In this document: in pieces, positions 1 to 25,357 of the stretch
How the letters are laid out: each line of letters begins with the position of its first letter
Numbering within the stretch: the first letter of the stretch is position 1
DNA from: a virus
Length of the DNA stretch: 25,357 nt
Virus genome (UHGV): UHGV-1360109
Strand: one strand, 5' to 3'
Made by a program: the position numbers and the translations under genes
Notes under the pieces: generated by a model
What the model saw: the letters and a program-made list of their open reading frames with translations, nothing else
The model's database searches: none
Told to the model about the DNA's origin: nothing

Positions 1-143
1 TCATTGGCACTGACGAACTGAAGCTTGAGCTATTCAAAATTCACTTCCAGTCAGGCGGCGCTAATTCGGATATCACGACCCGCACTATCGAAGCGGTGCG
101 TAAATCGAAGGAAGCGTTAGACCTGTTCACTACCGGAGCGTAA
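1..143 (+). CDS. 3' end of an upstream gene (partial, runs off the window start)
   Basis: Frame open from the window edge (codons from nt 3) to TAA at 141-143; translated tail ...EAVRKSKEALDLFTTGA; no family recognised. Confidence 0.3.
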   Translation, partial: IGTDELKLELFKIHFQSGGANSDITTRTIEAVRKSKEALDLFTTGA

Positions 144-222
144 ACATGGCAACTCAAGGTTTCGACAACCCATCCAAATTCCGCGATGAATGGGATAAGC
201 AAGCAGAAGGGAAATAATCAAT

Positions 223-648
223 ATGGCGACTGAGAAAAAGAAAGGTGGTCGCCCCTCTGATTATATGCCGGAGGTGGCTAATGACATTTGCGCATTGCTT
301 TCCTCCGGTGAGAGTCTGCGCAAAGTTTGCGAACGCCCAGGAATGCCGAGCAAAACATCAGTTTTTCGCTGGCTGGCTGAACATCAGGAGTTTCGTGACC
401 AGTACGCGAAGGCAACAGAGACTCGGGCCGACTCTATTTTCGAAGAGATATTCGAAATTGCTGACGACGTAATCCCTGATGCTGCCGAGGTGGCAAAGGC
501 AAGACTTCGCGTTGATACCCGCAAATGGGCGCTGGCCAGAATGAATCCCCGTAAGTATGGCGACAAGGTAACTAATGAGCTTGTCGGCAAAGACGGCGGC
601 GCAATCCAGATTGAAACATCACCGATGAGCACTCTATTCGGAAAATGA
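223..648 (+). CDS. terS: terminase small subunit, Sf6 gp1-like
   Basis: 141 aa; N-terminus MATEKKKGGRPSDYMPEVANDICALLSSGESL and C-terminus RKYGDKVTNELVGKDGGAIQIETSPMSTLFGK resemble the Sf6-type small terminase as I recall it; GA-rich RBS upstream; stop overlaps the terL start (ATGA). Confidence 0.88.
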   Translation: MATEKKKGGRPSDYMPEVANDICALLSSGESLRKVCERPGMPSKTSVFRWLAEHQEFRDQYAKATETRADSIFEEIFEIADDVIPDAAEVAKARLRVDTRKWALARMNPRKYGDKVTNELVGKDGGAIQIETSPMSTLFGK

Positions 649-2060
649 CCTCGATTAATCCTATCTTTGAACCGTTCATTGAGGCGCATCGCTACAAAGT
701 CGCCAAAGGCGGTCGAGGTAGCGGTAAGTCATGGGCAATTGCTAGGCTGCTTGTTGAAGCGGCGCGTCGTCAGCCAGTGCGTATTCTTTGCGCTCGTGAA
801 CTGCAAAACAGTATCAGCGATTCGGTAATCCGGCTGCTTGAAGACACCATCGAGCGTGAAGGATATTCGGCTGAGTTTGAAATTCAGCGTTCAATGATTC
901 GTCATCTCGGAACGAATGCTGAATTCATGTTCTACGGCATCAAAAACAACCCGACGAAGATTAAATCGCTCGAAGGTATTGATATCTGCTGGGTGGAAGA
1001 AGCGGAAGCGGTAACGAAGGAATCATGGGATATCCTGATACCAACCATCCGTAAGCCGTTCTCTGAAATATGGGTGAGCTTTAACCCGAAGAACATACTC
1101 GACGATACCTATCAGCGATTCGTTGTAAATCCTCCCGATGATATTTGCCTGCTGACGGTGAACTACACCGACAACCCGCACTTTCCTGAAGTTCTCCGTC
1201 TGGAGATGGAAGAGTGTAAACGCAGAAATCCGACACTGTATCGTCACATCTGGCTTGGTGAGCCAGTAAGCGCAAGTGATATGGCAATCATCAAACGTGA
1301 ATGGCTTGAAGCTGCAACCGATGCGCATAAGAAACTCGGATGGAAAGCGAAGGGCGCGGTTGTCTCTGCGCATGACCCATCAGATACAGGTCCAGATGCT
1401 AAAGGTTATGCATCGCGTCACGGTTCGGTGGTTAAGCGCATTGCCGAAGGTCTGCTGATGGACATCAACGAGGGTGCTGACTGGGCTACTTCGCTGGCGA
1501 TTGAAGACGGCGCTGACCATTACCTGTGGGATGGTGATGGTGTTGGTGCCGGGCTACGCAGACAGACAACGGAAGCGTTCTCCGGCAAGAAAATCACCGC
1601 CACGATGTTCAAGGGCAGTGAATCGCCATTCGATGAAGATGCGCCGTATCAGGCCGGAGCATGGGCTGATGAAGTCGTACAGGGTGACAACGTTCGCACT
1701 ATTGGCGATGTGTTCCGCAATAAGCGAGCACAATTCTATTACGCGCTGGCTGACAGGCTGTATCTGACATATCGGGCGGTTGTTCACGGTGAGTATGCAG
1801 ACCCAGACGACATGCTGAGTTTCGACAAAGAAGCGATAGGCGAGAAGATGCTGGAGAAGCTGTTTGCAGAACTGACGCAGATTCAGCGCAAATTCAATAA
1901 CAACGGGAAGCTGGAGCTTATGACTAAGGTCGAAATGAAGCAGAAGCTCGGTATTCCATCTCCTAACCTGGCTGATGCGTTGATGATGTGTATGCATTGT
2001 CCGGAGTCGGCTGCGCAACCCGACTATTCCAGTTACTCAATTCCTTGTGGTGTAGGTTGA
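645..2060 (+). CDS. terL: terminase large subunit (ATPase/nuclease)
   Basis: 471 aa; Walker A-like KGGRGSGKSWA near the N-terminus; position directly after terS; size matches P22/Sf6 TerL. Confidence 0.93.
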   Translation: MTSINPIFEPFIEAHRYKVAKGGRGSGKSWAIARLLVEAARRQPVRILCARELQNSISDSVIRLLEDTIEREGYSAEFEIQRSMIRHLGTNAEFMFYGIKNNPTKIKSLEGIDICWVEEAEAVTKESWDILIPTIRKPFSEIWVSFNPKNILDDTYQRFVVNPPDDICLLTVNYTDNPHFPEVLRLEMEECKRRNPTLYRHIWLGEPVSASDMAIIKREWLEAATDAHKKLGWKAKGAVVSAHDPSDTGPDAKGYASRHGSVVKRIAEGLLMDINEGADWATSLAIEDGADHYLWDGDGVGAGLRRQTTEAFSGKKITATMFKGSESPFDEDAPYQAGAWADEVVQGDNVRTIGDVFRNKRAQFYYALADRLYLTYRAVVHGEYADPDDMLSFDKEAIGEKMLEKLFAELTQIQRKFNNNGKLELMTKVEMKQKLGIPSPNLADALMMCMHCPESAAQPDYSSYSIPCGVG

Positions 2061-2061
2061 T

Positions 2062-4260
2062 ATGGCAGAAAAAAAGATGACTGACTGGCATCGCAAGGTG
2101 CTGTGCAACTTTGATAATGCCTGGTCAGCAACGCAGGATATGCGTGAGCAGATTATTGAGGCTCAACGTTTCGTCCGGGTGTCCGGCGCACAGTGGGAAG
2201 GCAGCACAAACGCTGGTTACTCATTTGATGAAGGCAGGTTTGAGCATTACCCGCGCTTTGAACTGAATAAGATTGCCCGTGAATGTGATCGCATCATTGG
2301 CGAGTATCGACAGAATCGCATCAGCGTTAAATTCAGGCCGAAGGATGACAGGGCATCGGAAGCGTTAGCCGAAAAGATGAACGGCAAATTCCGCGCTGAT
2401 TATCAGGAAACATCCGGTGGCGAAGCGTGTGATAACGCATTTGATGATGCTGTAACGGGCGGATTCGGTTGTTTCCGCATGTGTGCTGATTACGAAGATG
2501 AAATGGATCCGAGTAACGAGCAGCGACGCATCAGCCTTCTTCCTGTTTACGACCCGGCGACATGCGTCTTCTTCGATCAGGACAGCAAGCAATATGACCG
2601 CTCTGATGCTATGTGGGCTATGGAAATGTTCTCCATGACGCCTAAAGCGTTCGAGGCTGAATACCCTGATTCCATCGCGGCAAGTCTTTCTCGTGATGAC
2701 ACTGGCACTCAATATGACTGGTCAACTCCTGATGCTATCTATGTTGGTCGCTACTACGAAGTTCGCATAGAGAAGGTGAAGCTCACAGCATGGCGTAACC
2801 CTGTTAGCGGAGAAACGGCAATCTATGATGAAGAGCAAATCAAAGATATTGTCGACGAGCTGACCGATGGTGCATTCGAACTGATTGGTGAGCGGACAGT
2901 GAAGAAACGCCGAGTTTATTGCGGTCTTCTGTCTGGCGCTGAATGGCTGGAAGAACCGAAGCGTATTCCGGGCGAACATATTCCTCTCATCCCGGTATAT
3001 GGGCGTCGTTCATTTGTTGATAATCAGGAGCGAATCGAAGGCCACGCAGCAAAAGCGATGGATGCACAGCGTCTTGAGAACCTGATGGTTTCCATGATTG
3101 CAGATAACGCTACTCAGGCTGGCGGTGATGGCATTCCTGTAGTTGATGTTGACATGATTCCTGGTCCTCTTGCCACTCATTGGGCGGAGCGCAACAAAAA
3201 GCGCCCGGCGTTCCTGCCGATGGTCAGTCTGAAAAACAAAAACGGAGATATTACTGCGCAGGCTCAGGTCAGCAGTTATACACCTCCGACACAAATGCCT
3301 CCTGCTCTTGCCGGGCTATTGCAGTACACCGGAACGGCTATTCAGAAAATTACAGGTGCGTCGCAGCTTGAGAACATGCCGAGCAACGTCGCCACCGATA
3401 CCGTTGATAGCATCTTTAACCGGATGGACACGCAGTCCTATATCTACATGGACAACATGGCTAAATCCATGCGTCGCGCTGGCGTTGTGTGGCTTTCTAT
3501 GGCGCGTGAGGTCTATGGCAGTGATACGCCGATGCGTATCGTTAATGAGGACGGCAGCGATGACGTGGCGCTGATGACTGGTGAAGTGGTTGACCGTCAG
3601 ACAGGGCAGGTTATCGCGCTTAATGACCTTTCGCAGGGCAACTATGAAGTGACTGTCGATGTCGGTCAGTCGTTCGCTACTCGCCGTGATGCAACGGTTA
3701 AGTCGTTACTTTCCATGCTGGCACTTATCCCACCAGGAACGCAGAAGCACGACCTTGTATCGTCGATGATTCTCGACAATATGGACGGCGAAGGGATGGG
3801 CGACCTTAAAGAATACAACCGCAATCAGTTGCTTCTGTCTGGCGTTATCAAGCCGAGAACGCCTGAAGAACAGCAGATGGTTGAACAGGCGAAACAACAA
3901 CAGGCCAGTCAGCCAGATCCGGCTATGGTTGCAGCGCAAGGTCAGCTTCTTGCAGGTCAGGCTGAATTGCAGAAAGCGCAGAACGAACAGGCAGCCATTC
4001 AGGTTAAAGCATTCCAGGCACAGACTGATGCTCAGGTTGCAGCGGCAAACGTTGTGAAAATCCTCGCATCTGCCGATAGCCAGCAGAAATCTGATATCCG
4101 CGAGGCTCTGAAACTGCTCGGACAGTTCCAGCAACAGCAAGGAGACAATGCCCGTGCTGATGCAGAGCTTGTCCTGAAAAGTCAGGCACAGGGTCATGCG
4201 CAGCGAATGGACATCAGCAGCATCCTGCAAAAATCAACCCAGCAACAATCACAGCAGTAA
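2062..4260 (+). CDS. portal protein (P22 gp1-like)
   Basis: 732 aa, immediately after terL; Gln/Ala-rich C-terminal tail typical of the P22 portal barrel; conserved gene order. Confidence 0.92.
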   Translation: MAEKKMTDWHRKVLCNFDNAWSATQDMREQIIEAQRFVRVSGAQWEGSTNAGYSFDEGRFEHYPRFELNKIARECDRIIGEYRQNRISVKFRPKDDRASEALAEKMNGKFRADYQETSGGEACDNAFDDAVTGGFGCFRMCADYEDEMDPSNEQRRISLLPVYDPATCVFFDQDSKQYDRSDAMWAMEMFSMTPKAFEAEYPDSIAASLSRDDTGTQYDWSTPDAIYVGRYYEVRIEKVKLTAWRNPVSGETAIYDEEQIKDIVDELTDGAFELIGERTVKKRRVYCGLLSGAEWLEEPKRIPGEHIPLIPVYGRRSFVDNQERIEGHAAKAMDAQRLENLMVSMIADNATQAGGDGIPVVDVDMIPGPLATHWAERNKKRPAFLPMVSLKNKNGDITAQAQVSSYTPPTQMPPALAGLLQYTGTAIQKITGASQLENMPSNVATDTVDSIFNRMDTQSYIYMDNMAKSMRRAGVVWLSMAREVYGSDTPMRIVNEDGSDDVALMTGEVVDRQTGQVIALNDLSQGNYEVTVDVGQSFATRRDATVKSLLSMLALIPPGTQKHDLVSSMILDNMDGEGMGDLKEYNRNQLLLSGVIKPRTPEEQQMVEQAKQQQASQPDPAMVAAQGQLLAGQAELQKAQNEQAAIQVKAFQAQTDAQVAAANVVKILASADSQQKSDIREALKLLGQFQQQQGDNARADAELVLKSQAQGHAQRMDISSILQKSTQQQSQQ

Positions 4261-4350
4261 TTAACCAATAACGTGCAATGGCTGTCTTTATGAGGCCTGG
4301 CACCCTATTGCCTTCCGATGGGCTGAACATCGAGTAAACAGGGGTAACAA

Positions 4351-5244
4351 ATGGACCAGATGGCAGAAAACACACCAGAAGTTGAAATAGAAACCGATAC
4401 ATCAGAGCAGATTCCTGATGATGTCGAACTGGCTGAAGAAGTCGAAACAGAAGATGGCAGTGAGTCCTCCGGCAATGATGCAGAGGAAGCTACTGAAACT
4501 GATGACGACGAATCAGAACAGGAATTCTACTTTGGTGACGAAAAGCTGGATTCGCCAACCAGCGAAGATGGCGCTGAGCATGGACTGGTAAAACACCTGC
4601 GCAAGACGATTAAAGAGAAAGACCGCGAGCTGAAAGAGCTGATGCGTCAGTCTCAGAAACCCGTCGAGCAGCAGCCGGTAATCACTCAACCACCGCGAAT
4701 GCCAAAACTGGATGATGAGGACATCGGTTTCGATGAAGAAATCTACCAGCAACGCATGGCTAAGTGGGCAGAGGATAACGGCAAGTACCAGCAACAGGAG
4801 ATGGCTCGCAAGCAGAAGGTGCAGGAGCTTCAGGCTGCCTATCAAGAGCGATTATCCAAATATCAGCAACGTGTTAAGGCTCTCAAGGTTCCTAGCTATC
4901 AGGAAGCTGAACAGGCCGTACTCGAGGAAATCTCCATCGAGACACAAAACGCGATCCTGTTTGAGTCAGAGAAGCCGGAAATCGTTGTTCTGGCACTCGG
5001 TCGCAACGCTGAACTGCGCAAGCAACTGGCAGAAGCTACCAACCCCGTAGCAATTGGTCGTCTGCTGGAACGTATCGAATCGAAGGCCAGAATCATGCCA
5101 AAAGCAAAAACCACGGCAGCCACAACCCCGACAGTTAAGGGGAGCAACGGCGCAGTAATCAATAACCTCGACAAACTGAAAGCCAAAGCGCTGGAAACTG
5201 GTGACTGGACGCCGTATTTCGCCGCTAAAAGGCAAAAAAAATAA
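4351..5244 (+). CDS. scaffolding protein (P22 gp8-like)
   Basis: 297 aa; very acidic N-terminus, coiled-coil-like middle, basic C-terminus (LDKLKAKALETGDW...KRQKK) resembling the coat-binding end of P22 scaffold; sits between portal and coat; AGGGG RBS. Confidence 0.85.
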   Translation: MDQMAENTPEVEIETDTSEQIPDDVELAEEVETEDGSESSGNDAEEATETDDDESEQEFYFGDEKLDSPTSEDGAEHGLVKHLRKTIKEKDRELKELMRQSQKPVEQQPVITQPPRMPKLDDEDIGFDEEIYQQRMAKWAEDNGKYQQQEMARKQKVQELQAAYQERLSKYQQRVKALKVPSYQEAEQAVLEEISIETQNAILFESEKPEIVVLALGRNAELRKQLAEATNPVAIGRLLERIESKARIMPKAKTTAATTPTVKGSNGAVINNLDKLKAKALETGDWTPYFAAKRQKK

Positions 5245-5262
5245 CCTATCGGAGCATTAAGC

Positions 5263-6528
5263 ATGGCTAACCAATTAGTAAAAGACCTTGAAATCATGTT
5301 CGAAAACTACGTTGAAGGCTTTGAGGCCGCCTGCGTAGTTTCCCGTAACGCTAAAAAATTCCGTCCCGGTGATACAGCAATGCAGCGAGTAGGTGATGTT
5401 CTGTATCGTCCGCAGCATTACCACATGAACATTGAGGAGGGCTTGGACCTCAGCGAAAAAACATCAACAGCACTGGTTCAGCGCCTTGTTCCTTCTGTGT
5501 TCAAGGAGCCGAAAAACATTCTGTACACTCTGGATGCGCGTGAAATGCGTGACCCTGAACATAAAACTGAAGCTGGTCGAGCCGCAGGTATGCGCCTTGC
5601 TGCACAGATTGACTCTGACCTGATTTCCATGGTCACGCAGCGTGCTACTAACGTGGTCGCAGTTCCTGACTCAGCAACTGGCTCGCGTGGCCTTGCCTTG
5701 TGGAATGGTGCGGCAGATATTGATGCCACCATGACGGCGATTGGTGTGCCGCAGGGTATCAACCGTCGCTCTTTCTGGAACCCCTTCAACTACAAAGACC
5801 TTGCTGGCGAGCTTGGTCACCGTGCCTACGCTCAGGGCGCAACCATGACAGCATACGAAAAAGCGCAAATCCCTCCGGTTGCTTCCTTCGATAGCTACAA
5901 GACCGATATTTCCGGTCGTGTTCCGGAGGGTAAGACTGTAGAAAATGGCATTAAGCTGACTGAAGAACCTAAGCACAAGGTTGAAGCGAAAGATGTTAAT
6001 GGTATGCCTGTTGATAACCGACAGGGGACAATTAAGGTATCTGCTGCGGGTTTGCAGGTTGGCGATGCGTTTACCATCGCAGGTGTGAATTCCGTACACC
6101 AGATCACCAAAGATACCACCGGGCAACCGCAGGTATTCCGCGTTCTGGCAGTAGACACAGCAGGAACCACCGTAACAATCTCTCCGAAAATTCTGCCGCC
6201 TAACAACACGGATACCGCCAGCCGTCCATATGCAAACGTTGATGCTAATGCGGCAAATAATGCAGTAATCACCATTCTCAACAAAAAAGCCGCACCGGCT
6301 AACCTGTTCTGGGCTGATGGTTCTGTTGAGCTGATGTACGGCAAACTGGCGTTCCCGACTGGTCAGGGTCCACAGGTAATGACTGCAACCACCGAGCAGG
6401 GCGCTACGCTGATCATGTCTTACGCCTTCGACCACATCAAAGGCGTAACCACTGCGCGTTTCACCACTCTGTACGGTTGCTCTGTACTTGTTCCTGAATA
6501 TACGGGCATCGTTATTGCCGGGCAGTAA
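5263..6528 (+). CDS. major capsid (coat) protein, P22 gp5-like
   Basis: 421 aa after the scaffold gene; segment YANVDANAANNAVITILNKKAAPANLFWADGS resembles the P22 coat YANV...FWADD region; followed by a strong terminator. Confidence 0.9.
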   Translation: MANQLVKDLEIMFENYVEGFEAACVVSRNAKKFRPGDTAMQRVGDVLYRPQHYHMNIEEGLDLSEKTSTALVQRLVPSVFKEPKNILYTLDAREMRDPEHKTEAGRAAGMRLAAQIDSDLISMVTQRATNVVAVPDSATGSRGLALWNGAADIDATMTAIGVPQGINRRSFWNPFNYKDLAGELGHRAYAQGATMTAYEKAQIPPVASFDSYKTDISGRVPEGKTVENGIKLTEEPKHKVEAKDVNGMPVDNRQGTIKVSAAGLQVGDAFTIAGVNSVHQITKDTTGQPQVFRVLAVDTAGTTVTISPKILPPNNTDTASRPYANVDANAANNAVITILNKKAAPANLFWADGSVELMYGKLAFPTGQGPQVMTATTEQGATLIMSYAFDHIKGVTTARFTTLYGCSVLVPEYTGIVIAGQ

Positions 6529-6535
6529 TTTTATT

Positions 6536-6558
6536 GGGGCTTCGGCCCCATTTTTATT
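6536..6558 (+). terminator. rho-independent terminator after the coat gene
   Basis: GGGGC-TTCG-GCCCC hairpin followed by ATTTTTATT. Confidence 0.75.
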
Positions 6559-6569
6559 GGGAGAAGACA

Positions 6570-6758
6570 ATGGCACGAACAATGCTCTATAAGCCTGGCA
6601 ACATGATCACCTGTGGTCAGTTTGCTGTCGATTACATCATCGTTGATGACGAAGAAGTTAAATCTCACCTGAAAAAAGGCTGGGTAAAAACTCCTGAAGA
6701 AACCGCAACGAAGCAAAAAGTGGCTAAGGCGGAAGAAGATGGCGAAAACGAAGGGTGA
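6570..6758 (+). CDS. small hypothetical protein between coat and gp4
   Basis: 62 aa from ATG 6570 with GGGAGAAG RBS; the ORF-track start at 6534 lies inside the terminator hairpin, so the internal start is preferred; no family recognised. Confidence 0.5.
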   Translation: MARTMLYKPGNMITCGQFAVDYIIVDDEEVKSHLKKGWVKTPEETATKQKVAKAEEDGENEG

Positions 6759-7200
6759 TCTCGTTCTAAAGGCTTTACGAAAAGCCGGGCTGTATTCCAA
6801 TGCCACGTTGACAGATGCTGACCCTCAGGCAATTGAAGATGCCATTAATGACCTCGAAGACATGATGGCAGCATGGCAGGCTAAAGGTATCGAGCTTGGA
6901 TATCAGTTTGCTGATACAGAAAACGGCATCATGCCGTTACCTGACGATGATTCAGGTATCCCTGCATGGGCAAATGATGGCGTCGCTTTGAAACTCGCTG
7001 TGCAAGTGTGCATGGATAACGTCATTCAGCCGTCAGACGCTCTCCTTACCGCTGCTGACAGTGCATATCAAACAATCTGTATCGCTTTAACCAAAATACC
7101 ACCACTTGAGCGGCGAAATGATATGCCTCGCGGGGCGGGGTTAAAAAGCGCGTTTACGTGGAATCGGTTTTACATCGAGAAAGATGATCCGAGTACGTGA
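6739..7200 (+). CDS. head completion / tail accessory factor, P22 gp4-like
   Basis: 153 aa; N-terminus MAKTKGDLVLKALRKAGLYSNATLTDADPQAIEDAINDLEDMMAAW resembles P22 gp4; conserved position. Confidence 0.85.
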   Translation: MAKTKGDLVLKALRKAGLYSNATLTDADPQAIEDAINDLEDMMAAWQAKGIELGYQFADTENGIMPLPDDDSGIPAWANDGVALKLAVQVCMDNVIQPSDALLTAADSAYQTICIALTKIPPLERRNDMPRGAGLKSAFTWNRFYIEKDDPST

Positions 7201-7209
7201 GGTGAATAA

Positions 7210-8628
7210 ATGCCGATTCAGCAACTTCCGCTTATGAAAGGTGTCGGCAAAGACTTTCGAAACGCCGACTATATCGACTATCTGCCAGTGAATATGCTGG
7301 CTACGCCCAAAGAAATACTCAACAGCAGCGGATATCTTCGCTCATTCCCGGGCATTGCCAAACGTTCTGATGTGAACGGCGTATCGCGGGGCGTCGAGTA
7401 CAACATGGCGCAGAATGCTGTTTATCGCGTATGTGGTGGTAAGCTGTACAAAGGAGAAAGTGAAGTCGGTGACGTCGCCGGAAGTGGTCGCGTATCAATG
7501 GCGCATGGTCGAACATCTCAGGCTGTAGGCGTTAATGGTCAACTGGTCGAGTATCGCTATGATGGCACGGTTAAAACCGTCTCAAACTGGCCTACAGACA
7601 GCGGATTCACGCAGTATGAGTTAGGCTCAGTCCGCGACATTACGCGATTACGTGGGCGTTATGCGTGGTCAAAAGACGGTACTGATTCATGGTTTATCAC
7701 TGACCTTGAAGACGAATCTCATCCTGACCGCTACAGCGCACAATATCGCGCAGAATCGCAGCCGGACGGCATCATCGGCATCGGAACATGGCGAGACTTC
7801 ATCGTCTGCTTTGGCTCATCGACGATTGAATATTTCTCCCTGACGGGCGCAACCATTGTTGGTGCCGCTTTGTATGTCGCCCAGCCATCGCTGATGGTGC
7901 AGAAAGGCATCGCCGGAACCTACTGCAAAACGCCGTTTGCTGATTCGTATGCGTTCATCAGCAATCCGGCAACAGGTGCGCCGTCTGTGTACATCATCGG
8001 CTCCGGTCAGGTGTCACCAATCGCCAGCGCGAGCATTGAGAAAATCCTCCGCTCCTACACTGCTGATGAACTGGCTGATGGCGTGATGGAATCGTTGCGC
8101 TTTGATGCTCATGAGTTGCTGATTATCCACCTTCCGCGCCATGTTCTCGTGTACGACGCATCTTCAAGCGCCAATGGTCCGCAATGGTGTGTGCTGAAAA
8201 CAGGCTTGTATGACGATGTGTACCGCGCTATCGACTTCATTTACGAAGGCAATCAGATAACGTGCGGAGATAAGCTGGAATCGGTTATCGGCAAATTGCA
8301 GTTCGATATCAGCAGCCAGTATGGGCTACAGCAAGAACACCTGTTGTTTACACCACTCTTCAAAGCTGAGAACGCCAGATGTTTTGATCTGGAAGTTGAA
8401 TCATCGACTGGTGTCGCTCAGTACGCTGACCGCCTGTTCCTCTCTGCAACCACTGACGGCATCAATTACGGACGTGAGCAGATGATTGAGCAGAATGAAC
8501 CGTTCGTTTACGACAAACGCGTTTTGTGGAAGCGAGTAGGGCGCATCAGGAAAAATGTCGGCTTCAAATTGCGCGTTATCACGAAGTCACCTGTCACTCT
8601 GTCTGGCGCTCAGATAAGGATCGAGTAA
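7210..8628 (+). CDS. tail accessory factor, P22 gp10-like
   Basis: 472 aa, the same length as P22 gp10; GAGGTGA RBS; conserved order gp4-gp10-gp26. Confidence 0.88.
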
Positions 8629-9329
8629 TGGCTGATTCGAATCTCAACACCCCTGTTATTGTGCAGGCGACGCGGCTCGATACATCAATCCTTCCACGCA
8701 ATATATTCAGCCAGTCTTACCTGCTGTATGTCATTAATCAGGGGGCTGATGTCGGCGCAATTGCCGGGAAGGCAAATCAGGCTGGTCAGGGCGCTTACGA
8801 TGCTCAGGTGAAAAACGATGAACAGGACGTCGAACTGGCAGATCACGATTCAAGAATCACCGCAAACACAAAAGCGATAAATCTCCTTGAGGTCAGGTTA
8901 ACAACCGCCGAAGTGAAGATAGTCGTACTGCGTAGCGATGTTGATTACTTGCTGGATGAGGTTATCGATATTCAGGCGCATCTGGTCACTGTTGACAAAA
9001 GACTGGATGGCGTAGAAAGCGATGTATCTGACATTAAGAGTGATTACGTATCGAAAACCGTAACCAAATTGCAGTCTCTTGCGTCACCGTTGGATGTAAA
9101 AACATCATATTCAGTTGATGGAATTCAGGTTGTTGGAGCAAGAAATACCGGATGGACTGCAGCCACAGGTACACCTCTTCTTGGCTCATTCAACGCTAAC
9201 CAGTCATACACGGTCGGCACTACGTACACACAATCCGAAGTCGCAGCTATCGCTACAGGTTTGGAGCAGGCGCGGCAGCGTATTCTGGCGCTTGAAACAG
9301 CACTTAGATTACATGGGTTGATTGACTGA
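8628..9329 (+). CDS. tail needle (P22 gp26-like)
   Basis: 233 aa from ATG 8628, which overlaps the gp10 stop; N-terminus [84 protein letters not shown] and C-terminus ALRLHGLID resemble P22 gp26; the ORF-track start at 8526 is an upstream in-frame extension. Confidence 0.9.
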
Positions 9330-9784
9330 TGATTACATTCAAACCAACGCGAAACATCGACCTGATAGAAGCTGTCGGAAATCACCCTGACATTATTGCC
9401 GGGAGCAACAACGGTGATGGATACGACTACAAGCCTGAATGCCGTTACTTTGAGGTTAACGTGCACGGTCAGTTTGGCGGCATTGTTTACTATCAGGAGA
9501 TTCAGCCGCTTACATTCGATTGCCACGCCATGTACCTGCCAGAGGTTCGCGGATTCAGCAAGGAAATCGGGCTGGCGTTCTGGCGATACATTCTGACTAA
9601 CACCACCGTTCAGTGCGTCACGTCGTTCGCTGCACGCAAATTCCGCCACGGGCAGATGTACTGCGCAATGATTGGCCTTAAGCGTGTAGGAACCATCAAG
9701 AAATACTTCAAGGGCGTGGATGACGTGACTTTTTACAGCGCAACACGCGAAGAACTAATCGACTTCCTGAATCACGGGAGATAG
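9329..9784 (+). CDS. virion-associated protein in the gp14 slot
   Basis: 151 aa; start overlaps the gp26 stop; sits where P22 gene 14 lies (26-14-7-20-16); the sequence itself is not recognised. Confidence 0.55.
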   Translation: MITFKPTRNIDLIEAVGNHPDIIAGSNNGDGYDYKPECRYFEVNVHGQFGGIVYYQEIQPLTFDCHAMYLPEVRGFSKEIGLAFWRYILTNTTVQCVTSFAARKFRHGQMYCAMIGLKRVGTIKKYFKGVDDVTFYSATREELIDFLNHGR

Positions 9785-9786
9785 CC

Positions 9787-10479
9787 ATGTTATATGCATT
9801 TAAGCTGGGCAGAAAACTGCGCGGCGAGGAACCTTATTGCCCTGAAAAAGGCGGGAAAGGTGGCAGTTCTGATAAAAGTGCAAAGTATGCCGCAGAAGCT
9901 CAGAAGTATGCCGCAGACCTGCAAAATCAGCAGTTCAACACCATCATGAACAACCTGAAGCCGTTTACTCCTCTGGCTGGGAAGTATGTCGGCAGCCTTG
10001 AGAACTTATCGTCTCTGGAAGGGCAAGGTCAGGCACTTAACCAGTATTACAACTCTCAGCAGTATAAAGACCTTGCAGGTCAGGCTCGCTATCAGAGTCT
10101 GGCGGCAGCGGAAGCAACAGGTGGATTGGGTTCCACCGCAACCAGTAATCAGTTAGCAACAATCGCACCAACGCTTGGTCAGCAATGGCTGTCTGGACAA
10201 ATGAACAATTACAACAACCTGGCAAATATCGGTCTTGGCGCTCTTCAGGGACAGGCAAACGCCGGGCAAACATATGCCAACAACATGAGTCAGATTTCAC
10301 AGCAAAGCGCGGCGCTGGCGGCGGCAAACGCCAACCGACCGTCAGCATTGCGGCAGGGTGTTAGTGGTGCTGCATCCGGTGCGCTTTTGGGTGGTGGTAT
10401 AGCCAGTGCTCTCGAGCTATCAACTCCGTGGGGTGCTGGTATCGGTGCTGGTCTTGGTCTGCTTGGTTCGCTGTTTTAA
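9787..10479 (+). CDS. ejection (internal virion) protein, P22 gp7-like
   Basis: 230 aa; Gly/Ala/Gln-rich with hydrophobic Gly-rich C-terminus; conserved position and size. Confidence 0.82.
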   Translation: MLYAFKLGRKLRGEEPYCPEKGGKGGSSDKSAKYAAEAQKYAADLQNQQFNTIMNNLKPFTPLAGKYVGSLENLSSLEGQGQALNQYYNSQQYKDLAGQARYQSLAAAEATGGLGSTATSNQLATIAPTLGQQWLSGQMNNYNNLANIGLGALQGQANAGQTYANNMSQISQQSAALAAANANRPSALRQGVSGAASGALLGGGIASALELSTPWGAGIGAGLGLLGSLF

Positions 10480-10489
10480 GGGGTAATCA

Positions 10490-11905
10490 ATGGCTACTTG
10501 GCAACAGGGTATTAATTCTGGTGGTTTTCTGGCTGGCATCGGTACGCAAAATGAGAATGCGCCAAAGGCAAGCGACATTAACGCAACGCTTGGTCTGATC
10601 CGCGAAAACAATGAACTGGCTCGATCAGGTGCAAATAACGTTGGTCTGACCGCGTTACGTGGTCTGGCTGGAGTTGCTGATATTTATAAGCAGGAACAGC
10701 AACAGAAAGCTATTAGTGCGTTCAATAAGGTTCACGCTGATGCATGGGCTTCTGGTGATCCATCGGGACTATTTAAGTTTGCCCAGGAAAATCCAGCGTT
10801 TGTTGCACAGGCACAACAGGCGTTTTCCGGTCTTAATGAGCAGCAACGCAACGATATGGGCGAGTTAGCCATGAGGGCTAACGTCGCTCTTTCTCAGGGA
10901 CCGGAAGCCTACAGTAAATTCATTACTGACAACAAGGACGGGTTAAATCGCGTGGGGGCGAATGCTGACTGGATGATTCAGACAGGTATCCAGAATCCAG
11001 AGCAGCTATCACACATGCTGACTACTATGTCTCTCGGTGCGCTTGGACCAGAAAAGGCGTTTGCTGTTCAGGATAAGATGGCTGGTCGTGAAATTGACCG
11101 AGGCAGGCTGGCAGAGACAATCCGCAGCAATCAGGCTGGAGAAGCACTTCAGGCGAGAGGGCAAAACCTTTCCTATCAGTCAGCAATGACTGGACACAAT
11201 ATCGCAGCACAACGCTTGGCTCTGGATCAGCAAGAGTTCGGGTTTAAGATGCAGCAAGCACAGGAAAAGGCTCAGCAGTTGATTAGCGAAGCACCTAAGC
11301 TGTCAGTAAACATGGAAAAAGGCATCGAGACGGCTGTAAACAATGCTACAGCATCATCAAACTCAGCCAATTCTATGAGTGCGCTTGCTCAACAGTTCAG
11401 AGCAGAAAAACCAACGACAGGTTTGTTCGGTAACGCACAGAACATGTTCGCAAAACTTACCGGAAGCGATACAACATTGCGTGATTTGCGCATCCGCCAA
11501 AATGCCCTTGTTAACAGTCAGGTTCTTAAATTCCTACCTCCCGGCCCCGCAACGGATAAAGACGTTGAGATCGTTCGGCAGGGTGCACCAACTGACATGG
11601 ATAACCCTGAGACGGTCGCAAGATGGCTTGATGCGATGGCAAACCTTGAGCGACGAAACGCGCAGTTTAATGAGTTTAAAGCCGAGTGGATGAGCGCGAA
11701 TGGCAATCCAGGACAATCGCGTAATGGCGGTCAGATATTGGGGTTGGATGTTAAAAAAGGTGAATCATTGGGGAGTGCCGTTAAGCGGTATATGTCAATG
11801 AATACTGACGCAGCGCCAGCACAAGATTCGACACCTTCAGGAGAACCACGGAATCAGGTTGGATCATATACCTCAAAATCAGGCATTCAATTTACGGTGG
11901 AATGA
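10490..11905 (+). CDS. ejection protein, P22 gp20-like
   Basis: 471 aa, the same length as P22 gp20; AAGGGG RBS; conserved order. Confidence 0.82.
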
Positions 11906-13743
11906 TGAAAGTAACTGCAAACGGTAAGACATTTACCTTTCCTGATGGTACGAGCACCGAAGATATTGGCACCGCCATTGATGAGTATTTTGCTGGTCAG
12001 GCTGTTCAGCAACAAACAGTTAATCAGGCCAATAATGCACCAACACGGGAAGAACCATCATTGATGCAACAAGCTGGCGATTGGCTCACTGGTGGTCAAA
12101 GTGCAGGGCAAATTGCAGAACAGGCTGGTCGTGGTCTGGTAAACATACCATTTGACGTATTGCAGGGCGGCGCAAGTCTGATTAATGCAATCAGCCAGGG
12201 GCTTGGTGGACCCAAGGTTTTGGATGATGTTTATCGTCCAGTAGACAGACCGACAGACCCCTACGCACAAGCCGGTGAAACAATTGGTGGGTATTTAGTT
12301 CCAGGAGTTGGAACGGCAGGAAGCATGGCTATTGGATCACTGGCAGAGGCCGCAAATCAGAAAGGCGATTTCGCACAAAATGCAGCTAAAAATGCCGGAG
12401 TTAACCTTGCCGCTCAGGGTGTTCTTTCCGCCGCAGCAAAGGGAATAGGGCGTGGAATAACGGCTATAAAAGGTGATATTGCGCCAGAAGTGGCGAAGAA
12501 AATTGCCACATCAGAATCGATGGGCGTGACACCAATGACATCTGATGTTATCCCGCCGAAAAATGCTTTCACTCGCGGCCTTACTCAGGATGCCGAGGGG
12601 GCTTTGCTCGGGACAGGCTCAAAGCGAGCGGAGCAATATGCAACGCGTAGTAAGCTGGTAAGTAATTATTTTGACCGTTTTGGTGAGTACAACCCTGATG
12701 ATGTAGTGAAATCTCTGACCACCACGTTAAGGGGGAGGAAGGATGCCGCTGGCGCTGTTATCAATGACGTCACCAATAAAATGGGTAATGCCGCAGTTGA
12801 TACCACAAATACCATGAATGCTCTGAATACAGCGATCGCAAGACAGGAACGACTTGGGACGTCTGCCAATCAAAGCCTGCTTACATCCTTGCGTAACCTA
12901 CGTGAAGAATTAGCAAACCCTGCAACTGATTTGGATGTTACGTTTGATCTCTTGCGTCAGCACAGAACAGCATTTAGATCTAATGTTCAGGGAGATGCTA
13001 TGGTCTTCCCCAACCAGGCAAAAGCAGCTACCAATATGGTAGAGAATGCAATGTCAAAAGACCTTCGTAACGCAGTTGCTAAAAACCTCGGTGCATCAGA
13101 CGCAGCAAAATACCTTAAAGCAAATTCCGATTATGCAAACGTTTATAATAAGGTGCTTAATAAAAACATTGCTAACAAACTCAACAAGGCAAGCAGTGAA
13201 GCCAGTCCTGAACTTATAAATACCGTTGTATTAAGCAGAAAACCATCTGACGTGAAACGAATCTGGAGCGCACTGGATGATAAAGGGAAAGATGCTATGC
13301 GTGCAGCTTACGTCAGCAAAATAGCGGAAAAGGCCGGTGACTCTCCAGCCAAGTTCATCACTGAAGTTAATAAGCTGAAATCTCAGTCAGGCGGTGAAAT
13401 TTACAACACTATTTTTTCTGGAAAGCACATGAAAGAACTTGATGCTCTTCATGAAGTTCTGCAGCAAACAGCAAGGTCAGACACCGCAAATGTAGTAACT
13501 CAGACGGGGCAATCGCAAGCCAACAGGATAAGGACGATTGGCGCAACTGCGACTCTTGGCGTATCAATGGGGCTTGAGGCTGGTTTCGGTGCAATGATGC
13601 GCTTGTATGAGTCCAAAGCAGCAAGGAATGCGCTCTTACGTCTGGCAAACACCAAAGCAGGAACACCAGCCTATGAAAGAGCGTTGAGTAACGCTGCAAA
13701 TGCCATCAGGCCGCTGCTTGCTACTGAGGCAACACAGCAGTAA
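11902..13743 (+). CDS. ejection protein, P22 gp16-like
   Basis: 613 aa; ATGA overlap with gp20; last gene of the ejection-protein trio. Confidence 0.82.
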
Positions 13744-13767
13744 CGTATGGGGAATTGGATTCAATCG

Positions 13768-14157
13768 TTAACATTTTCTTTTTACTTTTCCAACAAAAGC
13801 TTTGGTTGAATCCATATTCCCATAACCAGAAATGGTTTTTGACATTAAAACTGTTCCAGTAGGATGTATTACCCATGAGTCGATAACGCGTTGAGTTTCG
13901 CCATTCGCGCCGATTCCTATGATGGAGTTTTTAGACAATGCTTTGTAAGCCATGCCGCCCGCATCTGTCCCAGAATATGTGATGCTGGCATCTTCACCGC
14001 TTGTCTTAATGATGAATGTTCCACTAAAACCATCTTCTTCCGGATGGAAATTATTTCGTTCTGAATAGCTTATTCCGCGCATATCTCCAACGACCCAGCA
14101 CTCTGCTGTAGCCCCAAAAGATATGAATAAGAACATAGCAGCAAGAAATTGCTTCAC
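13768..14157 (-). CDS. small exported protein of unknown function (cargo gene)
   Basis: GTG start at 14157 preceded by a perfect TAAGGAGGT SD; N-terminus VKQFLAAMFLFISFGATA|EC is a signal peptide with an A-T-A signal-peptidase site; mature part has Cys near both ends; the longer ORF-track version (to 14373) has an implausible His/Cys-rich extension. Confidence 0.6.
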   Translation of the reverse strand: MKQFLAAMFLFISFGATAECWVVGDMRGISYSERNNFHPEEDGFSGTFIIKTSGEDASITYSGTDAGGMAYKALSKNSIIGIGANGETQRVIDSWVIHPTGTVLMSKTISGYGNMDSTKAFVGKVKRKC

Positions 14158-14187
14158 ACCAACCTCCTTAGTTTTGTGCAGGATACC

Positions 14188-14553
14188 ATGAAAAAAGTTA
14201 ACATTGGAAACGTACCAAAGATGCTCGTTCCGCTCTTTGAGAGCGGTACAATTGTGTTTTGTAGAGACTTTCCAGAATGGCAACGCCTGCATCAAAAACT
14301 TGGTGTGGACGTGCAGGACTCGGACGCCAACGGAGCGTCTCATACAATGAGCAGCGAGAATGGTGTTTTGCATGTGATAGGCGTGTTCAATGGCAAACTA
14401 TCTACTATTGCCCATGAGTGCGCTCACATGGCATTCGATATCTGCTCAAGGGTCGGTGTTGATGTTGAACCAGGAAGAGCCAACGAGACTTACTGCTACT
14501 TAATGAGCAGGCTTGTTGAGTTCTGCGAGCGACATATCAAAAAGCCGGAGTGA
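14188..14553 (+). CDS. small putative zinc metallopeptidase (HExxH motif), family unassigned
   Basis: 121 aa from ATG 14188 (MKKVNIGNVPKMLVPLFESG...); HECAH motif in IAHECAHMAFDICSRVGVDVEPGRANE with Glu 14 and 20 residues downstream; the ORF-track start at 14149 is a TTG. Confidence 0.55.
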   Translation: MKKVNIGNVPKMLVPLFESGTIVFCRDFPEWQRLHQKLGVDVQDSDANGASHTMSSENGVLHVIGVFNGKLSTIAHECAHMAFDICSRVGVDVEPGRANETYCYLMSRLVEFCERHIKKPE

Positions 14554-14566
14554 CCCGGCTTGATTA

Positions 14567-14746
14567 TTACTTTTTGCTGTCTGGAGTTCGCTTATCCAAT
14601 ACCCAGCCATGACCTGGCTTTGTTGTTGGTGGAAGCCTTTCGTTGTCCTTGACGGTGGCAAAATTGTCTTTCTTACCGCCGCGTGGGCCAACTTCTTGGT
14701 ATATTCCGCCGTTTTTTCCTGTGTTTTCACCTGGTTTTTTCGCCAT
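14567..14746 (-). CDS. YjzC-like small protein
   Basis: 59 aa (MAKKPGENTGKNGGIYQEVGPRGGKKDNFATVKDNERLPPTTKPGHGWVLDKRTPDSKK); the G..GIY.EVGP.GG ... LPPT ... W pattern resembles the YjzC-like family as I remember it; GAGGT RBS 7 nt upstream of ATG 14746. Confidence 0.55.
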   Translation of the reverse strand: MAKKPGENTGKNGGIYQEVGPRGGKKDNFATVKDNERLPPTTKPGHGWVLDKRTPDSKK

Positions 14747-14782
14747 GATATACCTCAACATGCACCCGTTATTGGGCGATTA

Positions 14783-14811
14783 AATATTGATCTCATTTTA
14801 TGAGTAGTCAA
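14783..14811 (-). promoter_or_regulatory. candidate sigma70 promoter for the YjzC-like gene with a dyad in the spacer
   Basis: On the minus strand: TTGACT (14811-14806), 17-bp spacer, AATATT (14788-14783); the spacer contains the palindrome CTCAT-TTT-ATGAG (14792-14804). Confidence 0.3.
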
Positions 14812-14837
14812 TATGGTCCAAAAAAGGTAAAAATTAA

Positions 14838-14859
14838 CCCACCGTCAGGTGGGTTTTTT
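14838..14859. terminator. bidirectional rho-independent terminator
   Basis: CCCACC-GTCA-GGTGGG hairpin; T-run on the plus strand (14854-14859) and a U-rich tract on the minus strand (complement of AAAAAGGTAAAAATTAA); lies about 25 nt downstream of the ClpP-like gene stop. Confidence 0.7.
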
Positions 14860-14884
14860 ATAAGGAGTAATCATGATTTACCCA

Positions 14885-15421
14885 TCAAACAACCCACCAG
14901 TTTGCCTGATTGGATGCCAGCCTTGCAGTTTTTATGGAATTAATTATGCCATGCTCAAGAGCCTTGTTAGCATCCAAAATGGTCGAGTCTGCTATCAGGG
15001 ATGCCCACCTAATATGGGTTCCGATGTCGATATTGAACGTCTCAACGAAGCGATCAAGATCGTTATCGAGGCATTTCCCGTACTCTCTCAATCTGGCATG
15101 GTCGGCGGCTGGGGAGGCAAAGCACCATAATAGAGGATGTAACAGGAATCTTGATAATGGGTTTGCGAAACGTTCTGAGCCAGCCAGGAAAACGATATTA
15201 GCTATGGATTCAACATTGCTTATGTTGTGAGTTCTAACGGTAACAGGGAGTGACTTAAGAAAGTTATACGCAGTAAAGCCAGCGGCAGTTTCCCCTCCCT
15301 GACTTGATATATGGATATTTAATTCAGTTGCGCCTTGAGATAATGCGGTGAGACAGTGGTTCTGAAGTTGCCCAACAGTGGCAGTGTTAACGGGGCATAA
15401 GAAATGAATTGTGTGCAGCAT
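14885..15421 (-). CDS. ClpP/SppA-fold serine peptidase homologue (cargo gene, co-transcribed with mnt)
   Basis: 178 aa; ELNIHISSQGGETAAGFTAYNFLKSLPVTVRTHNISNVESIANIVFLAGSERFANPLSRFLLHP aligns by eye with E. coli ClpP [67 protein letters not shown]; candidate nucleophile Ser and His are in place; start ATG shares one base with the mnt stop (TAATG). Confidence 0.75.
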   Translation of the reverse strand: MLHTIHFLCPVNTATVGQLQNHCLTALSQGATELNIHISSQGGETAAGFTAYNFLKSLPVTVRTHNISNVESIANIVFLAGSERFANPLSRFLLHPLLWCFASPAADHARLREYGKCLDNDLDRFVETFNIDIGTHIRWASLIADSTILDANKALEHGIINSIKTARLASNQANWWVV

Positions 15422-15675
15422 TATTTATCATCCTTGCCATAAATCTTTTTAAGTGTCTCAAACACAACGGCCTTGAACTGCTCTGCTTGCTGATCAGCCA
15501 AGCGTTCAGCTTCGTCTCGATAGCCTGCAATCGGTGATGGCTTTGAGAGAGCATCCTGAACGATTTGTAATAACTCAGAGTTCATTGACCTTCCGTTAGC
15601 CTCTGCTCTTAATTTCAATTTTTCTCTTACTTCCAAAGGCATACGGAAGTTAAAGTGCGGATCGTTTCTAGCCAT
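15421..15675 (-). CDS. mnt: Mnt repressor (ribbon-helix-helix)
   Basis: 84 aa; MARNDPHFNFRMPLEVREKLKLRAEANGRSMNSELLQIVQDALSKPSP closely resembles P22 Mnt; GGGGTGA RBS; divergent from arc across the operator region. Confidence 0.92.
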   Translation of the reverse strand: MARNDPHFNFRMPLEVREKLKLRAEANGRSMNSELLQIVQDALSKPSPIAGYRDEAERLADQQAEQFKAVVFETLKKIYGKDDK

Positions 15676-15697
15676 GCCATCACCCCAAGTTAGTGTA

Positions 15698-15751
15698 TTG
15701 ACATGATAGAAGCACTCTACTATGTTCTCAATAGGTCCACAGTGGACCTAT
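15698..15751. promoter_or_regulatory. immI control region: Pant promoter with arc and mnt operators
   Basis: TTGACA (15698-15703), 17-bp spacer, TATGTT (15721-15726); arc-operator-like ATGATAGAAGCACTCTACTAT (15703-15723); perfect 21-bp palindrome ATAGGTCCAC-A-GTGGACCTAT (15731-15751) matching the P22 mnt operator. Confidence 0.85.
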
Positions 15752-15765
15752 ATTGTGAGGTAAAT

Positions 15766-15924
15766 ATGAAAGGAATGAGCAAAATGCCGCAGTTCAATTT
15801 GCGGTGGCCTAAAGAAGTATTGGATTTGGTGCGTAAGGTGGCGGAAGAGAACGGGCGATCTGTTAACTCTGAGATTTACAAGCGAGTGTTGGACAGCCTG
15901 AAGAGAGAGGGGATAACGGTATGA
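15766..15924 (+). CDS. arc: Arc repressor (ribbon-helix-helix)
   Basis: 52 aa from ATG 15766 (MKGMSKMPQFNLRWPKEVLDLVRKVAEENGRSVNSEIYKRVLDSLKREGITV), close to P22 Arc; GAGG RBS; the ORF-track start at 15703 is an upstream extension running through the operators. Confidence 0.92.
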   Translation: MKGMSKMPQFNLRWPKEVLDLVRKVAEENGRSVNSEIYKRVLDSLKREGITV

Positions 15925-16142
15925 GGTTTATTGAGGTTGATGAGATTGGCTATGAGAATGCACTTGGTAGAGGTAAATCTTTAGTTAACATTGATGGCAT
16001 TGAATCGATAAGGAGTGGTGAATTTACGGAGATCAGAATGATGTCAGGCGGAATCATTCCTTGCCGTGATTCAGTAGAGTCAATCAAATCAAAAATGAGT
16101 GGTCAGTGGCTTTATAGCTACAGTGACTTACAAAAACAGTGA
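15921..16142 (+). CDS. small hypothetical protein inserted between arc and ant
   Basis: 73 aa; ATG 15921 overlaps the arc stop (ATGA); no family recognised; arc and ant are adjacent in P22. Confidence 0.5.
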   Translation: MRFIEVDEIGYENALGRGKSLVNIDGIESIRSGEFTEIRMMSGGIIPCRDSVESIKSKMSGQWLYSYSDLQKQ

Positions 16143-16205
16143 AGCCCCAACTGCGGTAACAGTCAGGGCTTCGGTATCGTAAAACCACGCATAGGAATTA
16201 ACGAC

Positions 16206-17129
16206 ATGACGAGTGTAGCAATTGCAGAACATACAATCAACGTTCCATTCCACGGAACAAATCTCTTTTTGGTCAGCATTAACAATGAACCTTACGTTCC
16301 TATGAAACCCGTTGTAGAAGGCATGGGTATGGTTTGGGCTGCTCAATTTGTTAAATTAAAACAGAGATTTGTCAAAGGTATTTCGGAAATCGAAATACCT
16401 TCTGCTGGCGGTAAACAGTTAATGATATGCCTTGCCTTTCGTAAGTTTGCGGCTTGGCTTTCAAGCATTCAGCCAAACAAAGTCCGCCCTGAAATCCGCG
16501 ACAAGGTAATCCAGTATCAGGAAGAGTGTGACGATGTGCTCTACGAGTACTGGACTAAAGGCTATGTAGTTAACCCACGCAAATCTAAAAAGGCGTTGCC
16601 GGGTAAAATCACCACTGAACAGCAGGAAGCCATTAAACAACTCGTCATGAGTCGCGGTCAGTCTCTGCCAAAAGAAAAACAGGCTAAGGCGATGATCACC
16701 ATGTGGTCGTCACTGAAATCCCATTTTGGATGTTCGTACAAAGAAATCAGTGAGGAGCAGTTTACAGAAGCACTGTCACTTGCAGCTCGAGTTCCGCTTG
16801 AAGGTGAGTTCATCGGCAAACAAGAGAAGAAAACCAACGAGCTTTCTGCAAAAGAAGCAAACAGCCTTGTATGGTTATGGGATTATGCCAACCGCTCACA
16901 GGCATTATTCCGCGAACTGTATCCGGCGCTAAAACAAATTCAATCGAACTATTCCGGCAGATGCTACGACTACGGTCATGAATTCTCGTATGTTATCGGA
17001 ATGGCGAGAGATGTTTTAATCAACCATACACGAGATGTTGATATTAATGAGCCAGACGGACCAACGAATCTTTCCGCATGGATGAGACTTAAGAATAAAG
17101 AATTACCTCCTTCAGTACATAACTACTGA
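16206..17129 (+). CDS. ant: antirepressor Ant
   Basis: 307 aa, close to P22 Ant (300 aa); position after arc; AGGA RBS; followed by a strong terminator. Confidence 0.82.
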
Positions 17130-17148
17130 TAGATAACCAACGCAACGA

Positions 17149-17171
17149 CCCAGCTTCGGCTGGGTTTTTTT
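17149..17171 (+). terminator. rho-independent terminator after ant
   Basis: CCCAGC-TTCG-GCTGGG hairpin followed by TTTTTTT. Confidence 0.8.
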
Positions 17172-17229
17172 ATGCCCAAAATTCACCGTAGCCATGCTTC
17201 GGCGATTCCTTGTATCTGGAGCAAATTAA

Positions 17230-20175
17230 ATGACAGACATTACAGCCAATGTTGTGGTAAGCATGCCTTCGCAACTCTTCACTATGGCGCGTTCTTTTAA
17301 AGCCGTAGCTAATGGCAAAATTTATATCGGTAAAATTGACACTGATCCTGTAAATCCAGAAAACCAGATTCAGGTCTATGTGGAGAATGAAGACGGTTCT
17401 CACGTTCCTGTTTCGCAACCAATAATCATTAACGCTGCTGGATATTCTGTATATAACGGACAGATTGCCAAATTCGTTACCGTGCAAGGCCATTCTATGG
17501 CTGTTTATGATGCGTATGGTGCGCAGCAGTTCTATTTTCCTAATGTGCTGAAGTATGACCCTGATCAACTACGGCAGCAATTAGAAGACCCAGATGGAGC
17601 GAATAAATACCCAAAACTTCAGATAGCAAGATGGAGAGACAGTTATGATGTAAGAGGTTGGGGGGCTATTGGTGATGGTGTTCATGATGATACATCAGCT
17701 CTATCAGAATTACTTTCTGTTGCAACAGGTGGTGAAAAGATAGATGGGCGAGGGCTTACTTTTAAAGTATCAACTCTTCCGGATGTCAGTCGATTTAAAA
17801 ATGCTCGTTTTTTATTTGAGAGAATACCGGGCCAGCCTCTTTTTTATGCTTCTGAAGATTTTATCCAGGGAGAGTTATTTAAAATTACAGATACACCGTG
17901 GTACAACGCCTGGACGCAGGATAAAACGTTTGTATATGACAATGTCATCTATGCGCCTTTTATGGCTGGAGACCGCCATGGTGTAAATAACCTCCATGTT
18001 GCATGGGTTCGCTCAGGAGATGACGGGAAGACCTGGACAACGCCGGAATGGCTTACAGATTTACATGAAAACTATCCCACAGTTAACTATCACTGCATGA
18101 GTATGGGGGTTGTCAGAAATCGCCTTTTTGCTGTAATTGAGACGCGGACCGTGAGAGGAAATAAACTGCAGGTTGCAGAGTTGTGGGATCGCCCAATGAG
18201 TCGCAGCCTTCGCGTTTATGGTGGTATAACGAAAGCAGCAAATCAGCAAGTCGCTTATATTCGCATTACTGATCACGGATTATTTGCTGGTGATTTTGTC
18301 AACTTCTCAAACTCTGGTGTTACAGATGTTACCGGGAATATGACGGTGACTACTGTTATTGATAAAAATACCTTTACAGTTACGACGCAAAATACCCAGG
18401 ATGTGGATCAGAATAACGAGGGTAGATACTGGAGTTTTGGTACATCATTTCACTCGTCACCATGGAGAAAAACCAGTCTTGGAACTATTCCTTCTTTTGT
18501 TGACGGAAGCACTCCTGTTACTGAGATTCACAGTTTTGCGACGATTAGCGATAACAGTTTTGCTGTTGGCTACCATAATGGTGATATTGGTCCACGCGAG
18601 CTTGGGATACTCTATTTCTCTGATGCTTTCGGTTCTCCTGGTAGCTTTGTTCGCAGACGCATACCTGCAGAATATGAGGCGAATGCATCTGAGCCATGTG
18701 TAAAATATTATGATGGCATTCTGTATCTGACGACCAGGGGGACATTAAGTACTCAACCCGGTAGTTCATTGCACAGAAGCTCTGATTTAGGTACATCATG
18801 GAATTCTCTTCGCTTCCCAAATAATGTTCATCACTCAAACCTTCCTTTTGCCAAAGTTGGCGATGAGCTGATTATTTTTGGCAGTGAGCGCGCATTTGGT
18901 GAGTGGGAAGGAGGAGAACCTGATAACCGTTATGCAGGAAATTATCCAAGAACATTTATGACCAGAGTTAACGTCAATGAGTGGAGTCTGGATAATGTAG
19001 AGTGGGTTAATGTTACTGATCAGATTTATCAGGGCGGAATAGTTAACTCTGCGGTTGGTGTTGGTTCAGTTTGTATCAAAGACAACTGGCTGTACTACAT
19101 TTTCGGTGGGGAAGATTTTCTAAACCCATGGAGCATAGGGGATAACAACAGAAAATATCCTTATGTTCACGATGGTCACCCGGCTGATTTGTATTGTTTC
19201 AGGGTGAAAATTAAACAGGAAGAATTTGTTTCAAGGGATTTTGTCTACGGAGCCACTCCTAACAGAACGCTTCCTACTTTTATGTCGACGTCAGGCGTGA
19301 GGACGGTTCCTGTACCCGTTGATTTCACAGATGATGTTGCCGTCCAGTCACTGACTGTCCATGCAGGTACATCAGGACAAGTTCGCGCGGAAGTCAAACT
19401 TGAGGGTAATTACGCCATTATTGCGAAGAAAGTACCGTCTGATGATGTTACCGCTCAGAGATTAATCGTTAGCGGCGGTGAAACAACGTCTTCAGCAGAT
19501 GGTGCAATGATAACGTTGCATGGTTCCAGAAGCAGTACTCCACGTCGCGCGGTATATAACGCACTCGAACATCTTTTTGAGAACGGAGATGTTAAACCTT
19601 ATCTTGATAATGTAAATGCTCTTGGTGGTCCGGGAAACAGGTTCTCGATAGTTTATCTTGGCTCCAATCCTGTGGTTACCAGTGACGGAACATTAAAGAC
19701 AGAGCCGGTCTCTCCTGACGAAACATTGCTGGATGCCTGGGGTGACGTCAGGTATATCGCTTATAAATGGCTGAACGCTGTCGCTATAAAGGGGGAAGAA
19801 GGGGCGAGGATACATCATGGTGTAATCGCGCAGCAACTTCGTGATGTTCTTATTTCTCACGGACTCATGGAAGAAGAAAGCACAACATGCCGCTATGCGT
19901 TTCTTTGCTATGACGATTATCCCGCAGTATATGATGACGTCATTACTGGCCAAAGGGAAATGCCGCTGACTGATAATGACGGGAGCATCATTGTTGATGA
20001 GGATGATAATCCAGTGATGGTAATGGAAGACATCATTGAGCGCGTTGAAATAACGCCAGCAGGATCTAGATGGGGGGTCAGGCCTGATCTCTTATTCTAT
20101 ATCGAGGCGGCATGGCAGCGCAGAGAAATGGATAAGATAAAAGCTAGGTTAGACTTAATAGAAGGGAAGCACTAA
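17230..20175 (+). CDS. tailspike: P22 gp9-like head-binding N-terminus fused to an endosialidase body with a C-terminal intramolecular chaperone domain
   Basis: 981 aa; first ~110 aa ([59 protein letters not shown]...[15 protein letters not shown]...VLKYDPDQ) match the P22 tailspike N-terminus; Asp-box motifs SGDDGKTW and SSDLGTSW; TSDGTLK near the C-terminal ~160 aa fits the Ser-Lys auto-cleaving chaperone pattern; GGAG RBS. Confidence 0.88.
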
Positions 20176-20321
20176 ATGTTTCGTTGGCGTCAAAAATATG
20201 AACTGCTCACATAAAGAAGTAAGTACATTGGCAAAAAACATTGACGTCAACGAAATTAAATATAAAACATCATGCAGACATATTACCAATATTAATATAA
20301 GGTAATAAAAATATAATTTAC

Positions 20322-20348
20322 AAAAAAGGCCCGTTGGAAGCGACGGGC
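20322..20348 (-). terminator. minus-strand rho-independent terminator beyond attP (possible tI/sib analogue)
   Basis: Minus strand reads GCCCGT-CGCTTCCA-ACGGGC followed by CTTTTTT; sits where leftward transcripts through int and att would end. Confidence 0.5.
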
Positions 20349-20654
20349 ATTAACCGCGGTAATGGATAAATTATTAATGTTTTTAGATTGTGAACGATAT
20401 CATATTGTGCGGAAGTAGTGAAGTAACCATGTAAAATGATTGTTTCATAGCCTATGAGACACACAAGGCTTTGTGCTCTTCGATAGTTGTTAAGGCGGAT
20501 CACTCTACCTTCTCATCAATCCAGTCCGCCCCCACTGCATCATTTCTCTGCGCTTATCGAGATACTGAGCATGGTTGTAAATTCAACTAACCCAGTCCGT
20601 TGACAAAAAATTAGCGCAAGAGGACAAAAAATCACCTTGCGCTAATGCTCTGCC

Positions 20655-20885
20655 TCAGGTCACTAATACTATCTAAGTAGTTGATTCATAGTGACTGGAT
20701 ATGTTGTGTTTTGTCGCGTTTTGCAGTCTATTATTTAATCATTAAGTAATCTAATACTATGATTTTTAAATTATTTATGTGGTTTTGTCATCCTTAAGGT
20801 GAATAAGTTGTATATTTAAAATATCTTTTGTTATCAATGAATTAATGTAAGCAGGTCATTATTAGTCAAAATAAAATCATTTGTC
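20655..20885. other. lambda-like attP region (arm-type Int sites); core not pinpointed
   Basis: CAGGTCACTAATACTATCTAAGTAGTTGATTCATAGTGACTGGATATGTTGTGTTTT (P arm) and AGGTCATTATTAGTCAAAATAAAATCATTTG (P' arm, overlapping the int 3' end) closely match lambda attP arm sequences; the central ~100 bp differs from lambda. Confidence 0.7.
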
Positions 20886-21950
20886 GATTTCAATTTTGTC
20901 CCATTCCCGTCCACGGCTGTCCCTATACCGCGCCGCCATTGAATCTGATTTATGCCCGAGAAGACGTTGAGCAAACTTATCGCCAATCTGGTTCCGGTAT
21001 AGCCTCGCTGACAGGCTACGCAGTTCATGGAATGTTGGCGGGTTTCCATCAAATGAGAGTCCAGATGCATTTCTCGCCTTTGTAAAATACTTTGATACTG
21101 TTTTCGGGGAAAGCGGATCGTGATGCTTTGATGCGATTATAGTTTCACTGCTGCTGGCCTCCCTGCATTTCTGTAGTGTATCAGCCAATGAGATATTGAG
21201 CGCGTCAATCGTTAGCGTTAGCGGAATGGCGAGTTTAGCCCCTGTTTTACTCTGTTCAATGTGAAGATGGTTGTCGTTTATGTCTGACCATTTCATTCTG
21301 CACAAATCGCCGACTCTCTGCCCTGTAACGACGGCCAAATCCATCGCCAGCCTTAGCCAGATAGGGAGAGGTTCGGCTGCATGGTAAATCTCGACATACT
21401 CATTAGCTGTCAGCCTTGAGCGCCTTACTTCTGACTTTGCTGTACGGGTTGCTGTTACCGGATTCGTTGCCACATGCCCCTCGGCTATTGCTTCACGAAA
21501 AACGTCAACAAGGGTTGACCTGATTAATTTTGCGGAAGCTGCTTTACCTTCCGCTACGTAGGTGTTTAGCATTGCTGCCACATCTTTCGTTGATATGTCA
21601 GTGAGCGGTTTGTCCGGCAATTTTCTTCGGATTGCCCTGATTTTGCTGGCGTAGTCGAGTAGAGTTTTCGGCCTGATCCCCCTTTCGGTGAGGATTCTTT
21701 CATATCGGTCAAGCCACACATGAAGAGTGATTGCGTCACCGCCTTTAATTCTGTCTATCAGTGATTTGCGTCCGCTGTCTGAGAGTAACTCAATATTGGC
21801 CTGTATTGCTTCAGTGATTGCTATCCTCCTGTCTCGGCCTAATCCAAACTCTTTACCCGTCCTTGGGTCCCTGTAGCAGTAATATCCATTGTTTCTTATA
21901 TAAAGGTTAGGGGGTAAATCCCGGCGCTCATGACTTCGCCTTCTTCCCAT
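20877..21950 (-). CDS. int: integrase, lambda Int family tyrosine recombinase
   Basis: 357 aa; N-terminus MGRRRSHERRDLPPNLYIRNNGYYCYRDPRTGKEFGLGRDRRIAITEAIQAN and C-terminus HELRSLSARLY...LLGHKSD...YRD.RGREWDKIEI match lambda Int as I recall it. Confidence 0.95.
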   Translation of the reverse strand: MGRRRSHERRDLPPNLYIRNNGYYCYRDPRTGKEFGLGRDRRIAITEAIQANIELLSDSGRKSLIDRIKGGDAITLHVWLDRYERILTERGIRPKTLLDYASKIRAIRRKLPDKPLTDISTKDVAAMLNTYVAEGKAASAKLIRSTLVDVFREAIAEGHVATNPVTATRTAKSEVRRSRLTANEYVEIYHAAEPLPIWLRLAMDLAVVTGQRVGDLCRMKWSDINDNHLHIEQSKTGAKLAIPLTLTIDALNISLADTLQKCREASSSETIIASKHHDPLSPKTVSKYFTKARNASGLSFDGNPPTFHELRSLSARLYRNQIGDKFAQRLLGHKSDSMAARYRDSRGREWDKIEIDK

Positions 21951-22146
21951 TTCTGATCCTCTTCAAAAGGCTACCTGTTACTGGTCGATTTAAGTCAACC
22001 TTTACCGCTGATTCGTGGAACAGATACTCTCTTCCATCCTTAACCGGAGGAGGGAATATCCTGCATTCGCGCACCCATCGACGAACTGTTTCAAGGCTTC
22101 TTGGGCGTCGCTGGCGAGCGTTCCACTCCTGAAGTGTCAAGTACAT
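21928..22146 (-). CDS. xis: excisionase
   Basis: 72 aa (MYLTLQEWNARQRRPRSLETVRRWVRECRIFPPPVKDGREYLFHESAVKVDLNRPVTGSLLKRIRNGKKAKS), essentially lambda Xis; overlaps the int start as in lambda. Confidence 0.95.
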   Translation of the reverse strand: MYLTLQEWNARQRRPRSLETVRRWVRECRIFPPPVKDGREYLFHESAVKVDLNRPVTGSLLKRIRNGKKAKS

Positions 22147-22203
22147 CGCAAAGTCTCCGCAATTACTCGCAAGGGAACGAGTAGTGGTTGATTTTTCTCC
22201 AAC

Positions 22204-22223
22204 AAAAAAGGAGCCGAAGCTCC
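22204..22223 (-). terminator. minus-strand rho-independent terminator between the antirepressor-like gene and xis
   Basis: Minus strand reads GGAGC-TTCG-GCTCC followed by TTTTTTG. Confidence 0.6.
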
Positions 22224-22231
22224 TTTGATGA

Positions 22232-22855
22232 TTAAAATTCGAATTGTCTCGCCCGAAGGCTTTTCAACATTGGTCTTGCCCGTTCGAAAACGGCGCTTGC
22301 CTGGTCAAGTCGTGTCGCCTCCCTGAGCAGTACATCTCTGTTTTTCGTCACCGCATAGAAGGTTTCAAACGCAATGTCATACAGCTTACTCGCGTATGAT
22401 GAGTTAAGTTCCTTCATTATCGGGTACAGGCGTTTGCAGATGTCCTGTGCATTCTCCATCTGTACCTGCATGTAGCAGAGGAGGATGATTTCCTCGTCTG
22501 TGAATTGCTGCGCTGGTTGCATGCTGCGAAGTTTCTTTTCGCACTCGATGAAGTATCGGCGTATCTGGCGGCCTTTTTCGTTGCGCTCGACCATCGCAGT
22601 TTCTTTGGCCGTATCGAGGGTGAGGTGATAGTCTTTGCTACGGCGATCGCCTCCTCGACCTTTGATTTCCCGATTTGGGGAAACCAAAATATAGTCCTGA
22701 TTTTCAACGAAACCATATTCAGCAATGCGTTCTGTAATCCACGATGCAAAGCGTTTACCTACCCCAAGAAAAGTATGTAAATCGCGAGCATTAACGAGAA
22801 GAGTGGTTTCGTTGGCGATAGTGCCGTTGAATACGGGGATGAGTTGAATAGCCAT
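22232..22855 (-). CDS. antirepressor-like protein (Bro-N/AntA-type N-terminal domain)
   Basis: 207 aa from ATG 22855 with AGGAG 9 nt upstream; N-terminus MAIQLIPVFNGTIANETTLLVNARDLHTFLGVGKRFASWITERIAEYGFVENQDYI resembles phage AntA/Bro-N domains; ORF-track start at 22891 is a longer alternative. Confidence 0.65.
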   Translation of the reverse strand: MAIQLIPVFNGTIANETTLLVNARDLHTFLGVGKRFASWITERIAEYGFVENQDYILVSPNREIKGRGGDRRSKDYHLTLDTAKETAMVERNEKGRQIRRYFIECEKKLRSMQPAQQFTDEEIILLCYMQVQMENAQDICKRLYPIMKELNSSYASKLYDIAFETFYAVTKNRDVLLREATRLDQASAVFERARPMLKSLRARQFEF

Positions 22856-23196
22856 AATCATGACTCCTGACGTTTTAGTATTGACTGCCACCTTAGTGGG
22901 GTGGCGGGCTTCAACTACCGCGTCAGACGGCGGAGCTTATTTCCCGAAAGGGTGTTCTATTAGGCTCTCTCGACCCGCCATAGATATGGCGATACCTGTA
23001 AACAGGCATAAAAAAGCCGCAAAGCTATCGGGTGCGGTTGACCGCTGACGTTGTAGTGCGGTCAGTATGCGATAGCTCTGGCGGATTTGTCAAATCATGT
23101 AGCCTTTATCCTGCTGTAAGCCGCGCCATTCGGGATTTTCCCCATATTTGGGGAAAACTATCTGCGAAGTATTCACCTTTGACGGCAAGTTGCAGG

Positions 23197-23484
23197 TTAG
23201 CCACGACCTTCCTCCTTTGGCTTGTGAATTTGTATCGTCATGCCGCTTTGAGTGGTGACTACAATGACAGAACCAGGCTGAAGGCTGTTAAGATTGAATG
23301 CTTCGTAAAATGAATCCAATGCCAGTGCTTTTTTATTCTTTCGGTTCCACCAACGCCATCCCTTGCTACAGGCTACACTGACAATCCACTGTCCACTCCT
23401 GTAAGCCATATAAAACCAGATGAGCAAAACCTGAAGGAAGGCTATCCAGTCAATAATCGTATATTTCGCGAAGGAGTCCATCAC
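23197..23484 (-). CDS. small membrane protein, unknown function
   Basis: 95 aa; one hydrophobic segment (IIDWIAFLQVLLIWFYMAY) followed by a basic patch; ATG overlaps the stop of the upstream DUF551 gene (ATGA). Confidence 0.5.
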   Translation of the reverse strand: MMDSFAKYTIIDWIAFLQVLLIWFYMAYRSGQWIVSVACSKGWRWWNRKNKKALALDSFYEAFNLNSLQPGSVIVVTTQSGMTIQIHKPKEEGRG

Positions 23485-24254
23485 TTCACCTCCTGCGGCG
23501 GTTCTGGTAGCGGCATCCAGTGGGTTACGAGAACATACTCGACATCACCCTCAGGACTGTCATAGAACAATCCAGAGTGGGATTCGTAGAATGCGATGTA
23601 ACGCCACCCTGAATGAGTTTGAACAACAACTTCCTGCCCGTCATCCGGCATTCGCTCACTACAGCTTATCCAACCATCCGGAGTAACCGGATAGTTGCGC
23701 ATTGCGACCTTAAATGCCTCATAGAAGCAACCTTTCAGATTGTTGAACTGACGCCCATTTAGAGGGCCGTGTTCTGTCAGCATGTTGTGTAATTTCCATG
23801 TCGCGTCGTTTACTTCGTTGGATGACATGGGAGGCAACTTGTAAGCCTGGCTTACAGGTTCGGCACTATGAAGCATGGCTGCGCGGCAGGCGTTCCAACC
23901 ACGAGTCTTGCCTAACTGGTAAACATCTGATGGAGGCATGTAATCAATATCATTGCCATGATAGTTTTCTTCTTCTGGTAGAGCATCGGGAACTTTCAGT
24001 GCTGGCGGTGCGGTGTATAACGGAATCCTGCTTTCTCCGCTTATCTTGTCTGTGACATCAGACCAAATGCGACCGCGACTTATGGCGCTATAGATTAAGT
24101 CTTCGAGCATCCTTTTTCCTATGAAAGCCACAGGCTCTGCTTCCAGCGATGCCAGTGCAATTCGTGCCAGTTCCATTTGTTCGCCACGGGTAAGTCCGTT
24201 ATCAAGCGGATTTTTAATGAATAATTCGATACGTTCTTTGGTAATAGTGGTCAT
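23481..24254 (-). CDS. DUF551-domain protein
   Basis: 257 aa; C-terminal block WISCSERMPDDGQEVVVQTHSGWRYIAFYESHSGLFY...VTHWMPLPEPP is typical of the DUF551 domain common in lambdoid early-left regions; AAGGTGA RBS. Confidence 0.72.
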   Translation of the reverse strand: MTTITKERIELFIKNPLDNGLTRGEQMELARIALASLEAEPVAFIGKRMLEDLIYSAISRGRIWSDVTDKISGESRIPLYTAPPALKVPDALPEEENYHGNDIDYMPPSDVYQLGKTRGWNACRAAMLHSAEPVSQAYKLPPMSSNEVNDATWKLHNMLTEHGPLNGRQFNNLKGCFYEAFKVAMRNYPVTPDGWISCSERMPDDGQEVVVQTHSGWRYIAFYESHSGLFYDSPEGDVEYVLVTHWMPLPEPPQEVK

Positions 24255-24256
24255 AG

Positions 24257-24448
24257 CTATTTCACCTTAATCTCAACATTTCGCAGCTTTAGCTCTACTG
24301 GCAGGTCTGACTTTCCTGTTAATGCTAATGCGAGATTTTCTGGAGTAATGAGAGCAGTTATTGTTTTCCCCATCGCCAGACGAATAATCATTCGTATCTC
24401 GCAATCGTCACATGCTCCAGGTCGAACAATTGATATTTGTCCATTCAT
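24257..24448 (-). CDS. small hypothetical protein
   Basis: 63 aa from ATG 24448 (MNGQISIVRPG...), with AGGAG 8 nt upstream and start 1 nt after the Ea22-like stop; the ORF-track start at 24502 would overlap the upstream gene by 53 nt. Confidence 0.45.
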   Translation of the reverse strand: MNGQISIVRPGACDDCEIRMIIRLAMGKTITALITPENLALALTGKSDLPVELKLRNVEIKVK

Positions 24449-24449
24449 C

Positions 24450-25055
24450 TCACGCTCCTTTGATGCGAATGCCAGCGACGCGTAATGCGTGTTCCAGGTC
24501 AATCAGGTAAAGCCAACTGCCATTTTCTTTAGGTATCATGACATGTCGCTCATCTGCATTTATCGGGTGTCCATATCGAAGGTCGTAGCGAGTCGGTAAT
24601 TGAACTTCCCGCGCTTCCAGTTCAGCAATACGCTTCTCTGCGGCCTCTGCCCTGCATTGTTCCCGTTGGAACATTTTGTGGGTGCGGTCGAGCGCCTCAA
24701 GTCTAGCTGCTGATGTTTTCTCTTCTGCTTCAAGCTCAACGCGCAGCTTCCCTACCGTTAGCGCAATATCCTCGTTCTCCTGGTCGCGGGATTTGATGTA
24801 TTGCAGGTTTCTTTCCCGTTCATCCAGCAGCGCCTGCACTACTTCAGGGTTGAAAGCTGCGATATAACGAGCGTTGTTCTCTGCGTTTTTCTGTTCGTCG
24901 AATCCTGGCCAGTCGACAATATCTCCGTGATGATTATCACCTGGTGTGTGTACGGCGTACGTGCCGTATTTGCCCGGCGAAATAAATGCGACCCATTCGC
25001 CTTGTGTTGCCTGTTTTGCTATCTCACGCAGTGCCTGATAGTTAATTTTGGTCAT
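24450..25055 (-). CDS. Ead/Ea22-like protein
   Basis: 201 aa; N-terminus MTKINYQALREIAKQATQGEW is the characteristic Ea22-like start; coiled-coil-like middle. Confidence 0.75.
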   Translation of the reverse strand: MTKINYQALREIAKQATQGEWVAFISPGKYGTYAVHTPGDNHHGDIVDWPGFDEQKNAENNARYIAAFNPEVVQALLDERERNLQYIKSRDQENEDIALTVGKLRVELEAEEKTSAARLEALDRTHKMFQREQCRAEAAEKRIAELEAREVQLPTRYDLRYGHPINADERHVMIPKENGSWLYLIDLEHALRVAGIRIKGA

Positions 25056-25104
25056 ATCACATCACCCTGAAGCCGTTGCATTTACGTAAAAAATCGCAGA
25101 TATA

Positions 25105-25357
25105 GCCCTTCATTTTTTCGTGCCAATCTCGATCATTCCCATTGCACCAACCATCTGTTGGAATGCCGAATCACACATGGTTTTGCGTACTTGATATCGA
25201 TGGTATGGATGCGTTGGTTGACACTCGTCATTACTGCGATACCGCAACAGCTACTCCGGCGAAAGCAAAGAAAATGGCTGCTCTGATAGAAAACTGGACT
25301 CCACCTGATGGTTGGTGCAATGGGAATGATCGAGATTGGCACGAAAAAATGAAGGGC
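25105..25357. repeat. perfect 51-bp inverted repeat pair (25105-25155 and 25307-25357) around a 151-bp spacer
   Basis: Reverse complement of GCCCTTCATTTTTTCGTGCCAATCTCGATCATTCCCATTGCACCAACCATC equals 25307-25357 exactly; right arm is cut by the window end. Confidence 0.9.
25163..25357 (+). CDS. partial plus-strand ORF running off the window end (start uncertain: 25163, 25205 or 25274)
   Basis: Frame open from 25106 to the window edge; reads ...MAALIENWTPPDGWCNGNDRDWHEKMKG; no strong SD at any candidate start; absent from the ORF track, presumably because no stop is reached. Confidence 0.3.
   Translation, partial: MPNHTWFCVLDIDGMDALVDTRHYCDTATATPAKAKKMAALIENWTPPDGWCNGNDRDWHEKMKG

What the first reader, a model, noticed from the sequence alone, without database searches (positions are those of the whole stretch)
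13768..15421. Four-gene cargo island in the gene16-mnt slot, where P22 carries sieA
Between the last ejection gene (ends 13743) and mnt lie four genes with no virion role: an exported protein (-), a small HExxH protein (+), a YjzC-like protein (-) and a ClpP-fold peptidase homologue (-). In P22 this position holds sieA and hkcC (superinfection exclusion). Three of the four are on the lysogen-expressed strand, each with its own RBS, so a prophage-encoded exclusion or defence function is a reasonable hypothesis. The combination is not one I can map to a named system.
Basis: partly seen in the sequence, partly recalled or inferred. Interest (0 to 1): 0.8.

Follow-up and report, generated by a model that had tools for sequence, protein, structure and literature searches.

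The report
Mosaic cargo in P22-family "ant moron"
The four genes are real but do not form one system: two are genes that phage P22 itself carries, and the other two are separate swappable prophage cargo genes (a periplasmic barrel protein in the sieA position and a shortened ClpP-type protease attached to the mnt repressor gene), all inside an already described fast-changing region of P22-like phages.

Summary
All four ORFs exist at the stated coordinates in a CUS-3-like P22-family prophage. The "four-gene island replacing sieA" reading is only partly right.

- **HExxH gene (14188-14553, +):** this is hkcC. It is 100% amino-acid identical to an unannotated P22 ORF.
- **YjzC-like gene (14567-14746, -):** this is P22 orf59a.
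- **Exported protein (13768-14157, -):** this is new relative to P22. It replaces sieA exactly from the shared GTG start codon, behind an invariant PsieA/RBS "socket".
- **ClpP-like gene (14885-15421, -):** this is also new relative to P22. Its ATG overlaps the mnt stop codon, and it lies upstream of the retained mnt terminator.

The genes lie in at least three transcription units separated by two bidirectional terminators, and they assort independently. In 5,426 complete E. coli genomes they occur in 147 (exported protein), 132 (hkcC+orf59a) and 128 (ClpP-like), and all four together in none. No PADLOC model matches any of them.

The ClpP-like protein belongs to the family of the solved, N-terminally truncated Pseudomonas "ClpP1" (PDB 9UXT). 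That protein cannot bind ClpX but forms mixed complexes with canonical ClpP.

The interval is the published "ant moron". Prophage expression of the two cargo genes is well supported. A defence role is untested. Interest is modest.

The parts
11902..13743 (+). Gene 16 homologue (613 aa ejection/DNA-transfer protein). This is the left boundary of the interval.
   Evidence: ORF. It aligns with P22 gp16 (shared N-terminus [21 protein letters not shown], and, 3' end). Same-length neighbours of gene A in L027-L031 are tagged PF26808 Phage_P22_gp16.
13768..14157 (-). Gene A: a 129-aa exported protein that occupies the sieA position. It has a signal peptide, and the mature part starts near ECWVVG. The model is a roughly 10-strand beta-barrel, and invariant N- and C-terminal cysteines could form a disulfide clamp.
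14158..14243 (-). Conserved PsieA-RBS-GTG "expression socket". The P22 PsieA promoter corresponds to about 14188-14218, and the RBS is TAAGGAGG.
   Evidence: About 100 nt are invariant in window, P22, HK620 and ETEC1747 up to and including the GTG. P22 annotates a promoter at 13861-13891. In P22, 85 bp upstream of the start is sufficient for sieA function (PMC10883804).
14188..14553 (+). Gene B = hkcC: 121 aa, with the HExxH...NE motif and a predicted zincin-like fold. It lies on the late-operon strand, and its first codons overlap PsieA on the other strand.
14542..14561 (.). Bidirectional hairpin terminator between B and C (tORF59A of HK620; annotated as the 'mnt terminator' in P22).
   Evidence: Terminator scan on both strands. 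Folding gives -12.6 and -12.1 kcal/mol, z -3.3 and -3.7. Annotations.
14567..14746 (-). Gene C = orf59a / hkcD: a 59-aa basic, Gly/Lys-rich protein that is weakly YjzC-like.
   Evidence: One amino-acid difference from P22 orf59a. phrog_3202 E=1e-31. Pfam YjzC 19.1 bits, below the cut-off of 25.
14783..14811 (-). Promoter-like site upstream of C (TTGACT-17-AATATT).
   Evidence: Consensus scan only, 9 of 12 matches. It lies within the stretch shared with P22.
14836..14855 (.). Bidirectional hairpin terminator (tMNT), retained downstream of D. In P22 the mnt stop codon sits inside this hairpin.
   Evidence: -13.6 kcal/mol, z -3.5. The alignment with P22 shows AACCACCTGACGGCGGGTTAATTTTT at the mnt 3' end. 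HK620 annotates it as tMNT.
14885..15421 (-). Gene D: a 178-aa N-terminally truncated ClpP-family protein of the PpClpP1 / PDB 9UXT type. Its ATG overlaps the mnt stop codon (TAATG).
   Evidence: Pfam CLP_protease 44.4 bits. 9UXT matches at E=1.6e-35 over the full length. S72 and H95 are invariant, the ClpP Asp185 position is Ser here and varies in the family, and the N-terminal part of E. coli ClpP that carries the axial loops is absent. The junction is shown.
15421..15675 (-). mnt (84 aa), the first gene of the mnt-D transcription unit. This is the right boundary of the interval.
   Evidence: Pfam Arc plus Repressor_Mnt. Promoter-like Pmnt at 15731-15703 and Pant at 15698-15726, the same layout as in P22.

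Best explanation
The interval is the left half of the P22-family "ant moron". It is a recombination-prone cargo region made of four independently transcribed, independently assorting modules, not one system.

1. **Conserved core, also present in P22 and HK620.** hkcC (B) is a small HExxH, zincin-like protein on the late-operon strand. orf59a (C) is a small basic protein with its own promoter-like site. The two are separated by a bidirectional terminator.

2. **Slot 1.** A conserved PsieA-RBS-GTG socket is embedded in the 5' end of hkcC. Different phages have different envelope-protein ORFs attached exactly at the start codon: SieA in P22, HkcB in HK620 and CUS-3, and here gene A.
 - A is exported to the periplasm by a signal peptide and folds as a small soluble beta-barrel. 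Invariant cysteines at the two ends of the mature protein could form a disulfide clamp.
 - I infer that A is made in the lysogen and acts in the envelope as a binding or blocking protein. It may act against incoming P22-like DNA-delivery proteins (a functional analogue of SieA) or against periplasm-acting enzymes or toxins (like the Rap1a/Tai immunity proteins it shares an operon with elsewhere).

3. **Slot 2.** This position lies directly after mnt, and the cassette's ATG overlaps the mnt stop codon. Here it holds D, a ClpP-family protein without the N-terminal gating and docking loops and without the catalytic Asp.
 - By homology with the solved PpClpP1, I infer that D forms an open-pore 14-mer that cannot bind ClpX or ClpA on its own. 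It may stack with host ClpP rings and change Clp-dependent proteolysis in the lysogen.

**Shown:** the anatomy, the homologies, the junctions, the independence of the modules and the family memberships.
**Inferred:** expression in the lysogen, periplasmic location, oligomer formation and every physiological role.
For: **Identity of the region.**
- The window is a CUS-3/phiv205-1-like Lederbergvirus prophage.
- PMC2629481 names the interval between genes 16 and 9 the "ant moron", describes it as in rapid flux, and lists sieA, hkcC and 59a for P22.

**B and C are P22 genes.**

**Slot 1.**
- The socket is invariant up to the GTG, and the sequences diverge completely after it.
- In P22, 85 bp of upstream sequence suffices for sieA function from a single copy.

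**Slot 2.**
- The ClpP-like, Rap1a/Tai and 105-aa exported cassettes all start on the mnt stop codon.
- D stays at least 97% identical while the adjacent mnt allele varies from 36 to 100% identity.

**Separate transcription units.** Two hairpin terminators and separate promoter-like sites divide the interval.

**Independent assortment.**
- A is in 147, B+C in 132 and D in 128 of 5,426 genomes, and none has all four contiguous.
- The alternative neighbours vary widely.

**D behaves as a lone cargo gene elsewhere.**
- It sits alone in Klebsiella, Proteus and Chromobacterium prophages of other types.
- 92 IMG/VR stretches encode a relative. In 23 of 45 distant loci D is antiparallel to both neighbours, and in 40 of 45 it is convergent with the downstream one.

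**D is of the 9UXT type.**, with the properties described in PMC12900304.

**A is exported and found in related settings.**
- Signal peptide, conserved cysteines and a confident beta-barrel model.
- A also occurs in mnt-Rap1a-A operons.
- A 30%-identical relative again abuts a gp16-family gene.
- Most occupants of both slots are membrane or exported proteins.
Against: - There are no expression data for this prophage. PsieA did not reach the threshold of the consensus promoter scan, so its activity rests on identity with P22.
- D is only about 45% identical to PpClpP1. Formation of a mixed complex with E. coli ClpP is extrapolated, not tested.
- All four genes do occur together in two IMG/VR contigs, L060 and L086, so the combination is rare rather than unique. 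A functional interaction between neighbours cannot be formally excluded.
Confidence: 0.8

Rival explanations
1. One reading: the four genes form one prophage-encoded exclusion or defence system whose components work together, for example a protease, a metalloprotease, a small adaptor and an exported effector.
For: - The genes are adjacent, and three lie on the prophage-expressed strand.
- The position is the one that holds sieA in P22.
- Two IMG/VR contigs carry all four.
- Two of the proteins have protease-like motifs.
Against: - B and C are present in P22 and HK620 without A or D.
- Every sub-combination exists: A+B+C, B+C+D, A+D and Rap1a+A.
- 0 of 5,426 complete E. coli genomes have all four.
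- Two terminators and opposite strands split the genes into separate transcription units.
- D occurs alone in unrelated prophage types.
- There are no PADLOC hits.
Confidence: 0.04
2. Gene A is specifically a new, periplasmic superinfection-exclusion factor. It would block the gp20/gp16 trans-periplasmic DNA-delivery conduit of incoming P22-like phages, making it a functional replacement for the inner-membrane protein SieA.
For: - A uses the sieA promoter, RBS and start codon.
- A lies 24 nt from the gene 16 stop in the window and in L027-L031.
- A 30%-identical relative lies 3 nt from a gp16-family gene in a different phage.
- SieA acts on gp16 and gp20, and only a third of P22-like phages carry sieA (PMC10883804).
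Against: - A has no similarity to SieA and no transmembrane helices.
- A also sits away from the socket, downstream of a Rap1a/Tai immunity gene. That setting suggests protection against periplasmic toxins instead.
- Family members occur in chromosomal, non-phage contexts.
Confidence: 0.25
3. Gene D is a free-standing anti-phage protease. It would be a domesticated ClpP-type prohead protease expressed in the lysogen that degrades proteins of superinfecting phages, such as ejected, scaffold or capsid proteins. P22-like heads need no maturation protease and would be spared.
For: - D scores better against phage head-maturation protease families than against cellular ClpP (phrog_94 E=7e-21; NCBIfam Clp_rel_HeadMat E=5e-13).
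- It lies outside any head gene cluster and is a lone antiparallel gene in several prophage types.
- The Ser and His are invariant.
Against: - D scores far below the curated cut-off for head-maturation proteases (49 vs 120 bits).
- The closest characterised relative, 9UXT, has low intrinsic activity, degraded no protein substrate on its own, and works through canonical ClpP.
- There are no PADLOC hits, and no literature on such a defence was found.
Confidence: 0.12
4. A and D are neutral hitch-hikers or decaying remnants with no current function. The interval would simply record past recombination.
For: - The ant moron is known for rapid flux and contains degraded genes in some phages (PMC2629481).
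- The particular combination here is rare.
Against: - Both ORFs are intact and highly conserved. The exact D protein is listed in 7,904 index blocks and the exact A protein in 1,281.
- Both families keep full length and invariant key residues down to about 25-50% identity.
- Both keep precise expression junctions.
Confidence: 0.08

Closest known systems
The "ant moron" / immI-flanking region of P22-like phages (Villafane, Casjens et al. 2008, PMC2629481)
   Same: Same location between genes 16 and 9, and no role in morphogenesis. It contains mnt-arc-ant plus variable genes of unknown function, and P22's version lists sieA, hkcC and 59a. It is described as being in rapid flux, with ten types in sixteen genomes.
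   Different: This particular allele set (A in the sieA position, the ClpP-like gene after mnt) was not described there. The start-codon-precise sockets at both slots are documented here.
P22 SieA (inner-membrane superinfection exclusion protein; Leavitt et al. 2024, PMC10883804)
   Same: Gene A uses the identical promoter, RBS and GTG, and the same position and strand next to gene 16. Both products go to the envelope.
   Different: There is no sequence similarity. SieA has about four transmembrane helices and a cytoplasmic FxRYPxEAxxFNK motif. A has only a cleavable signal peptide and a soluble beta-barrel. A's function is untested.
Pseudomonas plecoglossicida ClpP1 (PDB 9UXT; Chen et al. 2026, PMC12900304)
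   Same: Full-length homology to D (E=1.6e-35). Both lack the N-terminal axial loops, keep the catalytic Ser and His, and have a non-Asp residue at the third triad position. The lengths are similar (183 vs 178 aa).
   Different: Identity is about 45%. The third residue is Pro in PpClpP1 and Ser in D. PpClpP1 was treated as a chromosomal paralogue, whereas D is prophage cargo coupled to mnt. Tetradecamer formation, mixing with host ClpP and activity are unknown for D.
Canonical ClpP (E. coli ClpP, MEROPS S14)
   Same: ClpP/crotonase fold domain (Pfam PF00574), with the Ser and His in the same positions.
   Different: D has no N-terminal loops for ClpX/ClpA docking and pore gating and no catalytic Asp. 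It scores 19 bits against the clpP equivalog cut-off of 308.6 bits. The RefSeq name "ATP-dependent Clp protease proteolytic subunit" overstates what is known.
HK620 hkcB / hkcC / hkcD (Clark et al. 2001, annotation AF335538)
   Same: B corresponds to hkcC and C to hkcD/orf59a. The bidirectional terminator and the socket are the same.
   Different: HK620 has hkcB (N-terminal transmembrane helix plus coiled coil) in slot 1, and only remnants of mnt and ant, so it has no slot 2 cassette.
Rap1a/Tai periplasmic immunity proteins carried in the same slot of other prophages
   Same: Small exported proteins that start on the mnt stop codon (slot 2) and often sit in one operon with gene A.
   Different: They are unrelated in sequence to A and D. 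Whether A is an immunity protein is unknown.

Membership tests
P22-family "ant moron" (region between genes 16 and 9) | Lies between the gene 16 and gene 9 (tailspike) homologues of a P22-like late operon | tested here: met
   The gene 16 homologue ends at 13743, and the tailspike with a P22 head-binding domain starts at 17230. The window matches CUS-3 and phiv205-1.
P22-family "ant moron" (region between genes 16 and 9) | Contains immI genes (mnt, arc, ant) plus variable non-morphogenetic genes that differ between related phages | tested here: met
   Pfam Arc/Repressor_Mnt, Arc and P22_AR_N/C hits. Alternative contents are seen in P22, HK620, CUS-3, phiv205-1 and about 30 prophage loci.
Canonical ClpP (ATP-dependent Clp protease proteolytic subunit) | Pfam CLP_protease domain above the gathering score | tested here: met
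   44.4 bits against a cut-off of 20.2.
Canonical ClpP (ATP-dependent Clp protease proteolytic subunit) | Ser-His-Asp catalytic triad | tested here: not met
   S72 and H95 align with ClpP S111 and H136 and are invariant. The Asp185 column is Ser in D and A/S/other in the family.
Canonical ClpP (ATP-dependent Clp protease proteolytic subunit) | N-terminal axial loops / hairpin that gate the pore and dock ClpX/ClpA | tested here: not met
   D begins where E. coli ClpP is already past its N-terminal region, so that whole region has no counterpart. The homologue 9UXT lacks the loops and does not bind ClpX.
Canonical ClpP (ATP-dependent Clp protease proteolytic subunit) | Reaches the NCBIfam clpP equivalog cut-off | tested here: not met
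   TIGR00493: 19.2 bits against 308.6. The best ClpP model reaches 40 bits against 228.
Truncated ClpP1 type (PpClpP1, PDB 9UXT) | Full-length sequence homology to 9UXT | tested here: met
   phmmer E=1.6e-35, residues 3-175 against 4-179. The family profile gives E=1.3e-50.
Truncated ClpP1 type (PpClpP1, PDB 9UXT) | N-terminal truncation plus Ser-His with a non-Asp third residue | tested here: met
   The Pro of PpClpP1 aligns with Ser in D.
Truncated ClpP1 type (PpClpP1, PDB 9UXT) | Homotetradecamer with a wide pore; heterotetradecamer with canonical ClpP | not testable with these tools
   Shown only for PpClpP1 (PMC12900304).
ClpP-related phage head maturation protease | Reaches the curated score; fused to or adjacent to scaffold/capsid genes in the head module | tested here: not met
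   NF045542: 49.3 bits against 120. NF045540: 49.4 bits against 475. The gene lies in the ant moron on the opposite strand from the head genes.
SieA superinfection exclusion protein | Position between genes 16 and 9, behind PsieA | tested here: met
   The upstream sequence including the GTG is identical to P22.
SieA superinfection exclusion protein | Multi-pass inner-membrane protein with the FxRYPxEAxxFNK motif; homology to SieA types A, B or C | tested here: not met
   A has one N-terminal hydrophobic segment only, where P22 SieA has four. A lacks the motif and shows no similarity after the start codon.
Known anti-phage defence systems (PADLOC-DB v2) | Any component matches a PADLOC model | tested here: not met
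   No families at E<=1 for any of the four proteins.
Zincin/gluzincin metallopeptidase (gene B) | HExxH on a helix plus a downstream third ligand (Glu); zincin fold | tested here: inconclusive
YjzC-like (PF14168, gene C) | Reaches the Pfam gathering score | tested here: not met
   19.1 bits against a cut-off of 25, E=0.0017. The resemblance is plausible but membership is not established.

The most novel reading that the evidence does not exclude
The most novel reading concerns D. N-terminally truncated, Asp-less ClpP proteins of the 9UXT type would be a widespread family of prophage cargo genes rather than housekeeping paralogues.

- In E. coli P22-like prophages the gene is translationally coupled to the Mnt maintenance repressor.
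- Its product would stack with host ClpP rings and re-programme ClpXP/ClpAP proteolysis in lysogens, for the benefit of the prophage. Possible benefits are stabilising lysogeny (for example by removing antirepressor) or destroying proteins of incoming phages.

In parallel, the PsieA-RBS-GTG socket would be a general plug-in site for envelope-acting exclusion or immunity proteins, with gene A as a new periplasmic one.
Probability: 0.25. Interest if true: 0.6.

Novelty: new member of a known kind. Interest (0 to 1): 0.3.

Why it matters
As found, this is mainly a correction. The interval is a new allele combination of a described mosaic region, not a new multi-gene system, and two of its genes are old P22 genes.

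Three points are useful to specialists:
1. Cargo exchange happens at two start-codon-precise expression sockets. One lies behind PsieA and the other on the mnt stop codon. This gives a simple rule for finding prophage-expressed cargo in P22-like phages.
2. RefSeq names the ClpP-like cargo gene "ATP-dependent Clp protease proteolytic subunit". It lacks the ClpX/ClpA-docking N-terminus and belongs with the recently solved ClpP1 type that works through canonical ClpP. It is present in about 2% of complete E. coli genomes and in K1-type prophages, and its effect on host proteolysis is untested.
3. The exported barrel protein is a cheap candidate to test for exclusion or immunity, using the assays already set up for SieA.

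Tried and rejected
- **PADLOC scan** of all four proteins: nothing found.
- **Pfam and NCBIfam for A and B:** nothing meaningful. Pfam scans of 62 A-family and 17 B-family members were also empty, apart from one SprT-like hit at E=0.055.
- **PDB sequence search for A and B:** nothing found.
- **Fold searches.**
  - A against BFVD gave TM<0.5 and no named hits.
  - The afdb50 library was unavailable.
- **Literature searches** for a ClpP-like prophage cargo or defence gene, and for hkcC/hkcB/orf59a function, found no functional study.
- **A as an outer-membrane mini-barrel:** considered and rejected. The mature protein of about 110 aa is too short, it ends in Cys rather than an aromatic residue, and it has terminal cysteines.
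- **A and B as a protease-inhibitor pair:** considered and rejected. B has no signal peptide, A is exported, and the two occur apart.
- **Is PpClpP1 itself prophage-borne?** IMG/VR holds only 42-49% identical relatives, so this stays open. The expensive genome-contig scan was not used for this side question.
- **CUS-3 neuO heptanucleotide repeats** downstream of the tailspike: none found in 20100-22500.
Full report
**1. What is in the sequence**

The window is a P22-family (Lederbergvirus) prophage. Its closest relatives are E. coli phages phiv205-1 and CUS-3, at about 62% coverage and 96% identity. It carries a K1-type endosialidase tailspike at 17230-20175.

- **A, 13768-14157 (-).** 129 aa counted from a GTG start. 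The 201-aa ORF in the mechanical ORF list is an upstream overextension.
- **B, 14188-14553 (+).** 121 aa, with an HExxH motif.
- **C, 14567-14746 (-).** 59 aa counted from MAKK.
- **D, 14885-15421 (-).** 178 aa, with a Pfam CLP_protease match at 44.4 bits.

PHROGs places A, B and C in families of unknown function (phrog_2651, phrog_1365, phrog_3202) and D nearest to ClpP-type head-maturation proteases. PADLOC finds nothing for any of the four. The observation itself is therefore real.

**2. Two of the four genes are P22's own genes**

Comparison with P22 (NC_002371) shows a 709-bp stretch of 97.7% identity that runs from window 14155 to 14862.

- Within it, P22 has an intact but unannotated ORF whose product is 100% identical to B.
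- It also has orf59a, which differs from C by one residue.
- HK620 annotates a 121-aa gene, hkcC, in the same position and on the same strand, and notes a possible "HkcD, similar to P22" where orf59a sits. A bidirectional terminator lies between the two.
[quoted passage not shown] It names the whole interval between genes 16 and 9 the "ant moron", "in a state of rapid flux", with ten types in sixteen genomes (PMC2629481).

Relative to P22, only A and D are different.

**3. Two start-codon-precise cargo slots**

*Slot 1.* I aligned the minus strand upstream of A with P22, HK620 and an ETEC prophage.

- About 100 nt are invariant. This stretch includes the annotated PsieA, the RBS TAAGGAGG and the GTG start codon.
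- Immediately after the GTG the sequences become unrelated: A, sieA or hkcB.
- In P22, 85 bp upstream of that start codon is sufficient for single-copy sieA to exclude P22 (PMC10883804).
- The socket lies inside the 5' end of hkcC on the other strand, which probably explains why it is conserved.

*Slot 2.* D's ATG overlaps the mnt stop codon (TAATG).

- In other prophages a Rap1a/Tai immunity gene, or a 105-aa exported protein, starts on the mnt stop in the same way (ATGA).
- In P22 the mnt stop codon sits inside a hairpin terminator. In the window the same hairpin (14836-14855) is retained downstream of D.
- In 36 IMG/VR loci with a close copy of D, D stays at least 97% identical while the mnt allele directly upstream varies from 36 to 100% identity. 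That pattern indicates repeated exchange at this junction.

**4. The four genes are not one unit**

- Two hairpin terminators (14542-14561 and 14836-14855, both folding much better than shuffled controls) and the strand switch at B split the interval. The units are mnt-D, C (with its own promoter-like site at 14811-14783), A (behind PsieA), and B on the late-operon strand.
- In 5,426 complete E. coli genomes, A is present in 147, B+C in 132 and D in 128. No record covers 80% of the four-gene interval.
- A+B+C without D, B+C+D without A, A+D without B and C, and mnt-Rap1a-A without B, C or D all exist.
- Two IMG/VR contigs do carry all four genes, with about 270 bp extra between C and D. The combination is therefore rare, not unique.
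- Other versions of the region carry YafO-like, PIN, SocA/Panacea, P63C or Rap1a genes.

**5. Gene D**

The D family covers Enterobacterales and Chromobacterium (68 clusters).

- Outside E. coli it sits alone in other prophage types. In Klebsiella it lies between the lysis genes and terminase, in Proteus next to N, and in Chromobacterium between tail-fibre and lysis genes.
- IMG/VR holds 92 stretches that encode a relative. In the 45 distant loci among those kept, D is convergent with its downstream neighbour in 40 and antiparallel to both neighbours in 23 (crude ORF calls).
- Ser72 and His95 (ClpP S111 and H136) are invariant. The Asp185 position is Ser in D and varies in the family. The N-terminal part of ClpP that carries the axial loops is missing.
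- A profile search of the PDB finds a full-length relative, 9UXT (E=1.3e-50 for the profile, 1.6e-35 for D alone), far ahead of canonical ClpPs at about 1e-12.
- 9UXT is Pseudomonas plecoglossicida "ClpP1". It is a homotetradecamer with a 42.7 Å pore and a Ser-His-Pro arrangement. Its peptidase activity is low and it does not bind ClpX. It forms a stable, more active heterotetradecamer with canonical ClpP (PMC12900304). That paper does not consider a phage origin.
- By homology, D most likely forms a similar open-pore particle that can act only through, or together with, host ClpP. This is inference.
- The RefSeq product name overstates what is known. D scores 19 bits against the clpP equivalog cut-off of 308.6 bits.

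**6. Gene A**

- A has a signal peptide. Cys20 is invariant and the C-terminal Cys is nearly invariant.
- The AF2 model is confident (pLDDT 85.5) and shows a roughly 10-strand beta-barrel. Fold searches return only generic barrels.
- A profile search finds 119 clusters of similar small exported proteins, none covered by Pfam.
- A also occurs downstream of Rap1a/Tai in mnt operons, with a different signal peptide.
- A relative at 30% identity again lies 3 nt from a gp16-family gene in another phage. Other relatives are chromosomal.
- Most occupants of both slots are membrane or exported proteins.
- The best-supported statement is that A is a prophage-expressed periplasmic binding or blocking protein. 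Whether it excludes phage DNA delivery, or neutralises periplasmic enzymes or toxins, cannot be decided here.

**7. Genes B and C**

- B keeps H76, E77, H80, N99 and E100 invariant down to 43% identity. Its model is confident, and its weak structural neighbours include zincin-like proteins. Neither Pfam nor the PDB confirms the assignment.
- B lies in the sense direction of the late operon. According to PMC2629481, late transcription reads through this region to reach the tailspike gene. B is therefore more likely a lytic-phase gene than a lysogenic one.
- C is a small basic protein that is only weakly YjzC-like.

**8. Verdict**

- The interval is a new allele combination of a known mosaic region.
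- Prophage expression of A and D is well grounded in conserved junctions. A defence role is plausible but untested. The idea of a four-gene system is not supported.
- Novelty: a new member of a known kind.
- Interest is modest. It rests mainly on the ClpP1-type cargo gene coupled to mnt and on the plug-in sockets.

Noticed in passing
L001 (P22 NC_002371) 2535-2899 = P22 13862-14226; window 14188-14553: The P22 reference records (NC_002371, BK000583) do not annotate hkcC. An intact ORF there encodes a protein 100% identical to the window's 121-aa HExxH protein.
   Followed up: yes
window 15921-16142 (+): A 73-aa ORF whose ATG overlaps the arc stop codon sits between arc and ant, where P22 has the sar antisense RNA. 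It has no Pfam hit and recurs in other E. coli prophages (for example L002 5580-5801, and 73-aa genes in L044 and L046). Control of ant may differ from P22 here.
   Followed up: partly
L015 2426-2815 (-) (E. coli ETEC1747, WP_001363901): The RefSeq start of this copy of gene A is placed at an internal Met (104 aa), which drops the signal peptide. The full ORF starts 75 nt upstream (MKLIIAMAFLVFSFSVSAEC...).
   Followed up: yes
L017-L020, L023, L040-L048 (ant morons of other E. coli prophages): The same region in other prophages carries toxin-antitoxin-like or defence-like cargo: YafO-like toxin plus a 188-aa protein, a PIN-domain protein plus a 239-aa protein, SocA/Panacea plus a 160-aa protein, P63C, and Rap1a/Tai immunity proteins. 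The ant moron looks like a general hotspot for prophage-expressed accessory genes.
   Followed up: partly
L049-L084 (IMG/VR loci with D at 94% identity or more): D is nearly invariant (at least 97% identical where the hit is full-length), while the mnt-family gene directly upstream ranges from 36 to 100% identity to the window's Mnt. This implies recombination exactly at the junction between the mnt stop and the D start.
   Followed up: partly
L032 5001-5405 (+) and 5409-9497 (-): A 30%-identical relative of gene A lies 3 nt from the end of an unusually long (1362 aa) gp16-family gene in a different phage. The link between the A family and gene 16 persists at low identity.
   Followed up: no
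PDB 9UXT / PMC12900304: The only characterised member of D's family, PpClpP1, was analysed as a chromosomal ClpP paralogue. Every family member whose genomic context I inspected lies in a prophage, and IMG/VR holds 92 further relatives. Whether PpClpP1 itself lies in a prophage could not be determined; IMG/VR holds only relatives at 42-49% identity.
   Followed up: partly
L003 3776-4195 (+) (E. coli SMN013SH2): In this prophage hkcC and orf59a are replaced by a 139-aa lipoprotein (lipobox LSGC, weak PEGA-domain hit) on the late-operon strand, between gene A and the ClpP-like gene. The hkcC-orf59a core is therefore not universal either.
   Followed up: partly

Follow-up and report, generated by a model that had tools for sequence, protein, structure and literature searches.

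A cargo gene for a predicted exported protein in the sieA expression site of a P22-like Escherichia coli prophage

The gene and its place in the prophage

The DNA analysed here, UHGV virus genome UHGV-1360109 (25,357 nucleotides; hereafter the window), is a P22-type prophage of E. coli that resembles CUS-3 and phiv205-1 and carries an integrase. A gene of 129 codons occupies positions 13768-14157 on its minus strand, with a GTG start codon at 14157-14155 and a stop codon at 13768-13770. The 129-residue precursor reads (V/M)KQFLAAMFLFISFGATAECWVV...KVKRKC*, and its ends as translated are (V/M)KQFLAAMFLFISFGATAECWVVGD...KAFVGKVKRKC*. A Shine-Dalgarno sequence, TAAGGAGGT, lies at 14170-14162 on the same strand and is followed by four nucleotides, TGGT, and then by GTG; it is identical before sieA in P22. 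The initial annotation had described a GTG start behind a perfect TAAGGAGGT; both are present, and both are conserved among IMG/VR loci. A tblastn search of IMG/VR with the protein gave 228 matches; in the best 80 of these, GTG is kept in 67, and the exact TAAGGAGGT in 64 of those 67. The motif occurs once in the 25-kb window, where 0.13 copies are expected, and 11 of 100 shuffles contained at least one copy, so that its copy number alone is weak evidence. Another 12 of the best 80 loci carry a second allele with an ATG start codon, a different ribosome-binding site (RBS) and an unrelated signal peptide, MKLIIAMAFLVFSFSVSA; its mature part is almost identical to that encoded in the window and also begins with ECWVVGD. 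The 37 distinct nucleotide alleles from the best 80 of the 228 matches, the window and the Emek copies are all intact and 390 nucleotides long, and dN/dS is 0.06-0.18 in their mature part. The gene is a genuine, conserved prophage gene under purifying selection.

Two other reading frames were rejected. A mechanically called ORF of 201 residues, which extends up to 14373, overlaps the neighbouring HExxH gene and is not conserved; it is not the gene because homology among prophages stops exactly at the GTG. The internal ATG (M8) at which many database entries begin has no Shine-Dalgarno sequence, and a start there would lose the n-region of the signal peptide. Such entries give 122 residues instead of 129 for the window protein (Met8) and 103 instead of 134 for Sf6 gp38. 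Annotation from an internal Met deletes the signal peptide, so that screens for exported proteins would miss the family.

The convergent neighbour (11902-13743, plus strand; 613 residues) encodes a DNA-transfer (ejection) protein of the gp16 type and has 68.6% nucleotide identity to P22 gene 16. A spacer of 24 nucleotides between the two stop codons (13744-13767) forms the right-hand boundary of the cassette, and this spacing is the same in all contexts of the gene. The gp16 neighbours in homologous loci belong to PF26808 (Phage_P22_gp16) and have 608-636 residues. On the other side stands a divergent gene with an HExxH motif, HECAH (14188-14553, plus strand; 121 residues, phrog_1365). Its ATG at 14188 is 30 nucleotides from the GTG, which bears out the divergent arrangement noted earlier. 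The HExxH gene is identical to the P22 ORF beside sieA, a 121-residue ORF that carries no annotation in record AF527608 (P22-pbi). The neighbour on this side varies among prophages (P63C, PIN, SocA_Panacea or Rap1a), and the HExxH gene is not an obligate partner.

The position of the gene, between the gp16-type ejection gene and the immunity-I genes, is the exact place of sieA in P22; in CUS-3 this slot holds hkcB. Positions 14155-14862 of the window, which take in the HExxH gene and a region of small ORFs after it, are 97.7% identical to P22, beginning at the start codon of the gene; on the left, homology to P22 is found again from 13745, within gene 16. The replacement has therefore affected no more than the coding sequence of sieA and a short spacer. 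The RBS, the leader, the stretch of the P sieA promoter and the HExxH neighbour are all P22-like, and the RBS that the initial annotation called unusually strong is thus the sieA RBS. Its strength is not a trait of this gene, since it belongs to a common sieA leader that stands before at least 12 unrelated ORFs. The start codon, RBS, leader and annotated promoter of the gene are those of sieA, whose place it has taken. The stretch identical to P sieA (14188-14218, minus strand) corresponds to 13861-13891 of AF527608 as annotated there and lies within the start of the HExxH gene. A consensus promoter scan of 13600-14700 found no sigma-70 site, so that promoter activity rests on the AF527608 annotation. 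The promoter of the gene must lie inside the 5' end of the divergent HExxH gene.

Several other features of this prophage are worth recording. The prophage is one of K1/APEC E. coli, and its ejection-protein and sieA-slot modules are unlike those of CUS-3. In the tailspike (gene at 17230-20175, plus strand), a complete endosialidase, which is a K1 polysialic-acid depolymerase, is joined to the P22 head-binding domain and to a chaperone domain at the C-terminus. P22-like prophages (L012-L017) differ greatly in what lies between the sieA slot and mnt: P63C, PIN, SocA/Panacea, ClpP-like or HExxH genes occur there, and the region looks like a small defence island. A gene at 14885-15421 (minus strand) encodes a ClpP-like serine protease of 178 residues (PF00574, E 2e-11), whose closest relatives are phage head-maturation proteases. 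This gene starts 1 nucleotide inside the stop codon of mnt (15421-15675), far from any capsid gene, and would be co-transcribed with that maintenance repressor gene. The mnt-ClpP pair is seen again in locus L012.

Predicted export and fold of the product

The protein looks exported by a Sec-type route, as predicted from the -3/-1 rule, hydrophobicity and conservation in the family. The predicted signal peptide (14104-14157, minus strand) comprises residues 1-18, MKQFLAAMFLFISFGATA, with an n-region that contains K2, an h-region FLAAMFLFISF, a hydrophobic core of 12 residues, and Ala at both -3 and -1; cleavage is expected after ATA and before EC. Such an n-h-c organization with small residues at -3/-1 is that of Sec/SPase I export. 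Among 193 full-length family members, position -1 is A, S or G in 88%, and 189 of the 193 have K or R in the n-region. The basic residue, the hydrophobic core, the Ala residues at -3 and -1 and the family-wide conservation agree with the signal peptide and A-T-A cleavage site proposed in the initial annotation. The two alleles of the gene carry unlike signal peptides on one mature protein, which is good evidence that export matters.

The mature domain (residues 19-129; 13771-14103, minus strand) has 111 residues, close to the roughly 110 given earlier, and has a Cys near each end as described there. Cys20 (codon 14098-14100) is mature residue 2, and Cys129 (codon 13771-13773) is the last residue. 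The invariant positions in alignment A1 are C20, W21, G28, D42, Y71, G81, W95, K107 and G123, and C129 is nearly invariant. Two or four Cys residues are found in 182 of 193 family members, the last Cys lies within three residues of the C-terminus in 162 of 196, and an aromatic residue follows the first Cys in 93% of 193. A Cys near each end would allow one disulfide in the periplasm, and we infer that it joins Cys20 to Cys129. A soluble periplasmic location of the protein is likely. A lipoprotein of the Llp/Cor type, with the pattern [LVI][ASTVI][GAS]C and Cys at +1, was rejected: the window protein has ...GATA before the cleavage site and EC after it, which places Cys at +2 rather than +1, and a lipobox-like sequence is found in 3 of the 193 family members.

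AlphaFold2 (AF2), run on a 25-sequence alignment, predicts that the mature domain is a soluble up-and-down beta-barrel. The model has a mean pLDDT of 88, a pTM of 0.77 and nine antiparallel strands; pLDDT is low over residues 1-20, and the only helix covers residues 4-10 of the signal peptide. The first strand (residues 18-32) and the last (115-128) are expected to pair and close the barrel, bringing C20 near C129. The structural part of the initial annotation is borne out as far as computation reaches. Foldseek searches of the PDB and BFVD gave no match below E 1e-3, and so no specific structural relative, and a sequence-profile search of the PDB gave nothing, with a best E of 1.1. The predicted barrel is of a generic fold, which says nothing about a target. 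An eight-stranded outer-membrane barrel of the OmpX/NspA/OmpW type was rejected because four of the AF2 strands have only 4-6 residues, the last strand has six charged residues, and the C-terminus, KVKRKC, ends in Cys and has no aromatic beta-signal.

The protein family, its leader and its slots

The protein matches phrog_2651 (E 9.2e-61), with residues 14-129 aligned to positions 1-116 of a profile of 117. A profile search of 1.84 billion cluster representatives gave 190 clusters at E up to 1e-3, and nearly all of the clusters listed are single-domain proteins of about 125-135 residues. The window protein has all of the family features: a length of 125-135 residues, a signal peptide, an aromatic residue after the Cys at mature +2, conserved DG, ETW and FVG motifs, and a Cys no more than three residues from the C-terminus. 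Pfam, NCBIfam and PADLOC scans of this protein, Sf6 gp38 and 36 remote relatives gave nothing significant. At E up to 1, the defence HMMs of PADLOC-DB v2 matched neither the window protein nor Sf6 gp38 (0 families), and at E up to 1-10 none of the immunity families of Pfam was matched, nor were MliC and Rap1a. A literature search found no paper on the family. Of 5426 complete E. coli genomes, 147 have the gene, always on the chromosome. The exact protein is indexed in 1281 blocks of an assembly collection and is encoded on more than 900 contigs of E. coli, E. albertii and Salmonella, where it is always labelled 'hypothetical protein'; a scan of genome contigs gave only 3 loci. Named members come from Escherichia, Salmonella, Citrobacter, Enterobacter, Klebsiella, Yersinia, Cronobacter, Serratia, Rahnella, Aeromonas and Arsukibacterium.

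The gene is preceded by a conserved leader of 29 nucleotides, GGTATCCTGNNCAAAACTAAGGAGGTTGG (14159-14187, minus strand). An exact-pattern scan of IMG/VR for this leader found at least 120 loci (L115-L234). The ORFs that start at the GTG after the leader in the 120 loci listed fall into at least 12 families without BLASTP similarity to one another. The family described here is the commonest cassette among them (27 loci), followed by phrog_5962 (24), phrog_8100 (15), phrog_21338 (10), phrog_7294 (8), SieA (phrog_7745; 7) and six smaller families with 2-6 loci each. Nine of the 12 families pass a 19-residue hydrophobicity test for a transmembrane segment or signal peptide, two open with a shorter hydrophobic stretch, and one looks cytoplasmic; SieA is the only one of the 12 with a known function. 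The sequence varies upstream of -30 and downstream of the GTG, and the leader is a mosaic joint because the DNA diverges on both sides of it. The distance from the end of the cassette to the stop codon of the convergent gp16 gene is mostly 0-24 nucleotides and in a few loci 45-91. A regulatory RNA structure in the leader was rejected (fold z-score 0.3). The exact upkeep of the leader could be due to its role as a recombination joint or as a translational signal. The ORF in the window is a prophage cargo gene ('moron'), a self-contained cassette in the sieA expression site.

Relatives of the gene also occupy other slots. One true homologue is the protein of Sf6 gene 38 (27% identity, E 4e-12), and the Sf6-type subfamily follows a cI-type repressor gene (HTH_3 plus Peptidase_S24). 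In lambda, the post-repressor position is that of rexAB. In Rac-like Enterobacter prophages, as in an Sf6-type one of E. coli, the family gene and the stop codon of the repressor gene overlap by 4 bp; in Cronobacter prophages the family gene lies 8 nucleotides downstream of a cI-type repressor gene. In P22-like prophages, an allele with an ATG start codon and 87% identity forms an operon with mnt and rap1a, in the order mnt-rap1a-gene. One remote member, a moron in reverse orientation, lies by the tape-measure gene in a siphovirus-type prophage, and in one case it adjoins rexA/rexB. The Aeromonas and Arsukibacterium members are found in non-phage islands, at edges beside integrases or among small orphan genes in the vicinity of a Tse2/Tsi2 pair. 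No neighbour is conserved across the loci examined, those in the Aeromonas, metagenomic, Arsukibacterium and siphovirus loci being mutually unrelated, and an obligate partner gene was rejected on this ground. Since no neighbour is conserved and the gp16 neighbours vary in length as given above, the protein evidently works alone.

Three of these loci have features of their own. A remnant prophage next to fliE in Cronobacter (L238, 5360-8314) has little more than a repressor gene, the family member, a DUF1233 ORF and int, and such a module of repressor and cargo may have been kept by selection after the phage decayed. In the mnt operon of the P22-like prophages, a Rap1a-family gene (PF18602, the T6SS Tae4/Ssp1 immunity family) lies between mnt and the allele (L004-L007, 5650-5985), and the prophage may supply orphan T6SS immunity from this operon. 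In a siphovirus tail-gene cluster (L023), a small exported Cys-rich ORF of 95 residues (4207-4494, minus strand) lies on the strand opposite to the remote family member, about 500 nucleotides upstream of it.

Possible function and comparison with known systems

The position of the gene suggests that it probably protects the lysogen at the cell envelope. Our preferred but tentative reading, with a probability of about 0.42, is that it encodes a stand-alone periplasmic protective factor made from the prophage, most likely for superinfection exclusion by hindering phage penetration or DNA delivery. This reading follows from the recurrence of a single exported protein in slots for genes expressed in lysogeny. 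The sieA and rex positions are classically held by exclusion functions. The initial annotation had likewise pointed to superinfection exclusion or lysogenic conversion; the exact replacement of sieA and the relatives after repressor genes, in the mnt operon and beside rexAB speak for this proposal, whereas similarity to SieA or to defence models was not found.

In the proposed mechanism, the gene would be transcribed leftward from the sieA-type promoter region, apart from the late operon, and would thus be expressed in the lysogen. The common TAAGGAGGT leader and the GTG would allow efficient translation of the 129-residue precursor, which would be exported by Sec and cleaved after ATA. The 111-residue product would fold in the periplasm as a small soluble up-and-down beta-barrel, with a DsbA-made Cys20-Cys129 disulfide tying the first and last strands together. 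It would act at the cell envelope without a partner gene and so protect the lysogen. The most likely target would be a component that is exposed to the periplasm and that an incoming phage needs, for example the trans-envelope ejection conduit or the needle, or a factor of the host envelope. DNA entry would thereby be blocked, and the protein would be a soluble periplasmic analogue of SieA.

Some of the evidence argues against exclusion. The protein has no homology link to any exclusion or defence protein in the PADLOC, Pfam and NCBIfam scans or in the comparison with SieA, and the consensus scan found no sigma-70 promoter upstream of the gene. The family occurs in podovirus, siphovirus and lambdoid prophages and in non-phage islands, a distribution that accords no less well with a general envelope function than with a specific block of P22-type ejection proteins. 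A broader proposal, that the protein represents a new class of soluble periplasmic exclusion factors and that the leader is a plug-in socket for at least 12 unrelated, mostly envelope-located entry blockers, is doubtful.

The allele that shares an operon with a T6SS-immunity-family gene points towards another reading, in which the protein is a periplasmic immunity or inhibitor protein against an envelope-targeting enzyme, for example a T6SS amidase or muramidase, a lysozyme, a lytic transglycosylase or a colicin-type toxin. We regard this as unlikely on balance, and the same holds for its corollary that the lysogen gains in bacterial competition or in the host and not against phages. The 87%-identical allele lies immediately downstream of the Rap1a-family (PF18602, Tae4-immunity) gene in the mnt operon, a Tse2/Tsi2-like pair is found about 1.5 kb away from a remote member, the family is wide in Gammaproteobacteria, including non-phage islands, and its size and fold class resemble those of PliC, MliC and PhiA. 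However, none of the loci examined has a cognate effector gene next to the family member, MliC, Rap1a and the immunity families of Pfam are not matched at the E values given above, and the structural match to PhiA ranks 55th, below many unrelated barrels. Moreover, the slots used by the family, at sieA, after cI and beside rexAB, are known for anti-phage cargo.

Readings in which the protein binds a ligand or assists the lytic cycle are less likely than exclusion and immunity. A binder of a ligand or envelope component of the lipocalin or avidin kind (lipid, LPS precursor, haem or siderophore), which would bring about lysogenic conversion without exclusion, is improbable. The top structural matches of the model include FABP/CRABP, lipocalins, avidins, nitrobindin, hemophilin and NHBA/TbpB barrels, one member bears the UniRef label 'Organic solvent tolerance-like N-terminal domain' protein, and the prophage, which is of pathogenic E. 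coli lineages, has an endosialidase tailspike for the K1 capsule; but these matches are all weak and generic (Foldseek E above 1e-2, TM 0.3-0.5), and no ligand-binding motif was identified. It is very improbable that the protein is an accessory of the lytic cycle, for instance one that modulates, from the periplasm, lysis or DNA delivery by the phage itself. The gene adjoins the ejection-protein genes and is linked in the sample to one C-terminal type of gp16 (...ATEATQQ). However, that gp16 type pairs with other cassettes too, the gp16 neighbours have 608-636 residues, and the gene is transcribed against the late operon from a sieA-type leader. Relatives also lie after repressor genes, far from structural genes, and one is kept in a remnant prophage.

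Which other phages can attack a lysogen, and possibly which competitors, depends on the cargo genes that temperate phages bring with them. Envelope morons in exclusion slots are a well-known kind of element, and the gene described here is common in prophages. The present analysis adds the exact cassette swap with sieA, the presence of its leader before at least 12 unrelated cassettes and the finding that the family recurs behind repressor genes of prophages. Entry of DNA is blocked by SieA, and most P22-like phages are without sieA, which is carried by 22 of 66 (PMC10883804). At the sieA site of these phages, only SieA has been studied so far. The result is a short set of candidates for exclusion at the level of the envelope, present in pathogenic E. 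coli, Salmonella and Cronobacter and open to direct testing, which is relevant to predicting the host range of phages for therapy.

Among known systems, Rap1a/Tai4 (PF18602) proteins are small and periplasmic like the predicted product, and a Rap1a-family gene lies directly upstream of one allele in an operon. Rap1a is helical, whereas the window protein is predicted to be all-beta, has no PF18602 match and has no Rap1a neighbour in the window. MliC/PliC inhibitors carry the motifs SxSGAxY and YxxxTKG. The window protein differs from PliC, MliC and PhiA in that it has neither motif and no PF09864 match, and many unrelated barrels score higher than these proteins. Sf6 gp38 resembles it in length, in a signal peptide followed by xCW and in the C-terminal Cys, but the genes for gp38 and its lambdoid homologues occupy a rex-type slot after a cI-type repressor gene and not the sieA slot. 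T5 Llp and Cor of phi80 and N15 are small, phage-encoded, Sec-exported disulfide proteins that block the FhuA receptor, and they are outer-membrane lipoproteins. The window protein is likewise small, phage-encoded and stand-alone, and its export and disulfide are predicted; unlike these lipoproteins with Cys at +1, its family has AxA before the cleavage site and xC after it, with Cys at +2. Llp is also described in 10.64898/2026.03.26.714494.

SieA is a polytopic inner-membrane protein of 164 residues with a cytoplasmic motif, FxRYPxEAxxFNK (PMC10883804), whereas the window protein is a predicted cleaved, soluble barrel of 111 residues. Comparison with SieA types A-C gave a BLASTP E of 0.89, the motif FxRYPxEAxxFNK is absent, and the only hydrophobic segment of the window protein is the signal peptide. 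At the level of the locus, by contrast, the gene shares with P22 sieA its slot, orientation, start codon, RBS, 29-nucleotide leader, annotated promoter stretch and convergence with gene 16, and its product, if located as predicted, is like SieA an envelope-located protein of a P22-like prophage.

What the first reader, a model, noticed from the sequence alone, without database searches (positions are those of the whole stretch)
14188..14553. Small HExxH protein: possible minimal zinc peptidase in the immunity region
A 121-aa protein carries HECAH with Glu residues 14 and 20 positions downstream, the arrangement of a minimal gluzincin-type metal site. It is on the late-transcript strand, convergent with the YjzC-like gene and divergent from the exported-protein gene with only about 30 bp between start codons. 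A small metallopeptidase beside a repressor/antirepressor switch recalls ImmA/IrrE-type repressor-cleaving proteases; that link is speculation.
Basis: partly seen in the sequence, partly recalled or inferred. Interest (0 to 1): 0.6.

Follow-up and report, generated by a model that had tools for sequence, protein, structure and literature searches.

The report
Tiny phage zinc-protease-like gene hkcC
The 121-residue protein is the long-known but uncharacterised hkcC gene of phages P22 and HK620, and it has the conserved signature of a miniature zinc protease. It is not linked to the repressor switch; it usually travels paired with a small antisense gene.

Summary
ORF 14188-14553(+) encodes 121 aa with HECAH at residues 76-80 and Glu at +14 (E94) and +20 (E100). 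It is 100% identical to HkcC of P22 and HK620 (phrog_1365), whose function is unknown.

The family is large: 526 clusters at 50% identity. Across 117 members, down to about 24% identity, the only invariant residues are H76, E77, H80 and E100. E94 is not conserved. The AlphaFold model (pLDDT 88.6) has a zincin-like order: strand, strand, helix, strand, strand, HExxH helix, Glu helix. It has no significant match to any solved structure, and no Pfam family reaches threshold. I read it as an unclassified minimal gluzincin-type metallohydrolase.

The ImmA/IrrE repressor-protease idea is not supported:
- There is no M78 signal.
- HK620 keeps an identical hkcC with only remnants of mnt and ant.
- Homologues sit in siphovirus tail modules, between lysis and terminase genes, and in virulent N4-like phages.

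New here: hkcC plus the convergent YjzC-like orf59a form a roughly 0.7 kb cassette. The pair is present in 52 of 52 cultured P22-like phages, 69 of 80 IMG/VR loci and 9 of 11 divergent contexts. The layout resembles known defence/counter-defence pairs split across strands. The substrate is unknown.

The parts
14188..14553 (+). hkcC coding sequence (121 aa), a minimal gluzincin-like protein on the late-operon strand
   Evidence: ORF and sequence. 100% identical to HkcC of P22 and HK620. phrog_1365 at E=1.4e-39. 526 family clusters. AF2 pLDDT 88.6.
14413..14427 (+). Codons for H76-E77-C78-A79-H80, the HExxH motif on helix 71-88
   Evidence: H76, E77 and H80 are invariant in 117 homologues. Helix assignment.
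14482..14487 (+). Codons for N99-E100, the putative third metal ligand at the start of helix 100-116, 20 residues after H80
   Evidence: E100 is invariant and N99 nearly so. It aligns in register with thermolysin N165-E166.
14542..14561 (.). Bidirectional terminator hairpin shared by hkcC and orf59a; it overlaps the hkcC stop codon
   Evidence: Terminator scan on both strands. Annotated as the bidirectional tORF59A in HK620 and as t mnt in P22.
14567..14746 (-). orf59a (HkcD), a 59-aa YjzC-like protein and the convergent partner of hkcC
   Evidence: Weak Pfam YjzC hit, phrog_3202 at E=1.3e-31. A homologous 59-aa gene lies immediately downstream and convergent in 9 of 11 divergent hkcC contexts. 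Co-descent: Mantel r=0.83, p=0.001.
14783..14811 (-). Sigma-70-like promoter candidate for orf59a (TTGACT-17-AATATT)
   Evidence: Consensus scan only, 9 of 12 matches. It lies inside the block conserved with P22. Not shown to function.
14836..14855 (.). Second bidirectional hairpin at the right edge of the conserved hkcC-orf59a block
   Evidence: Terminator scan. Nucleotide homology to P22-like phages ends at about 14859-14862.
14155..14859 (.). Conserved mosaic block of about 705 bp carrying hkcC and orf59a. Its left edge abuts the start codon of the variable antisense gene. In a minority of loci a sub-boundary at 14575 separates hkcC from orf59a.
   Evidence: 97.6-98.2% nucleotide identity to P22, ST160, SE1 and others over exactly this span. 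In 11 of 80 loci homology stops at 14575.
13768..14157 (-). Variable left-slot antisense gene, divergent from hkcC. Here it encodes an exported protein (phrog_2651). The same slot holds sieA in P22, hkcB in HK620 and Rap1a-like or small membrane proteins elsewhere.
   Evidence: It is flanking context and not shown to depend on hkcC.

Best explanation
The ORF is hkcC, a real, strongly conserved accessory gene of P22-like phages. It most likely encodes a soluble cytoplasmic, single-domain zinc metallohydrolase of the gluzincin type. In this reading H76 and H80 on one helix and E100 on the next bind the metal, and E77 acts as the catalytic base. At 121 aa it would be among the smallest proteins of this kind, and it belongs to a large phage-specific family that no curated library classifies. 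It lies on the late-operon strand with no promoter-like site of its own, so it is probably made by late read-through transcription during lytic growth. It is flanked on both sides by antisense genes of moron type (self-contained accessory units). Its usual partner is the convergent 59-aa YjzC-like orf59a, with which it has been inherited as one cassette of about 0.7 kb across podovirus and siphovirus genomes. The most likely role is cleavage of one specific protein during lytic development. The two leading candidate substrates are the phage's own lysogeny-expressed Orf59a, which would avoid self-interference as in defence/counter-defence pairs arranged as non-contiguous operons, or a host factor such as a defence protein. 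What is shown: gene identity, motif invariance, predicted topology, cassette linkage, and independence from mnt/arc/ant. What is inferred: metal binding, peptidase activity, late expression and the substrate.
For: Identity: 100% identical to HkcC of P22 and HK620; phrog_1365 at E=1.4e-39; described in the literature as of unknown function (PMC2629481, PMC4837284). Catalytic signature: only H76, E77, H80 and E100 are invariant in 117 homologues at 24-74% identity; 170 of 177 retrieved family proteins carry H[ED]xxH, and the exceptions are frameshifted or truncated. Structure: AF2 pLDDT 88.6, pTM 0.83, with order strand-strand-helix-strand-strand-helix(HExxH)-helix(E100). Similarity to gluzincins: the best PDB sequence hits are thermolysin-family proteases, with HExxH and NE in register. 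hhalign of the family profile against that thermolysin-like core segment gives 64.6% probability over 44 columns. Foldseek finds 24 phage proteins at E<=1e-3, a few named SprT-like or Metalloprotease. Accessory and late position: same strand as genes 20 and 16 and the tailspike gene, and no + strand promoter-like site upstream. Paralogues (ST64T/L orf129, mEp021 gp49) lie between the lysis genes and terminase. Cassette: orf59a is convergent and adjacent in 52 of 52 cultured P22-like phages, 69 of 80 IMG/VR loci and 9 of 11 divergent contexts, including Klebsiella and Rosenbergiella siphovirus tail modules. The identity matrices of the two proteins correlate (Mantel r=0.83, p=0.001). Precedent for an antisense prophage-expressed gene next to a late-strand counter-gene: Tai/Ati of phi80 (PMC11364771).
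Confidence: 0.55

Rival explanations
1. ImmA/IrrE-type anti-repressor protease. HkcC would cleave Mnt, Arc or the c2 repressor to flip the immunity switch.
For: It has HExxH plus a downstream Glu, as M78 enzymes do, and it lies within about 1 kb of mnt/arc/ant in this window and in P22. Foldseek gives faint matches to two viral models named IrrE (E=0.025-0.044, TM 0.2-0.4).
Against: No PF06114 hit for the protein. None of the 117 relatives matches it at E<=0.1, and one longer member scores only 0.099. The neighbours are ribbon-helix-helix repressors, not the XRE-type partner typical of ImmA. HK620 keeps a 100% identical hkcC with only remnants of mnt and ant. Homologues lie in siphovirus tail modules, lysis-terminase gaps and virulent N4-like phages. 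In 80 loci the presence of mnt, arc and ant varies freely around a constant hkcC.
Confidence: 0.03
2. SprT/Spartan/Wss1-like DNA-associated protease that removes proteins bound or crosslinked to phage DNA.
For: 19 of 117 family members give sub-threshold PF10263 hits, best E=1e-4. The best solved zincin by Foldseek is the SPRTN SprT domain. Two BFVD matches are named SprT-like.
Against: The window protein has no PF10263 hit. The member hits cover only the HExxH stretch. hhalign of the family profile against E. coli SprT gives 5.5% probability and does not align the motif. The third ligand is Glu, not the His of SprT and Wss1, and there is no zinc ribbon or DNA-binding module.
Confidence: 0.08
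3. Counter-defence or host-takeover protease aimed at a host protein, unrelated to orf59a. The linkage to orf59a would then be only co-transfer of neighbouring accessory genes.
For: The family is spread over temperate and virulent phages, with a patchy accessory distribution. It includes clusters of small genes in N4-like phages. hkcC persists unchanged where orf59a has been replaced. Some phages carry two paralogues.
Against: No hit to any known defence or anti-defence model (PADLOC). Nothing was found in the literature searched. The pairing with orf59a persists down to 43% identity and across phage types, which chance adjacency explains poorly.
Confidence: 0.25
4. No catalytic role. The sequence would be conserved mainly as a DNA linker carrying the divergent promoter (PsieA in P22) and the bidirectional terminator, or the protein would be a non-enzymatic metal-binding adaptor.
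For: The P22 annotation places PsieA inside the first 31 bp of hkcC and a terminator over its stop codon. The left mosaic boundary (14147-14155) coincides with the start codon of the variable antisense gene. Identity is 98-100% across phages with different flanks.
Against: Distant homologues (24-40% identity) in unrelated contexts keep the reading frame, the length and exactly the H-E-H-E residues. DNA-level constraints cannot explain that pattern.
Confidence: 0.07

Closest known systems
Thermolysin-type gluzincins (MEROPS M4) and gluzincins in general
   Same: An HExxH helix is followed by a second helix that starts with N-E exactly 20 residues after the second His. The alignment is in register over the helix-loop-helix. 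The strand and helix order before the motif is also the same (the comparison with zincin architecture is from my own knowledge).
   Different: HkcC is 121 aa against about 316 aa. It has no C-terminal domain, no equivalents of thermolysin's Tyr157 and His231, and no pro-peptide or secretion signal. Thermolysin's Asp170 position is a near-invariant Tyr (Y104). The sequence similarity is not statistically significant in a database search (E=0.1-1.3).
Minigluzincins and selecase (archaeal metallopeptidases of about 105-110 aa such as proabylysin and projannalysin; recalled from memory)
   Same: Stand-alone soluble HExxH+E proteins of about 100-120 aa, representing the minimal zincin scaffold.
SprT-like / Spartan / Wss1 (PF10263)
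   Same: A small zincin core. These give the only recurrent, though weak, Pfam signal among family members and the best solved zincin by Foldseek.
   Different: The third ligand is Glu, not His, and there is no zinc ribbon. The profile comparison with E. coli SprT fails.
ImmA/IrrE (Peptidase_M78)
   Same: HExxH plus a downstream Glu; found on mobile elements.
   Different: No profile match, no cognate XRE repressor next door, and retention that is independent of the immunity genes.
Tai/Ati non-contiguous operon of phage phi80 (PMC11364771)
   Same: Gene architecture only: an antisense, prophage-expressed gene embedded in the late operon next to a late-strand gene that counteracts it during lytic growth.
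   Different: No homology. AtiEcA is 76 aa and gives hhalign probability 0.3% against the family. TaiEcA is unrelated to the left-slot protein here; it was not compared with Orf59a. Ati is proposed to act by binding, not proteolysis. No function is known for Orf59a.

Membership tests
Zincin / gluzincin metallopeptidases (clan MA) | HExxH motif within an alpha-helix | tested here: met
   H76-E77-x-x-H80 lies in predicted helix 71-88 and is invariant in 117 homologues.
Zincin / gluzincin metallopeptidases (clan MA) | Third metal ligand Glu on the following helix | tested here: met
   E100 is invariant, lies at the start of helix 100-116 and is +20 from H80, the thermolysin spacing.
Zincin / gluzincin metallopeptidases (clan MA) | Zincin fold: beta-sheet with an edge strand, a backing helix and the active-site helix | tested here: inconclusive
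Zincin / gluzincin metallopeptidases (clan MA) | Zinc binding and peptide-bond hydrolysis | not testable with these tools
   Requires biochemistry.
ImmA/IrrE (Peptidase_M78, PF06114) | Profile match to the M78 domain | tested here: not met
   No hit at E<=1 for the protein. None of the 117 relatives hits at E<=0.1. The IrrE-named viral folds match only at TM 0.2-0.4.
ImmA/IrrE (Peptidase_M78, PF06114) | Encoded next to, and acting on, a cognate repressor | tested here: not met
   Linkage to mnt, arc and ant is variable. HK620 has hkcC without them. Other contexts are tail modules and lysis-terminase gaps.
SprT-like (PF10263) | Profile match above the gathering score | tested here: not met
   No hit for the window protein. 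19 of 117 members give only sub-threshold, motif-level hits. hhalign against E. coli SprT gives 5.5%.
SprT-like (PF10263) | His as third ligand, and an accessory zinc-ribbon or DNA-binding region | tested here: not met
   No conserved His lies downstream of HExxH; the invariant residue is E100. The protein ends 21 residues after it.
Thermolysin family M4 | HExxH-19-NExxSD plus a C-terminal helical domain with transition-state residues | tested here: not met
   Only HExxH-19-NE is shared. The Asp position is Tyr104, and the protein has no C-terminal domain.
Defence/counter-defence non-contiguous operon (Tai/Ati type) | An antisense gene interrupting the late operon, adjacent to a late-strand gene | tested here: met
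   orf59a and the left-slot gene are antisense while hkcC is on the late strand. The pairing recurs across phage types.
Defence/counter-defence non-contiguous operon (Tai/Ati type) | The antisense gene confers phage resistance and the late-strand gene neutralises it | not testable with these tools
   No functional data exist for Orf59a or HkcC. There is no homology to Tai or Ati.

The most novel reading that the evidence does not exclude
HkcC and Orf59a form a two-gene module in which a YjzC-like protein, expressed from the prophage on the antisense strand, acts as an interference or defence factor. The miniature zinc protease, made only from the late operon, would destroy it (or a complex it forms) so that the phage escapes its own weapon. 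This would be a proteolytic version of the self-immunity logic seen in Tai/Ati and BstA/aba. The wider HkcC family would then be a pool of very small phage proteases with switchable targets.
Probability: 0.15. Interest if true: 0.75.

Novelty: new variant of a known kind. Interest (0 to 1): 0.45.

Why it matters
P22 is one of the best-studied phages, yet hkcC and orf59a have had no assigned function since they were named. A family-wide invariant HExxH...E signature turns "hypothetical protein" into a directly testable enzyme hypothesis. At 121 aa it would be one of the smallest metallopeptidase scaffolds known. The family is large (526 clusters at 50% identity), phage-specific and missing from curated libraries, so one characterised member would annotate many genes. 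About 8.5% of complete E. coli genomes (461 of 5,426) match at least part of the 2 kb region around hkcC. The conserved pairing with an antisense YjzC-like gene also gives a concrete candidate substrate or partner to test.

Tried and rejected
- Pfam, NCBIfam and PADLOC gave no family for HkcC. The lantibiotic hits are composition artefacts around 'HEC'.
- hhalign of the family profile against E. coli SprT failed.
- I tried to model an HkcC-linker-Orf59a fusion with a paired alignment to test for an interface.
- I tested whether phi80 AtiEcA or TaiEcA are homologues of HkcC or of the left-slot protein. They are not.
- I checked whether YjzC-like genes in Firmicutes phages have an HkcC-like neighbour. 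In phiCT9441A the convergent 110-aa ORF has no HExxH.
- I looked for a consistent antisense partner next to the orf129-type paralogues. The candidate antisense ORFs have no PHROG support and are probably spurious.
- Literature searches for hkcC, orf59a, phrog_1365, YjzC and phage SprT-like or HExxH anti-defence found no functional study.
- The conserved Cys residues (C25, C78, C86, C103) were considered as a second metal site. I rejected this because they are Leu, Ala or Ile in the wider family (HELAH, HEAAH).

Full report
**1. What is there**

The window is the late operon of a P22-like prophage:
- terminase, portal, scaffold, coat, gp4/10/26/14/7/20 and gp16 (11902-13743);
- the immI-type region: mnt 15421-15675(-), arc, and ant 16206-17129;
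- then the tailspike gene.

The finding is ORF 14188-14553(+), 121 aa, with an ATG start and AGGA 5 nt upstream.

The gene is convergent with a 59-aa YjzC-like gene. That gene's likely start is ATG 14746, and it ends at 14567. The two share the bidirectional hairpin 14542-14561, which overlaps the hkcC stop codon.

The gene is divergent from an exported-protein gene (phrog_2651). That gene probably starts at GTG 14157 behind an AAGGAGG site, so 30 bp separate the two start codons.

**2. Identity**

The protein is 100% identical to the product of hkcC in P22 and HK620. Two genome papers list hkcC and orf59a as genes of unknown function (PMC2629481; PMC4837284). Several reference P22 records do not annotate a coding sequence here at all; they show only 'PsieA' and 't mnt'. 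One record calls it a GNAT acetyltransferase, a label that no family search here reproduced. It belongs to phrog_1365, function unknown. Pfam, NCBIfam and PADLOC give no family.

**3. Is the motif meaningful?**

By itself it is weak evidence. HExxH occurs in 1.8% of shuffles of this protein, although it is the only HExxH in a real ORF of the window. Conservation settles the question.

An exhaustive profile search found 526 clusters at 50% identity (133 at E<=1e-10), nearly all 100-140 aa. In an alignment of 117 of them, 24-74% identical to the query, the only invariant columns are H76, E77, H80 and E100. G49, G90 and Y104 are conserved in at least 90%. Family proteins lacking the motif are frameshifted or truncated. 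E94 varies even among close relatives. The conserved Cys residues of the close clade are Leu, Ala or Ile elsewhere, so they are core residues and not ligands.

**4. Fold and family**

The AlphaFold2 model is confident: pLDDT 88.6, pTM 0.83. Its order is strand 11-13, strand 21-25, helix 28-37, strands 49-56 and 59-66, helix 71-88 (HExxH) and helix 100-116 (starting at E100). From general knowledge of metallopeptidase architecture, this is the order of the minimal zincin catalytic core.

Automated fold searches do not confirm it against solved structures:
- In Foldseek against the PDB, the best zincin is the SPRTN SprT domain at E=0.14 and TM 0.31.
- Against predicted viral structures there are 24 matches at E<=1e-3 with TM up to 0.82. 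All are small phage proteins, mostly unnamed; two are named SprT-like and one, slightly weaker at E=1.6e-3, is named Metalloprotease. IrrE-named models match only at TM 0.2-0.4.

At sequence level:
- The best PDB hits are thermolysin-family proteases, aligned from the strand before the motif through HExxH to N-E in exact register, but at E=0.1-1.3.
- hhalign of the family profile against that thermolysin-like core gives 64.6% probability. This comparison was chosen after the fact.
- Against E. coli SprT the probability is 5.5%, with the motif unaligned.
- 19 of 117 members give sub-threshold SprT-like Pfam hits confined to the motif, and none hits Peptidase_M78.

My conclusion is that this is an unclassified family with a gluzincin-type site. 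It is not a member of M78, SprT-like or M4.

**5. Context: the repressor link fails**

HK620 carries an identical hkcC and orf59a (HkcD) but only remnants of mnt and ant. In 80 IMG/VR loci with hkcC at 99% identity or more, everything around it varies:
- the gene on its left: sieA, hkcB, the exported protein, or others;
- the presence of mnt, arc and ant;
- the ClpP-like gene.

Homologues at 43-77% identity sit in siphovirus prophages between the tail tube or chaperone genes and the tape-measure gene (Klebsiella, Rosenbergiella and metagenomes). They also occur in other prophages of Xenorhabdus, Proteus and Pasteurellaceae.

A paralogue clade at about 38% identity includes ST64T/L orf129, epsilon34 gp70 and mEp021 gp49. 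It lies between the lysis genes and the small terminase gene. Some P22-like phages carry both copies. More distant members lie in clusters of small genes in virulent N4-like phages. None of this fits a protease dedicated to Mnt, Arc or C2.

**6. A conserved two-gene cassette**

Nucleotide homology to P22-like phages spans exactly 14155-14859. That block holds hkcC, the shared terminator, orf59a, a promoter-like site for orf59a (14811-14783 on the minus strand) and a second hairpin (14836-14855).

A homologous 59-aa gene lies convergent and within about 15-30 bp of hkcC in all of these:
- 52 of 52 cultured P22-like phages;
- 69 of 80 IMG/VR loci;
- 9 of 11 divergent contexts.

The exceptions among the divergent contexts are Moraxella and a decayed Arsenophonus locus. 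Pairwise identities of the two proteins across ten lineages correlate (Mantel r=0.83, p=0.001). This shows co-descent as a unit; it does not show physical interaction.

The link is not absolute:
- In 11 of 80 loci homology stops at 14575, and a 74-aa two-transmembrane antisense gene replaces orf59a.
- Distant family members lack orf59a.
- YjzC-like genes stand alone as antisense accessory genes in Firmicutes phages.

**7. Likely mechanism**

Shown:
- a conserved H-E-H...E site on two consecutive predicted helices;
- no signal peptide or transmembrane segment evident in the sequence (read directly from the translation);
- a late-strand location;
- antisense neighbours.

Inferred: the protein binds zinc through H76, H80 and E100, uses E77 as the general base, and cleaves a specific protein in the cytoplasm when the late operon is transcribed. 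No promoter-like site lies upstream on its strand, and in P22 late transcription reads through this region (established knowledge).

The architecture is an antisense, presumably lysogen-expressed gene next to a late-strand gene. That is the 'non-contiguous operon' layout shown for the Tai defence and Ati counter-defence genes of phi80 (PMC11364771), although there is no homology. By analogy, Orf59a is the leading candidate substrate or partner. A host target, independent of orf59a, is the main alternative.

My estimates are:

| Claim | Probability |
|---|---|
| Metal-dependent hydrolase | about 0.7 |
| Functional coupling with Orf59a | about 0.4-0.5 |
| Proteolytic self-immunity against Orf59a specifically | about 0.15 |

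**8. Novelty and verdict**

The gene is known and named. Its reading as a conserved miniature gluzincin and its pairing with orf59a were not found in the literature available here. It is best rated as a new variant of a known kind: a zincin metallohydrolase from an unclassified phage family of very small size. Interest is moderate.

Noticed in passing
window 14885-15421 (-): A 178-aa ClpP-like serine protease gene (PF00574 at E=2e-11; weak head-maturation-protease PHROG hits). It lies directly downstream of the mnt-like gene and overlaps it by 1 nt, so it is probably co-transcribed with it and ends at hairpin 14836-14855. It is absent from P22 and HK620, present in 5 of 80 IMG/VR hkcC loci, and annotated as ClpP in E. 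coli prophages.
   Followed up: partly
window 14147-14220: The left edge of the block conserved among P22-like phages falls at the start codon (GTG 14157) of the variable antisense gene. P22 annotation places PsieA inside the first 31 bp of hkcC. The 5' end of hkcC therefore seems to supply a common promoter and ribosome-binding site for interchangeable antisense genes: sieA, hkcB, the phrog_2651 exported protein, Rap1a-like proteins and small membrane proteins.
   Followed up: partly
L026 3380-3815 (and 10 other IMG/VR loci): In 11 of 80 loci orf59a is replaced, just past the shared terminator (window 14575), by a 74-aa two-transmembrane antisense ORF. A 61-aa ORF follows it on the + strand; RefSeq annotates an XhlA-family gene in a related E. 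coli locus.
   Followed up: partly
L014 3501-3890 (ST64T orf129); L015; L016 3477-4061: A paralogous HkcC clade (about 38% identity) sits between the Rz/Rz1 lysis genes and the small terminase gene, next to phrog_571 and dec. Several P22-like phages carry both paralogues. mEp021 gp49 has a C-terminal extension of about 70 aa.
   Followed up: partly
L023 1330-1968; L024 1229-1867: In the metagenomic contigs with the 43%-identical cassette, the next gene is a 212-aa protein of Pfam PhageMetallopep (PF18894). That puts a second, unrelated metallopeptidase-like gene beside the cassette.
   Followed up: no
window 13600-16300: Terminator-like hairpins are about five times more frequent than in shuffles (11 against 2.2 +/- 1.4). 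Several are bidirectional and lie at gene-module boundaries, consistent with a region built from self-contained accessory units.
   Followed up: no
L107 2486-2653 (Clostridium phage phiCT9441A): A YjzC-family gene lies antisense inside the head-morphogenesis cluster of a Clostridium tetani phage. YjzC-like proteins therefore recur as antisense accessory genes in unrelated phages, without an HkcC partner.
   Followed up: partly
window 15921-16142 (+): A 73-aa ORF lies between arc and ant, where P22 has the sar antisense RNA region. Its identity was not examined.
   Followed up: no
KR296688.1 (L002 3034-3399); BK000583.1 and AF527608.1: Public annotation of this gene is inconsistent. One record calls it a 'GNAT family acetyltransferase', which no family search here reproduced. 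Two reference P22 records carry no coding sequence for it.
   Followed up: yes

Follow-up and report, generated by a model that had tools for sequence, protein, structure and literature searches.

Candidate promoter and covarying leader hairpin of orf59a, a probable YjzC-like gene paired with hkcC in P22-like prophages

A short reading frame in the immunity region of a P22-like prophage raises the question of what it encodes, how it is expressed and with which other genes it belongs. The window analysed here is the whole 25,357-nucleotide stretch of the virus genome UHGV-1360109. Overall, it is a CUS-3 / phiv205-1-like E. coli K1 prophage (96% identity over 62-63% of 25 kb), and it encodes an endosialidase-type tailspike and the immI genes mnt, arc and ant, plus the sar RNA. 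The frame is read on the minus strand from the ATG at 14746 to a stop at 14569-14567 and comprises 59 codons (Table 1). An alternative frame of 64 codons that starts at the ATG at 14761 is unlikely, since homologues begin at MAKKPG or MSKKPG and the Shine-Dalgarno sequence serves the ATG at 14746. GGAG or GAGG is found at the equivalent position in the copies of other lineages.

Table 1. Features at the orf59a locus, in window coordinates and ordered along the minus strand
Feature	Position	Strand	Basis or remark
Upstream intrinsic-terminator hairpin, AACCCACCTGACGGTGGGTT followed by AATTTTT	14855-14836	minus	terminator scan
-35 hexamer TTGACT	14811-14806	minus	sequence, promoter scan and conservation
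Spacer palindrome CTCAT-AAA-ATGAG, not conserved	14804-14792	minus	sequence
-10 hexamer AATATT, 4/6 to consensus	14788-14783	minus	sequence, promoter scan and conservation
Leader stem-loop CGCCC-AATAAC-GGGTG	14778-14763	minus	5 nt past the -10, at the predicted transcription start
Shine-Dalgarno GAGG	14756-14753	minus	6 nt ahead of the ATG
orf59a homologue, 59-aa basic YjzC-like protein	14567-14746	minus	match to P22 Orf59a, PHROG, selection
Bidirectional terminator hairpin common to convergent orf59a and hkcC	14561-14542	both	scan of both strands
hkcC, 121 aa, HExxH + E, putative minimal zinc peptidase	14188-14553	plus	convergent with orf59a

The gene is already known: it is orf59a of phage P22, annotated since 2000 and uncharacterised. 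The protein of the window is 98% identical to P22 Orf59a (NP_059640), from which it differs at one residue, and it is matched by phrog_3202 (PHROG 3202; E = 7e-31); over 363 nt, the DNA of the region shares ~96% identity with P22 and with many other P22-like phages. A reading made from the sequence alone (hereafter the sequence-only reading) had regarded such a gene as unexpected in a phage immunity region. This view has to be abandoned, because the gene is a regular resident there, namely the standard orf59a of P22, or HkcD of HK620, beside mnt in P22-like immI. In P22, orf59a sits between mnt and sieA, and the copy in the window likewise lies beside mnt, convergent with hkcC. The place of orf59a/HkcD in P22 and HK620 is between mnt and sieA/hkcC. 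In HK620, the equivalent stretch is labelled 'may encode HkcD'; this copy is a pseudogene with a premature stop, and orf59a is therefore dispensable. The promoter region, the leader and both terminators of the window resemble those of P22 and HK620, whereas the window differs from P22 in that a ClpP-like gene separates mnt from the upstream terminator, an hkcB-like gene takes the place of sieA, and one spacer base is C rather than T, the C creating a perfect palindrome. Among 5426 complete E. coli genomes, the orf59a cassette is present in 296; in all eight records listed, the genes under the match are called 'hypothetical protein'. A search of the literature on orf59a, hkcC and YjzC found no functional study; according to one paper, a plasmid with sieA-orf59a-mnt excludes P22, and sieA by itself is enough for this effect. 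A plus-strand frame next to orf59a was considered as a candidate for P22 pid and was ruled out, as pid lies between orf25 and orf80.

The product had also been likened to the YjzC-like family of small proteins (PF14168), a claim that stands for membership in the superfamily but not for a match to the family profile itself. PF14168 scores 19.4 bits against the window protein (E = 0.0013; residues 4-49 on positions 8-54 of the 55 in the profile), below its gathering threshold of 25 bits, and NCBIfam profiles gave no match to this protein. The assignment to the YjzC-like superfamily therefore rests on transitive homology and is supported only indirectly, by sequence comparisons that point in one direction: phmmer ties the window protein to PF14168-positive proteins (E from 4e-18 to 5e-4), the profile is matched by 19 of 28 and by 18 of 24 aligned relatives (best E 4e-10 and 2.8e-15, respectively), and the alignment is full-length in all matches, the more distant of which carry PF14168. 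The members of PF14168, among them B. subtilis YjzC and M. tuberculosis Rv1954A, are likewise single-domain proteins of ~60 aa, and tandem YjzC-like proteins with two and four domains exist as well. The homologues form 108 database clusters at E <= 1e-3, and a filter-free search of 1.8 billion representatives returned 82 homologues. What sets the gammaproteobacterial phage clade apart from the other YjzC-like members is a leader hairpin and an hkcC partner, both of which the latter lack.

In the homologue alignment, P5, G6, G14, E18, G20, P21, R22, G23, T31 and P39 are invariant, and the motifs common to the family can be written as PG..G.Y.E.GPRGG ... LPPT ... G.W. Nucleotide identity is 63-74% to the copies of Morganella, Proteus, Providencia, Xenorhabdus, S. 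bongori and Vibrio; in pairwise comparisons with other-genus copies, including those of Morganella, Proteus, Xenorhabdus and S. bongori, dN is 0.13-0.26 and dS is saturated, which points to strong purifying selection on orf59a. The window protein is strongly basic, with 13 K/R versus 7 D/E. Its AF2 model (pLDDT 85.8) consists of three beta strands, and the sole significant match in a BFVD fold search among viral models was annotated 'YjzC-like protein' (E = 2e-4, TMq 0.69, 49% identity). PDB sequence searches with three profiles found no solved structure for the YjzC-like family.

The partner gene hkcC encodes a protein that is identical in the window and in HK620, and it is intact yet unannotated in the two P22 records examined. 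HkcC carries the zincin motif, HExxH with a glutamate as third ligand ~20 residues on (E100). H76, E77, H80 and E100 are invariant in 18 HkcC sequences, and in the AF2 model (pLDDT 87.5) they lie on two consecutive helices behind a beta-sheet; a fold search with this model did not find a zincin match. A convergent HkcC-like gene lies 15-44 nt from the YjzC-like gene in 77 of 77 P22-like loci and, at the same distance, in 17 further loci, whose Orf59a identity is 64-81% and which include tail-module, lysis-module and Pasteurellaceae contexts. Given this constant convergent pairing across contexts, orf59a and hkcC move as a cassette. Rosenbergiella carries the cassette, without mnt, between tail genes, and Xenorhabdus carries it by the lysis cassette; a Pasteurellaceae prophage has it without mnt as well, and the mnt-less copies keep the order promoter-hairpin-gene-terminator-hkcC. 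Such an arrangement recalls phage morons, which are autonomous promoter-gene-terminator units of lambdoid phages: a terminator-flanked gene, apparently with its own sigma-70-type promoter, is placed between modules and in varied places. It is unlike morons in that the unit is a convergent two-gene cassette and in that expression from the prophage is here a prediction.

The bacterial homologues keep different company. We examined 87 loci, mainly in one-genome-per-species bacterial assemblies, and considered neighbours within 2.5 kb. An M78 peptidase matching PADLOC CapP (E = 9e-60; Pfam Peptidase_M78) is present at 22 of the 87 loci, a divergent CapH-like gene of the XRE-type HTH class at 15, and a DUF3892 gene (E = 1e-16) at 13; the last lies directly upstream on the same strand, ending 10-31 nt before the YjzC-like start, in ten cases, and just downstream in two. 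The homologues at CapH/CapP loci share 63-75% identity and occupy the first or second place in the operon divergent from capH-capP, often directly behind a DUF3892 gene. In Sphingopyxis and its relatives, the YjzC-like gene stands first among those divergent from capH, and the 83-131-nt intergenic region between the two contains the palindrome TGTTTG-N5-CAAACA. CapH and CapP are described as a repressor/peptidase pair through which DNA damage derepresses defence operons, including those with DUF3892 (Lau et al. 2022, bioRxiv 10.1101/2022.04.27.489752); in the searched text of that preprint we found no mention of YjzC-like genes. IetS and/or IetA (PADLOC, 5.5e-223 and 2.5e-79, respectively) are present at nine of the 87 loci. 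The YjzC-like protein linked to IetAS, which consists of the AAA ATPase IetA and the S8 protease IetS, is of a distant 'SGQYQEVGPRGG' subtype and 45-55% identical. In four Phycisphaerales-type planctomycete genomes, the YjzC-like gene lies on the strand of ietS, behind ietA, and starts 24-38 nt past the stop of ietS; in five further loci IetA and/or IetS lie within 2.5 kb, in differing orientation in some. A parallel for the family is offered by M. tuberculosis, whose YjzC-like Rv1954A opens the HigA-repressed higBA-secB operon (PMC3912914), a conflict operon under an HTH repressor.

The surroundings of the phage copy are different, as its neighbours in the window are mnt, the ClpP-like gene, hkcC and the hkcB-like gene. 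Neither CapH, CapP nor DUF3892 was found near orf59a in the window, where an M78 or XRE gene is absent, and neither IetA nor IetS was found in the window. PADLOC, whose models do not include Orf59a, gave no match to the Orf59a, HkcC, ClpP-like and hkcB-like proteins of the window. Also unlike the CapH/CapP operons, the phage copy has no conserved operator. As judged from gene neighbourhoods, the associations point to a place for the YjzC-like family among conflict or stress modules; they reveal neither the mechanism nor the direction of the role, for guilt by association says nothing on whether it would be defence, anti-defence or regulation. As a separate observation, YjzC-like genes repeatedly occur beside proteases, namely M78, S8, the HExxH partner and, in the window, the ClpP-like gene.

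How, then, might orf59a be expressed? The sequence-only reading had proposed a TTGACT-17-AATATT promoter on the minus strand upstream of the gene. Both hexamers are present at that place, in the sequence and in the scan, separated by the 17 nt ACTCATAAAATGAGATC, and orf59a very probably has its own sigma-70 promoter. A consensus promoter scan by itself provides no evidence for this, since it finds five sites in 2.8 kb against 4.9 expected, that is, chance level; the match gains significance from the conservation of the hexamers across loci. TTGACT and AATATT are identical in 77 of 77 P22-like loci and, with the same 17-nt spacing, in prophages of Morganella, Proteus, Providencia, Xenorhabdus and Rosenbergiella. 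In these five genera the protein is 76-81% identical, and the spacers, matching that of the window at merely 3-8 of 17 bases, are scrambled. The copies of S. bongori and two Pasteurellaceae have TTGAAA with TACATA, TAATTT or TAATAT instead. Terminators flank the unit on both sides. The upstream hairpin has a GC-rich stem of 8 bp, lies ~25 nt ahead of the -35 and is followed by an interrupted T-run; its homologue is annotated 'tMNT' in HK620, it is kept in P22-like loci, and an equivalent precedes the Rosenbergiella cassette. For the downstream hairpin, the HK620 annotation reads 'bidirectional terminator tORF59A', and the P22 record (NC_002371) likewise marks a terminator. In the literature we found neither transcript or 5'-end data for orf59a nor a transcriptome of a P22-like lysogen with the gene, and the BTP1 study does not mention it.

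Starting 5-6 nt past the -10, a short stem-loop recurs in the leaders of P22-like phages, Morganella, Proteus, Providencia, Xenorhabdus, S. bongori, two Pasteurellaceae and Psychrobacter; its distance from the ATG is 33-37 nt throughout. Rosenbergiella has a weaker form of the stem, and that of S. bongori fits when shifted by one base. Its arms change in a compensatory manner, reading GCCC/GGGT, GCTC/GAGC, CTGC/GCAG, TCGC/GCGA or CTGG/CCAG. For a stem that is short (4-5 pairs) and was chosen from the same sequences that were used to test covariation, standard pairs occupy 83.6% of cells across 11 lineages versus 58.1 +- 5.2% in shuffled alignments, and the covariation score is 0.782 versus 0.284, with 0 of 500 shuffles reaching either value. 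In the same 11 lineages, double-sided changes occur at five of five stem pairs, and pairing is 31-40% when the 3' partner is slid by 1-3 columns (31-50% if the 4-pair core analysis, which gives a similar covariation result, is counted). The minimum-energy fold contains the stem in seven of the nine lineages folded and keeps a weakened form of it in an eighth, Xenorhabdus; whole-leader folding energies are not unusual. The four bases CAAT, of which the C ends the 5' arm and the other three open the loop, are conserved in 10 of 11 lineages, Psychrobacter having GAAT. Rfam, run over the region, matched the sar RNA alone and no family at the orf59a leader, and the window has no second copy of the leader motif. 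On the comparison of these lineages, the leader stem is maintained by compensatory change.

The position of the stem suggests what it might do. A conserved G at its first position, 6-7 nt downstream of the -10, stands where sigma-70 transcripts usually start, and hence the hairpin would be 5'-terminal if the transcript begins at the predicted site. In E. coli, 5'-terminal stem-loops of the ompA type reportedly stabilise mRNAs. By analogy with 5'-end-dependent decay in E. coli and with such stem-loops, the 5'-terminal hairpin would most likely protect the orf59a mRNA against decay of this kind. The likeness to the ompA type lies in a short stem-loop at the predicted 5' end whose structure rather than sequence is kept. 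It is incomplete in that the 5' end is here predicted from the -10, and a purely structural stabiliser would not need the CAAU loop motif that is conserved in this leader.

Other explanations can be offered for both the promoter and the leader. It may be that orf59a has no promoter of its own and is the distal gene of a Pmnt - mnt - (ClpP-like) - orf59a transcript, the hexamers being incidental. In the record NC_002371, the terminator that follows orf59a is assigned to mnt and no promoter is given for orf59a, which implies co-transcription of mnt and orf59a. In addition, the genes mnt, ClpP-like and orf59a all lie on one strand, the -10 is weak, the promoter scan yields no more sites in the region than chance would, and the T-run of the upstream hairpin is interrupted. 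However, the moron architecture argues against the co-transcription implied by the P22 RefSeq record: a GC-rich terminator hairpin, which the HK620 annotators assigned to mnt, precedes the -35, the hexamers stay the same where the spacer and flanks have diverged, and the promoter-leader-gene unit is also found in loci without mnt. We consider it quite improbable that orf59a depends on the mnt transcript. The sequence-only reading went further and saw in the spacer palindrome a possible operator, through which a repressor would control orf59a. The palindrome is indeed there, as a perfect 5-bp dyad between the -35 and the -10, a classic operator position, but its role as an operator is not supported. 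It is perfect in just 14 of 77 P22-like loci, and one of the five pairs is lost (CTTAT..ATGAG) in 61 of the 77 as well as in P22 and HK620; among the five other genera with identical hexamers, the spacers are unrelated in sequence and no 5-bp dyad was found in them; and perfect 5-bp dyads occur by chance in 2.9% of all 17-mers of the window. Moreover, the palindrome presumably resembles neither the annotated Mnt nor the annotated Arc operator site, which also counts against this role. To judge from these comparisons, the spacer dyad is a local accident without a conserved role, and we give almost no credence to an operator at this place.

Control by a repressor could equally be sought at the leader, if the dyad there were a DNA operator over the transcription start and not an RNA hairpin. 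It lies across the predicted +1, where repressors commonly bind, and where the stem lies is equally compatible with a DNA operator; its central CAAT is nearly invariant; bacterial YjzC-like genes are typically repressor-controlled, with divergent CapH-like HTH genes and palindromes over the promoter; and HigA represses the Rv1954A promoter (PMC3912914). Against this, the arms covary freely between lineages and use G-T positions, a pattern easier to reconcile with RNA pairing than with a fixed protein-DNA code, they are just 4-6 bp long, and no DNA-binding gene was found that travels with the cassette. On this evidence a DNA operator at the leader appears unlikely. If the hairpin does act as RNA, Orf59a might itself bind RNA and regulate its own expression by recognising the CAAU-loop hairpin in its leader. 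The basic charge of the protein and its invariant GPRGG loop, which is of RGG type, would suit this role, and the loop sequence is kept while the stem covaries, as expected of a hairpin recognised by a protein. Nevertheless, such autoregulation is pure inference, bacterial family members retain GPRGG yet have no hairpin, and no structural similarity of Orf59a to known RNA-binding folds was found; we hold it to be very unlikely.

We suggest, with somewhat more confidence than doubt, that orf59a is a self-contained P22-like moron unit with a promoter and a leader hairpin, constitutively expressed, with a product that has a role in conflict, and mobile together with hkcC. In this model, the upstream terminator would halt transcripts from mnt, and here also from the ClpP-like gene, and would so insulate orf59a, which would be driven by the sigma-70 promoter. 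The transcript is predicted to start at the stem-loop or within a base or two of it, and would continue through the GAGG ribosome-binding site and the 59-codon frame to the bidirectional terminator shared with hkcC. As a cassette, orf59a and hkcC shift between unrelated positions in different phage types. Because the promoter has no conserved operator, orf59a is probably expressed constitutively, including from the prophage, and it would then resemble its neighbours in the accessory-gene slot, such as sieA in P22. The product would be a small, basic, all-beta YjzC-like protein with the invariant GPRGG loop and the LPPT motif. The most likely role of Orf59a would be that of a binding or modulator protein in conflict between phage and host or between phages, given that its bacterial homologues are CapH/CapP cargo, often with DUF3892, or lie behind IetA-IetS, and that its constant partner in phages carries a zinc-peptidase motif.

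A broader possibility, which we regard as speculative and rather doubtful, is that YjzC-like proteins are an unrecognised small component of conflict systems. In bacteria, they might be DNA-damage-induced cargo of CapH/CapP together with DUF3892 and the third gene of some IetAS systems; in P22-like and other temperate phages, they might form with HkcC, a minimal zinc-peptidase-like partner, a mobile two-gene cassette of defence or counter-defence, in which expression would be set by the leader hairpin and the GPRGG protein may bind that hairpin.

The re-discovery of a gene that is annotated in P22 changes little, but the context gathered around it may matter. It provides testable handles, namely a fixed partner with a metallopeptidase motif, a conserved leader hairpin, and bacterial homologues linked to CapH/CapP or IetAS. 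If these links reflect function, a very common prophage reading frame and a widespread uncharacterised domain would join the field of phage defence, and P22 would offer simple genetics for testing this.

The 59-aa YjzC-like gene orf59a and its partner hkcC, whose product carries a putative zinc-peptidase motif, form a convergent pair that is strictly conserved. In P22, hkcC is intact, yet it is without annotation in both NC_002371 and AB426868. Two homologous proteins, P0180 (268 aa) and P0127 (110 aa), are made up of four and two tandem YjzC-like domains, respectively, and the domain is therefore an autonomous, repeatable unit.

Features of the region around orf59a (coordinates are those of the window unless a locus is named)
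Feature	Position	Strand	Match or characteristic
hkcB-like ORF, 116 aa	13768-14118	-	phrog_2651, 3e-60
hkcC ORF, 121 aa	14188-14553; locus L001 2537-2899	+ (window)	invariant HExxH and E
ClpP-like serine-protease ORF, 178 aa	14885-15421	-	Pfam CLP_protease, 2e-11
73-aa ORF, function unknown	15921-16142	+	phrog_11805, 3e-53
sar antisense RNA, after the 73-aa ORF	16138-16204	-	Rfam RF00262, 77.7 bits

In the window, the ClpP-like ORF lies immediately 3' of mnt, its ATG overlapping the mnt stop at 15421, and is followed by the tMNT-like terminator hairpin. Its nearest PHROG is a head maturation protease. P22, in contrast, has no gene at this position, while the 3' end of the ClpP-like gene is common to the window, phiv205-1, E212 and others. 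For an immI region, it is odd that a protease should be transcribed together with the Mnt repressor. P22 also differs in its arc-ant interval, which is without a gene, whereas that of the window holds the 73-aa ORF, overlapping the arc stop. The window phage lacks sieA, whose place is occupied by the hkcB-like ORF, with a hydrophobic, signal-like N-terminal segment (MFLFISFGATAEC...). The 201-aa ORF of a mechanical ORF listing is this same ORF extended upstream.

In five alphaproteobacterial loci (L024, L028, L029, L019 and L015; Sphingopyxis and others), a capH-like gene is separated from the YjzC-like gene by an intergenic stretch that holds the palindrome TGTTTG-N5-CAAACA, about 60-110 nt before the YjzC-like ATG. 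This palindrome is a likely operator of CapH, the repressor of the DNA-damage-triggered CapH/CapP pair. Methylobacter (L042) and Sericytochromatia (L037/L038) have instead GGTTTACA...TGTAAACC palindromes that bracket the -10. A small Cys/His-rich ORF in Sphingopyxis (L028 4186-4392, plus strand; MASYYVNMNAQSNGDHEVHKSDC...CYYCSPNCHTG) overlaps the 3' end of the YjzC-like gene and may be an additional member of the CapH/CapP cargo.

In Salmonella bongori prophages, GmrSD-like and HEPN genes lie about 1.7 kb from the YjzC-like gene (L008-L010 5878-7727), and a higB/HTH pair takes their place in L011; the slot looks like a hotspot for accessory or defence genes. The YjzC-like gene's own leader stem-loop is TCGC-AATTG-GCGA there, whereas the Morganella/Proteus form of this motif, GCTCAATAA, is found again directly past the gene's terminator (L008 about 4216-4226, L011 about 4215-4225).

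Codon 18 of orf59a in HK620 (L003 1568-1747) is changed from GAA to TAA, and this copy is therefore a pseudogene. HK620 can thus do without orf59a.

Follow-up and report, generated by a model that had tools for sequence, protein, structure and literature searches.

In the immI region of a P22-like phage, we detected a clpP-like gene that overlaps the end of mnt and encodes an N-terminally truncated member of the ClpP family (178 aa). The protein keeps the catalytic Ser-His pair of the family and resembles PpClpP1 of Pseudomonas plecoglossicida, a chromosomally encoded ClpP that forms mixed barrels with its canonical paralogue. The gene has the character of a moron, and we consider the chances about even that it supplies an accessory ClpP subunit of the PpClpP1 type, expressed in the lysogen and acting on host proteolysis. 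The phage probably endows some lysogens with a second ClpP subunit.

The window, by which we mean the whole 25,357-nt stretch of DNA that was analysed, has the gene content of a P22-like phage. It encodes a Sf6-type small terminase, a P22-type portal and coat, an endosialidase (K1-specific) tailspike and a lambda-type integrase, a gene set resembling that of the E. coli K1 phage CUS-3. No tandem repeats were found where they were sought, at positions 20000-21000.

A truncated ClpP-fold protein with an invariant Ser-His pair

The clpP-like gene (14885..15421) and the 84-aa mnt (15421..15675) are the two minus-strand ORFs that an earlier note on this DNA had described, and both are present. Its product matched the Pfam CLP_protease profile (PF00574) with E=2.2e-11 and 44.4 bits (gathering cut-off 20.2), residues 24-165 aligning with model positions 37-180 of 182. 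In a sequence search against solved structures, the best match was 9uxt_A (E=1.6e-35, residues 3-175), with canonical ClpPs reaching only about 1e-7. The AlphaFold2 model, a monomer prediction computed from 43 homologues, has a pLDDT of 94.1 and a pTM of 0.90. Using Foldseek, we superposed this model on 9UXT with a TM score of 0.93 (rmsd 1.6 A) and on E. coli ClpP with a TM score of 0.83; many viral ClpP-like models also superpose on it. Profile, solved structures and model all bear out the ClpP fold that the note had proposed.

The alignment by eye on which that proposal was built was correct, since Ser72 corresponds to Ser97 of E. coli ClpP and His95 to His122. Both residues are invariant, as a catalytic role had implied, across 184 homologues (65 enterobacterial and 119 from the Pseudomonas clade), and the oxyanion Gly is shared with E. 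coli ClpP. The protein is a member of the ClpP-fold family with a Ser-His pair. The third catalytic residue could not be placed in the earlier note because it does not exist: Asp never occurs in the column of Asp171, where Ser146 stands here, Ala, Ser, Gly or Thr in the phage clade and Pro in the Pseudomonas proteins, and the residue is therefore genuinely absent. A search for an alternative third residue showed that, in the handle helix, the acidic residues E113 and D121 are invariant and D107 is nearly so. In PpClpP1, the active site has been described as 'Ser-His-Pro', with Ser and His essential and the Pro dispensable (PMC12900304).

Aligned with the precursor of E. coli ClpP, the protein begins at about residue 37: the ~36 residues before it have no counterpart, and the N-terminal axial loops are missing. 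In E. coli ClpP, residues Y60/Y62/F82/I90/L114/L189 form what we take to be the hydrophobic pocket for the IGF loops of ClpX and ClpA; the corresponding residues are N35/H37/S57/H65/N87/K164 and thus mostly polar. All scores against the NCBIfam ClpP equivalogs were far under their cut-offs. Judged from sequence, the protein is not a canonical ATP-dependent ClpP, having no Asp171, no axial loops and no hydrophobic docking pocket.

Comparison with the 80%-identical Pectobacterium copy gave a dN/dS of 0.078, and the 131 differences are distributed 34/15/82 over codon positions 1/2/3. Antisense ORFs inside the gene showed no conservation. The clpP-like frame is a real gene under strong purifying selection.

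The clpP-like gene is joined to mnt in the immI region

The identity of the 84-aa protein as Mnt is clear from its matches to the Pfam profiles Arc (3.4e-27) and Repressor_Mnt (3.8e-12), which represent an Arc-type ribbon-helix-helix N-terminal domain and the Mnt C-terminal domain. Reading the junction directly, we found that the mnt stop TAA (15423-15421) and the clpP-like ATG (15421-15419) share one base, the overlap TAATG (15419..15423, minus strand, read from 15423 to 15419) being exactly as previously described. A Shine-Dalgarno-like AAGGA (15431..15435, minus strand) lies 9 nt upstream of this ATG, held within the last mnt codons, GGC AAG GAT GAT AAA TAA (G-K-D-D-K). The junction AAGGAT(G/A)A(T/A)AAATAATG is kept in four contexts whose mnt alleles differ greatly, namely the window, Pectobacterium, phiv205-1 and PhiR12_1. 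Despite their very different DNA-binding domains, YGKD(D/N/E)K forms the C-terminus of all four Mnt proteins that are linked to a clpP-like gene; the Mnt proteins of P22 and of LF82 Gally, both without a clpP-like gene, end in KKTT and KKPT, respectively. A conserved junction together with a conserved Shine-Dalgarno sequence would be the expected product of selection for translational coupling.

Upstream of mnt, the promoter scan identified Pmnt (TTGAGA-17-TATCAT, 15703..15731, minus strand) and, divergent from it and overlapping it, Pant (TTGACA-17-TATGTT, 15698..15726, plus strand); both coincide with the homologous promoters annotated in P22. The Arc operator (15703..15723) is identical to that of P22 at 21/21 positions and the Mnt operator (15727..15749) at 22/23. 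On the right side of mnt and divergent from it are arc (52 aa, 15766..15924, plus strand) and the antirepressor gene ant (307 aa with P22_AR_N and P22_AR_C, 16206..17129, plus strand). In the immI region of P22, Mnt is made in the lysogen and represses Pant, and Arc represses both promoters. The promoter scan detected no promoter-like site between mnt and the clpP-like gene. With the junction kept in four contexts and the promoters and operators as in P22, the anatomy strongly supports the claim that mnt and the clpP-like gene form one operon from Pmnt.

The end of this operon is less simple than had been supposed. A G+C-rich hairpin (14836..14855), with a perfect 8-bp stem and a T-rich tail on each strand, lies 30 nt past the clpP-like stop and forms the left edge of the conserved cassette; in P22, the stem is imperfect and overlaps the mnt 3' end. 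Beyond it lies an orf59a-like gene (64 aa, phrog_3202, 14567..14761, minus strand), the counterpart of the second gene of the P22 mnt operon. The annotated mnt terminator of P22 is located after orf59a and its homologue is kept at 23/23 positions (14539..14561, minus strand), therefore the transcript may read through the hairpin into the orf59a-like gene. The terminator that the earlier note placed after the clpP-like gene is thus upheld as a hairpin, but the homologue of the annotated terminator is situated farther on. The hairpin may act as a partial terminator of mnt-clpP transcripts, and the operon could comprise mnt-clpP or mnt-clpP-orf59a.

Compared with P22, a block of ~620 bp (14860..15479) containing the clpP-like gene and the last ~20 mnt codons replaces 42 bp, between flanks that are 97% and 87% identical. 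The two mnt operons (mnt-orf59a in P22) have promoters, operators and distal terminator in common; they differ in that nothing lies between mnt and orf59a in P22, whereas the window adds the clpP-like cistron and another Mnt C-terminal tail. Among E. coli genomes, the conserved block spans 14836-15461, from the hairpin through the gene to ~40 nt into the mnt 3' end, and the mnt alleles diverge outside it. The cassette moves as a unit. RNA-seq of E. coli LF82 has shown that the mnt operon of its P22-like prophage Gally is expressed and 50-fold induced in macrophages; we did not accept these data as evidence on clpP-like expression, since the gene is absent from Gally.

Distribution and genomic contexts

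We found the clpP-like gene in 176 of 5,426 complete E. coli genomes, or in 126 of the 5,426 at a coverage of at least 80% (~2-3%). These copies are always chromosomal; their product is named 'ATP-dependent Clp protease proteolytic subunit' by PGAP and the adjoining gene 'Arc family DNA-binding protein'. The enterobacterial clade comprises 68 clusters and is prophage-borne wherever looked at, and a Klebsiella cluster 57% identical to the phage protein contains 206 sequences. At 90% identity, the Pseudomonas clade falls into more than 213 clusters, and nearly all have a length of 183 aa. Its members are chromosomal and share a conserved neighbourhood with DUF6555 and genes for KGG stress proteins; a Massilia copy is likewise chromosomal. 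More remote members of the truncated-ClpP family, at ~30% identity, occur in Alphaproteobacteria, Acidobacteria, CPR bacteria and archaea. The idea that PpClpP1 might itself be prophage-borne was rejected, its clade being chromosomal.

Copies joined to mnt inside immI were identified in the window, in a prophage of Pectobacterium parmentieri (80% identical) and in Escherichia phage phiv205-1. In the lambda-like phage PhiR12_1, the entire ant-arc-mnt-clpP block is inserted between the tail genes L and K. Other copies are solitary. In Klebsiella, they occupy the gap between lysis cassette and terminase in three different prophage backgrounds, and further solitary copies occur in an E. coli contig, Rahnella and Enterobacter. 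The Chromobacterium copy lies between lysis and tail-fibre genes, the Pantoea copy inside a Mu-like tail module, and a copy in a betaproteobacterial MAG adjoins a lambda-type terminase. The gene is antisense to the late genes in every prophage context examined. Within 4-6 kb of the solitary members (44-58% identity) we found no Arc, Mnt or Ant gene, and across the examined contexts no conserved partner gene or AAA+ gene was present near the solitary copies. Upstream of the Klebsiella copy is a promoter-like site (10/12), and 22 nt past its stop there is a hairpin resembling a terminator; the counts of such sites are within chance, and their positions alone are what suggests a function.

An obligate Arc/Mnt link for the whole family was rejected, since it holds in P22-like immI contexts alone. 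Within the family, only the lineage of the window shows coupling to mnt, and the more distant members are solitary in other prophages. The gene is missing from P22 and Gally, and it bears the marks of a moron in that it is inserted relative to related phages, runs antisense to the late operon and moves from one phage background to another. In the window, it belongs to the prophage-expressed island between gene 16 and immI, the same accessory region in which P22 carries the prophage-expressed sieA.

Similarity to PpClpP1 and other ClpP systems

PpClpP1 (PDB 9UXT) is 40% identical to the 178-aa protein over its full length. The two proteins have an equal N-terminal truncation and a similar length (183 and 178 aa), and both have kept the catalytic Ser and His and lost the Asp in the third position as well as the hydrophobic AAA+ docking pocket. 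They differ in the third position, which is Pro in PpClpP1 and Ser in the phage protein, and in their genomic setting, the gene of PpClpP1 being chromosomal in the conserved KGG/DUF6555 neighbourhood and the phage gene instead joined to mnt. The study that determined 9UXT (PLoS Pathog 2026, PMC12900304), in which prophages are not mentioned, reported an N-terminal truncation of >15 residues, a homotetradecamer with an axial pore of 42.7 A, and a peptidase activity 13-fold under that of the canonical paralogue. PpClpP1 did not bind ClpX, yet together with canonical ClpP it formed a stable heterotetradecamer that was more active, including with ClpX (PMC12900304); heterotetradecamers of this type are known from this one study.

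The ClpP of the host (E. coli b0437) shares the fold with the phage protein at ~20% identity. It differs in having a propeptide, axial loops, Asp171 and a conserved IGF-loop pocket. We note that E. coli ClpP, at only ~20% identity, would be the hybrid partner of the phage protein in this host.

Accessory ClpPs are familiar from other bacteria. P. aeruginosa ClpP2 and Listeria ClpP1 are full-length, host-encoded proteins with a Ser-His-Asp or Ser-His-Asn active site. In concept they are alike to what we propose here, each being a second, weakly active subunit that tunes ClpXP via mixed tetradecamers. Such atypical ClpP paralogues are ~20-24% identical to the phage protein, and 4ryf is among its fold matches. 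In P. aeruginosa, accessory ClpP subunits tune ClpXP assembly and phenotypes (PMC13056064).

A proposed accessory ClpP subunit made in the lysogen

In the explanation that we favour, with confidence evenly balanced for and against, the moron encodes an accessory ClpP subunit that acts on host proteolysis. The clpP-like gene would be the second cistron of an mnt operon whose transcript starts at Pmnt, and its translation would proceed by coupling through TAATG and the Shine-Dalgarno sequence that the final mnt codons contain. Coupled to mnt in this way, the cistron would be made whenever Mnt is made, i.e. in the established lysogen. By analogy with PpClpP1, the protein may form a tetradecamer that has a wide pore and little peptidase activity of its own, and it would be incapable of docking ClpX or ClpA by itself. 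Mixed tetradecamers with the canonical ClpP of the host could then change the output of ClpXP and ClpAP. Since identity to PpClpP1 is 40%, the carry-over of oligomeric state and hetero-oligomerisation is not guaranteed. Stress fitness, stability of lysogeny and exclusion of other phages are candidate payoffs.

A more far-reaching version, which we offer tentatively, is that Enterobacterales phages with a temperate life cycle have taken up a truncated accessory ClpP and use lysogeny promoters to drive the formation of hybrid barrels with host ClpP, so that proteolysis in the lysogen is reprogrammed. In such a hybrid barrel, one ring would dock ClpX or ClpA and the other ring would be open. Possible gains include a faster loss of ClpXP-sensitive replication or regulatory proteins of rival phages and altered thresholds of stress or induction.

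Alternative roles

The protein might instead be a stand-alone superinfection-exclusion or anti-phage protease that works independently of host ClpP, a role that we regard as unlikely. Through an open-pore, unfoldase-independent barrel, it would degrade unfolded or disordered proteins of the incoming phage, such as ejection proteins, which arrive unfolded, or early regulators. The position in the island where P22 keeps sieA is in keeping with this, as are the solitary copies at sites typical of morons and defence genes (the lysis-terminase gap, antisense to late genes) and the 42.7 A pore and residual peptidase activity of PpClpP1 (PMC12900304). Against it, that intrinsic activity is low, and the chromosomal relatives in Pseudomonas and Massilia are situated among stress genes (KGG, DUF6555) and not in defence islands. 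Moreover, a search of PADLOC-DB v2 with the clpP-like protein and four neighbours returned no match (0 families at E<=0.1 for the protein), and we therefore rejected a known anti-phage defence system.

It is quite improbable that the protein is a dedicated component of immI that degrades leaky Ant (or Arc) and thereby locks in lysogeny. Such a role would explain why ant, arc, mnt and the clpP-like gene travel together, as in the transfer of the four-gene block as a unit into a lambda-like phage and in the joining to different mnt alleles in E. coli and Pectobacterium phages. However, P22 and Gally operate immI without the gene, no Arc, Mnt or Ant gene occurs within 4-6 kb of the solitary members at 44-58% identity, and the Pseudomonas relatives are chromosomal.

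The layout of a ribbon-helix-helix gene that overlaps a downstream start is the classic one of type II toxin-antitoxin systems, but we give very little credence to a toxin-antitoxin-like pair of mnt and the clpP-like gene. The operators and promoters that accompany Mnt here are those of P22, as befits a genuine immI repressor, and obligate pairing fails in view of the solitary copies in Klebsiella, Chromobacterium, Pantoea, Pseudomonas and Massilia. In addition, PpClpP1 has been over-produced in E. coli with no toxicity reported (PMC12900304).

A ClpP-type prohead maturation protease or its remnant has a next to negligible probability: the protein shares a ClpP-like core with these proteases by profile (its best PHROG match is phrog_94, 'head maturation protease', at 7e-21), one GenBank record uses the name and many viral ClpP-like models superpose, but it scores 49.3 bits with the NCBIfam profile Clp_rel_HeadMat (NF045542), whose cut-off is 120, consists of the protease core without a scaffold or capsid fusion, has its nearest relatives on chromosomes, and is encoded inside immI on the strand opposite to the head genes (2062-6528, plus strand), between tail genes in PhiR12_1 and in the lysis-terminase gap elsewhere. 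P22-type heads use an uncleaved, recycled scaffold and need no protease. The clpP-like gene has no role in head maturation, a role that the earlier note had also thought unlikely.

Implications for phage and host

The assignment of the protein to the ClpP fold is already found in public annotation, and the 40%-identical homologue was characterised in 2026. New here are the phage-borne membership of the truncated accessory-ClpP kind and its mnt context; in the literature searched, we found no description of a phage-borne truncated accessory ClpP or of an mnt-clpP operon. The work also sets right two database names that mislead, 'head maturation protease' and 'ATP-dependent Clp protease proteolytic subunit', and extends the classic P22 immI paradigm by one cistron. 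Even if the product were inert or redundant, the gene would still belong to a mobile moron cassette with well-defined limits.

ClpXP and ClpAP have E. coli as their reference organism, and the species is regarded as having a single ClpP. Our results give ~126-176 of its 5,426 complete genomes a gene for a second ClpP-family subunit. If the phage version acts like PpClpP1, it would be a lysogenic-conversion factor that operates on the regulated proteolysis of the host, a class of lysogenic conversion of which we found no description in the literature searched. Should the more far-reaching capture of a truncated ClpP prove true, ~2-3% of E. coli strains would operate with a ClpP system of two subunits that they owe to a prophage.

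Added cistrons and probable antisense control in the immI region

In the interval between arc and ant, we detected a plus-strand ORF of 73 aa (15921-16142; phrog_11805, E=2.8e-53) whose start codon overlaps the arc stop in an ATGA. Comparison with P22 showed that P22 has no counterpart of the stretch holding this ORF (window ~15905-16139), while Escherichia phage phiv205-1 and the Pectobacterium parmentieri prophage carry a small gene at the equivalent position. With the 73-aa ORF beside arc and the gene for the truncated ClpP-family peptidase (clpP-like) beside mnt, each arm of immI thus has one added cistron, predicted to be translationally coupled, relative to P22. The terminator region of the P22 sar antisense RNA is identical at 36/36 positions to window 16140-16175, which includes a 14-bp terminator-like hairpin on the minus strand (16172-16141). 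From this sequence conservation, Sar antisense control of ant appears to be kept although an ORF has been inserted upstream.

Flanking genes and phage type

In several E. coli genomes with the clpP-like cassette (H90-H92), the clpP-like/Arc-family pair directly adjoins a gene annotated as a type II toxin of the YafO family. The left flank of the cassette may thus be a variable accessory slot in its own right. The sieA site of P22 is represented in the window by two different genes (13768-14553) that overlap as called. The one on the minus strand matches phrog_2651 (3e-60) over its final 116 aa, and its true start is probably internal; the one on the plus strand matches phrog_1365 (1e-39). PADLOC returned zero matches for either ORF.

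The tailspike (17230-20175, plus strand) combines a P22-type head-binding domain with an endosialidase that is complete, from beta-propeller and beta-barrel to tail-spike domain and S74 chaperone. This domain make-up implies a CUS-3-like phage with specificity for the K1 polysialic-acid capsule. Directly after the tailspike, on the minus strand (20877-25055), are encoded in turn an integrase (20877-21950), an AntA/P22_AR_C antirepressor-like protein (22232-22891), a DUF551 protein and an Ead/Ea22-like protein. This order, tailspike then integrase, is that of a phage genome in circular or excised form and not of an integrated prophage. The AntA/P22_AR_C gene is a second antirepressor-type gene, located outside immI.

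Truncated ClpP relatives

In Pseudomonas (loci L036-L041, ~5001-5552), the gene type of PpClpP1, the characterised truncated ClpP of P. plecoglossicida, lies on the chromosome in a conserved setting, accompanied on the same strand by a DUF6555 gene and by one or two genes for KGG-repeat stress proteins. These neighbours hint at a stress or stationary-phase role, which is not discussed in the 2026 PpClpP1 structural paper (PMC12900304). More distant truncated ClpP-like proteins, with ~30% identity and the common motif THN(I/V)G.VDSIAN.IF.AG, were found in genome contigs (L012-L023) of Alphaproteobacteria, Acidobacteria, CPR bacteria and one Nitrosotenuis archaeon. The truncated ClpP family therefore extends far beyond Pseudomonas and enterobacterial prophages.

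Follow-up and report, generated by a model that had tools for sequence, protein, structure and literature searches.

The immunity region of the window (the whole stretch of viral DNA analyzed here, 25,357 nucleotides, UHGV virus genome UHGV-1360109) contains a genuine protein-coding accessory gene, referred to below as orf73, which is conserved under purifying selection. At least four small cargoes, unrelated and interchangeable, occupy a precisely bounded slot of the Pant operon in P22-like loci, and orf73 is one of them. The best overall explanation, held tentatively and at a little under even chances, is that orf73 encodes a ring-forming, protein-binding accessory factor made together with Arc at the onset of infection. 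The genes and signals of the region, in order along the window, are:

15421-15675, minus strand: mnt, 84 aa, Arc-like RHH plus Mnt C-terminal domain (Pfam Arc E=3e-27, Repressor_Mnt E=4e-12)
15698-15726, plus strand: Pant, TTGACA-17-TATGTT, overlapping the Arc operator (promoter scan and alignment to annotated P22)
15703-15731, minus strand: Pmnt (promoter scan; P22 annotation)
15766-15924, plus strand: arc, 52 aa (Pfam Arc E=2e-26)
15907-15912, plus strand: Shine-Dalgarno sequence GAGGGG for orf73, within Glu-Gly codons of arc, 8 nt before the ATG (direct sequence reading)
15921-16142, plus strand: orf73 (PHROG 11805; WP_001210981.1), 73 codons, acidic product with a predicted SwrD/RemA-like fold
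16138-16204, minus strand: sar antisense RNA (Rfam RF00262, 77.7 bits against a gathering score of 43, E=6e-15)
16141-16172, minus strand: sar terminator hairpin, 14 pairs (terminator scan), kept in all loci
16206-17129, plus strand: ant, a 307-aa antirepressor (Pfam P22_AR_N E=1e-39, P22_AR_C E=6e-30)
16212-16240, minus strand: putative Psar, TTGATT-17-TACACT, within the start of ant; it matches the annotated Psar of P22 by position only and is below the scan threshold
17147-17166, plus strand: terminator 3' of ant (terminator scan)
from 17230, plus strand: tailspike gene, downstream of the ant terminator

The overall plan is that of P22 immI: divergent, overlapping Pant and Pmnt promoters and the Arc and Mnt operators lie between mnt and arc, and sar is placed between the arc-side genes and the ant antirepressor gene. 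The shared components (mnt, Pant and Pmnt, the Arc operator, arc, an intact sar with its terminator, and ant with its own) occur in the same order. In alignment, window and P22 are near-identical through Pant, the operators and arc as far as codon 49; the Arc operator is identical, and the Mnt operator (15740-15760) differs at its central base, GGTCCACAGTGGACC in the window vs. GGTCCACGGTGGACC in P22. At that point the two part company: in annotated P22 only the 68-nt sar region lies between arc and ant, whereas in the window about 227 nt (about 15913-16139) stand in for four terminal arc codons and a few bases of spacer in P22. The insert carries the 73-codon gene and changes the C-terminal tail of Arc from ...KKEGRIGA to ...DSLKREGITV (KKEGRIGA to KREGITV). 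Correspondence with P22 resumes precisely where the sar terminator hairpin begins on its 5' side, at TGAAGCCCC. The initial annotation had described an extra gene, relative to P22, within the Pant operon, a 222-nt ORF starting on the arc stop codon (ATGA) and ending 63 bp before ant; the alignment and the coordinates agree with it on every point, with the orf73 ATG (15921-15923) overlapping the arc stop TGA (15922-15924) and 63 nt separating the end of orf73 from the ant ATG at 16206. The whole “ant moron” of P22-like phages is described as variable in the portion of PMC2629481 consulted; a cassette-like slot exactly between arc and sar finds no mention in the portions consulted of PMC2629481, PMC8022706, and PMC12111858.

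Both edges of orf73 are shared with neighboring elements. At the 5' side, its Shine-Dalgarno sequence is embedded in arc, and the same Shine-Dalgarno/arc junction is found in all cargo variants. Coupling of the orf73 start to arc is supported. At the 3' side, the sar RNA is complete, and the orf73 stop codon therefore lies within the 3' end of sar; the A-run in the last orf73 codons is, on the other strand, the T-run of the sar terminator. The gene has a GC content of 38.7%, vs. 47.6% for the window.

Two isolated phages, vB_SemP_Emek (Salmonella; its orf73, YP_006560572.1) and vB_EcoP-611R6 (Escherichia; URC09203.1), carry orf73 after arc, and are the only carriers among 50,697 phage records; their proteins and WP_001210981.1 are 96-100% identical, and all are annotated as hypothetical or of unknown function. 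The match to PHROG 11805, also of unknown function, has E=3e-53. In E. coli strain M15 the stretch corresponding to 15421-16142 (mnt to the end of orf73) is 100% identical to the window, and the ORF there is WP_001210981.1. Of 5,426 complete E. coli genomes, 51 have a single full-length copy at 95% nucleotide identity or better (a count of full-length nucleotide matches, not of translated frames), and among the matches listed the copies are annotated as CDS beside an Arc-family gene; presence in about 1% of E. coli genomes implies that the gene is dispensable. No match to it was found in the species-representative genomes. Metagenome contigs supplied 13 further copies, near-identical ones only. 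The initial annotation had named loss of the reading frame in relatives as one finding that would count against a gene here; in the copies read the 73-codon frame is intact, in 16/16 IMG/VR contigs, 13/13 metagenome contigs, and both isolated phages.

More distant relatives are very few. Word-indexed and exhaustive protein searches returned only relatives at least 90% identical plus one divergent homologue, an 84-aa protein (P0008) 65% identical to the orf73 product and present on a single Logan contig (exhaustive search of 1.84 billion representatives); the family amounts to two 50%-identity clusters among those representatives. A further candidate, P0009, was rejected as a spurious match to a translated repeat. 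The contig with the divergent homologue also has mnt-like and arc genes, and there the homologue is fused to arc by GTGA; both the start fusion and the Shine-Dalgarno sequence are kept at this distance. The 11-residue difference in length falls in a predicted loop. Between orf73 and this homologue dN/dS is ~0.21 at a dS of ~1.2, with 20, 14, and 30 differences at the first, second, and third codon positions. Conservation, a dN/dS of ~0.2 and the third-position excess together show that orf73 is not a chance ORF. The opposite reading, of a spurious or non-functional frame riding on a neutral insertion, could appeal to the very small size of the family, to the dispensability of the gene and to the existence of 45-, 48-, and 90-aa variants, but these have to be set against selection at substantial synonymous divergence and the retained fusion, Shine-Dalgarno sequence and frames, which leave it extremely improbable.

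The variants themselves indicate that orf73 is sometimes lost or decaying. In one (P0002, 90 aa) the C-terminus is altered (...DLQNSEAPTAGT...) and the frame reads on through the sar terminator; another (P0006, 48 aa) is truncated; in a third (P0007, 45 aa, nine contigs) an in-frame deletion joins residue 33 to residue 62.

Comparison of the arc-ant junction across P22-like genomes, suggested in the initial annotation as a check, was carried out on 80 IMG/VR loci with a P22-type Arc, measuring the interval between the arc stop codon and the sar hairpin. The slot is empty in 46/80, as in P22, with an Arc tail of the form (K/R)EGRIGA and 4 nt to the hairpin. It holds orf73 in 13/80, and three other cargo types in the remaining occupied loci: an unrelated 89-aa ORF in 10/80 (PHROG 27312; L025, from 1656), with an N-terminal membrane helix and a coiled coil; an unrelated 74-aa ORF with two CxxC pairs in 9/80 (L029 and L068, from 1656, the L068 copy being divergent); and a 57-aa basic ORF in a single locus (PHROG 17642; L051, from 1656). 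Arc without sar or ant downstream was seen in 2/80. In every junction read, the start codon of the cargo sits on the arc stop ([A/G]TGA) and its own stop is the TGA that borders the sar hairpin. Like orf73, the 74-aa cargo is under purifying selection (dN/dS 0.21). Among isolated phages the 89-aa cargo occurs in two records and the 74-aa cargo in none. Searches of Pfam and PHROGs gave no informative family match for the 89-, 74-, and 57-aa cargoes.

In 32 of the 33 loci with cargo the Arc tail is KREGIT(V/A), the exception being L068 (KREGVVM). Co-evolution of this tail with orf73 in particular was considered and rejected, the same tail being found with all four cargo types. Specific partnership of orf73 with Ant, or with the DNA-binding specificity of Arc, was likewise rejected: orf73 follows arc genes of at least four N-terminal types and precedes ant genes of at least five types, and its occurrence with so many of each makes it a small mosaic module, not a partner of any particular Arc specificity or Ant.

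A further arrangement is seen in loci L054 and L055 (arc at 1501-1659): the Arc tail is REGIALT, and arc is followed by a small ORF with a signal-peptide-like start (MKRAVLALIMLTSFGSMA...) instead of sar and ant.

The product of orf73 is an 8.3-kDa, soluble, acidic protein (pI 5.0, net charge -2.5), in which neither a membrane segment nor a signal peptide was found. The initial annotation recognized no family in it. This holds as far as threshold matches in Pfam are concerned; beyond that, there are the PHROG and RefSeq entries already mentioned (PHROG 11805, WP_001210981.1) and a weak but consistent link to the FlbD/SwrD-RemA group. The sole Pfam match is to FlbD (PF06289), at 14.6 bits (E=0.025), below the gathering threshold of 24.7 bits; all six family members match it, the divergent one included, with a best E of 0.007, and every sequence statistic for the link is subthreshold. 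The sole secondary PHROG match is to one annotated “flagellar protein”. No match to RemA-like (PF04025) was obtained at E<=10, although this Pfam model detects a RemA-like probe at E=8e-39. NCBIfam and PADLOC had no match for the protein, and nothing in these searches connects it with a defense system. In the PDB, Foldseek returned nothing significant, and the sequence search one marginal match (FAIM1, E=0.06) which is probably spurious.

SwrD/FlbD is a swarming factor of Bacillota, Actinomycetota, and spirochaetes; RemA is an octameric, DNA-wrapping biofilm activator, and LytTR domains are found in AgrA and ComE. The AlphaFold2 model of the orf73 product (mean pLDDT 81.6, pTM 0.70; two of five models confident, from six near-identical alignment rows) has strands at residues 2-8 and 18-23, a short helix at 24-26, strands at 27-32, 36-40, and 45-48, a helix at 52-60, and a low-confidence tail. 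This is the FlbD/SwrD order of β1-β2, 3/10 helix, β3-β4-β5, and terminal α-helix, as given by a model built on a shallow alignment with three of its five versions of low confidence; the model likewise has the subunit fold shared by RemA-like proteins. The corresponding model of the 65%-identical homologue did not confirm the fold (pLDDT 41). For alignment at the level of families, 120 FlbD proteins (59-97 aa) were gathered with a consensus-like probe made for the purpose and validated by Pfam (E=6e-35), and 40 of them were aligned; hhalign placed residues 19-59 of the orf73 product on FlbD positions 11-51 with low probability (P=0.012), a result that favors the link but does not prove it.

Crystal structures of SwrD, described in a 2026 preprint, are hexameric rings closely resembling RemA, in which a conserved Asn15-xxx-Ile19 on the short helix holds the ring together at the pore (PMC13232269). 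The family-invariant residues N23, I27, and E28 align to N15, I19, and E20 of SwrD, thereby reproducing the pore motif, and T36, I38, G43, S51, and E53 are further matches. Small size, topology, and the Asn-xxx-Ile-Glu motif are thus held in common with SwrD/FlbD. The differences are a longer β1-β2 loop, a conserved aromatic tail (GQW-Y-Y-DL) instead of a variable charged one, the subthreshold Pfam score, and the lack of the Pro-Asp of the SwrD Pro26-Asp27-Thr28 loop, of Arg6 and of Glu23 (here E34-F35-T36, D7, and R31, respectively). Hardly any change is seen in the last 14 residues (SGQWLYSYSDLQKQ), including those of the 65%-identical homologue. Genomic context differs also: orf73 is encoded in a phage immunity operon, between arc and ant, and outside any flagellar (fla-che or flbD-motA-motB) operon. 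From RemA and LytTR the protein departs in being acidic, in covering only half of a LytTR domain, and in lacking the β3-β4 arginine insertion. Taken together, the model and the motif make a SwrD/FlbD-RemA “half-LytTR” fold somewhat likelier than its absence, and since the Asn-xxx-Ile-Glu motif of the SwrD pore is retained, the product probably forms a ring-shaped homo-oligomer.

What such a protein might do can be approached through several alternatives. One is that it is a nucleic-acid-binding regulator of the RemA, LytTR, or ComK type, its rings binding DNA or RNA and adding a further layer of control to immI or to host transcription. Fold neighbors and operon context favor this, but the details of the protein do not: DNA binding by RemA depends on R50, R51, and R53 in the β3-β4 insertion (PMC8481266), and in its place the orf73 product has a three-residue loop (S32-G33-E34) with no arginine cluster, in a protein of net negative charge; SwrD, with the same fold as RemA, also has no DNA-binding motifs (PMC13232269). 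The company of many Arc and Ant alleles and their operators, with no co-varying target site apparent, points the same way, and a nucleic-acid-binding role is quite unlikely. A role in competition between phages, where the protein would keep out co-infecting phages or manipulate resident prophages instead of countering host defenses, is given the same low likelihood. The region holds exclusion genes in P22, Ant itself targets the repressors of other phages, and one of the alternative cargoes encodes a small membrane protein, as exclusion genes commonly do; orf73, on the other hand, has no membrane segment or signal peptide, and repression of Pant by Mnt in lysogens should silence it just when prophage exclusion would matter.

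Action on the flagellar motor would follow most directly from the SwrD/FlbD similarity: by binding the MotAB stator, the protein could alter motility and, for example, block flagellotropic phages. The FlbD signal, the only one in Pfam and the only one in an annotated PHROG, and the agreement with SwrD in topology and pore motif are in its favor. Yet the residues predicted to face MotA (the Pro-Asp-Thr loop and Arg6) are precisely among those not conserved, and structurally related proteins are found in phages infecting Enterococcus, Mycobacterium, Gordonia, and Microbacterium, hosts which to our knowledge are not flagellated. The SwrD-MotA interaction could itself not be confirmed biochemically, and Escherichia has no SwrD (PMC13232269); together with the position of orf73 outside a flagellar operon, this makes a motor function very unlikely. 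A toxin-antitoxin-like pairing, with Arc as RHH antitoxin-repressor and orf73 as the small toxin following it, is suggested by gene order, the 4-nt ATGA overlap and an autorepressing upstream RHH protein, all resembling type II operons, and by the link between the Arc C-terminal tail and the slot. A type II system would have a specific, co-inherited toxin partner with a known toxin fold; here one Arc tail goes with four unrelated cargoes, most Arc genes have no cargo at all, and no toxin fold was found, so that this pairing is scarcely to be expected.

Autoregulation by Arc is established for P22 (cited in the portion of PMC12111858 consulted). Since Pant, the Arc operator, and Pmnt are almost identical to those of P22, early expression followed by shut-off by Arc and Mnt is to be expected, and to this extent the architecture agrees with the early burst from Pant and repression by both proteins put forward in the initial annotation. 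Restriction to the early period is another matter: according to the portions of PMC12111858 and PMC2629481 consulted, late transcription, reading through from Plate, covers arc and ant as well, and according to the former sar blocks translation of ant only. Taken together, these imply that orf73 is probably made late too, i.e., that its expression is both early and late, not early only.

On this architecture, the sequence of events might run as follows. Pant would transcribe orf73 immediately after DNA entry, and coupling of its translation to that of arc would yield roughly Arc-like amounts of the product in the first minutes. Accumulating Arc would then shut the gene off, and Mnt would keep it silent in lysogens; read-through of the late operon would probably make the product again. 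The sar RNA would have no control over orf73, because sar pairs with the ant leader. The product, if the model and the weak homology are a guide, would be an acidic ring binding proteins rather than DNA. As a last and speculative step, it may bind a host or resident-prophage protein to the benefit of the incoming phage, in counter-defense or counter-immunity.

An anti-defense role of this kind is plausible by analogy. The interchangeability of unrelated cargoes in one slot lends circumstantial support to the anti-defense or host-takeover idea, and counter-defense or counter-immunity is consistent with the anti-immunity role of Ant itself; slot polymorphism of this sort also fits many accessory functions besides counter-defense. 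The nearest parallel is with acr-aca operons, which likewise combine a strong early promoter, a small co-encoded autorepressor (here the RHH protein Arc) and a variable small cargo in a fixed position. An RHH-type repressor, Aca14, has been described (PMC13551039), and Arc could be seen in the role of the Aca repressors of anti-CRISPR operons. There are differences: Arc precedes the cargo instead of following it, and the established payload here is an antirepressor. Extended to its full form, the analogy would make the arc-sar junction a cassette site for early counter-defense or counter-immunity, and orf73 a ring-shaped inhibitor of some host target, with a mode of action common to the many small FlbD-like proteins of other phages; in this form it is rather unlikely.

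Some of this is already known: database entries for the gene, as a hypothetical protein, go back to 2012, and variability of the region around it is on record. The literature searched held no mention of the protein accessions or of PHROG 11805; the slot for interchangeable cargo, the link to a SwrD/RemA ring fold and the probable early and late expression were likewise not found there. P22 immI is a textbook regulatory circuit, and many of its relatives carry a bounded, swappable slot running from arc to the sar terminator. From the slot come a few concrete candidates for accessory functions that act early (73, 89, 74, and 57 aa), and the isolated phages Emek and vB_EcoP-611R6 offer tractable systems for orf73. 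On the protein side, modeling would tie an orphan phage family to the SwrD/RemA ring fold, a fold that proves to be common among small phage proteins. Should the cargoes be counter-defense genes, an RHH repressor of the Arc type would serve as a useful guilt-by-association marker in phages of enterobacteria; should the junction be a cassette site as outlined, P22-like phages would have an enterobacterial counterpart of acr-aca operons in which Arc does the shutting off, and no phage-borne ring protein with the SwrD/RemA fold would have been shown before orf73 to inhibit a host target. If the cargoes have other functions, orf73 is an unremarkable hypothetical accessory gene, in a region whose flux is already documented.

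Other features of the window and its relatives bear on the wider setting. On the far side of mnt, a 178-aa ClpP-like gene (14885-15421, minus strand; Pfam CLP_protease E=2e-11) begins at the final base of the mnt stop. For this reason it appears to be co-transcribed with mnt, in the operon that should be active in lysogens; it may have an accessory or exclusion role when expressed from the prophage, and PADLOC had no match for it. The accessory pair upstream of mnt in Emek is different (L001, 1158-2031): a DUF4065-domain gene (1158-1607) overlapping a 161-aa ORF (1546-2031). The early-left region of the window has a second antirepressor-like gene (22232-22891, minus strand), with an AntA domain and P22_AR_C, in addition to the ant of immI. 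The tailspike gene downstream of ant (17230-20175, plus strand) encodes a 981-aa endosialidase with P22 head-binding, endosialidase propeller and barrel, and C-terminal S74 chaperone domains, from which the element would be a K1-capsule-specific P22-like prophage; the gene is intact in the window and split by IS903B in E. coli M15.

Follow-up and report, generated by a model that had tools for sequence, protein, structure and literature searches.

The viral genome UHGV-1360109, which we analysed over its whole stretch of 25,357 nucleotides (the window), involves one long reading frame behind an antirepressor gene, and this frame raises the question of which capsule its product might attack and in what kind of phage it travels. 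The first-pass annotation had read the product as a chimera between a P22-type head-binding domain and an endosialidase. We found that the frame runs from ATG to stop with the same bounds as noted before and that it encodes a protein of 981 amino acids (Table 1). When we searched this protein with Pfam profiles, it was covered by six domains, the P22 head-binding domain being followed by the five others in the order of an endosialidase. Profiles and solved structures agree on the chimera: a P22-type head-binding domain is fused to a complete endosialidase and to a chaperone domain of the self-cleaving type.

Table 1. Features of the tailspike gene and of its surroundings in the window
Feature	Position (nt)	Strand	Remarks
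Mnt/Arc repressor gene	15421..15675	-	Upstream of the tailspike gene
Ant, P22-type antirepressor gene	16206..17129	+	Directly upstream of the tailspike gene
Spacer between ant and tailspike gene	17130..17229	+	100 bp; 'bsq1 boundary sequence' in the CUS-3 annotation
Terminator-like hairpin after ant	17147-17166	+	Intergenic; terminator scan
Tailspike gene, complete, siaK1 allele	17230..20175	+	981 aa, 109.4 kDa precursor; 99.0% DNA identity to CUS-3 siaK1
Head-binding (virion-attachment) domain, P22-type, aa 1-113	17230..17568	+	PF09008 Head_binding, profile 1-113/113, E=1.8e-66
Linker between head-binding domain and endosialidase module, aa 114-145	17569..17664	+	No Pfam domain
Endosialidase N-terminal extension, aa 146-212	17665..17865	+	PF12218 End_N_terminal, E=7.7e-37
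Catalytic beta-propeller, six-bladed, aa 213-662	17866..19215	+	PF12217 End_beta_propel, profile 1-367/367, E=6.2e-233
Beta-barrel inside the propeller, aa 324-406	18199..18447	+	PF12195 End_beta_barrel, profile 1-83/83, E=1.6e-45
Predicted catalytic residues E488, R503, R554	18691-18693, 18736-18738, 18889-18891	+	Mapped from endoNF E581, R596, R647
Stalk domain, aa 663-817	19216..19680	+	PF12219 End_tail_spike, E=6.5e-78
C-terminal intramolecular chaperone/self-cleavage domain, aa 818-981	19681..20172	+	164 aa, 18.7 kDa
Predicted Ser-Lys self-cleavage pair S818, K823	19681-19683, 19696-19698	+	endoNF S911, K916; Lys five residues on
Terminator-like hairpin downstream of the tailspike gene	20348-20329	-	Intergenic; terminator scan
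attP core ATCCTTAAGGTGAATAAGTTG	20790-20810		Integration module in the window
Integrase, lambda-family, 357 aa, intact	20877..21950	-	Matches that of the VR50 torS/torT prophage

At the N-terminus, where the first ~110 residues had been assigned to the capsid-binding domain of P22 gp9, the Head_binding profile matched over its full length. The same region matched the N-terminal domains of Sf6 gp14 (7sg7) and of the P22 tailspike (8tvr, 1lkt), and when aa 1-118 were compared with such solved domains, E-values of 3.7e-66 (Sf6 gp14 tailspike) and 7e-53 (P22 tailspike) were obtained. The P22 and Sf6 matches stop at about aa 117-127 and the match with the endosialidase endoNF starts at aa 145-146, in line with the linker. 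From there on, endoNF of the lytic phage K1F (1v0e, 3gvl) aligns with aa 146-817 (E=0; 438/665 residues identical, i.e., 65.9%), the N-terminal extension aligning with 1v0e from chain residue 2 onwards. The C-terminal fragment of endoNF (PDB 3gw6) aligns with aa 698-979 (E=1.1e-92), and within the C-terminal domain the Peptidase_S74 profile (PF13884, 'Chaperone of endosialidase') matches aa 818-878 (E=2.8e-10), so that the ~160-residue region expected to resemble an auto-cleaving chaperone is indeed present. The two sizes given beforehand, ~110 and ~160 residues, are right to within a few residues. The E-values of these domain and structure matches exclude chance as an explanation.

Both sialidase Asp-boxes that had been announced were recovered, SGDDGKTW at aa 262-269 (nt 18013-18036) and SSDLGTSW at aa 517-524 (nt 18778-18801), and no other stretch of the protein fits the pattern S-x-D-x-G-x-x-[WFY]. 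For the active site of endoNF, we take E581, R596 and R647 together with H350 to be the relevant residues, in the numbering of Stummeyer 2005. In our alignment, H350, E581, R596 and R647 correspond to H250, E488, R503 and R554 of the tailspike, and all four are conserved. The offset of this mapping is -100 before and -93 after an insertion of 7 amino acids (FVDGSTP, aa 423-429), which the tailspike carries in addition to the endoNF sequence. The R554 site is marked independently by chain 3gvj, an R-to-A mutant whose Ala stands opposite R554, and this observation partially supports the numbering. In the stalk, the tailspike carries M760 at the position of endoNF Q853, which is presumably part of the polysialic acid binding site there; the CUS-3 enzyme also has a Met, and the two phages cannot be told apart by this position.

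The final chain residue of the endoNF crystal constructs (1v0e, 3gvl) aligns with T817 at the end of the stalk, and it is here, at aa 817-823, that the expected TSDG...K motif reads TSDGTLK. Ser-Lys self-cleavage in the chaperone domains of endosialidases and a role of the GVIAQ motif in trimerisation have been described previously (PMC3742440), and the chaperone domain of the tailspike carries a GVIAQ motif at aa 864. From the sequence, we calculated masses of 109.4 kDa for the precursor, of 90.7 kDa for the mature subunit (aa 1-817) and of 18.7 kDa for the chaperone fragment. A review gives the mass of the CUS-3 enzyme as 109 kDa (PMC5380687) and we counted this agreement in favour of a CUS-3-type tailspike.

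Compared with endoNF, the tailspike has in common the propeller with its nested beta-barrel, the stalk, the C-terminal chaperone, the catalytic residues and the Ser-Lys pair. However, endoNF attaches to the virion by an N-terminus of the T7 tail-fibre type, whereas the N-terminus of the tailspike is of the P22 head-binding type (PMC5380687). With the tailspikes of P22 (gp9), Sf6 (gp14) and HK620, it is the head-binding domain (aa 1-113) that is shared, and so is the location of the gene, which follows ant and closes the late region. The bodies of those three proteins are beta-helix endoglycosidases of O-antigen, whereas that of the window protein is a propeller of sialidase fold followed by a cleavable chaperone. 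Every feature of phage endosialidases, of the S74 chaperone domain and of P22-type tailspikes that can be tested on a sequence was found in the predicted protein.

The closest characterised relative is the siaK1 gene of the E. coli K1 prophage CUS-3 (CP000711.1), to which the tailspike gene is 99.0% identical at the DNA level over 100% of its length. Only 29 nucleotides differ and these are scattered along the gene. Both proteins comprise 981 residues, of which 971 are identical. The ten substitutions concern aa 9, 43, 73, 121, 207, 309, 366, 967, 968 and 969. Three of them fall into the head-binding domain and three adjacent ones are located near the C-terminus (aa 967-969). The remaining four are distributed singly over linker, N-terminal extension, propeller (R309) and beta-barrel (D366). 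None affects the mapped residues H250, E488, R503, R554, S818 and K823 or the GVIAQ motif. CUS-3 siaK1 (ABQ88383.1/CAJ29292.1) also resembles the window gene in its domain order, in the ant gene upstream and in the 'bsq1' boundary region. Its database record names the product an endosialidase tailspike and backs the endo-alpha-sialidase activity by direct-assay evidence (the record cites PMID 16689790); we took the experimental status of the CUS-3 enzyme from this GenBank annotation and from secondary citations.

With a DNA match of 99% to a gene that is annotated and with 66% identity to crystal structures, the identity of the tailspike is settled, and the similarity to endoNF and to the CUS-3 tailspike that the first-pass annotation had proposed to look for is extensive on both sides. 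Its prediction of a tailspike degrading polysialic acid (K1) capsules is well supported by these identities. Judged by its sequence, the protein is an already known CUS-3-type K1 endosialidase tailspike. That the CUS-3 tailspike is a chimera has been in print since 2006, and it serves as a textbook case of tailspike module exchange (PMC5380687). According to the same review, the N-terminal domain is common to the tailspikes of CUS-3, HK620, Sf6 and P22, and the catalytic domain is common to CUS-3 and K1F, which have different N-termini.

The surroundings of the gene point in the same direction. About 62% of the window matches CUS-3 and phiv205-1 at ~96% identity, and among the genes annotated in the matching records are those for terminase, portal, head completion and DNA transfer. 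On the strength of these matches, the window belongs to the P22-like genomes (Lederbergvirus), and the tailspike gene occupies in it the P22-type late-region position after the mnt/arc/ant (immI) genes. Terminator-like sites were enriched in the window (7 vs 2.8 expected) and only two of them are intergenic (Table 1). A promoter scan of the window yielded 12 promoter-like sites vs 11.0 expected; since this is no excess over chance, we do not claim a promoter for the tailspike gene.

With its domain architecture, the conservation of the named residues, its near-identity to CUS-3 siaK1 and its place in a P22-like late operon, the gene very probably specifies a tailspike that destroys the receptor of its phage, a temperate P22-like podovirus whose hosts are K1-encapsulated E. 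coli. Its activity as an enzyme, its trimeric state, its cleavage and the host range of the phage we infer from two characterised relatives, CUS-3 and endoNF. By analogy, the 109-kDa precursor would form trimers, in which folding of the stalk would be nucleated by the C-terminal chaperone domain (aa 818-981). After folding, the S818/K823 pair would cut the chain at S818, which should free the 18.7-kDa chaperone and leave the 90.7-kDa mature subunit (aa 1-817). The P22-type N-terminal domain (aa 1-113) may then fix the trimer into the phage tail, and the beta-propeller, with E488, R503 and R554, would cleave internal alpha-2,8 linkages of the capsular polysialic acid, which could open a path for the virion across the K1 capsule and down to the outer membrane.

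The distribution of the gene bears on the host range. Of 5,426 complete E. coli genomes, 181 have a copy of the tailspike gene at a coverage of 80% or more; well-known K1 strains are among the carriers, which include UTI89, IHE3034, NU14, UM146 and O7:K1 CE10. As hosts, the matching records give RS218, O18ac:K1:H7, O7:K1 CE10 and many 'serovar:K1' isolates, in line with the E. coli K1-like host that had been suggested. The exact protein sequence was also present in a public assembly (run SRR12234489). In the record of phage vB_EcoP-720R6, the same tailspike adjoins annotated biotin-synthesis genes.

The affiliation with CUS-3-type prophages, which had been proposed as well, holds for part of the genome: the tailspike allele is of the CUS-3 type, but its carrier is not CUS-3, lacks neuO, the phase-variable gene of a capsule O-acetyltransferase, and has a different integration module. 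Downstream of siaK1, CUS-3 carries neuO and the IntS integrase (argW site), whereas the window carries an attP and another integrase (Table 1). Searches of the window for the AAGACTC poly-psi array that goes with neuO and for tandem repeats yielded neither in this region. The alignment to CUS-3 indicates that neuO is absent as a single block; in CUS-3 this block is flanked on either side by an imperfect copy of A[T/A]TAAATATAAAA, and the window has one such copy, at 20255-20267. Such a contiguous junction lacking neuO is the minority form, occurring in 18 of 178 E. coli genomes that carry the region. CUS-3-like sequence continues downstream of the tailspike gene to about position 20582 and ends with an intS remnant, the frameshifted 3' end of the CUS-3 gene (~83 bp, ~20499-20582). 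This remnant indicates that the downstream region descends from a CUS-3-like ancestor.

For the integration module, we compared the prophage located between torS and torT of E. coli VR50 (NZ_CP011134.1). Its tailspike is 99.1% identical to that of the window, and it shares the downstream sequence without neuO, the intS remnant and the integrase. In VR50 the same phage is integrated and bounded by attL and attR, whereas the attP of the window is uninterrupted. The VR50 junctions (left GCACTTTAGGTGAATAAGTTG, right ATCCTTAAGGTGAAAAAGGTT) recombine at the attP core of the window, and from their sequences the crossover can be placed inside the common AGGTGAA (window 20797-20803). The attP core and the torS/torT site are those that we take to be the attachment site of phage HK022, and with this presumed link the integration module is HK022-type and stands in place of the CUS-3 integrase. 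The uninterrupted attP and the vegetative gene order indicate that the window is a phage or an excised form rather than the end of a prophage. We had also considered whether the window might be a prophage end adjacent to argW, but rejected this option since a tRNA scan of the window yielded 0 tRNA genes. Its identification as CUS-3 itself was rejected too, as the window shows neither the neuO/poly-psi features nor those of IntS (argW site). On these comparisons, the carrier phage is a mosaic relative of CUS-3 with the CUS-3 tailspike allele. The loss of neuO and the exchange of the integration module are the sole mildly new material in our data, and this arrangement already occurs in several sequenced E. 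coli genomes.

A conserved sequence need not belong to a functional phage, and CUS-3-like prophages are prone to decay, their tail and coat genes often being annotated as pseudogenes (PMC9659370); a close copy of the tailspike gene in strain M15 is broken by IS903B. The gene might in the same way be an inactive relic with an intact frame in a decaying prophage that no longer gives rise to a viable phage. We consider this unlikely, and in fact very much so: the frame is unbroken over 2,946 nt and retains all catalytic and cleavage residues, its 29 nucleotide differences from CUS-3 are spread over the gene, and the late genes flanking it are long intact reading frames. Moreover, the attP is intact, the gene order is vegetative and there are no prophage junctions in the window.

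The substitutions that separate the protein from its relatives could, on the other hand, have shifted its substrate preference relative to CUS-3 and endoNF, either to O-acetylated polysialic acid or to the alternating alpha-2,8/2,9 polymer of K92. Two of them, R309 and D366, are situated in the propeller and the beta-barrel, and in a lineage without neuO, whose lysogens would not O-acetylate their capsule, selection on the tailspike could change. Nothing, however, ties these two positions to specificity. The protein is 99% identical to that of CUS-3, the mapped catalytic residues are untouched and the same allele family occurs across classical K1 strains, and we therefore give such a shift hardly any credence. 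A receptor-destroying tailspike directed against the K1 capsule is the reading that we retain.

For the carrier, we tentatively propose a viable and currently mobile K1-specific temperate phage, which would have exchanged the argW-site module for an HK022-type module directed to the torS/torT site and lost neuO; we rate this proposal somewhat short of even. If it holds, lysogens of such a phage would not O-acetylate, and in this way mask, the capsule receptor that the tailspike attacks. The neuO-less lineage could carry the endosialidase gene past the ST95 K1 strains, which are the classical carriers of CUS-3, and, being neuO-minus by nature, it would allow a comparison that bears on the proposed role of NeuO in superinfection exclusion.

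The practical use of the gene is in annotation: it marks the window as a temperate phage of the P22-like kind that would infect K1-encapsulated E. coli, a group that includes neonatal meningitis and urinary tract strains. The tailspike adds one further allele from nature to those of an enzyme that serves as polysialic acid probe and as candidate anti-capsule agent, and the altered downstream module shows on a modest scale how phage mosaicism can surround a receptor-binding gene that is conserved.

We aligned the window with CUS-3, a prophage of E. coli K1, in the region 3' of the tailspike gene. In CUS-3, the phase-variable capsule O-acetyltransferase gene neuO is located 3' of the tailspike gene, with imperfect copies of the direct repeat A[T/A]TAAATATAAAA on either side, whereas in the window neuO is absent as a single block and one repeat copy is retained. 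When we inspected the E. coli genomes holding this region, the contiguous neuO-less junction was found in only 18 of 178. This junction may reflect either a loss of neuO or the state before its insertion.

Features of the window, with positions in nucleotides
Feature	Position	Strand	Evidence or remark
613-aa ORF	11902-13743	+	
201-aa ORF	13768-14373	-	
178-aa ORF, ClpP protease domain	14885-15421	-	PF00574, E=2.2e-11
neuO-less segment	20176-20330		Single repeat copy at 20255-20267; alignment to CUS-3
CUS-3 intS remnant, 3'-end, frameshifted, ~83 bp	~20499-20582		
attP core ATCCTTAAGGTGAATAAGTTG	20790-20810		Intact
Lambda-family integrase, 357 aa	20877-21950	-	Adjoins attP core
Second antirepressor-type gene	22232-22891	-	AntA + P22_AR_C domains

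Between the tailspike gene and the new integration module, we found a remnant of the CUS-3 integrase gene intS, which is annotated as a pseudogene in E. coli strain VR50. This remnant is a marker of the module-replacement junction. The attP/integrase module of the window is presumably of the HK022 type. In VR50, the junctions of the prophage lying between torS and torT have AGGTGAA as their exact recombination point. Since the attP core is intact and the VR50 junctions recombine exactly at this motif, the window is in the vegetative (circular) gene order. Beyond int/xis, in the early-left region, the antirepressor-type gene is additional to the P22-type ant at 16206-17129.

The ClpP-domain ORF directly adjoins the mnt/arc immunity genes and, in a P22-like phage, is an unusual passenger for the immI region. 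The contig from run SRR12234489, in the public assembly of which the exact tailspike protein is present, carries this ORF too. The Pfam search yielded no match for the 613-aa and 201-aa ORFs, which lie on opposite strands; the former occupies the same place as the DNA-transfer (ejection) protein annotated in related P22-like records.

Alignment of the tailspike with endoNF, the crystallised endosialidase of phage K1F, indicated Met at residue 760 (19507-19509) versus Gln853 in endoNF; this Gln853 contributes to the site in the stalk that binds polysialic acid. The CUS-3 tailspike also carries Met760, and thus this residue is a trait of the CUS-3 lineage and not specific for the window.

A tailspike gene sharing 98.5% DNA identity with that of the window was found in phage vB_EcoP-720R6 (ON470605.1, locus 3501-9946). 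This record is labelled as a phage genome; annotated biotin-synthesis genes adjoin the tailspike and, therefore, it contains host flank. Thus, ON470605.1 documents a further chromosomal site for phages bearing this tailspike.

Follow-up and report, generated by a model that had tools for sequence, protein, structure and literature searches.

Which attachment site lies between the tailspike and integrase genes of the virus genome UHGV-1360109, and to which place in a host chromosome would it direct the phage? From its letters alone, the DNA analysed here (the window, 25,357 nucleotides) had been predicted to hold an intact attP with lambda-like arm sites and a diverged core. From the comparisons described below, positions 20656-20883 very probably form a functional attP that belongs, within the lambda integration system, to the HK022 subtype; the temperate E. 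coli phage in which it lies is CUS-3-like, of P22 type and K1-specific. What the original prediction missed is the identity of the diverged core, which is the known core of HK022.

The integration module and its carrier phage

The 25-kb window is a segment of a P22-like (Lederbergvirus) genome and includes no bacterial DNA. Over positions 1-20582 it shares about 96% identity with phiv205-1 and with the K1-specific phage CUS-3. The tailspike gene (17230-20175, plus strand) encodes a protein of 981 amino acids, which comprises the P22 head-binding domain and endosialidase domains. With its K1 endosialidase tailspike, the carrier belongs to the P22-type phages and resembles CUS-3. Tailspike, att and int (20877-21950, minus strand) are contiguous, as had been stated and as the gene coordinates confirm. 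A spacer of 426 bp (20176-20601) separates the tailspike stop codon from a hairpin (20602-20654), which is followed by an AT-rich stretch of about 230 bp and then by int and xis on the minus strand. The sib/tI hairpin and the complete attP together occupy positions 20602-20883.

Positions 20499-20582 are the frameshifted 3' end (about 84 bp, or about 27 codons) of an integrase gene of the CUS-3/IntS type, and this remnant abuts sib directly. Nothing else of a CUS-3/Sf6/IntS-type module, which would consist of an IntS-type integrase gene in intact form and the attP belonging to it, was found in the window. The gene neuO, which in CUS-3 lies between tailspike and int, is also absent from the window, in which the HK022-type module provides the sole integrase. 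The remnant next to sib and the absence of neuO show that an HK022-type sib-attP-int-xis cassette has replaced the integration module usual in this phage lineage.

Both recombination genes are intact and of full length. Int, a heterobivalent tyrosine integrase of HK022 specificity with 357 amino acids, is 96% identical to HK022 Int, 94% to the Int of the P22-like phage Gally and 75% to lambda Int, in agreement with its description as lambda-like yet clearly diverged. Pfam recognises the domains Arm-DNA-bind_1 (residues 1-68), Phage_int_SAM_1 and Phage_integrase, and the residues R212, K235, H308, R311, H333 and Y342 are all conserved and invariant in the protein alignment (A2). The arm-binding domain (residues 1-55) does not differ from that of lambda, and this accounts for the conservation of the arm sites. 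The difference in specificity between the integrases of HK022 and lambda is reported to rest on five residues (PMC6007267), and positions N99 and H329 have been named for core specificity (PMC10863862). The window Int has the HK022 residues D99, P282, K283, K287, R319 and R329. The remaining named specificity positions reportedly go back to Dorgai et al. 1995. The excisionase gene xis (21928-22146, minus strand) encodes 72 amino acids, whose identity is 100% to Xis of HK022 and 99% to that of lambda (Pfam Exc, E=3.9e-41).

Read along the int-sense strand, the sib/tI retroregulatory hairpin (20602-20654, minus strand) with its U-run comes after attP; it is nearly invariant between the window, lambda and HK022. 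On the int-sense strand its RNA is predicted to fold with -39.2 kcal/mol (z=-4.85), and none of 200 shuffled sequences was as stable. A permissive scan of positions 20000-22400 matched no Rfam family; for sib there is no curated one. In analogy to lambda, the hairpin would destabilise read-through transcripts of int as long as attP is unbroken, and not otherwise.

Arm sites and core of attP

A BLAST search of positions 20176-20900 against phage records retrieved the annotated attP of HK022 (X51962, AF069308) with 89.6% identity over window positions 20584-20900 (E=6e-109), the P22-like phage Gally with 92.7% and lambda-type phages with about 80%. In the HK022 record X51962 the homologous DNA carries the annotations 'sib transcription processing site' (50 bp) and, after it, 'attP site', and the record of mEp235 annotates an 'attachment site (type HK022)'. 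The window, lambda, HK022, Gally and mEp235 were compared in a gap-free alignment of about 230 bp (A1), which was scored by segment. Identity to lambda and HK022, respectively, is 92% and 94% for sib, 90% and 98% for P1-H1-P2-X1, 62% and 75% for the centre of the P arm, 52% (11/21) and 95% (20/21) for the core, 52% and 86% for the C'-H' spacer, and 93% and 100% for P'1-P'3. The claim that both arm clusters are near-identical to lambda attP (90-93%) while the core differs (11/21, with 1/7 in the overlap) thus holds.

Arm sites P1, P2 and P'1-P'3 and the IHF sites H1, H2 and H' were found in the lambda arrangement. The first putative arm-type Int site (AGGTCACTAA, 20657-20666, plus strand) is identical in lambda and HK022; we take it to be P1 by homology to the established lambda map. 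P2 (CAGTCACTAT on the minus strand, 20688-20697) is shared without change by lambda, HK022, Gally and the window. The predicted IHF site H1 (AATCAACTACTTA, 20674-20686, minus strand) is conserved with lambda and HK022 and matches the consensus WATCAANNNNTTR exactly, as does H' (TATCAATGAATTA, 20832-20844, plus strand), the positional homologue of lambda H'; these two are the only exact consensus matches in the whole window. H2 (AATCATAGTATTA, 20752-20764, minus strand) has one consensus mismatch and is the positional homologue of lambda H2; its ATCAT variant is shared by HK022.

The putative Xis-binding region X1/X1.5/X2 (20700-20732, without assigned strand), whose names are given by homology only, overlaps a Fis site. 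X1 (TATGTTGTGTTTT) is conserved and identical to lambda. The predicted X2 shows 2-3 differences from both lambda and HK022 (window TTTGCAGTCTATT, lambda TATGTAGTCTGTT), and Gally has the sequence of the window. At only 75% identity to HK022, though 97% to Gally, the P-arm centre as a whole (X2/F/H2, 20717-20789) counts against the HK022 reading; binding of Xis, Fis and IHF to this part is assumed.

By alignment the sites P'1, P'2 and P'3 would occupy positions 20853-20862, 20863-20872 and 20874-20883 (plus strand), P'3 overlapping the int stop codon. Positions 20853-20880 of this arm are identical to HK022 at 28/28 and to lambda at 26/28 positions. The misc_binding features 'int 1-4' of the lambda record J02459 were rejected as guides to the P' sites: relative to the aligned P'1-3, 'int 4' falls inside the int gene. 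A promoter scan gave three matches where 3.9 were expected, which is no better than chance, and the match in the P' arm is therefore a candidate.

The core had been placed at about 20790-20820; alignment with lambda puts it at 20790-20810. It comprises the putative core-type Int site C (ATCCTTA, 20790-20796), the 7-bp overlap O (AGGTGAA, 20797-20803), the predicted site of strand exchange, and the core-type Int site C' (TAAGTTG, 20804-20810), all given on the plus strand. In HK022 att, 7-bp Int-binding sites flank a 7-bp overlap whose identity between attP and attB is required (PMC7736782; PMC5512741), and HK022 attB has a 21-bp B-O-B' structure (PMC7736782). The overlap of the window is identical to that of HK022 attP and attB (PMC7736782). 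Of the three elements O and C' match HK022 at 7/7 positions and C at 6/7; HK022, Gally and mEp235 all have ATCCTTT (A1), while C' is the same in lambda, HK022 and the window. By sequence, the diverged core is that known from HK022 and departs from it by a single T-to-A substitution at 20796, the base directly preceding the overlap on its 5' side. The lambda core (CAGCTTT, TTTATAC, TAAGTTG) agrees with that of the window at 11/21 positions. The common core of lambda specificity (GCTTTTTTATACTAA, with the overlap TTTATAC) was looked for as a candidate and rejected, as its overlap agrees at 1/7 positions.

Target site, alleles and alternative readings

HK022 inserts between torS and torT (Carey et al., PMC6814406), where prophages with an HK022-like Int are present in about 5% of E. 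coli genomes (PMC6814406). Gally is a P22-like prophage of the AIEC strain LF82, likewise located between torS and torT (PMC9928086). Since core, Int (96%) and Xis (100%) are of HK022 type, the target of the window phage would be an already known one, attB(HK022).

Host genomes had been proposed as the place to search for attB, and complete E. coli genomes were searched with each att half. The matches stop at the core (the int-side half matches from 20793 rightward, the tailspike-side half up to 20810), and in strains VR50 and AVS0578 the two halves are separated by about 42-43 kb, forming attL and attR on either side of a P22-like prophage. The left end of the VR50 prophage is 99.96% identical to window positions 20793-23205 and its right end 98.6% identical to 16796-20810. 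Its attL, beside torS, contains the int-proximal half and reads GCACTTT, AGGTGAA, TAAGTTG (longer read cggtcggtGCACTTT-AGGTGAA-TAAGTTG); its attR, beside torT and 43.5 kb away, contains the tailspike-proximal half and reads ATCCTTA, AGGTGAA, AAAGGTT (longer read ATCCTTA-AGGTGAA-AAAGGTTgagtcg). AGGTGAA is the only stretch common to attP, attL, attR and attB in VR50, bounded by a mismatch on each side. AVS0578 shows the same torS-torT arrangement of attL and attR. The three junction types can be written as attP ...AGGTGAATAAGTTG, attR ...AGGTGAAAAAGGTT and attL GCACTT[T/A]AGGTGAATAAG....

The same location was found in other material. In all ten of the long contigs from a public collection that encode an identical Int, torS lies immediately beyond attL, and C' (TAAGTTG) is present at attL beside torS in 12 lysogens examined. 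The reconstructed empty site is the published attB(HK022) oligonucleotide (PMC5512741). A scan of the GTDB representative genomes with the attB pattern gave only four genomes, all Escherichia/Shigella, and a scan of the same collection with the C-O pattern gave nothing. No junction at ybhC-ybhB was seen among the natural junctions examined, all of which lie at torS-torT; the suspicion that the target may not be lambda attB proved right, and the integration target can be given with confidence as attB(HK022) between torS and torT of E. coli.

By analogy with the HK022 and lambda literature, from which we infer binding, catalysis and retroregulation, integration would proceed as follows. Int would bind the five lambda-type arm sites (P1, P2 and P'1-3) via its lambda-identical N-terminal domain, and IHF would bend the DNA at H1, H2 and H'. 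Recognition of C (ATCCTTA) and C' (TAAGTTG) would fall to the HK022-type core-binding and catalytic domains, and strands would be exchanged across AGGTGAA with the 21-bp attB GCACTT(T/A)-AGGTGAA-AAAGGTT between torS and torT. Excision would be directed by Xis, identical to that of HK022, together with the X sites. The position of sib just past the P arm would permit lambda-style retroregulation of int. Each of these elements has its homologue in the known systems, and the natural attL and attR at torS-torT consist of exactly these halves.

A further point that counts against HK022-type function is that C differs from its HK022 counterpart at the base adjoining the cleavage point. Exact 34-mers across attR showed ATCCTTA in 14 and ATCCTTT in 163 genomes among 5,426 E. 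coli; ATCCTTA is seen at attR of the VR50 and AVS0578 prophages. At the position equivalent to 20796, VR50 has T at attL and A at attR, so each partner has retained the base it brought, which is what one would expect if the position borders the exchanged segment on the outside. This natural T/A polymorphism beside the overlap independently marks the left limit of that segment. The host allele GCACTTA of attB occurs in about a quarter of E. coli (1,332/5,416 records in the band of at least 99% identity to a query with the A allele), and the attL-A allele in 96 lysogens. At least 6 of the 14 lysogens of A-allele phages also have A at attL, a count from clonal sampling, and VR50 has T. Among the matches listed, which come from clonally related genomes, no association between the C allele and the host B allele can be claimed.

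An exact search of IMG/VR for an intact A-allele attP gave no match, and this form is also absent from the aligned phage records with full attP (HK022, mEp235 and Gally). A degenerate C-O pattern found only T-allele sites in IMG/VR, namely HK022, mEp235 and four attR contig ends. The A allele is thus documented only as prophage attR and in one contig that stops at the overlap. Lambda likewise has either T or A at the equivalent position of its four core sites, which fits a tolerated change; the A at 20796 is a genuine, recurring minority allele, and the target is unchanged by it.

Four other readings of the locus were weighed. That it is an attP of lambda specificity with a mutated core, still targeting the gal-bio attB (ybhC-ybhB), has next to no probability: arm sites, Xis and the arm-binding domain of Int are essentially those of lambda, but the overlap is AGGTGAA instead of TTTATAC (1/7), Int has the HK022 residues at its specificity positions, and the natural junctions at torS-torT refute the reading. 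It is also highly improbable that the site is a decayed, non-functional passenger like the lambda-like int/att remnants of STEC prophages. A precedent exists in O157:H7 TR01, where a frameshifted int pseudogene and a sib-attP-like stretch lie beside nleA/nleH/nleF, and the window itself carries the remnant of another integrase gene at 20499-20582. However, int and xis are of full length, all catalytic residues of the only integrase in the window are present, and identical halves form bona fide attL and attR in several genomes. Very unlikely, though slightly less so, is an adaptive meaning of the C-site allele. The change from T to A would extend the identity of attP and attB to 11 bp (CTTAAGGTGAA) in GCACTTA hosts, or could have entered the phage from these hosts when strands were now and then exchanged one base beyond the canonical overlap; in either case phage and host att alleles would co-evolve at 20796. 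Phage and host each show both alleles, about one E. coli in four has the attB-A allele, and A at attL accompanies the A-allele phage in the lysogens counted above; the C allele of HK022 itself (T) matches the K-12 attB allele (T). Yet VR50 combines an A-phage with a T-host and the alleles stay on their own sides, attL-A is common among all lysogens (96 genomes), and the cross-tabulation covers the matches listed from clonal sampling.

The fourth reading concerns the physical source of the window rather than its function. The locus had been called attP rather than attL or attR, and VR50 bears this out by separating its left part (up to 20803, on the torT side) from its right part (from 20797, on the torS side). 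The further claim of a phage configuration stands only for this attP junction; contiguity of tailspike, att and int is no proof of a virion, a circular form or a phage record. In strain EC5931 the order is torS-int-xis-...-tailspike-attP-int-xis-..., and the repetition of the same protein accessions marks it as a tandem dilysogen, whose chromosome contains an intact attP between the copies. The window could likewise be an internal attP between tandem prophages at torS-torT within a bacterial chromosome, and HK022 lysogens are written '(HK022)n' (PMC6814406). We consider this origin unlikely. Such tandems look rare, as only one record matched a 361-bp attP query over its full length with more than 90% identity, but 25 kb of phage DNA without host sequence fits either source. 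Because the chromosome of EC5931 holds the same contiguity, a virion, circle or phage record is a likely but not proven source. A Logan contig (SRR12234489, a sample not known to be the source of the window) encodes an identical tailspike and ends at ...ATCCTTAAGGTGAA, that is at 20803, the last base of the overlap; this is suggestive of reads that diverge past the crossover as attP and attR.

Relation to known systems

The HK022 module is found in the records X51962 and NC_002166 and goes back to Yagil et al. 1989, as cited in PMC6814406. HK022 and the window share the layout sib-P1-H1-P2-X-H2-C-O-C'-H'-P'1-3-int-xis and a separation of 73 bp between int stop codon and junction, as well as overlap, C', P' arm (28/28), Xis and the attB site, and Int is 96% identical. 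They differ in C (ATCCTTT in HK022, ATCCTTA in the window) and in the centre of the P arm (75%). HK022 is a siphovirus; the carrier described here is a podovirus of the P22-like kind and has a K1 endosialidase tailspike. Leaving the minor C-site allele aside, every part of the system (attP, Int, Xis, sib, attB) belongs to the known HK022 type.

Gally (OV696608), which comes nearest to the window among phages in its att region, resembles it in being a Lederbergvirus, in the order tailspike-sib-attP-int-xis and in the torS-torT site, with 92.7% identity over attP as a whole, 97% in the centre of the P arm and 94% in Int. It differs by the C site ATCCTTT, by another tailspike (2.4 kb) and by another spacer gene between tailspike and sib. 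P22-like carriers of the module have thus already been described, and the RefSeq genome of VR50 holds the same halves as attL and attR.

With lambda (J02459) the window has arm sites, H1, H', X1, sib, Xis (99%) and residues 1-55 of Int essentially in common, and the mechanism is presumed to be the same. Core (11/21), overlap (1/7), Int as a whole (75%) and the core-specificity residues differ, and so does the target, gal-bio for lambda and torS-torT for the window. Our current understanding of recombination in the lambda family is unchanged by this example.

CUS-3 (CP000711), a K1-specific P22-like prophage of E. coli RS218, shares the structural genes, the endosialidase tailspike and the spacer behind it (about 96%), but has an IntS/Sf6-type integrase, of which the window keeps only the remnant at 20499-20582, and neuO, which the window lacks. 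For annotation the value of the comparison is that the integration site of the phage can be assigned to attB(HK022) at torS-torT. Prophages at this site replace the torS promoter and alter the bet-hedging of aerobic TMAO reductase in E. coli (PMC6814406). A CUS-3-like carrier specific for the K1 capsule would tie a virulence-associated phage lineage to this regulatory effect on torS.

Host attachment sites and lysogens at torS-torT

The intergenic attB between torS and torT (located, for example, at L005 2998-3018 and L007 ~2998-3018) is empty in 5,216 of 5,426 E. coli genomes (~96%). The base beside the overlap is polymorphic in this site, which reads either GCACTTT or GCACTTA. Roughly a quarter of E. 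coli genomes contain the A allele, GCACTTA.

E. coli EC5931 (NZ_CP104592.1, about 3,014,000-3,056,000; L008/L014) carries its P22-like prophage as a tandem double lysogen at torS-torT. An intact HK022-type attP is found internally, between both prophage copies. The Logan contig SRR12234489_1138, a short-read contig of 22 kb which encodes a tailspike identical to that of the window, ends exactly at the final base of the att overlap (L025 9560-9574; ...ATCCTTAAGGTGAA), as expected if the reads continue both as attP and as attR. In E. coli KCJ3K291 (NZ_CP054407.1), which harbors an A-allele prophage, attL is located at 3,059,412 and attR at 1,979,640. The distance of ~1.08 Mb between the two halves implies a large chromosomal rearrangement with one endpoint in or near the prophage.

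Integrase remnants adjoining sib and attP-like sequences

Directly adjoining sib, the window contains a relic of a CUS-3/IntS-type integrase (20499-20582, minus strand), of which the last ~27 codons are left in frameshifted form (IYNHAQYLDKRREMMQW... / ...ADWIDEKVE*). It looks like the scar of a swap of the integration module. The same stretch is annotated as a pseudogene, either integrase or hypothetical, in EC5931 and in VR50, an E. coli strain with a P22-like prophage at torS-torT, and it also matches the sib-adjacent DNA of phage 434-like records.

A decayed lambda-like integrase pseudogene is encoded by E. coli O157:H7 TR01 (L013 4001-5275), where it is still joined to a complete sib-attP-like stretch that is 80.8% identical to the window. 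Both are embedded in an island of effector genes, with nleA, nleH1-2 and nleF as neighbors. Similar matches were found in about 400 STEC genomes.

Genes and signals flanking the integration module

An antirepressor-like gene with AntA/P22_AR_C domains (22232-22891, minus strand) lies immediately past xis, and a terminator-like GC hairpin with a T-run is placed between the two, just upstream of xis (22207-22226, minus strand). The order of xis followed by the antirepressor-like gene is also seen in VR50, in the E. coli lysogen AVS0578 and in most contigs encoding an Int identical to that of the window.

For HK022 a phage-borne torS promoter was reported (PMC6814406). A candidate for this promoter in the window, from a promoter scan which overall was not above chance, is the promoter-like sequence TCGACA-18 nt-AATAAT (20858-20887, minus strand), located within the P' arm and the 3' end of int. 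It faces the core and, after lysogenization, would therefore face torS.

A second terminator-like GC hairpin with a T-run is located in the spacer 3' of the tailspike (20329-20348, minus strand). Between tailspike and att the O-acetyltransferase gene neuO with its poly-psi heptanucleotide repeats is absent (window ~20257-20267), whereas in CUS-3 the gene with its repeats takes up 843 bp at this place (L012 1592-2435). Several E. coli prophages sharing the flanks of the window encode an acyltransferase at the corresponding place.

Follow-up and report, generated by a model that had tools for sequence, protein, structure and literature searches.

An inverted repeat at the right end of a P22-like phage sequence: two opposed pieces of one DUF7739 gene and a probable chimeric origin

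The right edge of the viral sequence UHGV-1360109 raises a question of origin. A small gene is found there in two pieces that read in opposite directions and share an inverted repeat, and such an arrangement might be a switch that the phage throws, the trace of an inversion, a pair of inverted gene copies, a fold-back formed during replication, or a product of sequencing and assembly. We addressed the question in the window, by which we mean the whole stretch of 25,357 nucleotides that was analysed, and at the corresponding locus of related phages and genomes.

By its gene content, the window reads as a fragment of about 25 kb of a P22-like phage (CUS-3-like, with a K1 endosialidase), a genome type of about 40 kb. 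The genes that orient the reader are the following:

223-648, Sf6-type small terminase gene, followed by plus-strand structural genes.
17230-20175, plus strand, tailspike gene of 981 aa, a K1-type endosialidase with the domains End_N_terminal, End_beta_propel, End_tail_spike and Peptidase_S74, as in CUS-3.
20877-21950, minus strand, lambda-type integrase gene.
24450-25055, minus strand, Ead/Ea22-like gene of 201 aa (Pfam PF13935, E = 1.2e-33), annotated as ead/Ea22-like in its RefSeq neighbours.

An AntA-like gene and genes for DUF4752 and DUF551 proteins also lie on the minus strand. The endosialidase tailspike predicts a phage specific for the K1 capsule. An identical tailspike protein is on record from run SRR12234489, and the tailspike and the integrase are recorded solely in other phages or prophages; the exact protein look-up returned no identical proteins on record for the Ea22-like, DUF551 and AntA-like products.

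Regarding the form of the phage, prophages integrated beside torS match the window only from position 20793 rightwards, and a Logan contig with the identical tailspike matches positions 20000-20803 and ends there. Therefore, the window spans attP and corresponds to the free or circular form of the phage, not to an integrated prophage. The attP region (20793-20803, in the context 20176-20876) is contiguous in the window. At the left end, positions 1-222 hold a cut ORF with its stop at 142-144 and then a 23-codon ORF at 146-217, upstream of the small terminase gene. The match to phage phiv205-1 reaches base 1, so the left end is not a natural genome terminus either.

Some other genes of the window may be recorded here. 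The immI-like region contains an ORF of 178 aa for a ClpP-like protease (14885-15421, minus strand; PF00574, E = 2e-11), which lies between the injection genes and a P22-type antirepressor gene (16206-17129), and the same arrangement is seen in one Logan contig (L003), beside Arc-like repressors. Two antirepressor-type genes are present, namely an AntA/P22_AR_C gene at 22232-22891 (minus strand), between xis/int and the early-left genes, and the P22_AR_N/P22_AR_C gene of the immI-like region just mentioned, on the plus strand. Two ORFs gave no Pfam match, one of 201 aa at 13768-14373 and one of 81 aa at 24257-24502, both on the minus strand; the former occupies the position of superinfection-exclusion or moron genes in P22-like phages.

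The repeat at the right end is there as the initial annotation had described it. The repeat scan, run on the terminal 1.3 kb as well as on the complete window, recovered a perfect core of 51 nt (25105-25155 and 25307-25357) around a spacer of 151 nt (25156-25306), the arms extending to 58 nt with 2 mismatches (25105-25162 and 25300-25357), and no other sizeable repeat across the 25,357 nt. By our own arithmetic (about 3e8 position pairs times 4^-51), around 6e-23 perfect inverted repeats of 51 nt are expected by chance. As single-stranded DNA, the repeat region has a folding energy of -77.8 kcal/mol, whereas shuffled sequences give -30.6 +/- 3.6 (z = -13). Both arms encode one and the same peptide of 17 residues, DGWCNGNDRDWHEKMKG, which bears out what had been read from the arms before. 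The last base of the right arm is the final base of the window, 25357, and consequently the length of 51 is set by the end of the sequence.

In order to place the two pieces, we tiled them on an intact allele of 300 nt, the DUF7739 (Sf6 gene 22-like) gene of Escherichia coli S56, whose numbering is used below for all gene positions (nt). The features of the locus are these:

25025-25055, no strand, conserved mosaic boundary where the Ea22-like gene begins; identity with the 16 IMG/VR relatives described below extends no further left.
25057-25155, minus strand, 3' remnant of the DUF7739 gene, gene nt 202-300 (codons 68-99 and the TGA stop), 100% identical to the S56 allele.
25105-25155, left arm of the repeat, no strand, reverse complement of gene nt 202-252.
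25150-25155, no strand, junction microhomology ACCATC, 6 nt and perfect, where gene nt 45-50 are the reverse complement of nt 202-207.
25150-25357, plus strand, second piece of the DUF7739 gene, gene nt 45-252, truncated at both ends, 100% identical over 208 nt to E. coli S56 and MB06231.
25156-25306, plus strand, spacer, gene nt 51-201, opposed to the operon, 100% identical to the S56 allele and 98% to Sf6 gene 22.
25171-25173, minus strand, in-frame TGA six codons upstream of the remnant, read from the sequence.
25307-25357, plus strand, right arm, gene nt 202-252, running on from the spacer.

This tiling agrees with the earlier view of a single small gene upstream of Ea22 that occurs as a 3' remnant on the minus strand and a piece on the plus strand. 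The two pieces jointly cover nt 45-300 of a single gene copy, the offset between the joined strands being 151 nt, and neither of them diverges independently from the S56 allele. The sole part of the gene that is absent from the window is nt 1-44 with the native GTG start. Thus, the topology is that of a fold-back, an inverted duplication with a loop of 151 nt, and as a description of topology the term inverted duplication, used by the initial annotation, was right. The microhomology ACCATC lies inside an imperfect native inverted repeat (11 of 14 positions, gene nt 45-58 and 194-207). Pairs of this type number 12 in 900 nt, as compared with 8.1 +/- 5.1 in shuffled sequences, and are therefore no commoner than chance, for which reason the native short inverted repeat was rejected as a special element.

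The remnant keeps its canonical place and orientation upstream of the Ea22-like gene. Its tail, YICDFLRKCNGFRVM followed by the stop, and the in-frame TGA at 25173-25171 with no start codon between them had been correctly read; this TGA arises from the junction. The stop of the remnant does precede the Ea22-like start, but the two do not overlap as had been thought, because the stop occupies 25059-25057 and the ATG 25055-25053, with 1 base between them as in Sf6. The plus-strand frame is open from 25103 and its first in-frame ATG is at 25163 (Met20 of the family protein), so the ATG at 25274, previously taken as the start of a plus-strand gene, is only Met57. The hexamer TTGACA is indeed found at 25218-25223. 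However, it was ruled out as a promoter, since it has no matching -10 partner and lies inside coding sequence (Val-Asp-Thr), and the promoter scan gave no promoter-like sites around it.

The family to which both pieces belong is known from Sf6 gene 22 and HK75 gp27; RefSeq annotates it as DUF7739 and PHROGs labels it as of unknown function. The plus-strand piece matches the Pfam profile DUF7739 (PF24881) with 56.7 bits (cut-off 27; E = 3.8e-15) over profile positions 17-86 of 98, and the intact S56 protein matches it with 75.8 bits and phrog_1239 with E = 2.8e-55. We found no solved structure for a DUF7739 protein. In Sf6, E. coli S56, MB06231 and an NCBI scaffold (L008) the gene has 99 codons and is located directly upstream of Ea22, in the same orientation and 1 base apart; HK75 has the intact gene of 99 aa too, but no annotated Ea22 downstream. 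On the other side of the DUF7739 gene, upstream of it, relatives carry an ORF of the 166-aa type. The window shares with this family the position of the remnant, 1 base upstream of the Ea22-like gene. Nevertheless, whereas each relative examined has one full-length copy of about 99 codons, the window has no complete ORF of about 99 codons upstream of Ead/Ea22; only codons 68-99 stand in the canonical place, and nt 45-300 are distributed over two opposed pieces.

We then compared the locus with the 16 IMG/VR contigs that contain an exact 52-mer across the Ea22 start and the gene 22 end. Between about 25025 and 25155 none of the 16 loci differs from the window, their first mismatches fall at 25156 and 25158, and past 25155 every one of them runs on into the antisense strand of the gene. 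Fifteen of them encode the canonical 99-aa protein and the remaining one has a mosaic N-terminal half. In the latter (L028, IMGVR_UViG_3300045988_072300) the DUF7739 protein bears no relation to the canonical one in its N-terminal half, as far as about codon 44, just before CDTATATP, which points to a natural mosaic breakpoint inside the DUF7739 gene, elsewhere than the fold-back junction. The left limit of identity, 25025-25055, corresponds to the Sf6 feature 'bsq3; boundary sequence', that is, the first 31 nt of gene 21, and seems to be a conserved mosaic joint where modules of early-left genes meet.

At 25155 the canonical continuation is ...CCAACCATC followed by AGGTGGAGTCCAG...; the canonical sequence would be window positions 1-25155 joined to the reverse complement of gene nt 201-1 (...CCAACCATC followed by AGGTGGAGTCCAGTTTTCTATCAGAGC...). 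By contrast, the junction of the window was found nowhere else. Among 5426 complete E. coli genomes the gene itself occurs in 431 and a junction-spanning sequence in none; no phage record spans the junction, and neither an exact junction 35-mer nor a degenerate 23-mer matched any contig in the viral, genome and metagenome collections. The junction is therefore a singleton among the collections searched.

These data bear on the explanations that involve a rearrangement of the gene by inversion. A programmed invertible segment, in which the 51-bp arms would be recombination sites and the 151-bp spacer would turn the small gene on and off, is suggested by a perfect inverted repeat that flanks a short segment and by the TTGACA hexamer in the spacer. 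Nevertheless, we hold it for the least credible of the explanations considered. The arms are not short sites but the same coding stretch of one gene (nt 202-252), and the spacer continues into the right arm without interruption. A flip of the spacer would only place the local sequence, unchanged, on the opposite strand; it would rebuild nt 51-300 (codons 18-99) and never supply nt 1-44 and the GTG, and consequently the intact gene that the initial annotation expected from such a flip is not obtained. Furthermore, when the ORFs beside the segment and the other non-structural ORFs were scanned with Pfam, neither a serine invertase nor a second recombinase was seen. The scans gave a single recombinase, the lambda-type integrase at a distance of about 3.2 kb; the other large ORFs have matches among P22-like structural genes. 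An invertase-driven switch was thus ruled out, there being no invertase among the scanned ORFs and no promoter-like site. The arrangement is also present in no relative, all of which show the canonical uninterrupted gene alone, and the junction in no other genome or contig, so that the invertible segment proposed by the initial annotation does not hold. The likeness to the Hin, Gin, Cin, Pin and Fim switches is confined to the superficial picture of an inverted repeat flanking a short segment; unlike those systems, this locus has no invertase, no promoter and no alternative gene ends, and its arms are duplicated coding sequence instead of short recombination sites.

A simple inversion between short native inverted repeats, or between two inverted paralogues that existed beforehand, is hardly more credible and in our opinion very improbable. 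What speaks for the former is that a short native inverted repeat lies exactly at the junction. However, had the stretch between nt 45-50 and nt 202-207 been inverted, the antisense of nt 44-1 (ATTTGTTGCCCACG...) should come after the spacer, whereas in the window nt 208-252 (TGGTGCAATGGG...) stand there. With the wrong sequence after the spacer, a simple inversion is rejected from the sequence itself. As for paralogues, the plus-strand copy begins at nt 45, which is exactly the junction, so it is incomplete as a second paralogue, and a complete one was ruled out; moreover, neither piece has diverged on its own from the single allele. The recent inversion between inverted copies that had been put forward is contradicted by the same facts, because the arms are one stretch of a single allele and the spacer and right arm together form nt 45-252 unbroken.

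Two explanations of the fold-back itself are left, and they share the anatomy of the junction. We think that the feature is probably an inverted chimera, that is, a sequencing or assembly artefact that was fixed at a contig end, and that the real genome has one intact DUF7739 gene. The anatomy of the junction, its microhomology, the derivation of both pieces from one allele, the failure of a simple inversion and the absence of the junction elsewhere are shown by the sequences compared, whereas we infer that the window stops at a contig end and that the junction was formed in vitro, not inside the phage; the initial annotation had named an assembly artefact at a contig end as the case that would speak against its proposals, and it is this case that the evidence favours, the contig end being part of what we infer. 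The picture of a split gene whose spacer can invert most likely does not describe a real biological feature.

The sequence runs through the genes of the leftward operon in their normal order up to nt 202 of the DUF7739 gene, then turns round, at a distance of 151 nt, onto the other strand of this gene and goes back over itself for 202 nt to the end. Opposite strands of one locus, joined 151 nt apart on a complementarity of 6 nt, point to an event in which a 3' end left its template and annealed; this 3' end would have annealed to the nearby complementary strand at the microhomology and been extended there. Such a chimera could come from strand-displacement amplification, or from end-repair at short inverted repeats during library preparation. 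The assembler would then have taken it in at the contig end, and a graph assembler would be expected to halt about one k-mer after re-entering its own reverse complement. In the assembly graph this would give a hairpin, whose path goes from the arm over the junction and through nt 51-201 back into the same arm, now read backwards. Travelled one way or the other, the hairpin would yield the two spacer orientations that the initial annotation suggested looking for, and each of them would hold the same single non-canonical adjacency. The inverted repeat would have no biological function.

Several facts argue for the chimera. Several features by which such joins are recognised were found here, namely opposed segments of one locus, microhomology at the join, origin from a single copy, a normal arrangement in the relatives and a junction that is not reproduced elsewhere. 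The repeat arm reaches the last base, 202 nt past the junction, and genes are truncated at either end of the window; a piece of about 25 kb from a phage type of about 40 kb is what one expects of a fragmented assembly. Multiple displacement amplification (MDA) is known to produce chimeras of which 85% are inverted joins with an intervening deletion, mostly between segments less than 10 kb apart, and 93.5% of these inverted chimeras show complementarity at the junction (Lasken & Stockwell 2007, PMC1855051). In libraries made by sonication and end-repair, chimeric reads form at natural inverted repeats and have the sequence between the repeats reverse-complemented (PMC10908179), and two further papers report fold-back artefacts in long reads as well (PMC12870357, PMC13141652).

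Two points stand against an artefact. First, 51 is not a default k of the most common assemblers in current use; for this reason, and because the contig end is only probable, we put no weight on the 51-nt terminal overlap as a clue to the assembler. Secondly, with an abundant canonical continuation a strict unitig ought to stop at 25155, where the path branches, but the sequence runs through it. The run-through fits low local coverage, a non-graph assembler or a choice of path, and it fits a real fold-back molecule equally well. Such a real molecule is the other explanation, which we consider unlikely, though far less so than the inversions. It would be a snap-back, that is, a quasi-palindromic and defective P22-like phage genome, formed when a replication fork made a U-turn inside the DUF7739 gene and packaged from pac. 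The nascent strand would have switched template at the short inverted repeat, gene nt 45-50 and 202-207, giving a genome of the form terS...int...Ea22, loop of 151 nt, Ea22...int..., unable to replicate by itself and captured in virion DNA; an assembler would collapse its two arms into one contig that ends one k-mer past the loop. The microhomology, the short inverted repeat and the offset of 151 nt are as compatible with this as with the chimera, and a real inverted duplication, once collapsed, gives exactly such a contig shape. The unbroken run through 25155 is slightly easier to understand if the canonical continuation was rare, and replication intermediates are plausible because the window is a free phage form. 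The mechanism has been documented in other systems, where the same type of junction forms in vivo by replication template switching or a fork U-turn (ODIRA, snap-back and tandem inversion duplication), according to PMC4689423 and the work of Kugelberg 2010 cited there.

Nevertheless, a molecule that lacks the genes to the right of gene 22, that is, those for recombination, immunity, replication and lysis, could be at most a minor defective species. It would also be a singleton, absent from all the collections searched, and artefactual inverted chimeras are far commoner in sequence data. Long palindromes, moreover, are unstable in E. coli.

The chimera reading also places the junction close to artefacts that have been described. 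As in the inverted MDA chimeras of Lasken & Stockwell (2007, PMC1855051), the second segment has its orientation reversed and derives from the same locus, here 151 nt away, in the form of an inverted sequence with intervening deletion; the joins of those chimeras have 2-21 bp of complementarity and the one studied here has 6 nt. However, MDA chimeras were seen in single reads of amplified DNA, whereas the present sequence is assembled, from DNA that may or may not have been amplified. With the artefacts of PMC10908179, PMC12870357 and PMC13141652, the window shares a junction on a natural inverted repeat and the reverse-complemented sequence between the repeats; those are low-frequency artefacts at the level of reads in human data, while here the artefact would have been fixed into a contig end. 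The junction architecture, a short inverted repeat with a small loop, is also identical to that of ODIRA (PMC4689423) and of the Salmonella tandem inversion duplication (Kugelberg et al. 2010, as cited there). Those are selected chromosomal amplifications with a second junction and a change in copy number, whereas here the product would be a defective phage genome and the sequence ends 202 nt past the junction. The gene family, the gene order and the mechanisms of artefactual and natural fold-backs are all already known.

The case is mainly a caution. When an inverted repeat stands at the exact end of a sequence and its arms are the same piece of a gene, a fold-back junction should be considered before a switch. 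The diagnostic can be used in other scans as well: the arms are tiled on an intact allele, a microhomology is sought at the turn, and the prediction of a simple inversion is checked against the sequence. If the junction were real after all, it would be one example of a defective phage genome formed by template switching, and as this mechanism has already been well described elsewhere, even then only a modest gain would follow.
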